Shown: positions 1 to 64,000 of the stretch, piece after piece
How positions within the stretch are numbered: position 1 is the first letter of the stretch
Layout of the letters: every line of letters begins with the position of its first letter
Translations under genes and position numbers: made by a program
Origin: Takakia lepidozioides
Lineage: Eukaryota > Plantae > Bryophyta
DNA length: 64,000 nucleotides
Assembly (NCBI GenBank): GCA_030704615.1
Contig: CM060734.1
Coordinates: 26,722,001 to 26,786,000 of the forward strand
Direction of reading: 5' to 3'
The notes under the pieces: generated by a model
What the model was told of the DNA's origin: nothing
Database searches by the model: none
Seen by the model: the letters and a program-made list of their open reading frames with translations, nothing else

Positions 1-286
1 GTTTCCATCTTGTGATTGTCCCGACTTTGATGAGCTATCTGTCAAGAAGAAAAACAAACATATCTACCTTGTAAGCACATGTACTTCATGTACAACGTGC
101 ATCTAGGATGCGCCGGGGCTTATGAGATCCACCAACCTTCCCTTAGCCAGTTAGATGTTAGGGCTATGCTAAAGAAGGACCCTAGTTCAACTTCTTAGTG
201 ACACATGAAATGCACAAAAAAAGAACCTCTAACTTGTGCCGTTCATTTTCATGCATGTGACATGTAATTATCTTGTTACTACTTTA

Positions 287-516
287 TTCCAAACATGACA
301 CATAGCATTTGTTAGTACATAAGTTCCTATTTTGGTTAAAATGGAACTTGTGTACCTGTCATACAAGTTTTCAAATTATAGAACTGCTTGGCATTACAAA
401 CAGACATGCAATGTGGTGGTTCCAAACATGACACATATGCATTTGTTAGTACAAAAGTCCATATTTTGGTTAATATGAAACTGTTTTCCTTGAATACAAG
501 TTTGCAAACTATTACT
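287..516. repeat. Tandem duplication, ~133 bp period, AT-rich
   Basis: ttccaaacatgacacat...gcatttgttagtaca...tacaagttt occurs at 287 and again at 420. Confidence 0.8.
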
Positions 517-1454
517 TTGGCCAGGGATCTTGTATTCTCTTCAGTTTAAGGTGGTGCATTAGTTGGAGTTAGTGGTCACATGCATCTTTGACCATTGACT
601 ACTGATTTTGTTAGCTAAGATTTTATTTATTTATTTATCTATATACATATGATGTATCATTTGCATATGCAATAAATACGTCGTATTCTATGTTATATAA
701 CTCCATTGCATACAATCTACAATGTGTGCATACAAATTTGTCACATGCATATATAATAAGGGATTTTGTGCATGCATGCACGCAACCTGTGCATATGGAA
801 TAGCAACCCCCTAAGGTAGGTAGAGGGATCGGCTGGGATTATATTATTAGGTGCTCTCCGTAGATGGGTGTTCGTAGCAGGGTTATGATTTCATGGTGGC
901 CTGGATGAATGTTGGCCGCCGGTGATTTGGACGCAAAAGTCCATGCGTGATAGAGATGACGGGGTTGGGGGCCGCGGGTATGATTGTACTGGGGTAGGAT
1001 TTTATTTGGGGTAACTACGTGGCGCGCGGAGAGGGGTACCATGCGGGATTTACTCATTGAGTATTTCAGAGTGGGCGATGGGCGGGAATACGTTGGAAGA
1101 GAGACGGGGTGTATTGAGCTTGGGTGTGCAATTGCAGAAGTTGATCGATTGCGCAAAGTGAGGCTTGCGGCCATCGTAGTGGGAGGGGCATGTCATATCT
1201 TGGTGTAGGTGAGATTGAGGACTGCCTGCCCAGGTACTTTGGAAGTCCCAAAAAGACTGAGTTAAAATAGAAGCTGATAGTTGAAATTGAATAGTGAAAG
1301 AAGAGAGTACAAAATCGCAGTGTAATACAGCGAGGGAGAGAAAGATAGTGAGTAGAATGGAGACCACCCAAGCCACGATGTGGTGGCATGCCCTTTGGAT
1401 TGTGACCTTGGTGCGTGCTGTCTCTGCAGGTTTACGCATTGGTCGTGTTGGCAT

Positions 1455-2720
1455 TCATGAGGTGAGCTTCCGTGGCTTGGACGCTGCTGTTGGATAGTTG
1501 CCTGGACCCCTAGGGAGCCCGAAGCGTGGAAGCGGGTGGGGGGACGGTAACTCAAGTAGGGCCAATGGCGGGCGTGCTCTCGTGTGTGCATTTTTGGCAG
1601 CATTGGCAGCAGCTTGACCTGTGACTTGATTGAGCCTGCATGGGGGAGTGGGTAGTTTCTCAAGCACCTTGTTTGCGAAGAAGAGTGCTAAGTTAGCACC
1701 GAGATTCTTGGTAATAGAGTCTTGGAGTGACAAGAGGTAGGTGTGGTGTTCTTCCTGCTGGGCGGCCATGCTAACGGAAACCCTGGTTTCCATAGCCACT
1801 AGATCCTCTTTGATATCCGTTTTGATGGAGATGGCATGAGCGGCCAGGCATTTGTCAATTTCTGCCATTAGTGTATCGTGTCCCTGCTTTTGATTTGAGT
1901 TGAAGCTGATAGATTGTACAATATCGGCAAGTGCTTGATTGATGTTTGCAACTCTCAGTCGCTCGCAAATTTCCGCAGCTGGTGGTATGTGGTTTGAACT
2001 GGATGTACTTGTCAATTACCTTGATGGGTGGTCGATTGCACCATTGCGTGTAGATGTTGGGGTTCTTGCAGGTGATGAGGGCCAGGCCCGTGTGCTTGGT
2101 CTTCTCAGAGCGGGCAATCTTGCCGAAGTGGATTTGAACAATGTTGTCTTTGCCAAAGATGCCATGGAGTGCAGTTTCTGTGGCTGCCTGGGAGTGTAGC
2201 GGATTGAGGTTTTTAGCTACCAATGTGAGGGCGTCGCGTTCCGCGACGATCTCTTGAGGTGTTACAGTGATGCCCGTCATACTGGTTTTACGTGTTCGGA
2301 GCTGTGGCTTGATGAGTGTATGGTTAACTCTCACCCCCTGTACTAGCATCCACTGCTTAGAGTCTTCGGCTGCCAGATAGATGAAACAGAACTTCGTTTC
2401 TGGGGCTGCCTTGTTGATGTTCAGTATCTCGAACTCGTCGCCATGGAAGTAAGTTTTGGTGATGAGGTGGGTAGTCAGCTTGCTCCCAATTGTACCAAGT
2501 AGGGACTCGCTCGCCATATGGAGAGATAGATGGTCAGCGGGGGTGGACAGCTCAAACGCCTTCTCTACTTTGCCACGCAGTGAGGCACCGGAGGCCATTG
2601 CCATCACAAAAGTCCAATTTGCTTGGAGCAATGCCAAGCCATCGATGGATGGTTTGAGCAGTTCAACTTTGAGAATCCCGTTCCAGTATTTGCTGCCATG
2701 TTTGGTGTAAGAGAGAGAGA
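1455..2720 (-). pseudogene. LINE ORF1-like protein, copy 1 (two RRM-like segments plus C-terminal coiled coil), frameshifted
   Basis: ORFs 1855-2637 and 1455-2015 (GKVEKAFEL, FEILNINK..FCFIYLA, LTLVAKNL, ITCKNPNIYTQW, EIDKCLAAHAISIK) align with ORFs at 18248-19051 and 36501-37817; flanked by the same C-rich sense-strand sequence as the LINE ORF2. Confidence 0.7.
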
Positions 2721-2850
2721 GATGACTCCTGTCGAGCGGCTTTTACTCACCCATCCCTTCGCTATCCGAGGTGGAAACTCCAAGATAGAAGAGTTGGATA
2801 TCTCTAAGTACTCCTCCCGCTCAGAACAATCAATCATGACCTACAACTAG

Positions 2851-3611
2851 TGTATCATGGGGTGTTTTCCTATTTGTATTCCTTCTCGCATTCATGCTAG
2901 CAAGTTACCTTACTGTCTATGATTAAGTATCAGATTGCTTCTGCAATCTACCATGTTCCATCTACTCAAGCATTCATTCCACAGCTTCACTCATATCTCT
3001 CTACACCGTGTGAGTATGAAATAGGAATCAGATTTATATCTATCATGTATCAGGCTGAAGCCATGGTGTCTCTATTCTGCCCTACAGTACATCTCTACAG
3101 CTTGCATGTATCAAGCATCATCTCGTCGTATCTCCTCCTCTGTGTAATCTCCATCCCTGTGCTCCAAGATCGTGCTCTCCGCCGTGATGCCCGAAGCGAT
3201 CTTCCAGAAGTGATGTCCAAGAAGTGATCCTCTCCATGTCGCTACTCTGCCTATTCTACCTGCAAGCTATTCTAACCACCTAACTAACTAACTGTCATCC
3301 AAGACAGAACACATGTTCCCTCTGCAGATGTCGTTCCCACACAGTCGTTCCCTATGAACGTTGTGACGGGCTGTGCCAAGCTGTGTCGGGCTGTGACTAA
3401 CTGTGTCACGCTGTGTTAGGCTGTGTCTGATTGGGATAGGCTGGGTCTGACTGTGACAGGCTGTGTCAGGCTGTGACTGTTGACTATGTGAGCCTGTCTG
3501 CCACCCTTAAGGCCTGTGTCTATCAGAGTCTACTACCCGTAGGTCTGCGCAAAATTAAGGGTACCCCACATAACCCGTAAAATTGTCTAAGTCCCAGACA
3601 GCCCTCTAACA
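2851..3611 (-). mobile_element. 3' LTR (761 bp) of minus-strand Ty3/gypsy element
   Basis: Minus strand begins TGTTAG (3611) and ends GATACA (2851); immediately preceded by a polypurine tract. Confidence 0.8.
3361..3490. repeat. 10-bp period tandem array (ctgtg-n5) inside the LTR
   Basis: ctgtgccaag ctgtgtcggg ctgtgactaa ctgtgtcacg ctgtgttagg ... about 12 units. Confidence 0.85.
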
Positions 3612-3628
3612 TTATCCCTCCCCTTCTC
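3612..3628 (-). promoter_or_regulatory. Polypurine tract (PPT)
   Basis: GAGAAGGGGAGGGATAA on the minus strand directly abutting the TG of the LTR. Confidence 0.8.
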
Positions 3629-3708
3629 AAAAAGCCGTGTCATCACGGTTTACTGCTTAGGATCAGCAAACCTTTGTGAACGAGCACCCTTCTGCTGGTG
3701 AGAGTCCC

Positions 3709-6700
3709 TCAAAGGACTCTGTGTGTGAGCCCGAGCCATGTCTTTGGCTGGTGGGGATGACTGTCGACTAGATGGAGCTGACTGCCCTGCCTTAGATTGA
3801 TATGGAGGCAACTTCTTAGGCATAGGAGATCCCCGTCGTTACTTCTCCGCCATTTGTATCGCATAATCCTCAGCCATGTCAAAATTCCCGTCCACAGAAC
3901 CAGTAGTATCCAAATCATCTTCCCCCCGTTGGCCGTACTGTTTCCTGACCTTCTGTGGCTTCTCAGGAAGCTTAACTGGCATACAGTGTATTCGGGCAAG
4001 ATTAGTGTATGCCCGCAGCTCATCATCTATATAGCTGAGTGGGGTGCCAATGACTTTGGAAAAGTGCAGCCACTTTCTGGCTTCATGCCCTTTGGGAAAG
4101 ATGTGGTCAAGGCCCAAGTTCTCCTTGGCCAAGTTCTCCAGAGCGGAAGTAAACCAAGAACGGAGTTGGGGATCCTTTGGAAGCATGATCCTTACATCAT
4201 ACAGATATGTGTGTGGTGGAACTGGAGGTAACGTCCAATGCTCCCCACTGGAATAAGTCTAAAACCGCATCTGCATTTTCTGCTGCTCAATGTGGTAGCG
4301 TGAAATAAAACAAGCAGCATAATACAGCCCACAACCTATGACCAAACTAGGTACCTCCTTGGTCTTGGTGTAGATGAACCCATGAACTATTTGGAAGGCA
4401 ATTAATTCCTTCAGCATGGTTCCCGCCTCTGACCAGTACCGTGCAAAATGGTAATCTTCAATGGGTCGGTCAGTTGGAAGAACTTTAGTCCGAGTTGCCA
4501 CTGGCAACCAAATGCGCATAATGTGGTAATAGTGTGCCAAAGACTCTGGAGGACTGAATTCTTTCCAAGCCAAATCCATAACAATGGGAATTTGGTTGAA
4601 GGGTAGAATCATAGTTCGATTGTATTCAAGTGTAGCAGGTGTAGTAGGTGGGTTAAAAGAAGCATCACCCCAAACCTCAGATAGTGATTGCTGCAGTGCC
4701 ATGGTATCAACACTGTCTACCTGGTGTGGCTGCTGTGATGTTGTTGCCATAGTCCCTCCTGATGTTGGCAAGTCCTGCACTTCCTGCGCTGAAGATTGAA
4801 AAATCAAAGTCCTTGCCCGCAAGTAAGTAGCCATGAGCTGTTCCTCAGGAACAAAGGCCCTTTTCTCAATGTTGAAGCTCAAGTCATCCACTTGAGTCTA
4901 AAGCCCTTCCACATCCTCCTGCAACTCAGCTATCCGACTATAGACATTGACTATAGTGGTTGTGGCAATGTTGTGCACCCGTGGTCTGAGATCATTCATC
5001 TCGTCTTGAGTGAGCTTCCTTGGTGCTTTCCCCTCCACTAGCCTTTGTATTAACCATTCTTTCAAAAGATGATTATCCACCAAGTCTTGTGTAACACCAC
5101 GGAGATCTTGCTCCTCCTTGAGCCTGTATGTTTCCAACTACTGTTGTAAAGTCTCCATGCATTTTGCATGGGGTTCAACCAGAGCTGCATAGGTAGCTGA
5201 CAGATTATTGGCTTCTTTCCAAGCTCTTTCACTCACAGAAAGTTCATTCTCCCGTACTGTGATTGTTTGCTGCAACTCAAATATGTGCTTGTCTTTTTGG
5301 GCATTGACCTGGTGCAACTGCTGAATTGTATCTTCATTGCAACAGAGAGTATCCTTCATGTCAGCAATGAGTTTCCCCTGTTCCATTACCTTTGTCTCCG
5401 CCGTTATACACCACTCAGCTTGCTTCTTGACCTCCATCGCAGCCATCTCCAGATTAGTCGTTAGTGTGGCACACTGTATGCGAACTCTCTGATTGACTGC
5501 TTCCAATTCTTCATGCAACTTGCCTTCATGCTGAACCTGCATCTGGTATAGCTGCTGCTTATGCATTCATGCAACTTCTCCTGCTTTCGCAAGCTATAGG
5601 GCAGCTTTAGTGTCCTCCAATTCTTGCTGCAACTTGAAGTTGGCCTCTACATCCACCTTGTTTGCACACTCAGTGACAATTCTTGCCTCAAGCTCTTGCT
5701 TGAGCTCCTCCCGCAATGCTGCCAACTGAGTGGAAGGAACATGAGTCTTGAAATAGGTGCCCAACAGGTTGAGAGTCCTGCTTATGGAACTCATAACCAT
5801 GGCCTGCTGTGGGTCTTCATGGAAAACCTGCTGTTGTTCTTCCTAATTCTCCACAGTTTGATGTTTCACAAACCAATCAGGCCATGATCCCACAAGATCT
5901 TGTTCCTGAGCAACCTCATCTTCCACAGTTGCTGTAGTACCCTTGCCCTTTACTCATTCAACCTCTATCACAGTTTTGGGCATAACTTGCACAGCAGGGA
6001 TTTCCTTGGGAAGACTCTGTATCTTTGGTACCATGGGGTCTCCGACCATACCGGAGTTTTCATAGAGAAGATCGCCCTTCTCAATTTCTGCCACTACTTG
6101 CTCTGTAGTGGGGATGTCCAATCCCTCCCTCTCCACAATAAGAGGCTCCGGTGTAACAGCAAATCGAGTCTGAGTTACCACTATGTCAACTTGGTCTGCT
6201 TGTTGTGCTGGCCGCGGTATTGAAGTGACTTCTTCCTCCCTTCGGGCTTCCAGCAATAGCAACTCATTGTGCTGCTGCACCCCATCCTCTGCAGGAGCTA
6301 TGGAAACATCGTTGTGAGGGTTCCTTGTGGCAAGTGGATCCGCCATTACAATTGCCTTCCTCTTATGTCTCTTGGACTGGTGCTGCCTCTCTAATCCTCA
6401 TTTACCTTGTGAAGAGCCTTGCTCCTCAACTGCAGTTGTGGCTGCCTCAAATACCCCCATTACCTTGCGTTCTTGCGCATCAAGCAAGCAAGAATCAAAG
6501 ATAATTTGTGCAATAATTGGGCCAGACACAATGATTGAGGACTTGGCAGCAACAGTCTGTAATCGTTTCATCTCCCAGACTACTGTGCATCAACTCTGCC
6601 CAAGCTACATCCTCTCATCTCAAGGCTTTCAAAACCTCCTCCGTAAAAGATCTGCTAAGATACTGTTGGTTCTGTTTCATGGCAAACAAAATGTTTAGTA

Positions 6701-8078
6701 CTTGACCAATTTCCCTCAACCCTGGATACTCGGCTTTGGTGCAAGTGAATCCCTGGTTCCTGAAAAAACTTTGTTTCTTGGAAAAGATCCCCTACTTGCA
6801 ATCTTGCCCTGTGTTCATCCACACTCACATTACCAAATGATAATTCAAAAAGCTGTTGCAAGTACTGCGGAGTAACTTGTATATCTACGCCCTTCACCTG
6901 GGTAACTCCCGTCTTTGGCTCAAAGTTCTTGATGAACTGGATCATCAAATCCCGATGATGCAAAGACCACTCTTTGCGCAACAATCCCTCCAACCGCAAC
7001 TCCTTCAACAGCTGCACTGCCTATGGTGTGGTGATTGTTTGCCTCTGTAAGATCGTCGTGCTCTTCACTCATAGATCCTCCATTTCTCTAATTTGCTTCA
7101 TCCCGGACAAACAAGAAGGTCTTTTTTGGAATAACTGCAGGAAAGCTTGTATTGCGTATAGCATGAAAGTGTGATTAGCACAGAATGGAACAGGCAAGTG
7201 GGTGTAAGCCTGCTGGGCTTGCAAATAGTGAGTGAGAGAGAAAGTACTTTCGACATGTCCTTCCTTGCGCCACTGCGTAAGAAGTAGAGCTAGTATATAG
7301 TCCGTGATATCCGCCATAGCTACAAAGCTATAGCTTTGTTTGCCCCTCCCGTCGAGACACTGGTTATCCGGAATAACACCTATTCTTCCGCTCATAATCT
7401 TCTTAGTTTCTTGTTCTTGTTTCTTGAATGGAGTCTCTTGCACAAAATTCACATTGCTGATTGGCCGTTGCCTCATTAGGTAACTTCTCATTTTTACCCT
7501 AATCTGTTCACATTCCATCTTGGAATGACCACTAGGACTACATATATGGCAAAGTTCCCCTTTACCTGACGCGTAAAGTGTCCCGTTACCTGTCCTCTTG
7601 ATGCATTAATGGGCTCGTACTAAGTTTTGGCTGATGTACCGGGTAGGTACTTTGACGGCCCTGTTTGTCTTCTTGTGTGATGACGCTCGTTATTGCAGTA
7701 CCTGCAATGTGGAGTGCTTTGCGCCTTAGGCCACGTGTTTGAATTCAAACACTCTCCCGTCTCCTGTTGTCCGCATGGCACATTCTCCGAGTTTGACTTC
7801 CAAACTGTCTTTACACTTACCGGCCACTTTACTGATGTTAACCCGTGTCCACTTGTCACGACCCTTATGGAATGTGCAACCTGTGTGGGCTGTGTCGCCT
7901 GTGTTGGGCTGTGACAGGCTGTGACAGACTGTGGTAGGCTGTGATATGTTGTAATAGACTGTGGTGGGCTATGATGGCTATGTGAACACCTGTGTTCTTT
8001 GCTATGGCCATACACATTCGGCTTTATGACAAGTGCTTCATGCTCCGCTGGTGCTACTGGTGTAGTCTGTGACTGCAT
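3709..8078 (-). pseudogene. Additional 3' ORF(s) of the Ty3/gypsy element, between integrase and 3' LTR: CCHC knuckle, plant-transposon-protein-like domain, long coiled coil; fragmented
   Basis: Chain of minus-strand ORFs (7620-8078, 7069-7518, 6655-7017, 5954-6346, 5594-5800, 5138-5566, 4898-5137, 4259-4891, 3839-4186); the more intact paralog at 19346-21412 joins several of them in one frame. Confidence 0.7.
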
Positions 8079-8365
8079 TTAGGTTTCAAGATGCAAATCA
8101 TGCTGCAATGGTCTATCATGGATACCAGTAACCACTGTATCCCTTCAACTTATTGGCATTGACTCTACCAAGCATCTCTTTGTTAATGGTTTGTAACATA
8201 GCTGTGTTGTTATCATACATATATCTTCTGTATGACATAAGGTCTTTTCCATGGTGATTTAAGCTTAGAAGCTTTAATCTTTCATTTCTTCTACAACCAC
8301 AGTACCAAATCACCTGTCTTTAAAGTCTTCAATTTACCTTCATCAAACTGATCCTTCCTCTTCAT

Positions 8366-10555
8366 CTAAATTCCGGCCATGTTATCTGCTGCATCAGCAT
8401 GTACTTCTTCCACATGATATAGTTCATGTTTCCTTACTTTAATTGAATCCTCCAATTCCATTCTCCTTCCCCATTCAGTTCTCATGGTAGGTAATAAGAA
8501 TTCCATTGGAAGTAAAGCTTCCATGCCATAAACTAATTGGAATGGTGTGTACTTGGTGTTGACCTTATATGAAGTCTTGTATGACCACAAAGCTGTCAAC
8601 AGCTTTATATCCCAGTTTGTCATGTTCACATTGACTATCTTAGCCAAGATAGTGCATAGTATTTTGTTGGTGGCCTAGGTTGTACTCTTCCTGTGCACAA
8701 TCATGAACTCCTTAGTCAACAGTTCAATGGTCTCATTAATGAAATGACTTCCCTGGTCACTGATAAATTCCAGGGGACAGCCAAATCTTGTGATAATGTT
8801 CTCATATAGGAACCTTGCTGTGGACTTAGCTGTGTTGTCTCTCAGAGCCTTAGCTTCCACCCATTTTGTGGTATAATCAGTGGTTGTGATTATATACTTG
8901 TTCTGTGTATTCCTGGCTGGTGGATTGATTGGTCCAACAAAATCCAAACCCCATTTCTGGAATGGTTCAGTAGGCATTGTAGGATGCAAAGCCATCTTCA
9001 CAGATCTTTGCAAGGGTCCTAGCATCTGGCACTCATCACAGCTCTTACAATACTTGTGTACATCTTTAAACAAAGTAGGCCACCAGTAACCTGCAAGTAA
9101 TATTTTTCTACTGGTAGCCTGATCTTCTCCAAAATGGCCTCCAGCCACTCCCTTATGAACTTCTTCCAAAACTTTATTTACCTCATGGTGGTACAAGCAT
9201 CGTTTAAGAACTCCATCAGGTCCTAGCTTATACAATCTTCCTCCTATCATAGTGTATGGTAATGCCTCGATATCTTTTTTTTTTCCTCTGCTCCTTTCCA
9301 TAACTGGGTGGGCACTGCCCATGAGTCAAATAATATCTGATTGGCTACTGCCAATCCATCCAGTCATCTGCTCCCTGTACTTCTACTGCAAATAAACTTG
9401 CATCAGGCAGTTGATCGTCTACTCCTGTGGCGGGCTCTCCTGTTGAAAGGCGTGACAAGTGATCTGCCACAAGATGCAAACGTCCAGGTTTGTAAACAAC
9501 TTTGAATTCAAACTCATGCAGTATAATCAGCCATCTTGTTATCCTTCCACTTATCAAAAGGCTTGTTCACCAAATAAATCAGAGCTTGATGATCCACATA
9601 GAACATAAACTTCCTTCCCAACAAATAATGCCTGAACTTCTTGACTTAATAATTCATTGCCAAAGTTTCTCTTTTGGTGGTGCTATAGTTCCTTTCAGCA
9701 CTGTTCAACAGTCTGCTAGCATAATACACAGGTGAATCTATGTTTCTTGTGACATTTTGGGCTAACACAGCCCCCAATGCTTCTCCTGAGGCATCACAGT
9801 GTACATGAAATACCATATGCCAATGAGGGTTAATCAGCACAGGTGTAGTTGTTACTGACAATGTAAGTTCCTCAAAGGCCTGTTGATATTCAACTGTCCA
9901 TGCAAACATTGCATCCTTCTTCAAGAGTTTGCTCAATGGTGCTGCCTTTTGTGCATATCATCTGACAAACCTTCTGTAATAACTGGTTTGTCCAAGGAAC
10001 CTCATTAGAGCCTTAACATTACTTGGTGGTGGTGAGGCTTTAATTCTGGATTCAGCCCAAGACCTCTCATCCTGCATCTGGCCAAACATAACTCCAACTT
10101 CTGTAAGTGCTCATACTTAGAGCTATACACACTGAAGTCATCTAAGAACGCTTGCATGAAATCATGGAAGATTCACTTATCACTCTCTGAAAAGTTGCTG
10201 GTGCATTACAAAGTCCAAAAGGCATGACTTTGTATACATAAGCACCCCAGTCAGTAATGAAAGCTGTCTTTCCCTGATCATCTTCAGCTACTTGTACTTG
10301 GTTATACCCACTGAAGCCATCCATGAATGAGTACTCATGGCCTGCCACAATGTCCAGTACAGCTTCTGTGAATGACAAAGGAAAGGGATATTTCTTTGTA
10401 CAATCATTCAACTTCTTATAGTTCACACAAACTCTCAGTTTGCCATTATTCTTGGGAACTATCACCATGGGTGCCAAGTTGTATACTCTATTGGGTATAT
10501 TAACTTAGCCTCAGCCAGCTTCTTTATCTCCTCTCTAACCTTCTGTGCACCAGCA
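8366..10555 (-). pseudogene. pol: Ty3/gypsy pol remnant (RT - RNase H - integrase), non-chromoviral type
   Basis: RT: KLRVCVNYKKLN, FMDGFSGYNQV, VMPFGLCNAPATFQR; RNase H: HCDAS, YYASRLL, VADHLSR; integrase: HKGVAGGHF..CDECQ, KWGLDFVGP, SDQGSHF; order RT-RH-INT. Confidence 0.95.
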
Positions 10556-10570
10556 TCTGAGCAGCAGCTG

Positions 10571-10720
10571 CTCAGTCACTCCCCCCCCTACCTTCTTTTA
10601 TATTATTTTTCCCTCATCTCTCCCTCTCTCTCCTTCTGTCCCATCAGGATGTGGAGAGAGAGGGAGTGTTGAGGGAAAAAAAAAAAAAAAAAATGAAGGT
10701 GGGGAGGGGGAGTGACTGAG
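10571..10720. repeat. Foldback inverted repeat, ~65-bp imperfect arms
   Basis: ctcagtcactcc..ccttc..tttttccctca..tccctctctctcc pairs with ggagagagaggga..tgagggaaaaa..gaagg..ggagtgactgag. Confidence 0.75.
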
Positions 10721-11272
10721 GCTCCCCCACCTGAAATCTCTCCCTCTCTTTCTCTCTCTCTCCCCTTTTCTCCATGAAATTGAAACTGAAGAACACTTCT
10801 TCTATTGTCCTATATACTATGAGATCTGTGGGGATTCCACTGTCTACTCCATGGAACCCAAACGCTCACTGAAATCTCTCACTATGAAGATCAGAAATGC
10901 ATGGCTGCTTACCTGCAGTTGGGCGCCTCACACAGCAGCTCCTTCACGCTGGCGTTCCGCCACCAGGTCGTGTGGGCGCACTCCCTCGCTCAAACAACCA
11001 AAAAAAATAAAAAAATAAAAAAATAAAAAAATAAAAATGGAGAGAGAGAGCGAGGGAGAGAATGAGGGAGAGAGATAAGGACGAGAGGGAGAGTGAGAGC
11101 TAAGAGGAAGAATGAGAGAGAGAGAAGGAGAGGGATGGCAGCTCCCTCACGCGGCAACTCCTTCACGCTGGCGGTCCCTCCCGCGGCGCTGGCGTTCGGC
11201 TGGCGCTCCACCAGCAAGTCACGGGGCGCGCTCCCCAGCTCGCTCAAACAGCAAAAATAATTAAATAAAAAA

Positions 11273-11279
11273 GATAGAG

Positions 11280-11351
<72 letters not shown>

Positions 11352-11380
11352 GGGAGAGGGAGAGGAGTGAGAGAGGAGGG
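11273..11380. repeat. (GA)n microsatellite
   Basis: Long gagaga run seen directly. Confidence 0.95.
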
Positions 11381-11689
11381 TTGCGCGGGTTTTGAACGTC
11401 GTGGCGCGTCAGTGTTGCGTCACGCCGCCAGAAAACGCTCCGGCGCGCGGGGAGTAGTTGCGCCCGGGAGAGCTCGAGAGCAAAAAATAACGAAGTAGGG
11501 ATGGAGGGAGGGGAGGGAGGAAGAGTGAGGAGGAGGGGAGGAGAGAGAGATCAGATAGAGAGATTGAGAGGGGGAGTGAGAGGCGGTCGGTGCAGCCACG
11601 GCGCGCCAGTGTGCGACCCCACCGGAAAACCTCGGCGGCGATCAGGCGCCTTCGCGAAGGGGAGAGAGAAGGGGGAGGAAGGGCGGTCA

Positions 11690-14600
11690 CCTTGGTGTCC
11701 AAGTAGGAGTAGAATTGATTGGGTCTTGGGTTGGGGTGCGGGATTGGGTTGTGGGAAGTGGGCTGGTGAGATAACAGGTAATCACTTTCAGGGCTTGGGA
11801 TGGCATATGGGTCAAATCTGGGCAAGGGGGGTGGGGTGACACAGATGATGGGAGGGGGCAGGGGGTAGGGATGAAATGGTGAGACAACGAGGGCCCTTGT
11901 GAGTGGTGGGTAGGCATATGATATGTAATTGCTGGAGAGATGGAATTCGGAAATGGGTAGAGGGCTCTGTGGGATGACAGGGCAGGGTGCCGCAAGAGTT
12001 CTGTGGTGAGAGATTGTGGTGTGACGAGTGTACTTATGCAGAACATATGTGCGTAATTGGTAGGGGTGTGGAAGTTTTTTGCAAATTATTTGAATGGACA
12101 TATGCGGGGCATATGTAACTGACTGAGTGGAATATAGAGGACCATTGTGTGAGAGAGCCCCATAGGGGGAAATGTGGGTGTGCTGTGCGGTAAGTGTTGT
12201 ATGGATAGCCTGCAATCAGGAAGTAAGGGTTAGAACGAGATGCAGTGTAGAGTGAGATCATATTGTATGTGCTAGAGAGGGGTATGGGCATTGTGGCAAG
12301 ATTATAGAGAGGGGGGTAGACTGTTAGGGTGGTGGCTATCATGAATGTGGCAGCCCCGGGGGGGGGGGGGAGTAGACTTGGAAGAGGGGCTGCTCAAAAG
12401 GGGTCTAGTGGAGTCTAGGCAGACAGGATTAAGGTTAGCTGGCTTGTGGGTAGCTGGGTGGGTGTTGGGTTGGACAGATAGTTGCTAAAGGGAAGCTGGA
12501 AAGCATGGTAGGAAGAAGGGGACCTGAGGTTGGGGCAGCAGATGTACAGGGGGGTGAGAAGAGACAGGCCGTGGCACTCACCTGTGTGGGGGGGGGGGGG
12601 GTGAATTGGGTGGAATGGGTAAGGGAGGTTACTGGCTGAGTACATAGGATGTACCTCTCCTGGTCAGCCTCAACCTGTCTGTATTGTTTGAAAGTATTCT
12701 CATTGCGACAGATTGTATCCTTTATAGAGTGAAGGAACCGGGGTTGAGCTGAGGCCATAGAGGATGGCAATGGCAGTGTTTTGGGGCAGTGGGGTAAGGT
12801 GGAATAGCAGAATGTTTTGGCAGCAGGAGAGGGTGAGATAGCTGGGGCATCTTTGGGCTCCTGGGTATGAATACAAGGCAGTACTGATCGGATGTGATAG
12901 GGTTGAGCAGGTGGTGATAGTGGGCAAGCCTAGGAGAGAGAATTGTTAGAGTAGGCAAGTGAATCAAGGGAAGAGAGAGATCTTCCCATAAGCCAAAGGG
13001 CTCACCAAGTTGTAAAAAGAGGTGGTGCTGACTATGAAGAACAGGAACATATATGGGACATATGTAATGTGTGGAGTGGAGATTTGGTACGCATCCTGTA
13101 AAAGAGAGAGGGGAGTTAGAACATGGGGCCTACAGTGAGGGCACTGTAAGGCCTATTATGGGAATATGCAAAGTGAGGCAACATGAAATTGGGAAGAGAG
13201 TAAAGGGCACATACTGGGAGAAAAAGCCAGCGGAATATAAATTGGGGAACCAAGTGTGGTGAGCAGGAGCAGGCCATAGATCAGAGGGCAGAGTTGTGGG
13301 GGGCAAGGTGACAAAGGAGGCAGCAAATTGGCAGGAGAGGAGAGGAGAGATAGGCTGGTATTGGTAGGTTGTTTTATGATGCTGGGTATTGTAAAGAGTA
13401 AGGGGGGGTGGCATGTCTGGGAGGTAATGAACTGTGGGGTACAAAAAGGCCAGGGGTAGAGGCTGATGCATGTCAGAGTTCTGGTGTTGTGGGAAAGTGA
13501 GTGGGGGTGGGGGCCTGATGGGAGCACCAAGCTGGTGAGGATGGATGGCTTGGCAAAGGGCGAGAATTGGCAGGGCTGAGATGGGGGATGGCTGGTACTC
13601 AGAAGCTGGACAGGGGGAAATGAACTGGGTATTGGGGCGAATTGAGGGACAGGTGTAGTATAAAGGAGATGGGGGAGGTGCCAGAGTGGCTGTGTAATCA
13701 AGCAGGGCGGGGCAGTGCAACTGTGGGAGGGAGAGAGTATAGGAAATGTGGCAATTGAGGGACTTATTTAATAGAATACTATGGTCGTGGGTGCAGTTTG
13801 CAGAGTCGGCAGACAGGAGCAGAGAGGCTGTATGTGTAACAAGGTGCCAATAGGGAAGCAACGCTGGTATTGAGAGTTTAGGCAGGCTGAGAAGGTTCAG
13901 TGTGCAGCAGTAGGGTGTGAAATAGGTGGTGTGGGGATCTGCAGTGGGAGTGGGGTGGATTATGGTAGGGCAGAAGGTCTTGGACGATGGCTGGGACCTA
14001 TATAGGGGGGGTTTTTGAGCAAAGGATCTGAGGTGTTGGGCGGATTTTGAGGGTGAGTCAGGCAAATAGGATCGAGCGCTTTGAGTACTGAGTAGAGTCT
14101 TTTAGTGGTGATATGTGTGGGCACTGTAGGGCATGAATTGAAGAGAACGCAAAGTAGGAAGTGTGGAAACGATTGTAATAAAGGAAGGAGAGGTATAAAT
14201 TATGAGTGAGGGATAAGTATGCTTCCTGATGGGGAATAGACATTGAGTTGCTGGTTGCTGGAGCCGGCAGATTGGCTGGGACTTTGGGGACCAAATGATG
14301 AGGCTTGCCTTCATGCCACAAGATAGGCAGCTGCCCTCCCTGTGGGCATACCGTAGTACATAAGATTCGCCAGGTCAGAGACGCCATTGCTTGAAAGTTG
14401 TGCACCGTACGGGAATGCTCGGTTTGTGCACCGGATGGGGGGTGGGGAAGAATCCGTCCGCCCAAAGTAGAGTGGAGCGTCGCTCTAGACATAATTGTAG
14501 AGTAACCATTCCATAGTTGATAGAGAGGAGGTGGGTGGTAGACCTTCCAATGCCAAAAAGGGGAACTTGAAAACGTCAGAGTAAGAATCGAGAAAGTAAA

Positions 14601-17379
14601 CATAACATGGATAAGCGTATACACCGTCAGGTGGCCTTCGAAGCTGCTGGTGTAGTGAGCTTTGAGTTGACGGGTGGAATGAGCATCCTGGGGCTGGATG
14701 CGGTGGGCCCGGCGAGAGAGGAGGTACCAAGCCGTCGCAGAACAACTCTTTGCAGCAGATCCACTAACTTACCCCTAGCTAGGTGTTTAGCACCGTCTCC
14801 CGCCATAGCTCGTCCAACGGCCCTTAGCTGTGCCCTGCAGCCTCGCAACACCCCGGCTTTGCTCTACCTCGTTCATAAGACTCGCCTCTTCTCTACGCGT
14901 CTTTTAAGCTATCTCTTGCTAATCTTTTTAGCGATCTCGCCCTTGAGGAAAGTAGGAAAATGGTGAAACCCTATGGATTTAGTCATGACTAAGATATTTA
15001 GTAGAGACTGGCGCCTTCCCCCAGGAGCTGGTCTATTTGATGGGCATATACTTGGTGTAAGCTATGATTGGCGTGTACAAGATTTTTCCAGGGCGATGCC
15101 CATATCCTTGAAACACTTACGCGCCCTGTAAAGGGCTTGTTCCTTGGGTATATCAGTGTCCCTGTCAAAACGAATCGTAATGTGTGGTGGTGAAGTGGGA
15201 AGGCCCGAGTTGGGATCCACTTGCGTACCTTTAGGAAGTTGTGTCAGCGGGTAAAATTGCCCTTCATCCGGTCGCACTGCTAGAAAAAATAGCTGAGGAA
15301 CATGGGGGAATGCATTTGGAGTGTACCTCATTTCATTATTTTCCGAGGGGCGGAGGCCCAGACGTTGGAGCTTGAATGGGGAGCGGTCTTCTTCTATGAG
15401 GGGTAGAGCCTTGTCGATCGCTACCTGTTCCAACACCGCATAGCCCATCCAGAGTGCCAGAAGAGTTGGGAGAGTCTCCGAGTAGGAGCTGGTCCTATAT
15501 GTTGGTTCCTCTGGATTTTTTGGGGTCGGAATGGTTGTTGTCCGCCTCACTGTCAAATTCGTTGGAGTTGCGTTTGGCGCGTGGTTGGAGTGTCATCTGC
15601 TCCGTTGGTGAAGTAAGAGTAGTTGGTTGTGGGGCCTGTTGTTGCCCAGGTGCTTTTAATGGTGAGAGGTCGCCATGCCGCCATGCGATAGCTTGTTGAT
15701 GGTATGTGATGGGCTCTATGCAGAGCTGGTGTGGGCCTTGGTGGACTTTGGTGGGCTATGTGCCGAGCTGGTGTGATAGGCATCGTCGTTTGCAAAGAAT
15801 TGTTCGTCCGAAGGATGCATGTCGCTGGCATCCATATCTCCTTCTTGTTGATATTCCATGCCGTCTTCGCCTTCCATATTGTGTGCCTGTGCTTGGACCT
15901 GTGTGGCAGATCTAGGGGTAGATTGAGAGCGAGTATGTGGTTTTTTGCTACGGGTTTCGATGTTAGATTTGGAGCGGGGTTGTTTTTGAATGCTACCCGC
16001 TCCCTTCTGAGTGCTACCTAACCTTGAACTAGACATGCAAGTGGGATGGGCAGTCGTGTTGGGCAGTAAAGGTAAGGCAAATAGACGGAGAAGAACTCTC
16101 TGGGGGGTTGGGTTGGGGCAGGAAGTGGAAGGCTGGGGATACGCGTGGGTGTTGCAGGCGAGGAGCAGAGAGAGGGGGGGGGGGCTATGAGCAGCGAAGG
16201 GTGACTGCGAGCAATATATAGGGGGGGGGCCAGGGTGGTGGCTCTGTATCTGGCGGCGGTGGCAGTATAACGAATTCATAGTGACCGTTATCCCATTATG
16301 CTTTGGGGGCGGTTGTATAATTCTGGGTTGTGATGGGGTCTTATGGTGAGGGCTTTGGTTTTGTGGGGGTAGTGATGGCTCGGCAGAATGCAACGGGGAT
16401 TTATGTACTGAATGTGTGAGCTGTAGACGAGGTGACTTAATGGTAGTAGACAGAGGGCATGAATGTGGGTGGGAGGGGTGGGTGTGTGGGTGGGAGAAGC
16501 TATGCCTATGGGCTGAATTTGGTGTTAGGCGTGGTCTGATGTTATGTAGTAAGAGGGCGTATGGCTGTTGCAGAGAGACAAGACGAATGCGTGTACTGAC
16601 ATGGGTTTTATTGGCATGAGTGAGAGAGAACGGCGTGTTATGGGGAGGTTTAAGGAGTCCCCAACTATGAATCTGGGTAATTGATACTTGGCGGAAGGTG
16701 GCAGGTGGGTTTGATTGCTTGTGTTTTGTTCCTGGTACATTTGTTATAGAGTAAGGTGTGGCATTTGAGGTGGTGCAAGAGGTTATGTGGGGGAGGGCTG
16801 ACTGGGCTTTGATTTGGGTTTGTGGTGGCTGCGGGCCCAGGCATATGTGGCATTGGGGGCTGCGGAGCCAGCATGCTCGGTGAAGGGACGGCGAGGCTGT
16901 CGAGTTGGGAGGGTGTCCTGATTGGTGGCATCGATGAGGGAGATGAGGGGTTGGATTAGACCATGTGGGTTATGCAAGTATGACGCCTCCCAAAGGGAGC
17001 GTAACTTATGGTGTCACTTCACCACAAGGGCTACTGCCTTCCAGCTGAAAGGTGGACACCGTCATGACACACCAGACCGTGGTTTGAACCCACAACCACA
17101 TCCAATGTGGTATGTGCCCATTACCACTAGGCTACATGCTAGTTGTCGTGGGTTATGCATTTTAGGGTGGGAGGTGGTAGAGGATATTGAGAAGTTGAAA
17201 ATGAAATTGTAGATGGTATTGGCTATGTCTGGTGCTTCATGAGCCGACAGGTGGGCACCGATTCGGATTATGGTAAGATTGATTGAGTTTATTGAATTAT
17301 CACATGACCACCCTAGAATTTGTGGTGGAGATGGATATATGTTTGGGTATGGTTTTGGGGTTAGCATTAAATTGTAGGT
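11690..17379 (-). mobile_element. Decayed 5' portion of a LINE of the same family, including ORF1 copy 2 N-terminus (15050-15830)
   Basis: ORF 15062-15556 (FPHVPQ..RPDEGQFYPLTQLPKGTQVDPNSGLP..ITIRFD) aligns with ORF 17283-17972; strongly C-rich sense strand; boundaries approximate. Confidence 0.6.
16977..17147 (-). mobile_element. tRNA-derived SINE copy 1 (~171 bp) with 12-bp TSD
   Basis: A box TAGCCTAGTGG (17134-17124), B box GGTTCAAACC (17090-17081); GTGGGTTATGCA duplicated at 16965-16976 and 17148-17159; homolog at 38284-38456. Confidence 0.85.
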
Positions 17380-17409
<30 letters not shown>

Positions 17410-17410
<1 letters not shown>

Positions 17411-18979
17411 TGTGCGCAATCACCTGCAAGACACCCAAGAGCTACTGAACCAAGAAATCAGCAGCGAAAAGAAAGCCCTCCACCTTTGGTACGACTTCCT
17501 GAATATGGAGATCTACGCTTATGAAAACAACAGGCCTACTATTATTGAGCACCGAACTTTGGAGGAGCTCCTACTGCTGGGCATCCCTCCCAGAGAATGT
17601 GACGAATTGTTACACTGCAAGAAATCCTTCCCACGGGTGCCGCAGAGGCTCTATCCTGCCACCCGCCCCGATGGCCAAAGTGGTCAGTTTCTACAGCTCA
17701 TGCAACTGCCAAGCGGCACCACGGTCGATCCTACCACAGGGCTACCAGCCCACCCCTATCATGTGATGATAAGATTCGACACCGAGGCTGAGCTCCCACG
17801 ATCGCTCGTTCTCACCCGGGCAACTCAACGCTTCTCAGACATGGACATAAAGCTGGGTAATGTCCTCTACTCCCCTATTTCTGTCTATTCCAAGCCCGCC
17901 ACACAGATTTGGTCTGGGCTTCTAAAGGTCGAACTGATGCATCCCAAAACAGATGGTCTGGCCCTGCTCTGAGGCGACAGAGCCTTTGTTCTGGAAACAG
18001 AACCTGGAGTCAAACTACAAGGAAAAGTAGAGAAGTCATTCGATCTCAATGCATCCTCAGACAGGATGTCGTTGTACTTTACTGACGATACTCTACAAGG
18101 CACAGTGGGTTCTTAGGTGGCTATGCACTTCATAACCGAGACCTTTGACCACGGTGATAATTTTGAGATCCTCCACGTGACCAAGCCCAATCCCGACTCA
18201 TCTTTTGGCTTCATCAATTTGGCAACGGAAGACACCCGGACCAGAATATGAAGCTAGGGATTCGCATTGATAACGTGCTCATCAAGCCACGCATCAGGAT
18301 AAAAAAGCAAGGCAAAGCGGGAACCCGTGGAGCCAACGCAGATACCATGGCCGAGCGTAATGCGCTCACCATAGTGGCGAAGAATCTAAGCACGATGCAC
18401 CCGCAGCAATCCATTCTTGCCGAGCTCCACAATCTTTTCGGCCCTGGTAACATCACTCACACTCATTTTTGCAGTTACATTGCTTTCTCGGAGACGTCCA
18501 AGCATTTGGGCATGCTTCATATTACCTGTAAGAACCCTACAATCTACACTAAGTGGTGTAGCAAGCCAGACTTTGAACTCCATGGCAAGTTCATTACGGT
18601 CACCCCCCCCCACAACAGTATCAATGGAATCACACCGCCGGATCAGGAGCTGCTCGACAAGCTGAAGGTTTCTAATATTTACCAGGCTCTGTTTGACACT
18701 GTTGAGTCAATCTCTATCCAACCCGCTCCCAGGCAGGTAGTGGGCCACGTCGAGTGGATGCAAGAAATCAACAAGAAGCTTGAGGCTCACTCCATCTCCA
18801 TCAGAACCGACCTACGTAACAACATCAATGATATGGAGCACAGGCTATCTGCATCAGTCAACAACCAACAACTTGCCTATCATGAGTACATGATATCTCT
18901 GCATAAATCCATAATGGATAACCTCGGCCATAATCTGGCGAATTTTTATCATCGTGCGGATCTCGTCCTTGCTAATCTC
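17410..18979 (+). pseudogene. LINE ORF1-like protein, copy 3 (most complete)
   Basis: ORFs 17283-17972 and 18248-19051 plus intervening GKVEKSFDL / FEILHVTKPNPDSSFGFINLATED; in-frame TGA/TAG stops and a frameshift. Confidence 0.75.
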
Positions 18980-21424
18980 GGCTTCCAACTCTGTATGAAG
19001 CAACTTCACTTCATGCAATTTGCCTTCATGCTTCACCTGCAACTGGTATAGTTGTTGCTTATGTACTTCATGCAACTTCTCCTGCTCCAGACCTGCTTCA
19101 ATCAAGTTTTCTTTCGCAAGTTGTAGAGCAGATTGAGTGTCCTCCAACTCTTTCTGCAACTTAAGGTTAGCCTCCACATCCACCTTATTTGCACACTCAG
19201 TGGAAATTCTTGCCTCAAACTCTTGCTTCAAACTCTTGCTTGAGCTCCTCCCTCAATGCTGCCAATGTGTGGAAGGAACATGGGACTTCACATAGGTGCC
19301 CAACAAATTAAGTGTCCTGCTTATGGACCTCATAAGCATGGCCTGCTATGGATCTTCATGGAGAACTTGCTGCTGTTCTCCCTGATCCTCCACAGTTTGA
19401 TGTTTCACAAACCAGTCAGGCCATGATCCCACAGTATCTTCTTCCTGAGCAACCTCATCCTCCACAGGTGCTGCAGTTCCTTTGCACTCTACCCCTTTAA
19501 CCTCCGCCATAGGTTTGGGCATAACTTGCACAACAGGGATTCCCTTGGTCAGACTCTGCATCTTTGGTACTATTGGTTCTCCGACCATGCTAGAGTTTTC
19601 ATAGAGAATGTCACCCTTCTCAATTTCCGCCATTACTTGCTCTGTAGTGGGAATGTCCAACCCCTCTCCCTCCACAGTAAGAGGCTCCGGTGTGACAACA
19701 TGTACAATCTGAGTTACCCCTGGGGCAACCGGGTCAACTTGCTGTGATGGCTGTGGTACTGAGGTGACTTCTTCCTCCCTTGCCGAAGGCCGTGCTTCCA
19801 GTAACAACATCCCCCTGTGCTGTTGCTCCTCATCCTGCACAGGAGCTATGGAAACATCATCCTGTGGATTTCTTGTGGCCAGGGGATCCGCCACTATAGT
19901 TGCGTCCCTCTTCTGTCTCTTGGAATGGCGCTGCCCCTCCAATCCCTCTTCACCTTGTGAAGAGCCCTGCTCCTCAACTGCAGTTGTGGCTGTCTCAAAC
20001 ACCCCCATTAGTTTGCATTCTCGCGCATCAAGCAAGCAAAAATAAAAAATAATTTGTGCAATAATTGGGCCAGACACAATGATCGGGGACTTGGCAGTAG
20101 TATTTTGTAACCGTTTCATCTCCTCCACCAGACCACTGTACATCATCTCCGCCCAGGCTACATCGTCCCCTCTCAAAGCTTTCAATACCTCCTCCGTGAA
20201 AGATCTGTTAAGATACTGTTGGTTTTGTTTCATGGCAAACAAAATGTTCAGTATTTGGCCAATTTTCCTCAACCCTGGATACTCGGCCTTGGTGCAGGTG
20301 AATCCCTGGTTCCTAAAGAAACTCATTTCTTGGAACAGATCCCCTATTTGCAATCTTGCCCTATGCTCATCCACGTTCACATGACCAGATGGTAATTCAA
20401 ATAGTTGTTGCAAGTACTGTGGAGTAACCTCTATATCTACGCCCTTCACCTAGATAACTCCTGTCTGAGGCTCGAAGTTCTGGATGAATTGGATCATCAA
20501 CCCCCGATGATGCAAAGACCACTCTTTACGTAGCAACCCCTCCAATCGCAGCTCCTTCAGCAGCTGCACTGCCTGTGGTGTAGCGATTGTCTGCTTCTGT
20601 AGAATCGTCGTGCTCTTCACCCTGAGATCCTCCATCCCTCTAATTCTCTTCATCCCGGACAAACAAGAAGGCCTTGTTTGGAATAACTGTAGGAAAGCTT
20701 GCAGGGCGTAAAGCATGAAAATATGGTTGGCACAGAATGGAACAGGCAAGTGAGTGTAAGCCTGTGGGGCTTGCAAATAGTGAGTGAGAGAGAATGTACT
20801 TTCAACCCGTCCGTCCTTGCGCCACTGCGTAAGAAGTAGAGCTAGCGTATAGTCTGTGATATCCACCATAGCTACAAAGCTATAGCTTTGATTGCCCCTC
20901 CCGTCGAGACGCTGGTTATCCGGAGCGACCCCTACTCTTCCGCTCATAACTTTTTTAATTTCTTGTTCTTGTTTCTTGAATGGAACCACTTGCATAAAAT
21001 TCACGTTGCTGATTGGCCGTTGCCTCATTGGGTAACTTCTCAATTTTACCCTTATCTGTTCACATTCCAACTTGGAATGCCCACTAGGATTGCATATGTG
21101 GCAAAGGTCCCCCTTTGCCGGACGCGTAAAGGGTTTTGTTACTTGTCCTCTGGACGCATTAATGGGCCCGTAATTAGTTTCGGCTGATGTACCGGTTTGG
21201 TACTTTGACGGCCCTGTTTGTCTTCTTGCACGATGGTGCCCACTATTGCAGTATATGCAATGCGGAGTGCTTTGCCCCTTAGGCCACGTGTTTGAATTCA
21301 AACTCTCTCCCGTCTCCCTCTGTCCGTGTGGCACATTCTCCGAGTTTGACTTCCAAACTGCCTTTACACTCACCGGCCACTTTTCTGACGTTAACCCGCG
21401 TCCACCTGTCACTGACCCTATGGA
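18980..21424 (-). mobile_element. LTR-less internal fragment of the Ty3/gypsy additional-ORF region (paralog of ~5500-7870)
   Basis: Colinear nucleotide and protein similarity to 5500-7870; CHICNPSGHSKLEC knuckle; LMIQFIQNFEPQTGV.*VKGVDIEVTPQYLQQLF. Confidence 0.9.
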
Positions 21425-21530
21425 CTACATTATACCCCAAACACTCACAACCCACCCTAACAACAATTGGAGATCCGACCCTCGTATCACCTGCTTAAAC
21501 ACCTTGGCACCCTGTCACGCGCTTGTGCCA
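21425..21530 (+). mobile_element. Short LINE ORF2 fragment
   Basis: PNNNWRSDPRITCLNTLAPCHALVP matches PYNNWRSDPRISSLNNIPACRTLMP in ORF 27548-29329. Confidence 0.75.
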
Positions 21531-21892
21531 TACCTAATTGGTGTATGGTTAGAAATTATGGACTTTGGAACAAGTCCATAAGGATTTGTTATAGTCCATA
21601 AAAAAAGCCGTTATGGACTTTTTTTAGAGCATGATTAATAGAAAATTAGAAAAAGGGACTTGACCAAATGTGCTTTGAGGGATAAAGAATCTAGAAAGAA
21701 AACATCCACTCAAAATTATTGAGTAATATAAACTTTATGTACTATTTTGAGCCTTCACAATAGCTATTTTCGTAAAGTCCTTTACATATAGAATTCTTTG
21801 AAATATCAACACTACCTCATTCAATACATAGACCAAGGGTAAACCCCCGGGGTGGATCAAGGTCAAATTTGAAAAAAACTATCGTGATCTGA

Positions 21893-23100
21893 CACTAGAA
21901 GAAAAACGCGGAATAACCACTGGCCCTTTAACCACTACTGTCTTTTCCCACTCTATAAACCACTAGTAACCACTTGCCAGTGGTTACTCCCGATGAAATG
22001 CCACGGTGGCATCACAGATAGTGGTTGGAAGTGGTTTCAACCACTCAGTAGTCCATGTGTAATAATTTGTTTCTATTTTTTATTTTTTATTTGGTGACAT
22101 ATTTTAATTAATAAATATAATATTCCACGTGGACGAGTACAGTGGTACATTGTGAGTGGTTATAGACACCTCAGTGATGGGAAGTGGTTGAAACCACTTG
22201 CTACTCCACGTGTAATAATTCAAAATTTTATTTATGATTTATGATTTGGAAATCTATTTTAATTAACAAATATAATATTCCATGTGGACGGGGACAGTGC
22301 ACGTTGATCTTGAGTGGTTAAAGACACCTCATTGATTTGTACCACTTTGACAGTGGTGGAGAGTGGGTGGTGAAAGACACTGCAGTAATTGGAACCACTA
22401 TTCTAGTGGTCGCTCATGAGTGGTTGCTTAAACAACAGTGATTGGTACCACTTTTGTGGTGATACATTAAAAACTTTAAGTGGTTTGTGCACCTGTGACA
22501 GACTTTGAAAAACAGACAAGTGTCCAGACCATTGTAGGATGATGCTATTGAACAAATGGTTCCAACAATAAGCTTTATTCTGAATCTGAAACATATTCGT
22601 CACCCTCTGAATCATTTTCCTCAACTGGAATAGCGGTTGGTTATACAAATGCCGCTTAAATGCAGGTAGCCAACATAGCCAGGTCTTCAGTCTCTCATGT
22701 TAGTTCTAGAATGTTAGGTGGTTAAAGACACCTCAGTGATTCGTACCACTTGGACAGTGGTACATAGTGAGTGGTTAAATACACCGCAGTGATTGGTATC
22801 ACTTGGACGGTGGTAGATTGTGAGTGGTTAAAGACATCTCAGTGATTGGTACCACTATTGTGGTGATACATGAAAATGTTTAAGTGGTTTGTGCACCTGT
22901 AGCATACTTAAAAAAACATACAAGTGTCCAAATCATTGTAGGATGATGCTATTGAACAGATGGTTCCAAACAATCAACTTTATTCTGAATCTGAATCACA
23001 ATATTCATTATCTGAAGCACTTTCCTCAACTGGAACAATGTTTGGTCATACAAAACTAGCTTGAAATATGGTAGCCAACATAGCCAACTCTTCTCCACTT
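21893..23100 (+). mobile_element. CACTA (EnSpm)-type transposon end with subterminal repeats; other end not found
   Basis: Starts CACTAGAAGAAAAAC at 21893, followed by many direct and inverted accact/agtggt repeats and larger duplications (e.g. 22430-22680 vs 22830-23090). Confidence 0.6.
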
Positions 23101-23699
23101 AGAGACGTGGCACCATCTAATGACCTAGGTATGGGCTGATCTGATAAGGTAGAGGGTGCCCATAGACCATCAAAATTTGCATTTTCTCCAATGTCCAAAC
23201 TTCAACGATGAATTTTAGAATGAAAATAAATTAAGCCAGTTCCAAAAATACAAAATTTCCAAATAATTGAACTCATTACAAGGCTTGAAAATAGTTGTTT
23301 ACATTTCATTCAAAAAAATTATATGTCACATCTAGTAGATAAGCCTGATAATTTGTGAGCTGTAGCTCCTAGGTGTTTCTTTGTATATTTATTTAAAAAA
23401 AAAAGATAATCTAATATACTTGGAAAAATCTATAGACTTTTTGCAAGAGCCCAAAAATGAGGTGTAGGTGGGTAGTAGAGAGAGAGAGAGAGAAGACTCC
23501 GGCTGGGGCCGGCGTAACTAAGAGCCACTTCGCCTCACGGCTACTGCCCCCTTTCGAGGGTGGGCCCTATAAATAACGCGGTGTCCAGGGGACACCAGTA
23601 ACCTAGGGATAGAGGTATGTGAGGTGCGCAGGGTACCCCGGGACCCCGCATATACAGGGAGCCGTGGGAGTTTAGGGTGCCATGGGGGGATTGGATTAG

Positions 23700-24340
23700 T
23701 TGTCTCTTGTTCGTAATGATAGCTGCAAAGTATCGAAGGGCCGTGAGATGTATGGCCTTAAAACATTTATGGATATGAGATGTCGGGAGGTGGAAGTTGT
23801 CGTGTAAGGCAGCTATGCTGGCGTTGTGGATACCGCCTCGAGTGCCGGCCGAGATAACAGATAGGGGGCTTGTATTCCAACCCCTTCGACGGAGGGCAAG
23901 GATGAGAGGTGCGTACTTTTGTCGTTTCTCTAGAATTGAGGAAGCGGGGTACCGATCGTGACAAAATGTGAATTCGATAAAGTATATAGTGATATGTGGG
24001 GATGGGGAGGTAGGTGGTGGTTTGTTAATGTGTAGTCCATGAACAAGCAGTTAGGGCATAGTCTAGCAGGGCAGGTGCAGGGGGGGCCTCTACATGTGCA
24101 AGGGAGTAGCCACAGGGGGACAGTGTGGTCTGGGGGTTTGCCTTGGTAGGTGCCAACATTAATTAGTGAGAACCAGCGGGTTTCGGATCTCTGCATGAGG
24201 AGCTTGTGTATGTGCCAGACCGCGTGGTTATGGCGAGTTATATGAAGACCATGAATAACCGGGTGGGTGCATTGACTGAGGAGGTGCGGCCAGGTGTCAC
24301 GAACCTGATGGGTGTGTAAATATAGAGGGCAGTATGGTGA
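23700..24340 (-). other. CCHC-type zinc finger and restriction-like endonuclease (RLE) of LINE ORF2
   Basis: CPL..DTWPHLLSQC..ITRHNHAV; then RLCPN / LVHGL..IYFIEFTFCHDRY..EKRQKYAPLILALRRRGW..ISAGTRGGI (frameshift near 24048). Confidence 0.8.
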
Positions 24341-24677
24341 TGGAAAAAGGCGCAGCCAGAAGATGTGTTTGCGTTGATGACCCATATATTGTGCGTAGCG
24401 GAATTTAAGTGTTTGCTTTATTTGAGCATCAGTTGCAGCCGTGGAGTGCCAAAAATAATTGGAGAGTTTGTGATGGAGTGTTGTGGATAGAGTCCATTTT
24501 TTAATGTGTATTTTAGTGTGGCTCATAGAAGTTCGAGCTTGTTGGGTGGCTTCCTTAGTGAGAGTGGTGAGGAGGTTAGGCTTAGGGTCCGGTGGGTTGG
24601 GGATCGGATGGATCAGCCAGAATGGATGGGTGTGTGCTATGTGTATAGGGTCATTGGTGGGTTCCTCTGAGGGCTCG

Positions 24678-25065
24678 AGAGCACCGTTTTGAGCGAGTAG
24701 GTCAGCTGCCTCATTTCCAGTGATACTGTGTGAGCGGACTTTTAAAACGTGGATGGGTTGATCTATGGCAACTGCTAGGTTGGCTATGACGGCGATGAGA
24801 TTCCAATCAGGATGGTGGTGATGTGAGGAGGGGCAAGCAAGGTGGTTACGTATAAGGAAGAGCGATGTAAGACTGTCAGTGAAGATATAGTGGGGGGGGG
24901 GGGGGGGGGGAGGAGGGCAGATGGGAGAGGGCTAGTATGGCCATAGCTCCGCGCGGAGTATGGTGGCCGGACCGGGGAGCCTGGCGGCTGTGCCCTGGTC
25001 CGAAGCAGCATGAAAAACGCCATATCTGGCATTAAGTCCTGTTTGGGAACCGTCAGTAAAGTGTG
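24678..25065 (-). other. RNase H domain of LINE ORF2
   Basis: FTDGS, TILRAEL, YIFTDSL, KVRSH, GNEAADLLA; all four acidic catalytic residues present across a frameshift. Confidence 0.9.
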
Positions 25066-25199
25066 AGTGAAGCGGGGGATATTTGAGGGGCAAAGGTTGT
25101 TGAAATGGCGGGGGGAAGTCGGGTGTAACTGAGGGGGCGGTAGGGGGGTGTGGCGGCGCTTTAATCCATGACTTGCTGAGGTTGATTTTGGTTGCATGG

Positions 25200-25510
25200 G
25201 TGGGGATTGTCTGGCAAGCGTTGGTGGGTAAGTATGAGTATGGTGGTGGATGACGGGGAGGCGTGTGCCGCAAAACATGCCCATTGAAGGGCTTCTTGAG
25301 AGTGGAGTCCCGGGGGGGGGGGGGGGCTAGTCCCCCGCCAGACCATGTGTGTTGGGTGGCAGAGCCTGAGGCCCCGAAGATGCAGTCTCTAGGGTGAGGA
25401 CTGGCGAATGATGTGAGGCTCATAGGACAAGTAAGCGGGTTGGAGTAATAAGCGTGGGTGAGTTGGAAGGAGGTGATGAGGAGGGCGAGTATATCCTGAG
25501 GTAGAACACT
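25200..25510 (-). other. PCIF1/CAPAM-like N6-adenine methyltransferase-like domain within LINE ORF2; catalytic motif degenerate
   Basis: LPQDILALLITSFQLTHAYYSNPLTCPMSLTSFASPHPRDCIFGASGSATQHTWSGGGLAPPP then, after a frameshift in a C homopolymer, EALQWACFAAHASPSSTTILIL; resembles the PCIF1 core as I recall it (LP..VF..L...F....CFASPLNC....YCSAFP..D..FGS.G....SGSFEANPPF). Confidence 0.6.
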
Positions 25511-25980
25511 GTGGGCATAGGCTTGGGAGAGTTTGGTTAGAGATCGTGGCTTTTTGGGAGGGGTGTCCCGAGGGTAGCGGTCAAGAAGTAACATATCTCG
25601 GTAGCAAGTCCTGCCGAGGCGGGTGTAATTGATTGGGGGCGAGGGTTTGGGAGGAATATTGGGCCCACAGCCAAGCGACTCTATCATTGGGAATGAGGCC
25701 AAGAAAGCAACCGTTGGTAGTGTAAATGGAAGACAGTCGGGTGCCGGTAATTATGGCAGATAGGTCCCTAAGAATGTCTTTATCTGGGTTACATTCAGCG
25801 ATGTCAATTTTAATATGAGTGGCAGGCAATGGCCTAGATACATGTCGGGTGTCTTGGGTCTGGGTTTGGGAGATGTGTTGTAGATGTGTGTGTGTGAGAT
25901 AGGTGGTGTTGGTACGTTTATAGAAGGCAGTAAGAAGGGTGAGGTTGTGGTCAGGGTCGCAGTCATCATGCGAGCCAAAG

Positions 25981-26123
25981 AGGTCATCCTCAATTTGCCA
26001 AGTGTTGTCGTCGTGTGGGAAGCCCGCCCATTTGCAGAGGTAATATGTGTCTAAACAGGTGGCACCAAATGAGTCTATGGAAGCCTAGGATTTGATACCA
26101 AGGATGGCTTCAATGATAAAGGC
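25981..26123 (-). other. Chromodomain within LINE ORF2 (one in-frame TAG; absent from the ORF track)
   Basis: Manual translation: AFIIEAILGIKS*ASIDSFGATCLDTYYLCKWAGFPHDDNTWQIEDDL. Confidence 0.85.
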
Positions 26124-26670
26124 ATTTGGGTTGGTGGGGTGAGTGGGGGGAGGGTGGGGTAGGGTGGTGAGGACCAGGGGAGAATTTGGGGGTGAGGGGA
26201 GGTGGGTGTCTACCTCGGGAAGGGACCCGTTCGGGGATAGGGGTGGTGGTTGATGGTCGATGGATGGGGGTATGGTATCGGTGTCATATGAGGATTGAGG
26301 GGAGAGGTTGGTGGGTGGTGGGTTCGTGGGGGGTCATTGTGGTAGAGGCTCGGAGCCATTGGAAGATAGAGGGGGCCGGGGCAGACCTGAACATCGGGAG
26401 TAAATCTTGTGGATTGTGTGGGAATAGTCGGCACGGGAGATCGCACTCCAGGGTGCATGAGATAGATGGGTAGCAAAATAAGGTACGCAAGTAAAGGAGG
26501 AACCGACAGGTCTTAACAGTGGCTTTGGAGTATTTCAGAGTGAATTCGCGTGGGGTGATAAGCTTGGTGCCGGTGGCGGTGGTGAGTTAGGAAAGGTTAG
26601 TAATATGCTTCTCCTTGAAGTATTTGAGGATGTCTCTTTTCTGTCATGGGTGGGCCGCTTCAAATTGTGT

Positions 26671-29329
26671 TCAGAACGGACTAGAGGACCAGGAGATTTC
26701 TAATGGGGATACATTGTTAGGATATCTTGGCAGATCTGTTTGGAGGCTAATATCTGGGAGGGAGAATGGGGCAGCATGGAAGGCATACTGGATTTGTGGT
26801 TTTAGAACTGATTGGGTGATTGCTAGTTTGGGTCTGATGGGAATAGGGGATTTGAGAAGTGCCAAACTTTTGTTAGTGAGCTTGGTAAGTGTGGTAGATT
26901 TTTGAACGTTCCAATTGAGTGACGGGACAAGCTGTATACCTAAATATGTATAGGGTTCGTCTGGTCCTAAGAAGGGGAATGGGCTGTTTTGATATTGTAT
27001 GTAGAGTTTGCAATGGGATTCGATCGCGGCGCGGGTAAGCTTGATGTGATAGGTGGCTGCTGTGACTGCGCATTTGTGAAGGCTGAGTTCCATACCAGAC
27101 CATTGGTTAAAGCGAGACAATTTGTCAACTTGGCGGTTAAGGTGCTGGGGCTTATGGGCAAGGATGGCCAAGTCATCCGCGTATGCGGCAGCTGTGATTA
27201 CACTTTGGGAGGTTGTATTGGTAACCAAGATTACCTCGAGCAAACCACCGTAGTAGTGGTTCCAGAAAAATAATGAATAGGTAGGGGCTAAGGGTGTCAC
27301 CCTGTATAGTGCCGCGTAGTATAGGGATAGGAGGAGTAGAGCCATAGTATGAGTCAAAGTATTTTGTGGAGCTATCGGTATATATATCCCTGATAAGTTG
27401 GATAGAGTCTAGTGGGTACCCTAGGTCAGTCATAATTGCAAGGAGTCTGGCATGGTCTAAGGATCCAAATGCATTCTTAAAGTCAATGTATAGAAGGTAG
27501 ATGTCTTGCTTAGTGAGCTTGGCATCCTCCAAGGCTGAAAGTACATACTAGATTTGTCTGGTTGTACTGCGAGTGGCACGGAATCCTTCTTGGGGGTCGC
27601 TGAGAATGCGATGTTGTTCACCGTAGTTGGATAACATTGTGGTTAGCATGCTTGTGAAAAGTTTGTAGATGGTGTTAGCCAGGGCTATAGGGCGGGAATT
27701 GCCAAGGTCCGTAGGGTCCCCCTTCTTGAATAGTAATATGGTACGACTATGTTTCCAAGAGCGTGGTATTCGTTTCAGTTGATAGCAAAGTTTGAAGAAT
27801 TTGAAGAGAAGAAGATGGAGCTGAGGCTCTAGGGATTGGAGGATTGCGTTTGGGATGAGGTCCAGGCTAGGGGCTTTGGATTTAGATAGGGCTTTGAGGC
27901 AGGATTCGTAGAGGTCGATTGTGAAGAGGTCATGGATGCGGTCAAAGGGGGAGCCGCGTCGGTCCAGTGTAAATCCATCTAGGTCGTGCCATGGGTAGTG
28001 TTTGACTTTACACATGCAGGTTTGGTTTTGATGAGATGGGTGTAGACAGTTAGTGGTGGTAGGCGTGTATGAGGTTGAGGCTTGGATCCAAATTTCGGTT
28101 TTGATGTCCGTAGGGTTGGATAGAAGATGTCCATGTCGGTGCTTGAGGCAATCAATGGGCGGGTTTATTGCAGGGTTGAAGATGGCTTTATGAGCTTTTT
28201 TGGGATGGTCATGTATTGTTGATTGAAGGAGGTGACGATTTTTTTGTGATTTTTTTAGGCTTTTTGTTTGGTTATCCGATAGGCAGCTTTTTTGGAGTCC
28301 CTCCCAAGTTTGGATAGGGCAGCAGCCCACATAGGTACAGAGGCAGGGTCCACTAGGGGGGGGCATGAGGGTGCGACATGCAGGGATGTTGTTTAGGCTG
28401 CTGATGCGTGGGTCAGATCGCCAGTTATTGTATGGTAGGGGCAATGAGGTGTTGGGTATGACGGTGAGGGCACGACGCACAGTGTGATAGATGTTCAGGT
28501 GGGAGTTCCATGCCCATTTTTGAGTTCGAGTGAGGCAACCGCCACTTTGTTTTGAGCGAGTAGTTTGGGGAATATCAGGGGGAGCAGAACATGTGGCAAG
28601 GACGCTAGTTGTCATTTCTTGTAGTAGGGAAGATAGTATGCGTTCGGCATCTAGCCAAGTGGTCTCAAGGGAATGCGATAAGTTGGTGTCATAGAGGCTG
28701 TGGGATAGTTGAAGCGTAAGGATGGAAGCCGTCGGGTGGAAGTGGTTGTGAAATGCATTGATGTTTTGTTGGTGTAGAGGGGAAAGAATCCGAGGTTGGA
28801 GGGTGGGGATTTGGGCCATTGGGATTGGTCGGATGGGGATGAGAGATGGGGGAAGGGTGATGGAGACTGGGTAATGGTCTGAGTTGCACAAACTATCAAT
28901 GTGTATGTGACTTCGGAGGTAGGTAGGTATGCTATTGTGTGTGTGGAGGTAGAAACCGTCAATAAGGCTTAAGGATGAGTAGTTGAGGCTTCCTTGCCTT
29001 GAGTAGTGGTAATCTGATGGGATATATGAGAATCTGTGTTGTTGTATGAACTTGGCCCATTCATGGTCAATGGGGGAAGGGGGTTTTGGAAGGCCATTAA
29101 ATGTATGTCCGAGTAGGGCAATGTCCCGGTTAAAGTCACCGGCTAGTATACAATGGCTGTTCAGATTTTCGGGATGCGAGACAGTGTTGGAGATAGTTAG
29201 CAAGATATCTGGTATGAGCCCTAGGTCATCTGTATGGGATGACATGTATAAGTGAATTAATGTAATGGGGGTGACTGGCAGGAGATGGAGTTGTATGATT
29301 TGTAAATGGGAGCGGAGGGGGATAGACAC
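26671..29329 (-). pseudogene. LINE AP endonuclease plus reverse transcriptase
   Basis: ORFs 27548-29329, 27173-27532, 26671-27357: SRPIALANTIYKLF, QEGFR, IDFKNAFGS, RGTIQGDTLSPYLF, AAAYADDL, YTYLGI. Confidence 0.95.
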
Positions 29330-29372
29330 AGGTGGTGTGGGGGGAGTGATGGGATTTAAGGATACCGGAGTG

Positions 29373-31923
29373 TGTCAAGTTATTTGACCACTAGTGTGAA
29401 ACTTGCTAGGAAATAGTTAGTTTTGATATATTGACATTTGGGATTGACCCAAGTGTCAATCCAGGGGCCAATATATGTTTGGGCACTTGGCGTTGTTATC
29501 TTCACGGCAGATCGCGGTGGGCTCATCTTTCTCGAGTTGAGCCTCACCGCGTCTAGCTATGGCGCCATAGTGTCGAGTCCCCATGGCGTGGGGTGCACTT
29601 GGCTCGACTTAATATATGAGTGATGTTTTCATGTGCAAGTATGTGAGTTTGAGAGAGCTTGTGTGCTTGTATCATTTCTTTCTTTATCACTCGAGAAAGA
29701 TCAGCTCGAGTTTGTGAGTGCCAGGTTCGAGTTATAAGTTGTAGCACTTGTGTTTTCAGATCATGAGAAGCGGTTCAGCCTAGAGTGCAAGGATCCGTGC
29801 ATGAGCCTATCCAAAGCGGATAGAGTAGAGTGCAACAAAGGCAAACATGTTCAGGTTTGCAATGGATAGAGAGGCGGGGGTAGCATATGTGAAGAGCGGC
29901 GTTGCATAGCTCAACGCTATGGCAACCAAGTTTGGGCTTCTAGTGTGAAGCAGAGGAGATGCTGGCCACGAGTGGCGAACTGGTGGTCGTCTTCTTCAGC
30001 TGCAGGCCGAGTTAAGGAGCTGCAGAAATGTGGGCTGCGCATGGGAAGCTAGCATGTTGCAGGTTGGAGATGATATAATCAGTTCCAGGTATCTCTGCTC
30101 GAAACTAGTTGTTGCGGGTAGATGAGGAGCAGCCGAATAGTGGAGCTGCAAGGGGATGCATCGCAGCCTGTTGGGAGCTTCAGCTCCAAGCTCATGAGGA
30201 GGTATGAGTGAAGAGAGGGGGCTGGTCCCTCTTGTGTGCAAATCAGTGCACTTGTGAAGCATGTGCTTGAGTTGGAAGTTTTAATCTGAAACTCTAGCAC
30301 GGTGAGGGCTCTTGGACATCGAACGATGGGTTCACCCTTTGAATCAATTTCGATTGACCTGATACTCCACACGTACCTCTGACAAGGTATGGGGCTGGAA
30401 GGGCAGCAACAAGGCGTCCTAGAGCCAGGGAATGTGCCGTAGAACTGCAGGTACACCAAGGTTGAAAAGGTGTGTATTTTCAGATTTGTTTTTGTGAGCT
30501 TCATGAAGAAAAAAGAGCTTGTTGGGCAGCATATAGCTTGCTGGTTGAGTTAGGATGCCTCTGGTGGGTCGTGAGAGCACAAGAGAGCATGGCAGCAGTC
30601 TGGTGGCTTCGCAGAAGCCATAGCTCGGCGGCAGCACGTGCAGGAGCAAACCCCAGCTCGGGGAGAGCTCGGGAACGCGTGGGAACGCCTCGGGAATGCA
30701 TGAGAACTCATGGGGAGTTCCAGGGAGCGTAGGGAACAGTGGCTGTGATGGGCCGTGGGGGCGGTATCACGAGATACCACGAGCCCAGGCCGTGACTGTT
30801 GACCGTGACCATTGACCGTGACCGTGGAAAGCCGTGGTGCGGACACCACGGGTGGGCATGGTGACCAGATGTGGGGGATGGGCGGCCATGAAGGCTCGTG
30901 GGCGTGGTACCACGGGGTATCACGAGGCAGCCAAAAAAATAAATAAATAAATAAATTTCACTCGTTTCGTGGGACCTTGATGGGGAGGCTGGGCTCTGAA
31001 GAACAATGGTTTTGAGCTAGCTGATCCGGCAGAAAAGTCGAAATTGCCTCCCTGTTGCATTTTAACAAAGGAGATTACTTCCCTGTAGGTAATCTTTTCG
31101 GGTTTTCAGCCCAATTCTTAACTATGGGGGAGACCAGCCTGCAGGTAATTCCTTTGGACAGAATGTTGTTGGGGCCTATATGTACCTCTATTTGCTCCAT
31201 TTTTGAACCTTCAGTGAATGGCGTGGTTTCCTGAGGTGGTTCCATTATGAGGGATGGCTGGTGGACGTAAGGAGGCACTGGCAGACCCTGTGGAGGCTTG
31301 CATGGGGCCTTCGAGGCCAAGTTTCATGAGCTCGTGGAGGGCGGTTTGAGGAGTGTGTACAGGATGCTCTCATGGTCATGCAAATGAGAGAAGAGAGGAA
31401 AAAAGAGGGTGTGGGGATATGAGCGTGCTGGGGATAGGCATTGCTTTAGCTTCCCTTCCTCATAGCTTCCCACCTTCTCTGTAGGCCGAGACCTTTCCGT
31501 AGGTGGAAGCAAGAGTCAGTCCAGGTTTAGGCTGGGGTGTCCTTGCAGGAGCAACACAGAGTTGTTTTTGGTGGGGGGGAGTTGTTGTTTTCATTCTTGT
31601 GTTTGGACCCCATCCACACCTGCGTGCTTGATTGTGCGCCATGCTAGTTTTGTGTGGGCGCTTGATTTTATAGGTGGTTGACTTGGGCTTGATCGCTGAT
31701 CCAACCCTAGAGCATGCTGTCGATGGTGAGACTGGGTTGATGACCAGTCAGACCATCTTTGTTTCTCATGTGGTGAGATTGGAGGTGATGACCAGCCAAC
31801 CATGGGAGTGCCTACGGTGGATGCAGGTGCAGGTGCAGGCTATGTTAGGAACCCTAGTATTCCAAACCATAAGCACGCATCAGGTTCTCTACCCGGATAC
31901 CTGTGGAGAGGGGGTTAGAAACA
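29373..31923 (+). mobile_element. Putative long 5' LTR/leader of copy A
   Basis: TG start, blocks homologous to 45458-48414, similarity breaks after ..GGGGTTAGAAACA; no second LTR in the window to confirm the end. Confidence 0.45.
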
Positions 31924-31959
31924 GGTTCATGGACGCGGTTGAAGTGTCAGTTGTCAACA

Positions 31960-33700
31960 CGGAGGTGCCACTAGTGTGGGGAAAGTGCGGTACAAGCACT
32001 AGCGATACTAGCGGGTATACGAGACGAGGTGTGCGGTTTAGGCCACCTTCACCTCTTGTGTTTTCTACGGAAGGTTCTGGTTCGGATTGTGAATCAGGAG
32101 GACTCACACCGGCGGCGCCAGTTGTTTCCTTGCCATTGTTGTGGCAATGGAGGAAATGTATGGAGCTACGAAGTTACTCTGGGGCGGTGGGCACCATTGA
32201 GTGGATGATTTCATTCAAGAGTTTGATAGTTGGTGTGACTTGCAACAAATGCGCAATCCACAACTATTTACGCCTTTCATGGCATGGAAGGGGCTGTTTC
32301 AGCACCTTGAGGGGCCGCCCATAGATGATTACCATGAGTTTAGGCGGGGGCACGATGTTGAGATCGAGGAGTGGAGGATGCATTGGTCACCAGACTATGT
32401 CTCCATCACTAGAGGCACAAGGGCAGCAGCCACACCGGCAGCTGCAACAACAGCTTCCATACGCAGTAGTGGGACTAGTGGTAAAGCAACTACGACATCC
32501 ACCCAAGCTACTGCTGCACCAGCACCAGTGGCTATGCCTGCCTTCAACTCTGTTGTGGAAGTTCTTCGAAGAGTTGAAGAAAAACTACCAGGGGTGAGGA
32601 CAGAGAAGTTGAGGAGCTTGCAAGAGTTCCAATGGAAGCCTACTGAGAGCTTAAGGGAGGCTTTCACTCGCATGAGGTGCTTGATCAATGTACCCCAAGG
32701 GGTTACGGAAGCTCAGGCAGTCCAATTCTGGTACGGGATATTGGACAAGGAATTGAAGAGAAGGGTGCGGGATGCAACTCTCCTACAAGCGGCCCAACCC
32801 ACCTTAGCAATGTGTTTTTGCTGGCAGAGCGGATAGAGCTCAACATGGTGGAGAACGAGTGGTTCATGGGTGGGATTTGTTAAGGAGACACCACGGGGTA
32901 GTGGTGCTCTTAGCCAGCCACTACCTCAACAGGCTCAAAGCAACAAGGGGGCTCAGGTGAAGCCCAGGGAAGGACAGAGAGGACCTCAGATGCAGGGGTC
33001 TCTCCCTTCATTTGTAAGCCAACAACGGGCGGATGTGGTGTGTTGGACATGTGGAGGACCCCATGTTAAGAAGGATTGCCCAGAGGGAGGCAAGAGGCAA
33101 TGGTTGGCATCGGATAGCTTGCACAGTTGCAGTGTGGGCATTGTGGCAAGTACGGGCATGGAGAGGCCCAGTGCTATGGTTTGCATCCTGAGTTGGCGCC
33201 AAGGTCAGTTCCAAGGGAACAAGTGGTGGCGGGTGGCGAGGTGGAGCAGCCCAGAGGACGAGGACGAGGTGGCCAGGCACGAGGTGCAGGCCAAGGGCAA
33301 GCTCAACTTGGCCAGGGACGTGGAGGTCAGGGTGGTAACCAAGGCATGACAAACCGGCTTCAGCAGCTAGAGCAGAGGCTCGCTGCCATGGCTACAGCTC
33401 AGGTGGTACCGGCTCCAAGGCCGGATGGTCCACCTCCTACTCCTGAGGGAGGAGACATGGGAGGCATGGGATTCATGTGCGGGGCAACACTACCACTAGT
33501 GAGGGTGCCATTGCCACTACCACTATGTATGGGCCACCACTTACCACTAGTGAATGGTGCCACTATCACTACCACTGTGGGTGGGGCACCACTACCACTA
33601 GTGCCAGACAACACTACCACTACCACTATGTGCGGGCAGGAGCACTACCACTAGGCAAGTGAGAGGCGCGGCAGAGTGATTCGAGGAGAGTAGCACGAGT
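31960..33700 (+). pseudogene. gag: gag of copy A, frameshifted
   Basis: DDFIQEFDSWCDLQQMRNP, Q..TESLREAFTRM, knuckles CWTCGGPHVKKDC and CGHCGKYGHGEAQC. Confidence 0.85.
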
Positions 33701-34734
33701 TCCTGAGCCACGAGGTGGCAGAGGTGGAGTGGGATCCATAGTGTGGGGAGGCAAGCCGTCAGGCCAGGCTTCCTCAGTCATTCACATTGGCGGAGACAGT
33801 GTCGACGCTGTCCATAGCACATAGTTTTCGCCCGACTGTTACCGAGGCGGAGGTTACTATGCCATTGGGGAGAGCTAAAACGGGCAGCACCACTACCTAG
33901 TGTTGCCAAGGCTACGGAGCTAGTGTGCTGCTGGGGGCGGCCACAGCTGTGTGCCAGGCTCCATTGTTCTCGGCTACCATGATTGCGACACCGGGGGTAA
34001 GACCAGCTGAGGTGTTCAGGCTGGCAGCTACACTCTGTGAGAGTGATTGATGTTGGGCAGAGCTGCTATTGCAGGCTTGGGCCTCACGGAGGTGGATATG
34101 GAGCTGTGCATTTTCCAGATACAGACATCTTTGGGAGGATCAGAGCAGGCTCAGGGCATGACACGGCGTGAGTTGGCTATCCGACTACAGCCGGATCATC
34201 CTACACTTGGCTCAGTGATGAGAGCCAAGGCCATTGTGACAGAGGTGGTCTTGTACGATGTCCTTGTTGGTGGGGCAGTGTTGTACCTCATGGGCTTCAC
34301 CCTGGAATTTTGGGAGGGGATTCAGCTTCCTATAGGCCTGGATGACAGTCAGGGGAGGGCCGGCCTGTGCAGCTCTCTGTGACGTTCATAGGAGGAGGTG
34401 CGGTTGCCTAGTGAGGCAAGATGCCGACACAGGCAACATTCACAGCTGGAGTGAGTTGGCCTGGAGAGTTGCTTGAGGGCAACGCTCATTCAGAGGATGT
34501 GTCATCTCCGGGAGAGCAGGATGACATGTATGGTATGGTGGAGTTGCCTGCCATGGTTGCTCACACTCCATTGTGGGGCTCGAGCAAGGATTTGCAGCGG
34601 GTGCTGATCGACGGGTGCAACAAGCCTGAGAAGAGGCGTTTGTACTGTCAGGAGAGGAGGAGAGTGCGGGGATTGCACCAGGTCCACCTCAGTTGTCACC
34701 ATCGGATACCACACCGATTGTGAGGCAGTAACCG

Positions 34735-35200
34735 GATGAAGGCATTTGCCTTCTGGACTTGTTGGGCGGGCTCAGCACCGAATTGGCTGCTGTTCTGCAA
34801 ACAGCTGTACGAGTTCGACGTTACTTGTATGTGGAGAGGAATGAGACTGCACGATGCGTCTCACTCCGTCATGTTGCTTAATTTGGTGCAAGCAGTAGTA
34901 CCTGAGTTGTTGCCGATGTCTGCAGTTCGTGGATATCAGCAGGCCTTGCCGACAGACATTTCGTTGCTGGGGGCGCAGGATTTGGAGCGGGTTGGCTCCA
35001 TTGATCTGGTAGTGGCAGGTTGGCCCTGCCAAGGGCATTCATTAGCCGGGCATGACAATGGATTGCGAGACTCGAGGTCGGGTCTGTTTTCGGAGATGGT
35101 GCGGTTTTGCGCCACTTACAACACAACAGCTTCATCAACTGTATCTCCAGCATACATCTTGGAGAATGTGCCACTGATGGACGATTCTCAGGCCAGGGTG
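34735..35200 (+). pseudogene. DNMT3-like C5 cytosine methyltransferase, motifs I-VI, copy A
   Basis: Manual frame from 34681: GICLLDLLGGLS..YLYVERNE; ORF 34736-35320: PTDISLL, IDLVVAGWPCQGHS.AG, RSGLF, YILENV. Confidence 0.9.
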
Positions 35201-37860
35201 GTGTTTGGAGGGGAGAGGGTGGTAAGAGTAACGACCATGAGGGCAATGGGTGATGGGGGAGGGTTTCGTGATCTGTATAGCAGAGACAGCGTGCCGGTAG
35301 TAAATGTCGGTAGGTTATGAGATGTCGGTAGGGTACTTATCACCTTGGAGGGTGAGGGGTGAGCTAGTGAACCGGGGGTGTGGATGGGAATATAATTGTA
35401 GGTTGGGTGAGCTGATGGTATAGTAAAATAGAGAAGATTTATGTAATGCGTACTTTGGATATAGAGTGGCATTTTGGGAGGTAGGCTGTAGAATATTTGT
35501 AATGTATTGATAGTGCAGGGTGGATGGAGTACCGTATGAGAGAAAGGATTGGGTGGGCCTGGTAAGACTTTCTAGGTGAGGGGTAATGATTAGTAAAAGA
35601 GGGGGGTGACCTGTTGAGATTGACTACTGGCAAGATGACATGGGGATCAGATAATTTGGGGGTCAGTATCATAGTATTATGGTGATTATATGGGTGGGTT
35701 AGGGGTCTGATGTGGCTGTTATTAGGGGGATGAATGAGATTGTGGCGGGGTGGATGAGGTGATATTGCTTGGAAGGAACTTTTCAATTGATAAAAAGGAA
35801 TTAAGAGAGGGGAAATTGGGCAGTAGGTTATTAAATGGTAGGGGTGTATTTTTGTGACGTGACTGGGTGGGTGGGGTCTGACATAAGGGCAGCTAGGTGG
35901 CACGAGCAGGATGGAGTTGGGCCGGTTGAAGCCGTTAGGTGTTTTAGGGGTTGGGTAGGGCCTGCAACGGGTGTGGGGATATGACCGCGGAATGATTCAA
36001 ATTTAAAATGCTGAGGGTACATGGCGCAAGGTACGAGACAAGTGGGTGGGTGCAGGTCCTTGTGCGGTCTGCCGGCAGTGTGAAAGGGACTTGGGTATGG
36101 AGTCCGAGCGGGGTGGGATTGTGAGAGTTGTATTTGCGCAAGGTTGTGAGTCTGGCATCCAATGTGTGTGCAGAGGCGCGAGTGATTGGGGAGGTCGAGA
36201 TGAGTGTGCGAAGTCTGGGTGCGGGTGTGAGAGAGGGAGTGAGTGAGAAGAGATGAGCACTTGAGGTGGTTTGAGGTGATCAGGAGAGTACATGCAGTGT
36301 TCCGTGGGGTGAGCAGTGAGTAAGAGTGACCAAACTGATTATGTAGACACGAAGAGGGGAGAGAGGCGTACAGCCATAAGCGACTTTCGTTATGGTGGAA
36401 CAAAAATAGCATAGAAATCAGCATGGTGGCTGGTAGCAGAGAGAAGAGGGCTATCCGAAATCTAGCTATGAGGGATCTGAAGGAGCGGAACTTGTGTTTG
36501 CTAGACATATGCATTTGGGGGGAATTCAGTGAGGGTTAGAGTGTGAGGCTGGCCCGCGTTGGCGATGGTTGGGAGTGACTCGTCCACCTGTTCTGCTGAT
36601 GCATCCGTGATGGTGGCGCACTTCGCAAAGGTCCGAGGATGAAACGCCTCCTTGAGCGCGGGTGCAGCATGGGAGAAGACTTGAACGGGAGGTCGGTGAT
36701 ACGGAAGAAATGCAGCAGTCCCAGTCTGTGCTGTGTGTCCCTGGTCGTTGAGGGAACTAGGTCCGGGTAACTGTGGAAGCTTCGCCAACACCATATCTGC
36801 ATGGTGGTAGAAGTTTGCCAAATTCTGCCCCAAATTCTCGGAGATAGACTGGTGCAGGGAGATCATATAGGTGTGATATTCCTGCTGCTGCTGAGTGATG
36901 GAGTCAGAGAGCGTAGTTTCCATGGCAGAGATGTACTCATCGCGCAGGCCGTTCTTGAGAGAGATAGAGTGAGCCGCCAATTTCTTGTCTATCTCACTCA
37001 TCCAATCCACCTGGTCTGCAGTGCGCTTGGGAGCGGGCTAGATCGTGATAGATGCCACTGTATCAAGGAGTGCATGGTTGATGTTATCCACCTGCATTTT
37101 GTCGAGCAGCTCTTGTGATGGCGGTGTGCTGCCCTGCAGGCTGTTACGGTGCGGGGAGAGGGCGACGAAACGTCCATGCATAGCGATGTAGGGGACTTCA
37201 CACCATTTGGTGTATATAGTGGGGTTCGTACAGGTAATATGCATCATCCCTATGTGTTTCACTGTCTCTGGGGGAAGCATCTTGCAGAAATAAGTGTGGG
37301 AGATGTTGCTCTTACCAATCGCTTTGTGGAGCTCTTCCAGTATGTCCACCTGCAAGTGGATAAGGCTCAGATTCTTGGCCACAATAGTTAGCGCATCCTG
37401 CATCGCAATGGCCTCCTTGTCTGATACTCTAGCACCTGATCTGCTCTTCTTTTGAATCCTCACGACTGGTTTGATAAGGACGTTATCAATCCGAATGCCA
37501 AGCTCCATGATACGAGTGCGTGTGTCCTCTGTGGCTAGATTGATGAAGCCAAATGCAGATTCTGGATTGGGCTTGTGCACATGTAAAATTTCAAAGTTAT
37601 CGTCGTGGTCGAATGTTTCCGTGATAAAGTGCATGGTGGGCTCTGAGCTGAGAGCCCACCGTGCCTTGCAGGATGTCGTCCATGAAGTACAGGGAGAGTC
37701 GATCAGAGGAGGATAGAATATCATAGGCCTTTCCCGACTTTCCCTTGTAGCATGACCCCCGGTTCCATCTCCAGCACGAATGCCCTGTCCCCGCGTAGCA
37801 GGGCCAAACCCGTCCACCTCCGGATGCAGGAGCTCGATCTTGATTAGGCCCGACCAGATT
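35201..37860 (-). mobile_element. LINE 5' portion including ORF1 copy 4 (36501-37860)
   Basis: ORFs 37038-37817 and 36501-37010 closely resemble copy 3 (FEILHVHKPNPESAFGFINLATEDTRTRIMELGIRIDNVLIKP; DWMSEIDKKLAAHSISLK). Confidence 0.75.
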
Positions 37861-38079
37861 TTACTTCAAAACTTGTGGGAAAAAAAAAAGGAAAATCAGA
37901 AAGATTGTTTTGTGTGAGCACACAGTTTGAAATAGTTTTCACAATTTTGTCACTTGAGCGTATTTCGTTTCGCTGCAGCATTTTCTCAGGATATTTTAGG
38001 AATCTATAAAATATTCTAGTTTGCTTGCATGAGCATGCTCACACACTACCCAACCTCATGGCGAGTAGCCTAATGGTAA

Positions 38080-38648
38080 GAGCATCTCCACGGTGTCACC
38101 TGCCCAAAAACGGCAATGTAGCATGGCGGGGTCCTAAAAAGCCGCGGAGGTTGCTCCAAGGCTGCCTAAGCCCGGTAGAATTGCTTTAGGCCCCGCCTCA
38201 AATCTGCCTCCCGCATGGCACTTTTGCCAAACATACACGGACCCGCCAACCACTGTACATTAAATTTTAAGTCAAGAGATATAAAGGTGGACGCGTTGCC
38301 GAAGCAAGCGTAAGTTATGGTGTCACTTGACCCCGAAGGGCTACAGCCTTCCGGTAGGAAGGTGGACACCTTTGTAACAACCAACAGGGTGGTTTGAACC
38401 CACAACCACTTGTGAGAGGGTATATGCCCTTACCACTGGGCTACATGTTGGTTGTCAAGAGATATACTGTTAGCTGTCAACGCTCCAAGATTGTGATCTG
38501 GCCGCAGGCCTGCCTTGGGGCTATCTCTGCCGGGTCTGCTACCGTCCCAACCGTGGAGTGCCGACCAAACCATCATTGTTAAAAATACCGTCCCCCCCTT
38601 AAACAGGGTATATAACGTTTGACGGCCCTGCTCACCGTGGAGATGCTC
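38080..38648. mobile_element. PIF/Harbinger (Tourist-like) MITE with 16-bp TIRs and TAA TSD
   Basis: GAGCATCTCCACGGTG (38080-38095) and CACCGTGGAGATGCTC (38633-38648); TAA at 38077-38079 and 38649-38651. Confidence 0.9.
38284..38456 (-). mobile_element. tRNA-derived SINE copy 2, nested in the MITE
   Basis: A box TAGCCCAGTGG (38443-38433), B box GGTTCAAACC (38400-38391); AAGAGATATA duplicated at 38274-38283 and 38457-38466. Confidence 0.85.
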
Positions 38649-39374
38649 TAAGATGGCAGTAATATAGAAAGGTAAAGATAAAGTTTCTTTATACATAGCA
38701 AGTGTCCCCCCGGGATGGGGAGCCTCCTAGCCCTTGGCACTCTCCTGTGGAGGGTGACGACTTGGACATCAAATGGCGTCATAAGAAAAACTGACCCTCC
38801 AAGGTGCAAGCTCATTTGAATTTCGAGCCGTTTCGCCGAAAACGTTGATCTCTCAGTTACTGCCGGGACCGTTTTGAAACTTATTTTAGTTTCTAGCTTC
38901 TTCATTGTCCCTTACACCTTCATACTGCCTTAGCACTTTCATTTCATTTTGTTACACAAGCCTGCCTCCTTCACTTCTTTACACCTTCTCCCCTCCTTCT
39001 ACACAGATGTCTCCCCCTTCAATCTTCTATCTTAGTATCTTGTACGGACCAGGTCTAGCTAGCCTCGTCTTTTGTCTCATGTCTTAGCTTCAGCCCTGGG
39101 GGCTTGCCTGGGTGTCACCCCATCTTCATGATGTAGCCTCATGGTTTTCTGATGCTGGTTATTTTTCCAGCTCGTACCTCCTTGCCGCTGGCATCATGGC
39201 TCCCATCCGCTGGCATCAATGATGTGGGCTCCAAATGATTATTTTTTCCACTTTTGTACCCTCTTTTTTTCAATAAAATTTCTCCGGGCCTCCGTCCCCC
39301 TGTTCCTGAAAAATAGATATTATTAAAAACAGAAAAAAAAACAAGTGTCAGGTTCGATTCTTGATGGGTGGCTA

Positions 39375-39985
39375 GTGTAACCCAAGCTAATGTAACTTGA
39401 GGTCTGTGCAACTCCAACTGGTGTAACCCTAGGTAGTGTCACCGTGTAACTCCTCTAATCCCTTATATTTAGCCAAAAAATTTGGACAGTCAAATTTTGA
39501 GACCAAGGGTGAGTTACACTTACACTCCCTTCTATGTAACCCCGAATGGAGTTATACTCTATGTGTAACCTGGTGTAACCCCAAGTGGAGTTACACTCCC
39601 CACCGTGTAACCCAGCGTAAACGTGAGTGGAGTTTTTACACTCCAAGTGTCACCCGATTGGAGCTACTCTCACTTCGGTTCCATGTCACTCTCAAGAAAG
39701 GTGGGCAAAATTTGACATGCTCGAAACTGCCTTACCGTCCTGTCAGAGATTGCACGTGTGCATTAGTTCTTACATTATTCCTAGTGTTCTCCATTTTATA
39801 CCTAGCAAATTTCATAACACCAAGTGGGAGTTACACCGATTGGAGTGACACTCCCTTCTGTGTTACCCCTCTTGATGTCACCCCAGTCTGTGTCACTCTC
39901 AAGAGGGGGTGGGGAAGATTTGACATGCCGCAGAACCAGCAACTGTCCTCTCAGTGTGTTCTTACATTATTATTAGTGTTCTTAT
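39375..39985. repeat. Cluster of direct/inverted gtgtaacc / ggagttacac motifs plus ~100-bp duplication; subterminal-repeat-like
   Basis: Motif recurs many times; tgtcactctcaaga..ggtggg..atttgacatgc..ttcttacattatt..tagtgttct at ~39684 and ~39891. Confidence 0.65.
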
Positions 39986-42900
39986 TTCGTTTACTAATTT
40001 CAGATATATGCAATTGCTGGTCTAAAACTTCCTGTTCGCTCGTCAAAGTTTCGTTCGCTCCTCGTTCGTTTGCCCAGATGGATGTGGAAAGATCGATCTG
40101 TAGCATTCCTTCCAGTTGAGCGTCGGCTCGCTGCACGCATGCCGGCAGATACAGGGGATTTGCGCTGCATCCCAGCTACAGAGGGATGGCGTTGATGACC
40201 TCTGCGTTGGGTAGCGAGGTGGGTTTCTATTCGCTTTGGTCTCTTCCATTCGTTTCATTCTTTTCAAGTATTGCATTGAAGTAGAAAATTCCCGTTTTGT
40301 GTGTTTTTTTTTGTTTTCACGTTGTTTCTGGGATCTCCAAGGTGAATTCAAGCGGGATTGGCTGGAAGTAAGGTGAGGGTGTGCTTCTGGAGTGTTTCTC
40401 GCAGGTAGGATTGCGGCTGCTTCTGTCCCCTGCTGCATCCCATGTCATAGTGCGCACGGCGTGGTAAGTCACCTATCGACGCGTCACTCCTTCCCCGTGC
40501 ATATGGCGGTCGGCACCTTCTTTTAGAAAGGTTTTCGTGTACTTCGGACACGAACAAGGTAATGCGACGTTCAGCTGCACGGTGGCTGGTGTAGAGGGTT
40601 TCGCTACGGCGATATATTATTCCAGTAGGCCTGAGTTCTGACTTAGCGTTGTACCCTCTACTTTTGAAGTGGATCAGACCTCAGCGTTATGTTGACTAAT
40701 GACTGGTTTAAAACCTTCTGTCATCTGGGCATTGCAACAGAACTTGGGTCTGTCATTTCCTGCTTTTTTAAGGTCTGTGCTCCAGAAGGTAATCAATGGT
40801 TGCTGGCATGTGCAGCACGGTAGTGGGAGTTGGATTTCCGGTGTACTCTACACACAAGGCAATTGAACAAAAAGATCACATAGAACAGGAGCGGTGGCTG
40901 GTCTATTGGGCAGGTGGTGTTCAGTCCGTCTTTCTTCTTTCATATTGGTGAAATGCTTGCTCTCTGGGTGGTTGTGATGGGAGGGGGATAAAGATGTGTG
41001 GAGCATGCTATCAGCCTGGTGAAGGCTTGCACTTTTAGGTGTGGGAGTGCAAGGATGATGCAATCACTGATGGTTCCTTGCAAAATTTATGTAACTAACC
41101 CTCCTGATCCCGCTGTGGGGTTTCTTCCTACCGGGGTATGAGAGAGAGGGGGAGGGGGTACGCTATCAGGGGGCAGAGGGTTCATGTGGCAAAGTACAAA
41201 GTTCATGCTATCATAGATTTATTTGACTAATCGATATGGGGGATTGCAGTGTACGGGTGCTTCAGTGTGGCTGAAGTGTTTTCCGACAAGCTGCTGTCTT
41301 GGTAATTTACCCCCTTAACTTGGCTGGGCTGGGGAGCATAAGCCCGTGTACTTTCAACCACAATTTTGCTCTGCAGTATCTCGACCCTATTGCTTTTTCA
41401 CCCTGCATGTACTGGTATGTCTTCCTGAACCTCTGAACCTACATCAATTAATTATGAGCTGTTTGGTGATTGTATTGATGGGCTTGCAACTGTGTCCCAT
41501 GTTTTGACCATCCCCGCAGGTTTCCTTGCTACTATCATGCTAAATTTGTGTTTCTGGTTTGGCTTCAGCTTCCAAGTAACTTTGTATGTATTCTCTCCCT
41601 GCTTCTCCCCCACCCACCCATCCATCTCTCCCCCTGTCTACAAGGCTGTGGCAAACAACATCTTATGAGTACATTCTCTCCCTCTCTTTTGTTTTGGTCA
41701 CACCTATTCACCAACTTTTAAGATCTCGAGGCTTGAGCCTAAAGCCCTGGGTGCTGTTAGAGTCTAACTTTTCGCCTGCTCACACACAGCAGATTGATGC
41801 TTGTGTGAAGGGCTTACTAGAGGATATCTGGAAAGCCCAAACTATTTGTTTATATGAAGGTAAGTCACATGACTGGAGTGAGCCTCTCACAAAAGTAGTG
41901 CCTATTGTGTCTGTCCAAATTGGGCGCGGGGTCTATGGCCACGCGGCTACGGCAAACAACGTCTTTCTCTTCCCTCCTTTGCACGCTTGGTACGCCCGGA
42001 AGACAACCATAGCACTGGCTTCTTTCTATCCCAAGCACTAGATTAAACATGCACTTTCCTGTGAAGTCCATTCCTTAGATAAAAATGTCTTTCCGTATTT
42101 AACATTTGCACCTGAACCTAAATTAATTTAAAAGTTGTGGCTAATGGTGATTGCCTTTCTAAAGGACGTCTGGAGGGTTAAATTTAGTCTCCCTTACAAA
42201 GTCACTGCCTATTGTTGGAATGAACCTTCTATGCTAACAGTGGTTTCTCTTGGCCCCTGTCTCTATCCTTCCTCCCTCCTTCCTGCTCTGGTCAAATAGT
42301 TTGGAGCTGTATGGCCACAGGTTACAGGGAGTCTGGTTGAAAAAGTCTGGCTCTTTTTTCCCTTCAGTTTGTTGAAATAGGCATAATGTGGTTTAAACTG
42401 TGAGGATGGAGATATCTCGATACTCATAAGCATATTTGTATGGATGGGTGTATATAGGGAGCACGACATGTGTACTTCAATCTGCTACGCCCTTTTCTAG
42501 TCAAGCATCAAGTGAGGCTCGACCGCATTCTGGATGTCACTCGCAGTGAGATGGTGAGATGGTTGCTTGTGGCTGTGGCCTATCTGTGTATACTGCCTCC
42601 ATTGGTACAAGTGCTAGCTCTTTTAACGCTAGGTTTTGTTTTCATCCACATATCATTACTGACTAAAAACAGAATGCCTGGTTTCTTGTGGTTTTATCCC
42701 CCTAGATTAGGTTGCTCTCCATATGGTTGCCAAATTTCTCATTGGACAATTGCATTTGGACAAAGTACTTCGAGATTCATTGGCAGGATTGCTTAGATTT
42801 GGAGGCAGGTGATCAGGCTAACATTTATCAGTGTTGGGCGATGCTCTTTCCTGCTGGCCTACAGTGGTTTGAAGGTGGACTGTAGCTGCATTATACAGTT

Positions 42901-45900
42901 GCTTGCATGGTGTGTTCTGTTTTGTTGGGTTGTGTGTTAATGTCTATAGAAATTTGTGGGTTGGATTTTCATTTGGTTCTGGAATTATTCATTTGGTTGT
43001 CTTTAGGGTCATTTGCGAAGTGAGGGCAATTTTTGATGTATTTATGGTGATGTTTTGAGCGTTTATGAATTCAGAGCAAGTTCGTTGTAAGTCACCAACA
43101 GGAGATTCAGACAGTCAAGCACATTTTGCAAAAGTTGGTTTCCACAGGCAAGTTCAACTTACTGAACTCCTGACCTTGTGGTAGGTTCTTAGGCCAGCGT
43201 TTTACCTGCAAGCTTTTGGTTCTTGTGCAGAGGGTTTTACCGTAATCTTGAGGGCATTACTAATTATGCACCCTTGCTGAGGTCATTACAGTTTGCAAAA
43301 TGCATTGTAATACTGCCAGAATGTATGGAAGGACTGTGCTGATACATCTATCCACTTTCATGTAATATGTAATATAGCAAGTTTATGTGTTTGTTTAGAA
43401 TGGATGTGATAGGGGGTCTTACCTCATTGAAGTACTGATAGGAGGGACACTACTTGGATGTGGTTGATCACAGTGTATCTGGCAACAAAAGATGTTTTGC
43501 AAATGTCAAGAGCTCTTGAGGGCGGCAGACCTGGGTCAAGCAGATCAAGCACTAATGGCAACCAAGACAACAATTCGTTCCCCACATCTAATTGACCAGG
43601 AAACAGCCCTCCAGCAGATGATTCTGGAGGGATCTACACAGATCATCCCAGGTCTTCAGGATAGTGCTTTTTGCAGGTTTTTGGGCTTCTGATTGCAAGC
43701 ATGTTGTTCCCAAAGATTGGTTAAGGTCCAAATCATTCTGTTCAGATTTTAGACATAGTTTAAGCCCAATAATGTTGGATTTAAAGAGGACTCGAATATC
43801 ATGTTTTATAATTTTTGAGCCCTTCTAACTTCTAACATTTCTGACCTGTTAGTTCCTCTTACTTTTCCATGCCCAACTTGGCCGAGTCATTGTAATTATG
43901 AAGTCGCTATCAACTCTTTTTAATTATGGAGTCCTGTAGGTTTACAAGATTATTTTTATGTCAAGTTTGCTAAAAATATGTATGCATCTTTCCTGATACC
44001 TTTTTTTGTGTCAGATTATAATCAGACACTAGATGGGTGCAACCTCACTACACACACACACCCCCCTCCCCCCCCCCCCCCCAACCCAAAAAACCAAACA
44101 AATCTACCTACCCCCACTCACTAACCCACCAGCATCCCATACCTCATTACATCCATCCTTACGACACCCAATGCCATCTAATTCATCCTGCGGTTCTCTC
44201 ATCCCAACCACTGCCAGAACACATCCATCCTGGCCACTCCCATACTCCCTAACACCATCCACTATTCACATTACATCCCTCATCTCCCATCAGCCCACCT
44301 TCCCCGCCTGCCCCAAAATAGTACATCAACTAATTTCCGCTATTGGCCTCCACCGCATGAGTAACGGCTAAGTGCTAGTACCACGAAGGAAGGGTAGCTT
44401 AAGCCACGACGGGATTAGGCAGGTAGTGATTTACTTCACACTACCCCGCCACGAGGCAGAAATGGCTAAGTGCTCGGCACTTAGCAGCAGCAGAGGACGG
44501 GCCACACTACCACGTGGAGCAGTAGTAGGTAGTGTAGCAGCCGTGGGCCGTGAACCACGATATCACACGACCACGGTAGCATAGGCTTTACTAGTAGGAG
44601 GAATAGTGAGGGACCATGGGCCGTGTACCACTAAGGCACACGACCACGAGCCACTACCACGGGCCATTTTTTTGGCAAACCTTTTAGGTTGCATAGGCAG
44701 TTAGGCAACGGTCAGTAACGACCGCAAGCTGTAAACGGCTCTTTCGAGCAGAGTATTAAAGGACTACATGCAACTTAGGAAGTATCAGTGTATCAGTGTG
44801 GAATCAGGGCGATTCAATGTGTACTTGTGCTATGATGTGGTGACTCTAGAGTAAAGCCATGCTTTTCCAAGTACTTATGTGTAGAGTGATTGTGAAATGG
44901 AGAGAATGTGTATCATCTCTGAATGGATCTTCTCTACGATTGCATAGACTGCTGTAGGCTTAGATAGAACTTAGTCATAGCTGTAGTAATACAGCTATGC
45001 CTAAGTTCCTAGCATGACTGATTAGTTACCAGACTTAAGCAGTACCAGGGATGTTGATTCATGGAACACGAATATTCCATACCCATTGACGATCACTCGG
45101 TAATTGTCCTGTGCAGATCTATTGCGGGCTAGACCAGAACCCCTTATAAATGTTTATGGATATGGAGGCTACATATCTTCATCACCCTACTTGTAACAGA
45201 TCCACCAAGCCATAGCCCACCCAAACTGGAGCAGTTGGCAAGAAGATAGGCCCATTTGAGTACCTACACGTTCGGAAACTTAAACAACAAGTGCAGATCT
45301 GTTGGGAGCCAGACCACAACCCCTTAAAAAAACTCCAAAGCTTTGGAGGCCACCATATATTTATCACACTAGTTGTTAGAAATGTGCCAAGCCATAGCAC
45401 ACCGTGCAAATAGAGGAATTGGCAAGAAGATAGGCCCATCAAAGTAGTTGAACGTCTTGTCATGGTTTTGTTTTTTATTAGTTAGAAATAGTTATTTCTA
45501 GCTAATTAAGACATTATACATTTATATTTGTATTTTGTTGGCATTGGGATTTCATTTGGTTCCATGTGCCAAGTGAGGTGACAAACCTCATTTGGGACGT
45601 GGAGATGTTATCTCCACGTGAGATGTAGGCAGGCTCGTCTTATTCTAGTCGAGCCTCCCGAGGCCTCTCTCGCCGCCATAGCTCTAGTACTTGAGATGGA
45701 GAGTGGGTGAGGTTTGTATGGTGGAGTCATTTAGCAAATGTGCCATTGGCTTGACTTATATAACGTGATAGAGTGGTTTCTCCTCTTTTCACCATTTCCG
45801 TATCGCTAGAAGAAGACCTGCTTACAACTATGAGTGCAAGGTGTTAGCATAGTTAGCACTTGTATGTGGAAGAGAGCTTGATAAATAGCTCTTAAGTTAC

Positions 45901-46659
45901 AAGGTGTTGCAGGGTTTGCAAGAAGAAAGCCTTGTGGTGTTAATGTACAAGAGGAGGTCTTCAAGGAGAGTTTGAGAGCTTGTGAAGAAGCTCTTGTTCT
46001 GCAAGTGTTGCAGGGTTTGATGAGTTCAAGAAGAGCTCGGGTGTTAAGGGAGCAAGCGGTGCATGTGTAGAGCATGGTTTCAGCTTGTGGGAGTCTTCAA
46101 CTTCAAGCTTATGAGAGCTATGAATGGAGATAGACATCTGATTTCTCTTTAAGACAGAATAGTGTATTTGTAGAGCATGCTTTGAGTTGGGGTTTCAATC
46201 CCAAGCTTGGGAAGAGCATGTCTATGGAAGTGGCAAGTGCAGGGCTGGATTAGGAGCTCTAAGAGGTGCACTATGGCCATCGAAGGAAGCACTATGAGTG
46301 CATACGATGGCTAGAAGAGGGTATGTCATAGAAGCTCAATAGCTTATTCTATGCTTGTTTCAATAAGTTCCATAGAGAAAGAGAGCTTGTTGTGTGGCAA
46401 ATAGCTTGTTCAGGGAGTTAGAGGCACTCTTGGTGGTCTATTGATGCTCAAGAAACCAAGAACAGCACCTCTGGTTGCTCCATAGAAGCCATAGCTCGTT
46501 GCAGCAATCGCAGAGGCAAAGCGGCGCAAACCCTAGCTTGGGAACGCGTGGGAACGCTTGGGAACGCATGTGAACTCCTTGGGAATTCGAGGGAATGCGT
46601 AGGAACGCTTGGGAACTCGTGGGAACATTGTCCCAGAGTTGGGAGCACCACCATTGTCC

Positions 46660-47690
46660 CATCGGATGAACTATTGAGCCAGTGGATGAAAATCGGCACT
46701 CCTAGATGAGAATCGGTTGCAGTGGATGAAACTGCGCCAGAGGATGAAATCTTGTCAGCGGATGAACTATCGCACTATCGGATGAAAAATCGTGGCAACA
46801 GATGAAACTGCATCAGCGGATGAACTATCGCGCTATTGGATGAAAAATCGATGTGACGGATGAAACTGCGTCAGCGGATGAACTATCGTGCCATCGGATG
46901 AAAAATCGCGGCGAAGGATGAAACTGCGCCAGTGGATGAAATATCGCACTGACGGATGAACTATCGTGGCTGATGAAATATCGGACCTGCGGATGAGAAA
47001 TCGCGGTTTTGGATGAAATTCGGTCAGTGATGGATGAAAAATTGACTGACCGTGGATATTTTTGGAGCCTTGGGGGGGGCTTGTTTGAGGACTATTTGGG
47101 ATCTATTGAGGCCAATATCTAGCAGGTATTGGGGCCTGTTTGAGGACTATTTGGGGTCTATTGAGGCCAATATCTAGCAGGTATTGGGGCCTGCTTTGAG
47201 GACTATTTGGGGTCTATTGAGGCCAATATCTTGCAGGTATTGGGGCCTGCTTTGAGAATTATTTGGGGTCTATTGAAGCCAATATCTTGCAGGCTTGTGG
47301 AGCCTGCTTAGGGCTCTTTGAAGGACTATTTGGGGTCCTTTGAGGCCAATGTTTTGCAGGCCTGTAGAGCCTTGTGAGGGCTGGTTGGAGGACGATTGGA
47401 GGTCCTTAGAGGCCCATATTGGGCAGACTTATGGAACTTTCTAAGAGCTCTTTGGGGGACTATTGGAGGTCCTTGGAGGCCAATACTTGGCAAATTTGAG
47501 GAGCTTCTTAAGGGCTGTTGGAGGACTGTTGGAGGTCCTTGGAGGCCAATACTTGGCAGATAAGTGGAGCTTCTTAAGGGCTGTTTGGAGGACTATTGGA
47601 GGTCCTTGGATGCCATATTGGGCAGGCTTGTGGAGCCATTGTGAGGGCTGGTTGGAGACCTTGGAGGCCACTAATTGGCGGGCGCCTAGG
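46660..47690. repeat. Two tandem arrays in the LTR/leader of copy B: ~20-bp ggatgaa units, then ~55-70-bp gaggactatt..gaggccaata units
   Basis: Seen directly at 46660-47040 and 47070-47690; copy A has different sequence at the equivalent position. Confidence 0.85.
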
Positions 47691-48454
47691 GCCTTTGGGT
47701 GGACTGTTTAGAGTCCAAGTTTGCGAATTTCTTGAACCTCGGTGGGTTTATGTGAGGGGCTGATTGAGGGCAGATTTCAGAAGTTCATGGCAATAATTTG
47801 AGGGCTCTTGAGAGTTATTTGAGAGGTTCTTTAAGGATAGCCTTGTTTATTGCTCAAGCAAGAGTGAGTGTGAAGATAGGGGGAGTAATGGGATGAGAGC
47901 ATTCTGGGCTTAGAGATTGCTTTAGCTTCTCTTCTCTATAGTCTTCCATCATTCGTGTAGGCCAAAGCTTTTCCGTAAGCGGAGGCAAAGCTGGTTTGGA
48001 TAGAGACTTGGCCATCTTGTAGGTTTATTGAAGCCGCAAAGAGATCGATTGATTTAAATTGTGGGAGGTGTTGTTGTTTGAGTTTCTTGTGTTTTGATCC
48101 TCCTCCCACACATGCATGCTTGATTGTGCGTCATGCTAGTTTGGTTTGGGCGCTTGCTTTTATAGGTGGTTGTGCCGGAAATATTGTGGCCGGCCAATCT
48201 TAGAGCGTGCTGTCGGTGGTGAGGCTGGGGTGATGACCAGCAGACCATCATTGTTTCCCTTATGGTGAGGCTGGGTTGATGACCAGCAGACCATAGGAGT
48301 GCCTGCGGTGGATGCAGGTGTAGGTGCAGGTTCAGAATATGAACCTAGTATTCCAAACCATAAGCCGCAACAGGTTCTCTACCCGGTTACCTTGTGGAAA
48401 GGGGGATTAGAGACAAGCTGATAGTCGGTTTGAGTGTGAGTTTTCATCACAGAG

Positions 48455-50041
48455 GTGCCACTAGTTGCTGATGAGAGTGCCGGTACGAGCACCAGCGATA
48501 CTAGTGGGTATACAAGACGAGGTGAGCGGTTTAGGCCACCTTCACCTTCAGTGTCTTCTGAGGAAAGTTCAGACTCAGAGTTAGGAGGATTCTCGCCGAG
48601 GGTGCAAGCCATTTCCGTGCCATTGTTGTGGGATACGATGGAGGAAATGTATGGAGCTACTAAGGGGCCACGTCGGTACTCTGGAGCTGTGGGCACCATC
48701 GAGCTTGATGATTTCATACAGGAGTTTGATAGTTGGTGTGATTTGCAGCAGATGCGCAATCCACAACTGTTTACGCCTTTTATGGCGTGGAAGGGGCTGT
48801 TTCAGCACCTTGAGGGGCCGCCTATGGATGACTACCATGAGTTTAGGCGGGGAAATGACGTGGAGATTGAGGAGTGGCGACAATATTGGTCACCTGACTA
48901 TATCTCCATCACTAGAGGCACAAGGGCAGCGGCGACACCAGCAGCTACACCAACATCCCCAACTGCAAGCACTAGTAGTGGGACAAGTAAAGATGGAGCT
49001 GGGAAATCCACTCAAGCTCCTGCTGCAGCACCAGCACCCGTGCCTGCCTTTAACCCAGTTGTGGAGTTCTTCGAGGAGTTAAGGAGAAACTACCAGGGAA
49101 TAAGGACAGAGAAGTTGCGGAGCTTGCAAGAGTTCCAGCGGAGGCCTACTGAGAGTTTGAGGGAGGCTTACACGCGTATGAGGCGATTGATAAATGTGAC
49201 CCAAGGGGTTACGGAAGCTCAAGCAGTTCAATTCTGGTATGGGATATTGGACAAGGAGCTGAGGAGAAGGGTGCGGGATGCAACTCTCCTACAAGTGGAC
49301 CAACCCACCTTAACAAACGTGTTTTTGCTGGCAGAGCGGATAGAGCTCAATATGGTGGAGGAGCGAGTGGTCATGGTGGGATTTGGTAAGGAGACACAAC
49401 GAAGTGGGGCTCCTAGCCAACAACAACTACTACCCCAACGTGCTCAAGGCAACAAGGGGGCTCAGGCGAAGCTCAGGGAAGGACAGAGAGGATCTCAATT
49501 GCAGAGGTCATTTCCTTCATTCTCAAGCCAACAACAGTCGGGTGTGACATGTTGGGATTGTGGAAGACCCCATGTTAAGAGAGATTGCCCGGAGAGAGAC
49601 AAAGGGCCGGCACAGGCACAACCTACACAACTACAATGTGGGCATTGTGGCAAGTATGGGCATGAGGAGGCCCATTGTTATGACTTGCATCCTGAGCTAC
49701 GGCCAGGCCAGTTCCAACAGAACAATGGTGGCCGAGGACGAGGCAATGTAGTCCAGAGAGGTAGAGGAGGCAGAGGTCGCGGTGGAGGTCGTAACCAAAA
49801 CCAATGAGCACAAGGTCAAGGTCAAGGTCATAACCAAGGCATGGTGGATAGGCTTGCCCAACTAGAGCAACGTCTTGCTACCATGGCCACTACCCATGTT
49901 GCGCCAGCTCCAAGGCCTGAGGTTCAAGCCCCACCTGCACAACCTCATGTGCCTAGGGAAGACCAGATTGGTATGGGCTTCATGTGTGGAGCCACACTTG
50001 CAGGACCATTGCATGTGGACTCTGCAGCTGCTGTCACTTGA
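48455..50041 (+). pseudogene. gag: gag of copy B
   Basis: 450-aa ORF: YSGAVG..LDDFIQEF, FQRRPTESLREAYTRM, knuckles CWDCGRPHVKRDC and CGHCGKYGHEEAHC, RGG-rich tail. Confidence 0.9.
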
Positions 50042-50559
50042 GCAGCAACGAGTGCTCCTGAGCCAAGAGGTTTAGATGTGGATTTTGATCCACAAAGAGG
50101 GGAAGCAAGTCGACAGACAAGGCTTCCACAGTCTTTCACATTGGATGAGACAGTATCAACTACGCCATCGATGGTACCCGCTCGCCCAAGTGTGTCAGAG
50201 GTAGAGCCACGAGTGCCAGTGAGGAGAGTTAGTGTGGCTCAGGAAATGCCAGTGGGTGGTGCTGCAAAGCAAGGTGCGGCCAGTACATTGTTGGGGGCGG
50301 CTACGGCGGTTTGCCAAGCTCCATTGTTTTCTGCAATGACAATTGCAATGCCGGGGATTCGGTCAGCTGCTGTGTTTAGATTAGTAGCTAGACTTTGTGA
50401 GAGTGGTGATGGTTCGGCACTATCTGCGGGGATAGCGGATAATGTGCAATGCATGGGTGCCCTGGACTCAAGGGTGAAGACAGCCACAGCTGCACCATGG
50501 CAAGCGGCAGCTGCAAGGTTACAGGAGTTGTCAGCTAGACCAGCCATTGAGCGTAGTAT

Positions 50560-50971
50560 GGTGACTCCTGGAGTAGTCCTGGTGGACAATCAGGATGGTG
50601 TGTTTCAGTTGGGTGGCCCAGCCGGGAGGAGGTATAGGCCACTACGGGTCTTGTTGGACTCGGGAGCACAGCCATTGATGTTGGGGAGAGTAGCAACTAC
50701 AGGCTTGGGCCTTACAGAGGCGGATTTGGAGCCTTGCCCTTTCCAAATTCAAACATCTTTGGGTGGTTCAGAGAAGGCACGAGGGATTACACGCCATGAG
50801 CTCTTCATTCGATTGCAGCCGGATCATCCTACGGACGGCTCAGTCATGAGAGCTAAAGCGATTGTTACGGACGTGATGTCTTATGATATGCTTGTTGGTG
50901 GGGCGGTGTTATACCCCATGGGATTCACTCTGGACTTTTGGGAGGAAACGACATCGTACAGGCTGGAATGA
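50560..50971 (+). pseudogene. Retropepsin aspartic protease
   Basis: RVLLDSGAQ active-site motif, YDMLVGGAVL. Confidence 0.85.
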
Positions 50972-51367
50972 CAGTCAGGAGATGGTCGACGTGCACTGCT
51001 CTCAGTGCGGTTTATTGGGAATGTAGCGGTGGATCATAGGAACATGATGCCCACACTGGCTGCATTTTTAGGGGTGGTGGCTTGGGGTGGTGAGCTCTTG
51101 GAGGGCAATAGCCATGCAGATGATAGGCCATCACCTGATGAGGACAAACAATTGGCATACAAGGCTGATTTGCTTCCTCATGTGCCTGTGCATATTCCAC
51201 TGTGGGGTACGGTTGGGAATTTGCATCGAGTAGCAGACGAGTGTGTACATCAAGCATGGCAGGAGGCCTTTCCATTGGTCAGTGAGGGGAGTTCAGTGAC
51301 ATCACCTGGACCTCCTGAGTTAGCTCCTTTGGACACAGTGCCCATTACTTGGCAACCACCCGACTCA

Positions 51368-52112
51368 GGGATTTGTTTGCTATACTTGTTTGGAGGCATA
51401 AGCACTGGGCTTGCAGGAGTGTTGCAAGCAGGGATTAAAGTACGCAAGTACTTGTATGTGAAGAAGGATGAGATTGCTCGACGTATTTCCATGCGCCACA
51501 TTACCTTGCTCACACATCAGTATCCTGAGTTGTTGCCTCTCTCAGCAATTCAAGGGTACCAAAAGGCCTTGCCAGCAGACATTACCTTGCTGGGGGCGGA
51601 TGATTTGGGCCGGTATGGTGCAATTGACTTGGTGATAGCGGGATGGCCTTGCCAAGGACACTCTCCCGCAGGTCATGGGAATGGCTTATATGATGCACGA
51701 TTGCATTTGTTTTGGGAGATGTTGCGAGTGTTGCGGGACTTGCAGACGAGGCAAGTGCAACCTCTAGGCTATATCTTGGGGAATGTTCCTCTTATGGGGG
51801 ATTCTCGGGCCAGGGTTATGGCCAGTGTGCATCAAGTGCGGTCTTGGATTGGATTGGCGGTGCTATTGGATGCAGCAGTGGTGGGATCCCGCGCGCATCG
51901 ACCTCGATTGTGGTGGACCAATCTTGCCCCACCAGAGCTGCTCAAGAGAGCATATGATTCCATTCAACGGCCACCTAATCTCAAGGTTGAGGGCATTTTG
52001 GACCAAGGGGGACAACCACAGAGGGTGCGACATGATGACCGTTCACCTCTAGCAGTGGTCAATCGAGTGGGGCAGCCACGTGCGGCCTTGCCTACGCTCA
52101 TGAGCTTTCCAT
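51368..52112 (+). pseudogene. DNMT3-like C5 cytosine methyltransferase domain inside pol, copy B (motifs I-VIII; IX-X not seen)
   Basis: GICLLYLFGGISTG, PADIT, IDLVIAGWPCQGHSPAG, YILGNV, LDAAVVGSRAHRPRLWWTNL. Confidence 0.93.
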
Positions 52113-52335
52113 GGACTGAGGATCAGTTGGAGGCCAAAGTGGCCAAGATTTTTGAAGAGGTTGAGAATGTTTCTTGCTCAGAGGATGTTCTTAAGGTGGC
52201 TATGGCGGAGCAAGTGGAGGCTACGCCACAGTCAGATTGGGCGGACAAGGCCCAAGAGGTTGCTATCTAGCAACCAAAGGATTCGTCTCCTACCTCCAAG
52301 CCTAGTGTACCCAAGGTTGCAGTCACTGAGGACAA

Positions 52336-53494
52336 TTGGGAACCAATGTTGGACCTACAGTCACCGGAGGAGAGAGATGGATGATCCAGCGATTTCTAAG
52401 GGCTTATAGAAATTGCTTTGCCTTCGGTTTGAAGGATTTGGGGAGTTTAAAGGGTCAGGAGATTCGTATTGATTTGGCAAGTGACACGCCAATTTTTCGA
52501 AGGCCCTACCGGTATAATGACATGGAGAGGTCATTGATCCAGTCACGGACTACGGAGTTGTTCGAAGCTGGATTGGTGGAGTTGTCAGGCGGGAAGTATG
52601 CCTCGGCAACGGTGATGCCAGCTAAGAAGGATATCTATGGCAATTGGACAGAAAGAAGGATGTGTGGGGACTATCGTCCTGTGAACCGTCAGACTAAGTC
52701 CGATAGATATGCCATGCCAACTCCAGAGGATATCTTTGATGCCATTGGGCATGCAAAGGTGTTTAGCGCATTGAACTTGCGATCCGGTTACCACCAGTTG
52801 CCAATCAAAGAGGCTGACAAGCAAAAGACGGCATTCTGGGGGATTGACCAACATGAGAAGGATTGTTTGTACCAATGGCATTTGGGTTGAAAAATGCTTC
52901 TGCAGAGTTCCAAAGGGTCATGGATAGGATTCTCGCGGGGCTAGACTTCGCCCGGTGCTACATTGATGACATCATCGTCTTTAGTGCTACGGTTGAGGAG
53001 CATAAGAGACACCTTCAGGTGGTGTTTGAACGCTTGAGAGCGCATGGGTTGAAACTGCACCCCGGAAAGTGCAAGTTCTTCCACAATCAGATTGAGTATC
53101 TGGGCCACATGATATACCCTGGAGGATTGGGTGTTCAACAGACAAAGGTGGAGGCCATTGCATGCATTCCACGCCCCATGGATGTGAGCAGAGTTCGTGC
53201 TTTCATGGGATTGGCAAACTACTATCAACGGTTTGTCAAGGGATTTAGCAGCATTGCAAAGGCTCTTACCAAGTTGACCAAGGTGGGTCAGGAGTGGCAG
53301 TGGGAGGAGGAGCAGGAGGAAGCCTTTGAGGAATTCAAGGCTCGATTGACTTCTGCACCTATTCTGAGGCGGCCTATTCGGGGACGGCCTTTCCAGCTAC
53401 ATACGGATTGGAGTATGCTGGGGATTGGAGCAGTGCTCACACAAGTGGATGATGAGGGAAGAGAGTTCGTAGTGGCATATACTAGCAGCTCGAA
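52336..53494 (+). pseudogene. pol: Ty3/gypsy reverse transcriptase and N-terminal RNase H
   Basis: RRMCGDYRPVN, LRSGYHQL, KTAFWG, FGLKNASAEFQR, YIDDII, YLGH, LHTDWS, VVAY. Confidence 0.95.
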
Positions 53495-53779
53495 CCCTAG
53501 TTGCAAATTTGGACGTGACGTGGCGTTGACGCGTCAGCGTCACGTCCGACGTCAGCGACGAACGTGCGTCACGTCACGTCCTAAACCGACGTTACTGTAC
53601 ATAAATATGTTTATTTTTTTACTTTACTATTGACTATTTACTATGAAAACCGACGTGGCAACCGACGTGGCCTCATTACCTTCATTAATTATCTGTAAAA
53701 TTCATATATTATGATTTATATTGTCAATCATGCAACCGTCAGCAAAGGTTGATCGGACAAATTTTTATTTTTTTTAAAT

Positions 53780-54301
53780 AGGTGTGACCACCAGAAGGGG
53801 GTGGTTGCACATTTTTTCTTTTTAAATGGGTGCGACCACCAGCAGGTGGTGGTCACAGCATTTTCATTTTTTTTTAATAGGTGCGACCACAAGCAAAGGG
53901 TGGTCGCACATTTTTATTTTTTTTAATAAATTGGGTGCGACCACCAACAGGTATTGGTTGCAATTTTTTCTTTCTTTTTAAATAGGTGCGACCACCAACA
54001 GGTGGTGGTCGCAACTTTTTCATTTTTTTTAAATAGGTGCGACCACCAGCAGAGGATGGTCGCACATTTTTAATTATTTTTTAAATGGGTACGACCACCA
54101 GCAGGGGATGGTCGCACATTTTTAATTATTTTTTAAATGGGTGCGACCATCAGTAGGGGATGATCGTACATTTTTAATTATTTTTTAAATGGGTGCGACC
54201 ACCGGCCGGTGGTGGTCGCAGACTTTTTCTTTTTTGTTATTAGGTGCGACCGCTCCCTAGACACGTGACAAGGCATGAATGGGCAGCAGAGGTGGTCGCA
54301 C
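53780..54301. repeat. Array of about 10 palindromic units (GTGCGACCACC-AGCAG-GGTGGTCGCAC), ~51-bp period, T-rich linkers
   Basis: Seen directly. Confidence 0.9.
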
Positions 54302-54389
54302 GTCAGACCTCTCCAGGCTCCTCATTCCCAACCCATTTTTTTCCCTCTCTGTGAGTGCGGTTCTGGGGCTTCTTGGAGTTTGAACTTCG

Positions 54390-56111
54390 GTGGCCAAGAC
54401 TGAACGTTGGGAGGGGGGGGGAAAGTGGATTTGTGTGGGGGAGGAGTTTTTGCTTTTTTTTCCTGGGACTACGGGAGAGTTTGCTTTGGGTACTATACCA
54501 ATAGAGGGTGAGGAAATTGGTCTGCTAGTATATAAGGTTATCAATAGTTTGGGTTTAGTTTTCTGTTACGAAGCCGCGTCTATTCCGCAGAGTACTTTCA
54601 TCATATCCGGAAATGTTGCTTCGAACGCAGTGTCAGGGGGTTCCTCGGGAAGTGGGCGTAAAGGTAGGAAGCGTAAACATGCACATGAACGGAATAGTCA
54701 GGTCAACAAAAAAAACTATCCAAACGCAGAGGCCGCGAAGGTGGTGAAACAAGTAGTGCTGGATTATTTGAAGGACAATGACATAATGCGTTTGAATCTT
54801 TCGTATGTCCGACATGGGAATGAGGGGTTCCTTAGATTCCAGCACAATATGGAGATGAGAATGAGGGAGGCTTTGGCCGGGGATGAATGGGAGGAGGATA
54901 GGGCGAAGTTCCAGTTCACGAAATGGATGGAGGACCGGGCCCATGATGCCACATGGAATCTGAGGCAAACCATGGACAAGTTTGTTACGAGAACACCTGT
55001 AGCTGAAGGTCGCATGCCAACTACGGAGGAGGAGTTGTTTGTGCTTGTGGATTGGTGGTCTGACATAGCAAAGGCCCACGCCAAACGACGTACAAAACCA
55101 CTCCCATGGAAGGCAAGGTCCTCGTCCGCGGATGCGGCATTGAACGTGAGATACATATCCACAAACGCACAGGTACAACAACTCGACGCGCCCAAACATG
55201 GAGGGTATGGTACAATTCGGAGGGTTAGAATTGTTGGGGATCAATTCATTCCTCCATCTTGGGAGCTAGCAGGGAAAACGCCTAGGGAAACAAATGTTGA
55301 GCTTGCCAAAGTCCAACATAACAATGAGGCGTTGGTTGTAAAGTTCCATCATTTCGGCATCATAAAGTATTTTGGGTTGCATCCACGTCGAAATGAAGGT
55401 TACACACATTGGTAGAATGGGGGACCATACGATCATGGTTGAGTATTGACAGGAATTGGGAGAATGATCGAGATAACAGGGAGTTAATGGAACGACGGGA
55501 GACGGAGCAGGAAATGCATGAGGTCAACCGACTGGTTCGATTCCAACAGAATCGCACCCAATTGGCATGGGCGCTTTTGCACATCATGCTCAACGTCCAT
55601 AATCATCACCTCTTGGCACAACGACATGTCCCCCGACAACATCTTGTTGCATTTTCCACAAGGGTCTGAAGATGTGTACATCGGGGTATGCGATTGGGGG
55701 ATGGCCTCCACGACGGATGACCCAAAAACCACGTTGTACATTTTCGAGAGCAGAGACAAGATGATAAAGACTTTTGCACATAGATGGTGGATTGCACCTG
55801 AAATTGCAATTGTTCATAATGTAGCCAACAACCAGTCAGATGGCACACCTCGTAGGCCCCCTCTAACCGTGCCATCAGAGACCTTTGCAATTGGAAAGAT
55901 AGCCCATGCAATAAATGGGGGTAACACGTTCGATGCAAGTCTGTTCAACGAGATGTCTACTGGAACCTGTTTTGTTTCCGCTCTGGAAAACTTGTGTGTA
56001 AACACAATAGAGTTGCGGTACAAACTAGAAAATGTTGTGAAGCGTTTCATGACGGGGCTATTCAATTGGCCTGAGCCCAAAAATTGCTGCAGGATGGATA
56101 GAAACTTGTAG
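54390..56111 (+). pseudogene. Protein kinase (divergent Ser/Thr type) with one stop and two frameshifts
   Basis: HGGYGTIRRV (Gly loop), LAGK, NEAL, HFGIIK, W*NGG, HNDMSPDNILL, VCDWG, WWIAPE across ORFs 54390-55415, 55409-55669, 55518-56111; true start uncertain. Confidence 0.85.
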
Positions 56112-56279
56112 ACCTCTGACTGTACATCATGTTTGAATAAATGTTGTTTTCAATTGTGTTTGTCTCGTACCATAATGTTTTAATGGTTTGTTACTTGGCC
56201 ATGGCACCTGGGTCCATCATATGGAATAATCAAGCACCACACCCACGAATCTTGAAGAGTGACAGTGTACACCGAGTCA

Positions 56280-59200
56280 ATGGGTGAACCAATCGTTCCC
56301 CTGCCAAATGATTTTAGATTGATTTGAAACTTTGGGAGTGTGTTGTACATGCTCTCTTTAAGTTACCGGACAAGTATGAGGTCAATCTAAAATGGTTCTA
56401 AGGGTGAACCAATAGTTCCCCTATTAAATGATTCATGATTGAAAATTGGTTGAAAGGTTTAACGAGTCGTTTGGGGGGCAAATGATTATTTCTTCGCTTG
56501 CAACTTTCTATATGTGATTTGTACGTACCTAAGCACATATGGACCAAAGTTGAACTTCAACAAAGTTGTTTGAATCGATTATTCAAATTCATAAGGAGAA
56601 ACAACATTTCGCCTGACATGAATTGTTTTTAATTCCATTCTGAAGCCATATGCTTGATAACAACATGAAGAGTTGCATGCAAAATATCACCATGAACAGA
56701 CATCGTCTGCATCCAAAACACATTTTATTCCCTCATTTGCACTCCAAGGTGAAGTTATATTCAACTTCATGCACTCTTCATAGAGAGTTCTGCAATAGTG
56801 AGCATACAGCGAAGGATGAACGTTTTTTTCCAAACATTTTTCTTTGGTACATTTTTTGGCAAGGATGTGGTGGTGTGAGGGTTCAACTCACAGAACAAAA
56901 TCAAGCCAAAAACAAAATCATTGCGCCCCACACTCATTGCGCCCTACAATCCTATGCCGTCTAAATCATTTTATTTAGTAAAAATGCAGTTCAATTCAAA
57001 ATTGGATGAAAGGGTGAACGGAAACTGCCCCGATGAAATGATATTTTATTGCTCCGAAACTTTGCAAGTGTTTTCTACATGCCCTCTTACACGTCTTTGA
57101 GAAGTATGACATCAATCTAAAATGGTTTAAAGGGTGAACCAATCGTCCCCCTACCAAATGATTTTAAATTGATTTGAAACTTTGCAAGTGTCTTGTACAT
57201 GCCCTCTTACAGGTCTTTTACAAGTTTCAAATCAATCTAAAATGATTAAAAGGGTGAATCAATCATGAACATATCAAATGATTTTGGAGTGCTTTAAAGC
57301 TTTGCCAGTGTCTTTCACATGCCATTTTAAAGGTACCGGACAAGTATGAGGTTAGTAAAATATGGTTGAAAGGGTGAACCAATTGTTCCCCTATCAAATG
57401 ATTTTACACTGCTTTGAAGATTTGCAAGTGTCAGCCACATGCCCTCCTACAAGTACCGGACAAGTATGACGTGAATAAAAAATGGTTGAAAGGGTGAACC
57501 AATCATTCCGCTATTAAATGATTTTATATTGCTTTGGATGTCATTGCTTTGGTAATTCTAGGCCCCCAATGGCCCATTGTAACCCTTGAATTACAATTCA
57601 AAATGCAATTCAAGCCCTTAAAATTGGTACTACCAGTCCCTAAAATGACCAACCCTGGCCGCCCCTCAAATTGTAATTTGAGCCCTTGAAATTGTCAATT
57701 CCAACCCCTCAAATTGCACTTCTAGCCCCTGAAATGACAATTCCCGCCCCTCAAATTGCAATTGTAGCCTGTGAAATGGCAATTGCTAGTGCAGCCCCTT
57801 AAATTGGCAATTGAAGCCCCCTGGAATGGCAGTTTTAGCCCCTCAAATTGGCAATTCGAGCCCCATAAATGGCAATTTCAGCCCCTGAAATTGGCTATGG
57901 GTGAACCAATCATTCCCCTGCCAAATGATTTTGGATTCATTTGAAACTTTGTGAGTGTCTTGTACATGCCCTCTTAAAGTTACTGGACAAGTATGATGTC
58001 AATGTTAAATGGTTCAAAGGGTGAACCAACAGTTCCCCTGTTGGATGATTCTGATTAATCGTTAACGATTGATCTCATATTACATTGGGCCCTATCAGAG
58101 GGTACATTGAACACACTGGCCAAGTCTCAAAGCGAACGAAAATCATTTGAATGGGCAGCCATCCGTCGGCCCATTGAACAAATTTCGGTTAATCTCATAT
58201 AACTCTAGAGCCTCTTCCATGGCACATTGAACATAGTAGCCAAGTCTCAAATCGAACCAAAATCATCTCGATGGCCAACCATCCGTTGAGCCATCGAATG
58301 AATTTCGATTGATCTGATATTAGTCTGGGACTTGTGAGAGGGTGTCTCGAACGTACTGGCAAAGTTTGGAAGCAAACAAAAATGATTTGGATGGGCAACC
58401 ATCCGTTCACCCATTGAATGTATTCCGCTGGATCTGCTATTGCTTTGGGACCTGTTGGACTGTGTTTCGCGTGCTCACGATTTTTTTTTCATTCGGTTTT
58501 TGAATGGGGCGTGTAATGTAGCCATGTGCAACGTGCATGCCAAATTCGGGAGTGAACATAATTCATTTGGACCCAAAACCACAGTTTCTTCCTTGTTTTG
58601 CACTCCAAACTTGATTTGTGGTCAACTTCATGCACTCTTCATAGAGAATTCTGCAATAGTGAGCAAAAAGAACACTTTTTTTTTGGGGCATTTTTGATTG
58701 GTCCAAATTTTGGCGGGGGAGTAGTGGTGGGATGCTGGAAGCCGCAGAACAAAATTGAACCAAAAACAAAATCGATACATGCCAGAAACCCCCAATGAAA
58801 GGCAGTGCAAACCTATTTATTGGCTTAAAATTAATTTAAATTCAATTACATTATGGAATGGCTTGGTGTCGATGGGGAGGCAAATGATTTATTCGTCTGT
58901 TGTGTCTCCGCACATATGTTGCACACATGTTCAAGCACATGCGGGCAAAAGAGGGGCTTCAACCACATCCGTTCAATGGGTGCAATAGCCGTGCACGCAT
59001 TGCAGGATTTCTTTTTCGCAATGAGCAAAAACCAAATGACAACTGAACGCCTCATTGGCCCATCGAACAAATTTTGATTGATCTCATATTACACTGGGAC
59101 CTATCAGAGGGTACATTGAACATACTGGCCAAGTCTCAAAGCGAACGAAAATCATTTGGATGGGCAACCATCCGTTGGCCCATTGAACGAATTTCGATTG

Positions 59201-59710
59201 ATCTCATATTACTATGGGGCCTCTTCCACAGTACATTGAAGATACTGGCCAAGTCTCAAAGCGAACCAAAATCATTTGTAGGCAAATGATTTATGCGTCT
59301 GTTCATTTATTTGTGATTAATCGTTAATGGTGAAAAGGATAAACCAAAGGTTCATTGATAAAAAAAAAATTGAATGATTTGAAATTTTGCCAGTATGTTC
59401 TACATGCATCTTACATGGACCGGAGAGGTATGAGATCAATAAAAAATGGTTCACAGGAGGAACCAATGGTTACTTGATGTGCCAATTTCTGAATGCTTTC
59501 AAACTTTGTCATTGCATTGTACATGCCCTCTTAAAGGTACCGGACAAATATGAGTTCGATTTAAAATATTGCAATGGATGAACCAATGGTATCTTCATTC
59601 AGCAATTTTTGATTGTTTTGAAACTTTGCCAGTATATTGTACATGTCGTCAAACAGGTACCGAACAAGTATGAGGTCATTCAAAAATGGTTTAAAGGATG
59701 AACCTCGTAT
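56280..59710. repeat. Compound satellite: ~120-bp units in both orientations plus ~22-bp units (57560-57900)
   Basis: gggtgaaccaat..aaatgatttt..aactttgcaagtg..acatgccctctta..acaagtatga at ~57131, 57251, 57371, 57491 etc.; related inverted units at 58060-58450 and 59050-59290. Confidence 0.85.
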
Positions 59711-59792
59711 TTTCAAAAATTACGTAGACTATACAGTGGGTTGCACATTTAAGTTTTCGCAACCTGAGACCTTTGGCCTACTCCCTACGTTT

Positions 59793-61872
59793 TTAGCCTT
59801 TGTTGTCATCATCTCCAGATGTTGATGAAGATGCTCCGGGTATAGAGGACGTGTCTCCACCAGTACGGAGAGCTCGAGCCTGGGCTCGAGTGGTCAAAGA
59901 GGGACCCAGTGTTGTGTGGTCCACCCTTGCCATCATGCGTAACGTTCTAGGCGAGTGCTGACTCTCTTCCACATTTGCCAGAGCCGGGTGTGTCGCTCTT
60001 GCTACGGCGGCATGCAATTTTTCAATTAAATCCGATATGTTTGGAAGTGGCAAGAATACCCCTGGAATAGGGGCAACTTGGTCACGCCATGTGTTTTGCC
60101 AATACTTTTCCACATTCGTGATGACAGCCTTGAAATTGTCCAACACCTCCTCCTGCTGGGGATCTTTGCGCAACTCTGGAAGAAATGACCCATCATCCCG
60201 ACGAGGCACCCAGTACGTCTCATTCATATCCTCCCAACGGATGTTAGCAACCTCCAACTCCCTCAGAAATAGATCTCTCCCAATCGGTTCGCGATTGTAT
60301 GGGTCGTTTTCCGTTGGCACCCACGAATCCTCAGGCAGTCGGAAGAATCTTTGTCTGGTACAGCTCCAATGCCCTCCCAAGTTCCGGCAAAAAAACTCCA
60401 TTTGGACTAGGTCCCATATGCCTCTAGCACGCACGGTTATTTCCCAGTTGGATGTCACCTAAAAGGTCACCGGATCTTTAACCCTAGTTAACGTCTTTGC
60501 ATCCAAGGCGTGCATCTCTCTTGGAGCATCCCATGTCATTGTCTCCCCCCAGTGCTGCCAATTTAAAAAATTGTAAGGCAATACATCCAATGGCATGTTG
60601 TACCGGTTGTACTCGTATCCCGTGGGCATATTGTCTTGCAACCCAAACAACTCATAGAAACGTCGATGGATTGGTCCACGGCAGTCAGGGCATTGGCTGG
60701 CTCGCATGGCTGCCAATATGAGACATGTGGGATGGAACAAATGGCCACATGAACCAAACATATAGCCTCCCTCCGGTCCATAAGGGTTTAGGCACATTGT
60801 GCACACCGTACTATCTGTTACCCATGATGCTGGATTGCTCTGTGGTATGCACGTCCGTTTATCCTCATTAATGTAGGATGACATCCTCAGCCTGGTGTCC
60901 CACTCCTCATCTACTTCCAAATCCCAGTTTATTCTGTTATTGGTATCGGAAATTGTATGCACACAGTGCTCAAACATGACATGCACATCACCCCATGTGG
61001 TGAATCCAGTGTACTTCGACGTGAATACATCACGCACAGTGTTGTGCCTTTGCAAATTAGCATAGATGCTATCTACGCTTCGATTCGACAAACGTGCTGC
61101 ACGTTGGAGTGATGACAACGTTTTTTCTATCCGTGTTTCCCGCGATGCTAGATGGCCCGCCCATGTCACCCAATTTCACCAATTCCCCTTCAATCATGGC
61201 CACGATCGGATTTGCATGGCACTTGAGTACCGATATGCAACAGCCCTAGCTTGCTCGCGTTCCCCCACAAGCTGCTCTAATTCCTGTTTTTGGGCCGATG
61301 TAATTTGCACGGCTGAACATTCCCCAGTTTCCACTATTGGGTCCTTCCCTTTGCTTGCCCTCTCTGCCGCAAGTTTTTTTTCCTCAACCCTCGTCAGGTC
61401 CAGTTCAGATGTTTGCACTTTATTCCCATGCCCGATTGAGTCAACCCCGTCGATGACGCGGTCAATGTCCATTGGTGGCATATTTAAACGCGCCAATATG
61501 TCTTGCTCGTTGGTGATTGGCCTCGGGTCCTGAAGCACACCGCGTACGCTGTCGAGAGTCCCCAACCCCATTCTTTCCAGCAAGTCTAGTACGCTGTCTC
61601 GCAGTGGCAGTTTGTCAATCCACTGGTCGCAATAAAATCAACTATGTGTACAACATGACCGCAAATAAATACGGGACCTTGTTATTGACGAGCGGTTGAC
61701 CCCACAATGTTGTATGTACCTCCTCTTCCCAACCTGGTTCCGCAAGAATGTTGGGGTCATTGTATATGTCCCAACAAAGTTCGCGCCTGGCCCCTTTTGG
61801 TTTTTTTTTGGGAAGTCCAGGTTCAATATCGTCATCCCTGGGACGACCTCCTCTGTCTTCCTCCTCCGCCAT
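59793..61872 (-). pseudogene. RING-H2 finger protein (putative E3 ligase), disrupted
   Basis: CTMC-x14-CGHLFHPTC-x10-CPDC in ORF 60459-61169; in frame with 59793-60458 across one TAG; upstream pieces 61194-61583 and 61642-61872. Confidence 0.75.
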
Positions 61873-62297
61873 TTATGGCTTTGGCTTACCCCTACTCGAC
61901 AGGTGTTTGCTAAGAAAAATGCTTCCCAACCCTCCTAAATCATACCTAATCCTACTCCCTAATGAATCCTCCCCAAGTACTAGAGGCACGTGTCACTCCC
62001 TCGGCAATTCTAAGTGATATGACGCAATGTGCAATGAAAAAAACGCGGGTGCTAGAGGAGGGCTTCCCGGGAGGTACTCAGCATCGATTTCGTAGAATCC
62101 AACGGCCCAGAATACCCCCCATCCAACCAATAGCACCCCTATCTACTTGGACTCAATGACAAGGAGTGCAACATCCCATCGCCCACCAAGTCCTGGTGTG
62201 GAGAAAAGTGAGGGAGAGAATGGCCTCCAAGGCCTTATAAGCCCCCCCTCCACACTCGGGGCGCGCGCTGTCATCATGACTGCGCACGCTATTAATA

Positions 62298-62409
62298 GCT
62301 GCGACCGCCAGCAGGGGTGGTCGCATCTTTTTTTCTTTTCTTTATTATGTGCGACCACCAGCAGGGGGGTGGTCGCAGATTCTTTTTTTTTAATCAACAG
62401 GGAGGTGGT

Positions 62410-62447
<38 letters not shown>

Positions 62448-62960
62448 CGCGACCACCAGCAGAGAGGTGGTCACATAAATTTTGTTTAAAACAAATAGGT
62501 GCGACCTCCTTTTCTTTAATAGATGCGACCACCAGCAGGGGGGTGGTTGCATAATTTTCCGATTTTTTAATATCTACCAACAGTCAGTAGCTCAGTTGGT
62601 TAAGTGCACTGAGTGCGACCCGGACGATTCTGGGGTCAAATCTTGCTACTTGATGGGTGTGGTATGGTTCATGTGTGGTGCCCCATTCCTACGCCTCTTG
62701 GCGCATAAATGAAAGAGGTTATTTTCTCCTCTCACTACTAAGGGGTCTGATTTGTGAGCTGTCGCTCCCAGGTGTTTCCCAAAATAAAATAAAATAAAAT
62801 CTGCGACCACCAGCAGGGGTAATCAGTAAATCAGTAAATAGGTGCGACTACCATCAGGGGGGTGGTCGCAACATTTTTCTTTTATTTTAACAGTTGCGAC
62901 GACCGCTACTGGTGGTCACACAATTGTTTTTTTAAAAATAGGTGTGACCACCAGGAGGTT
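62298..62960. repeat. Second array of the GCGACCACC..GGTGGTCGC palindrome, including an (AT)n run at 62413-62445
   Basis: Same unit and same orientation as 53780-54301. Confidence 0.88.
62576..62800 (+). mobile_element. Probable second tRNA-derived SINE family interrupting the palindrome array
   Basis: A-box-like TAGCTCAGTTGG, degenerate B box GGGTCAAATC, (AAAAT)n tail; no clear TSD. Confidence 0.5.
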
Positions 62961-63457
62961 GGTCTCCTTGCACCTGTATGTATGTTTGGAGAGGCAGATG
63001 AAAAACACATGTATCGACTTCCCAAGAATTTGTGAAGGGGAAGATGAATGTTGGGAGCTGCACCTGACTTTTGTGGCTTTCGAAACCATAATAGGAAATC
63101 AACAATGTAAAGGTAATGACGAAACACAAACACACGCACAACCACCAAACCCTTTCTTGGGTACACATATTCTACTTTTTTTTATTTCCGTACACGTATG
63201 CATGTACCCAAACTGAAACATGGATATCCATGGAAACATACTACACATCATGTGACAGGTCACTGAAGTTATAGCTGTACCTAATTCCGTCTGGCACGAC
63301 GACGATGGTATGATCTCACGTCTAGTACAAAATCTTCGTCCCCACTCACTTCACCCCCGTTCCCATGATCAGTGCTAGAATCATGATCTCCATCTTTTCT
63401 TTCGTTTCCAGATGCAACTGGCCGTTGGACCTGTAGTCGTCCTCGGAGTACGTTCAG

Positions 63458-63988
63458 TTATCTCTCTGGTCGATTTCCACTCCTATCATGAATACCATCT
63501 AGGGTACCAGGCATGTTCACAGGTCGGTCACCAACAAAAGGTTGCACAATTCGTTGCCGTTTCTGGGCTTGTCCCGGATTTCGTGGTGGCCTTGGAGCAG
63601 GTCTCGTATGAGGAAGGCTACGCGCACGTACATCAGAGGGGCCGACATGAGAGGAAGGGGCATGAGATGGACCAGCGAGGGTCGAGGGAGCACGGTTCAC
63701 ATGCGGACGTCGTCGGGCCAGATGAAACGACAATGGCCGGTCGTCGTCATCTGATGGTTCGACTTGCAGAAGTCCCGCAACAGAAGAACCATCTCCTAGG
63801 ATCGGAGTAGTGATGGAAGGAATTACATGAGGGGGAGAGAGACTAGATGGATTAGCATGGGATGAACCGGCTTGAGAAAGAGAAACATGAGATAGAGCGG
63901 GGTGAGATGAAGCACGGTTCACAGGGGCACGATGTCGGTGAAGGAATGACAACGGCCGGTTGACATCATCCGACGATTCGACCTGCAC
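63458..63988 (-). CDS. Fragment of low-complexity protein with an internal repeat; runs off the window
   Basis: VESSDDVNRPLSF..VNRASS and VEPSDDDDRPLSF..VNRAPS repeated in a 176-aa ORF. Confidence 0.35.
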   Translation of the reverse strand: MQVESSDDVNRPLSFLHRHRAPVNRASSHPALSHVSLSQAGSSHANPSSLSPPHVIPSITTPILGDGSSVAGLLQVEPSDDDDRPLSFHLARRRPHVNRAPSTLAGPSHAPSSHVGPSDVRARSLPHTRPAPRPPRNPGQAQKRQRIVQPFVGDRPVNMPGTLDGIHDRSGNRPER

Positions 63989-64000
63989 ATCTCCCGCAGT

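Follow-up and report, generated by a model that had tools for sequence, protein, structure and literature searches.

What does the minus strand of the window (the whole stretch of 64,000 nucleotides analysed here) encode between 23,474 and 29,372, and do all of the parts belong together? From the letters alone, a first-pass annotation had read a LINE polyprotein with two extra modules, a chromodomain and a PCIF1-like domain, between its RT and its RNase H. The region holds a single degraded, 5'-truncated non-LTR retrotransposon, very probably a dead insertion from a Dualen-type LINE family whose intact relatives have the same layout and in which the middle domains are integral. The order of modules is APE (C-terminal half), RT, chromodomain, PCIF1/CAPAM-like domain, RNase H, CCHC/RHN, RLE and a (CT)n tail. 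All seven protein modules first proposed for this strand are present, in the claimed order and close to the claimed positions. From the 3' end of the element, the features are:

23474..23497, minus strand: 3' tail, a microsatellite that reads (CT)n on the strand of the element (direct reading; blastn self-match solely to (GA)n)
23498..23675, minus strand: 3' UTR; it contains a conserved block and a hairpin with a GNRA loop (stem-loop 23547-23560), from alignment with the 3' UTR of relative L001
23676..24050, minus strand: C-terminal part of the RLE, read in another frame than the part before it; it contains the E and K of PD-(D/E)xK plus the helices after them (41-46% identity to P0047, P0048 and P0137 by tblastn)
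24050-24055, minus strand: PD site, now PN (translation, conserved alignment columns)
24227-24235, minus strand: RHN (translation, conserved alignment columns)
24269-24331, minus strand: CCHC knuckle, its second Cys now Tyr (translation, conserved alignment columns)
about 24683-25063, minus strand: RNase H (translation; tblastn with P0047 and P0048)
about 25167-25907, minus strand: PCIF1/CAPAM-like domain (Pfam PCIF1_WW, weak in the window and clear in relatives)
25313-25324, minus strand: NPPF-equivalent position, a poly-C run with a frameshift
25974-26120, minus strand: chromodomain of the HP1/SUV39 type (Pfam Chromo above threshold)
26230..26748, minus strand: linker and RT-thumb region, degraded and interrupted by several stops (three-frame translation; weak tblastn coverage)
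about 26749-27724, minus strand: RT (Pfam RVT_1 on three pieces; tblastn 41-58% identity)
27725..28864, minus strand: APE-RT linker, conserved in relatives (continuous tblastn match with P0001 and P0002) and matching no Pfam family
28865..29372, minus strand: C-terminal half of the APE, where the element is cut off (Pfam Exo_endo_phos_2, about 28865-29332)

The copy is heavily damaged. In-frame stops interrupt the RT (27545-27547), the chromodomain (26085-26087) and the RNase H (24932-24934), and the reading frame changes at least five times (near 27205, 25520-25590, 25300, 25190 and 24000-24050). The RLE domain is split by a frame change, and its CCHC and PD motifs are both mutated. Within 25980-27287, 4 gap letters separate the window from short-read contigs of the same sample, and a few of the frame changes could therefore be assembly errors. 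The N-terminal half of the APE and everything upstream are absent, and no homology to the 5' ORFs of relatives adjoins the truncated end. The window copy is a fossil, capable of none of the functions proposed below for the element; claims about function use relatives at 40-55% identity, all of which are metagenome sequences. The family is highly repeated, with 2,856 and 3,648 contigs in two runs of the source sample aligning at 80% identity or more. At the 3' end (23487-23570), summed contig depth is higher than in the element body by a factor of about 50-100, and the hairpin there differs from that of L001 by one compensatory pair (C-G to U-A).

Pfam detects the window APE as Exo_endo_phos_2 (E 0.003) and the RT as RVT_1 (E 9e-11 and 3e-8), and relatives align by tblastn at 43-45% identity along about 700 aa from APE through RT. 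The APE is complete in relatives: L003 matches Exo_endo_phos at 3e-11, and in L001 the N-terminal motifs lie upstream in the same frame. The RT matches R2 (2e-31) better than L1 ORF2p (6e-16). RNase_H is found in relatives at E values of about 1e-13 to 1e-15 (about 2e-14 for P0047 and P0048). At the C-terminus, the alignment with relatives has conserved columns at C58, C76, R88, H89, N90 and P148. An AF2 model of this part of a relative (P0047:430-715, pLDDT 79) has R2 proteins as all seven of its best PDB matches (E 3.5e-7 to 3e-3), with PD-(D/E)xK cap-snatching nucleases ranking after them. The combination of APE, RLE and RNase H that had been claimed is therefore borne out by Pfam, tblastn, motif alignment and the predicted folds of relatives.

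The chromodomain is recognizable even in the damaged copy. The piece at 25584-26084, after the internal stop, matches Pfam Chromo (PF00385) with 28.9 bits against a threshold of 25.1 (E 1.1e-6), and the relative P0049 reaches 41 bits (E 1.8e-10). The P0049 chromodomain aligns to SUV39H1, CDYL2, HP1 and LHP1 chains, and residue for residue with SUV39H1. In translation, the aromatic cage of the window copy is complete, with a Phe before the I-E-x-I-L strand and a Trp and a Phe in the K-W-x-G-F strand. The L001/L002 lineage has lost the third of these aromatics. Of the proposal that the element reads histone methylation, the chromodomain itself is thus real, with all three cage aromatics kept, and a role as a histone-methylation reader is plausible.

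For the next domain, the window alone gives a weak signal: in this badly damaged copy, PCIF1_WW (PF12237) scores 18.2 bits against a gathering threshold of 31.1 (E 0.002). Relatives score 35-51 bits (E 1e-8 to 2e-13), several of them passing the threshold, and a family profile matches PDB chain 6irx at E 2.4e-7. The six best PDB matches of an AF2 model of P0049:47-330 (pLDDT 82) are all CAPAM (E 4e-10 to 2e-8, probability 1.0, query TM-score 0.52-0.57), and the next match is ZCCHC4 at 2.7e-3. When the domain of the L003 lineage is compared with the ESM Atlas, the best 30 matches are all PCIF1_WW clusters, with a top score of 0.96. No WW family match was obtained in Pfam scans of the window pieces or the relatives.

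CAPAM activity requires NPPF, and mutation of the motif Asn/Asp or of the aromatic residue inactivates CAPAM, METTL16 and METTL5 (PMC8287941). Aligned to ANPPF of 6irx, none of about 118 family members has the NPPF tetrapeptide, and none has DPP[YFW]. Most have HP(H/P)(N/T), with counts of 25 for HPHN, 8 for HPHT, 4 each for HPPN, HPPY and NPEY, and 1 for NPPL; the closest relatives of the window copy have HPPN, HPPD or IPPH. The His-Pro is strongly conserved, nearly invariant, and the flanking motifs SPL-x-C and D-x-x-FGS-x-G are common to the family and CAPAM. Between L001 and L002, the PCIF1-like core has a dN/dS of 0.077 and the chromo-like domain one of 0.072; the values for APE, RNase H, RLE and RT are 0.095, 0.062, 0.049 and 0.016, respectively. 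Because dS is saturated (>1), the ratios are only qualitative. Judging from these values, the PCIF1-like domain is under purifying selection, and from its motif it is probably a non-catalytic relative of PCIF1.

Could it nevertheless be catalytically active, with a divergent form of motif IV, and methylate the cap-adjacent adenosine of the element's RNA or an adenine of the DNA into which the element inserts? The conserved CAPAM fold and flanking motifs, the strong purifying selection and the near-invariant His-Pro would suit such an enzyme, as would the four HPPY members, the four NPEY members (which include the full-length L003) and the one NPPL member. PCIF1, moreover, can methylate DNA in vitro (PMC9178792). 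Against this stand the lack of any member with NPPF or DPP[YFW], the loss of both the Asn/Asp and the aromatic residue in the window lineage (PMC8287941) and the verdict that related domains of DIRS1 elements are inactive (PMC4738411). We regard an active enzyme as unlikely. Some lineages may be catalytic, because HPPY fits the loose consensus [DNSH]PP[YFW] and NPEY occurs. Of the suggestion that the element may write or bind adenine methylation, then, writing is unlikely in this lineage, where NPPF is replaced and the window has a poly-C run and a frameshift, and binding seems much likelier. A wider proposal is that the PCIF1-like domain and the preceding chromo-like barrel are ancestral and universal in Dualens from algae to land plants and have been missed by annotations, with the NPEY and HPPY lineages still active as adenine N6-methyltransferases. 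This seems rather doubtful to us; if true, Dualens with NPEY or HPPY would modify their own RNA cap or the DNA at insertion.

By domain layout and tail, the family appears to be of the Dualen/RandI type, a clade that reportedly goes back to Kojima and Fujiwara in 2005. Dualens, the only LINEs known to have two nucleases, occupy the point where the RLE-type and APE-type LINEs part, and they are still obscure. A Dualen-like layout could also have arisen by convergence, if an R2-like or other RLE lineage gained an APE, or an APE lineage an RLE. Two absences fit this idea. The Josephin-like protease of algal Dualens was not detected in the upstream ORFs of the relatives, and no long target-site duplication was found: active Chlamydomonas Dualens produce long, variable ones (PMC9977147), and here there is no direct repeat between the 2-kb flanks, which is weak evidence in an old copy. 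However, APE and RLE together have been reported solely from Dualen (PMC9977147, PMC4640811), and published Dualens have their modules in the same order, APE, RT, RNase H, CCHC, RLE (PMC5029228). The greater likeness of the RT to R2 than to L1 is expected given the basal position of Dualen, and the element ends in the simple repeat (CT)n rather than poly(A), as green-algal RandI elements end in (ATT)n and (CTATTT)n (PMC3747384). Convergence is distinctly unlikely.

Among the metagenome relatives, single open frames cross all of the domain junctions: RT and chromo-like domain share one ORF in P0174, RT and PCIF1_WW in P0173, Chromo and PCIF1_WW in P0049, and PCIF1_WW and RNase_H in P0047, P0050 and P0073, and P0137 (1289 aa) reaches from the end of the RT into the RLE. 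In the distant relative L003, one frame of 2360 aa holds APE, RT, PCIF1-like domain, RNase H and RLE (Exo_endo_phos 3e-11, RVT_1 1e-31, PCIF1_WW 1.6e-13, RNase_H 3e-13), with CCHC, RH(D) and PD..E motifs. Intact relatives thus encode APE, RT, chromo(-like) domain, PCIF1-like domain, RNase H, CCHC and R2-type RLE in one long ORF, and so the chromodomain and PCIF1-like domain are original, selected parts of the element rather than captured debris, integral and conserved. The alternative that fragments of a chromodomain gene and a PCIF1 pseudogene, or separate elements, are nested in an ordinary LINE can appeal to the stops and frame changes that riddle the window copy and to the unrecognizable stretch at 26230-26750 between RT and chromodomain, but it is almost certainly wrong: many relatives, at 20-60% identity, show the same order in unbroken ORFs, the inserted domains are under selection equal to that on the enzymatic ones, and the element has no internal repeats or second tails. 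Nested insertion, which the first-pass annotation had itself raised, is ruled out because the relatives' ORFs run uninterrupted through all junctions.

Taken as an integral set, these modules suggest how an intact element would work. The two nucleases would drive target-primed reverse transcription, with the RT recognizing the 3' UTR hairpin and the (CT)n tail. The chromodomain, with its HP1/SUV39-type cage, would tie the RNP to methyl-lysine chromatin, and such tethering might give insertion a heterochromatin bias like that of chromoviruses. The PCIF1-like domain, with the CAPAM fold and without NPPF, would most likely have no catalytic activity and bind either the (capped) RNA of the element itself or a PCIF1 partner, by analogy with the role proposed for its DIRS1 counterpart. 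LINE biology would thereby gain two testable functions: chromatin-guided non-LTR insertion, and the handling of RNA or its cap by a cap methyltransferase that is dead or has diverged.

Among known systems, Dualen/RandI elements (Chlamydomonas Dualen-4b_cRei, PMC9977147; cryptophyte Dualen-1_GCr, PMC5029228) have the same APE, RT, RNase H, CCHC and RLE polyprotein and, in common with the present family, a simple-repeat 3' tail. Published Dualen schemes show APE, RT, RNH, RLE and a Josephin-like protease, with SET and C48 peptidase added in cryptophytes (PMC5029228, PMC9977147), and the SET methyltransferase is a precedent for an accessory chromatin-type module (PMC5029228). None of these schemes names a chromodomain or a PCIF1-like domain, and we found no published description of any LINE with this layout, in agreement with the initial impression that the full architecture is undescribed. 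Records of the clade come from just two groups, green algae (PMC4438587) and cryptophytes; its known range would also grow if the host belongs to the seed-free land plants.

The R2 protein (PDB 9NL2, 8GH6, 8IBW) is the best RT match and has a C-terminal CCHC, RHN and PD..E..K nuclease of the same predicted fold, but it carries N-terminal zinc-finger/Myb DNA-binding domains and lacks APE, RNase H, chromodomain and PCIF1-like domain. Chromoviruses (Ty3/gypsy; Gao et al. 2008, cited in PMC5348765) likewise use an HP1-type chromodomain, plausibly to guide insertion to chromatin with methylated histones; theirs ends the integrase, whereas here it lies between the RT and PCIF1-like domain of a non-LTR element. 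Cellular PCIF1/CAPAM, the cap-specific adenosine N6-methyltransferase (PDB 6IRV-6IS0), provides the sole strong PDB matches and the same modelled fold; in the present family, by contrast, no WW domain (the RNA polymerase II CTD binder) was detected, NPPF is replaced, and the domain is embedded between chromodomain and RNase H. The closest precedent comes from tyrosine-recombinase retrotransposons of the DIRS1 type, whose MT domain was assigned to the PCIF1 clade, judged inactive and proposed to bind the template transcript or mimic PCIF1 (Iyer, Zhang & Aravind 2016, PMC4738411). A PCIF1-clade domain in a retrotransposon polyprotein is therefore not new in itself. A Rossmann domain of that clade sits there with its catalytic positions substituted (PMC4738411), in elements that use a tyrosine recombinase where the present family has APE and RLE nucleases. 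With the family described here, retroelements would have recruited the PCIF1 fold a second time, the first case being DIRS1.

The minus strand at 23,474-29,372 carries one non-LTR retrotransposon, recognized by translating the three frames and by running the stop-free pieces against Pfam. From its 5' end, the window copy comprises:

28865-29332, minus: C-terminal half of the APE endonuclease, the 5'-most piece
between APE and RT, minus: conserved linker
26749-27724, minus: reverse transcriptase (RT; RVT_1, E 9e-11 and 3e-8)
between RT and chromodomain, minus: degraded stretch
25974-26120, minus: chromodomain (the piece past an internal stop scores 28.9 bits; Pfam threshold 25.1)
25167-25907, minus: PCIF1_WW-like segment (E 0.002 in the window, under threshold)
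24683-25063, minus: RNase H
24050-24331, minus: CCHC knuckle, RHN and PD site
23676-24050, minus: rest of the restriction-like endonuclease (RLE)
3' end, minus: 3' UTR, then a (CT)n tail at 23474-23497

With relatives as tblastn queries, these pieces are colinear with the relatives, in alternating frames. We found no further copy or internal repeat of the element and no Rfam family in the window, and no target-site duplication within 2 kb; ten other long ORFs have solely transposable-element or RING-finger matches. The coding strand is strongly depleted in G (14% in the window copy, 23477-29372, minus strand; 12% in the metagenome relative L001, 10001-16167), which gives the proteins a high content of Pro, Thr, His and Asn. 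Even lineages that evolve under purifying selection show this bias; the lineage of L003, a GC-rich distant relative, does not. At 12001-18000 and 30001-38000 the plus strand has a strongly positive GC skew, up to 0.54, as it also does over the Dualen copy. The first two intervals, where tblastn with ORF2 proteins found no family ORF2 homology, may hold other G-poor minus-strand elements.

The window copy is dead. Stops lie in frame in the RT, chromodomain and RNase H, the frame changes at least five times, one cysteine of the CCHC knuckle is gone and the PD site now reads PN. The APE N-terminal motifs, which in L001 stand directly upstream in the same frame, are absent together with all sequence further upstream, and nothing like the 5' ORFs of the relatives adjoins the copy. 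Over most of the locus, short-read contigs from the same sample show 0-6 differences from the window; within 25980-27287 they have 4 gap letters relative to it, so a few of the frame changes might be assembly errors.

In full-length relatives, unannotated 5' ORFs lie upstream of APE (3154-4233 and 4480-5106 in the metagenome relative L002). Window ORFs at 17283-19051 (plus), 36993-37817 (minus) and 1855-2637 (minus) are homologous to them (25-33% identity, E 1e-13 to 1e-16); at 17.3-19.0 kb both types are present in the same order. These ORFs resemble pieces left by further elements of the same type. L001 also has a 2A-like ribosome-skipping motif (D-I-E-P-N-P-G-P) upstream of APE at about 9000-9050; such peptides are known in other APE-type LINEs (PMC3708506). 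At the other end of the window copy, an 88-nt (approximate) 3' UTR module at 23483-23573 has a summed contig depth about 50-100x that of the element body and numerous loose ends at its borders (23483-23487 and 23570-23573), which fits either a tail common to abundant SINEs or extreme 5' truncation. The module holds a GNRA-loop hairpin (23547-23560) that is kept in the L001 3' UTR with one compensatory pair, C-G to U-A. Just past the element's 3' end, 22000-23100 contains nested repeats: a block of about 400 nt is duplicated and encloses a 53-nt unit in seven copies (63-88% identity). Elsewhere in the window, a plus-strand ORF at 51005-52270 matches C-5 cytosine DNA methylase (PF00145, E 4e-9) downstream of a retrotransposon gag-matching ORF (48455-49807); the pair is consistent with a Ty3/gypsy element carrying a DNA methyltransferase. 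The L001 contig also bears a 1114-aa DNA_methylase gene.

Searches with the window pieces and relatives returned about 180 related proteins, every one from ENA/JGI metagenomes; word-index protein searches gave no match from an annotated eukaryotic genome. Natural intact relatives were used below in place of a consensus or repaired ORF.

In the family alignment of the C-terminal part, the conserved columns are C-x2-C...H-x4-C, RHN, PD, an I-E-F strand and K-x2-K-Y. An AlphaFold model of this part of one relative (P0047:430-715, pLDDT 79) has strong PDB matches to R2 retrotransposon proteins only (3.5e-7 to 3e-3), followed by PD-(D/E)xK cap-snatching nucleases. The RT is closer to R2 proteins (2e-31) than to L1 ORF2p (6e-16). 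The first-pass annotation had proposed a dual-endonuclease element, and the order APE, RT, RNase H, RLE, with an RLE fold matching R2, bears this out. APE, RLE and RNase H in this order form the Dualen layout, and the APE/RLE pair has been reported solely from the Dualen clade (PMC5029228, PMC4640811, PMC9977147). Judged by architecture, the family is probably a member of this clade; the window element also shares a simple-repeat tail with RandI (PMC3747384). No Pfam domain, and no Josephin-like protease, was found by Pfam in the 5' ORFs (L002 1801-5106) or in the related protein P0003.

The chromodomain of the window lineage is canonical. That of P0049, the closest relative with an intact PCIF1-like part, aligns residue for residue with SUV39H1, CDYL2, HP1 and LHP1, and in the window chromodomain each of the three cage positions is aromatic. 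In L001 and L002 the chromo-like domain has diverged, with no Pfam match and the third cage aromatic lost. By analogy with chromoviruses, the chromodomain would target the element to methylated chromatin.

A profile built from the PCIF1-like domain in 28 family members matches zebrafish and human CAPAM (6irx, 2.4e-7; 6irv, 1.2e-5), sharing the SPL-x-C and D-x-x-FGS-x-G motifs. The top six PDB matches of the P0049:47-330 model (pLDDT 82) are all CAPAM (4e-10 to 2e-8), and the seventh is ZCCHC4 (2.7e-3); in relatives, structure and profile uphold the PCIF1-like identity first read from the sequence. In the ESM Atlas, the L003-lineage domain falls among PCIF1_WW clusters (30 of 30 best matches, top score 0.96); P0137 residues 440-1289 gave RNase H clusters only, below 0.9, which is uninformative. 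Between L001 and L002, dN/dS is 0.077 for the PCIF1-like and 0.072 for the chromo-like domain, in the same range as the enzymatic domains (0.016-0.095), values that are qualitative only because dS is saturated. The earlier suggestion that the domain may write adenine methylation fares poorly. The catalytic tetrapeptide NPPF occurs at the aligned position in none of about 118 family members, where the variants include HPHN (25), HPHT (8), HPPN (4), HPPY (4), NPEY (4) and HPPD (3); the nearest relatives of the window copy carry HPPN, HPPD and IPPH, and the copy itself a poly-C run with a frameshift. Conservation of His-Pro at this position and the existence of HPPY and NPEY speak for a catalytic methyltransferase, which we nevertheless consider improbable. 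Most likely, the domain is functional but, in the window lineage, not a methyltransferase.

Every domain junction is bridged by single ORFs in relatives:

P0174: RT and chromo-like
P0173: RT and PCIF1_WW
P0049: Chromo (E 4e-9) and PCIF1_WW
P0047, P0050, P0073: PCIF1_WW and RNase_H
P0137 (1289 aa): RT end through RLE end

L003 (24% identity) has a single open frame of 2,360 aa with Exo_endo_phos (3e-11), RVT_1 (1e-31), PCIF1_WW (1.6e-13) and RNase_H (3e-13), as well as CCHC/RH(D)/PD..E motifs. Because these relatives keep the domains in continuous ORFs, a composite of separate nested insertions, the alternative raised by the first-pass annotation, is excluded. A chance-match reading was rejected alongside it.

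Dualen elements in the literature contain APE, RT, RNase H, RLE and a Josephin-like protease (PMC9977147; bioRxiv 10.1101/2021.04.23.441226), and those of cryptophytes have SET and C48 peptidase in addition (PMC5029228). We found no paper joining Dualen to a chromodomain, or PCIF1 to non-LTR elements in this sense, in line with the first-pass annotation, which knew of no description of the full architecture; the preprint of Boulias et al. does not mention retroelement PCIF1 domains. The closest precedent for the PCIF1-like domain is the methyltransferase-like domain of DIRS1 retrotransposons, which Iyer, Zhang and Aravind assigned to the PCIF1 clade and judged inactive (PMC4738411), so capture of a PCIF1 fold by a retroelement is not new in itself. 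Their proposal is that the DIRS1 domain either attaches to the template transcript or acts as a PCIF1 mimic (PMC4738411), and by analogy the domain of this LINE would do the same.
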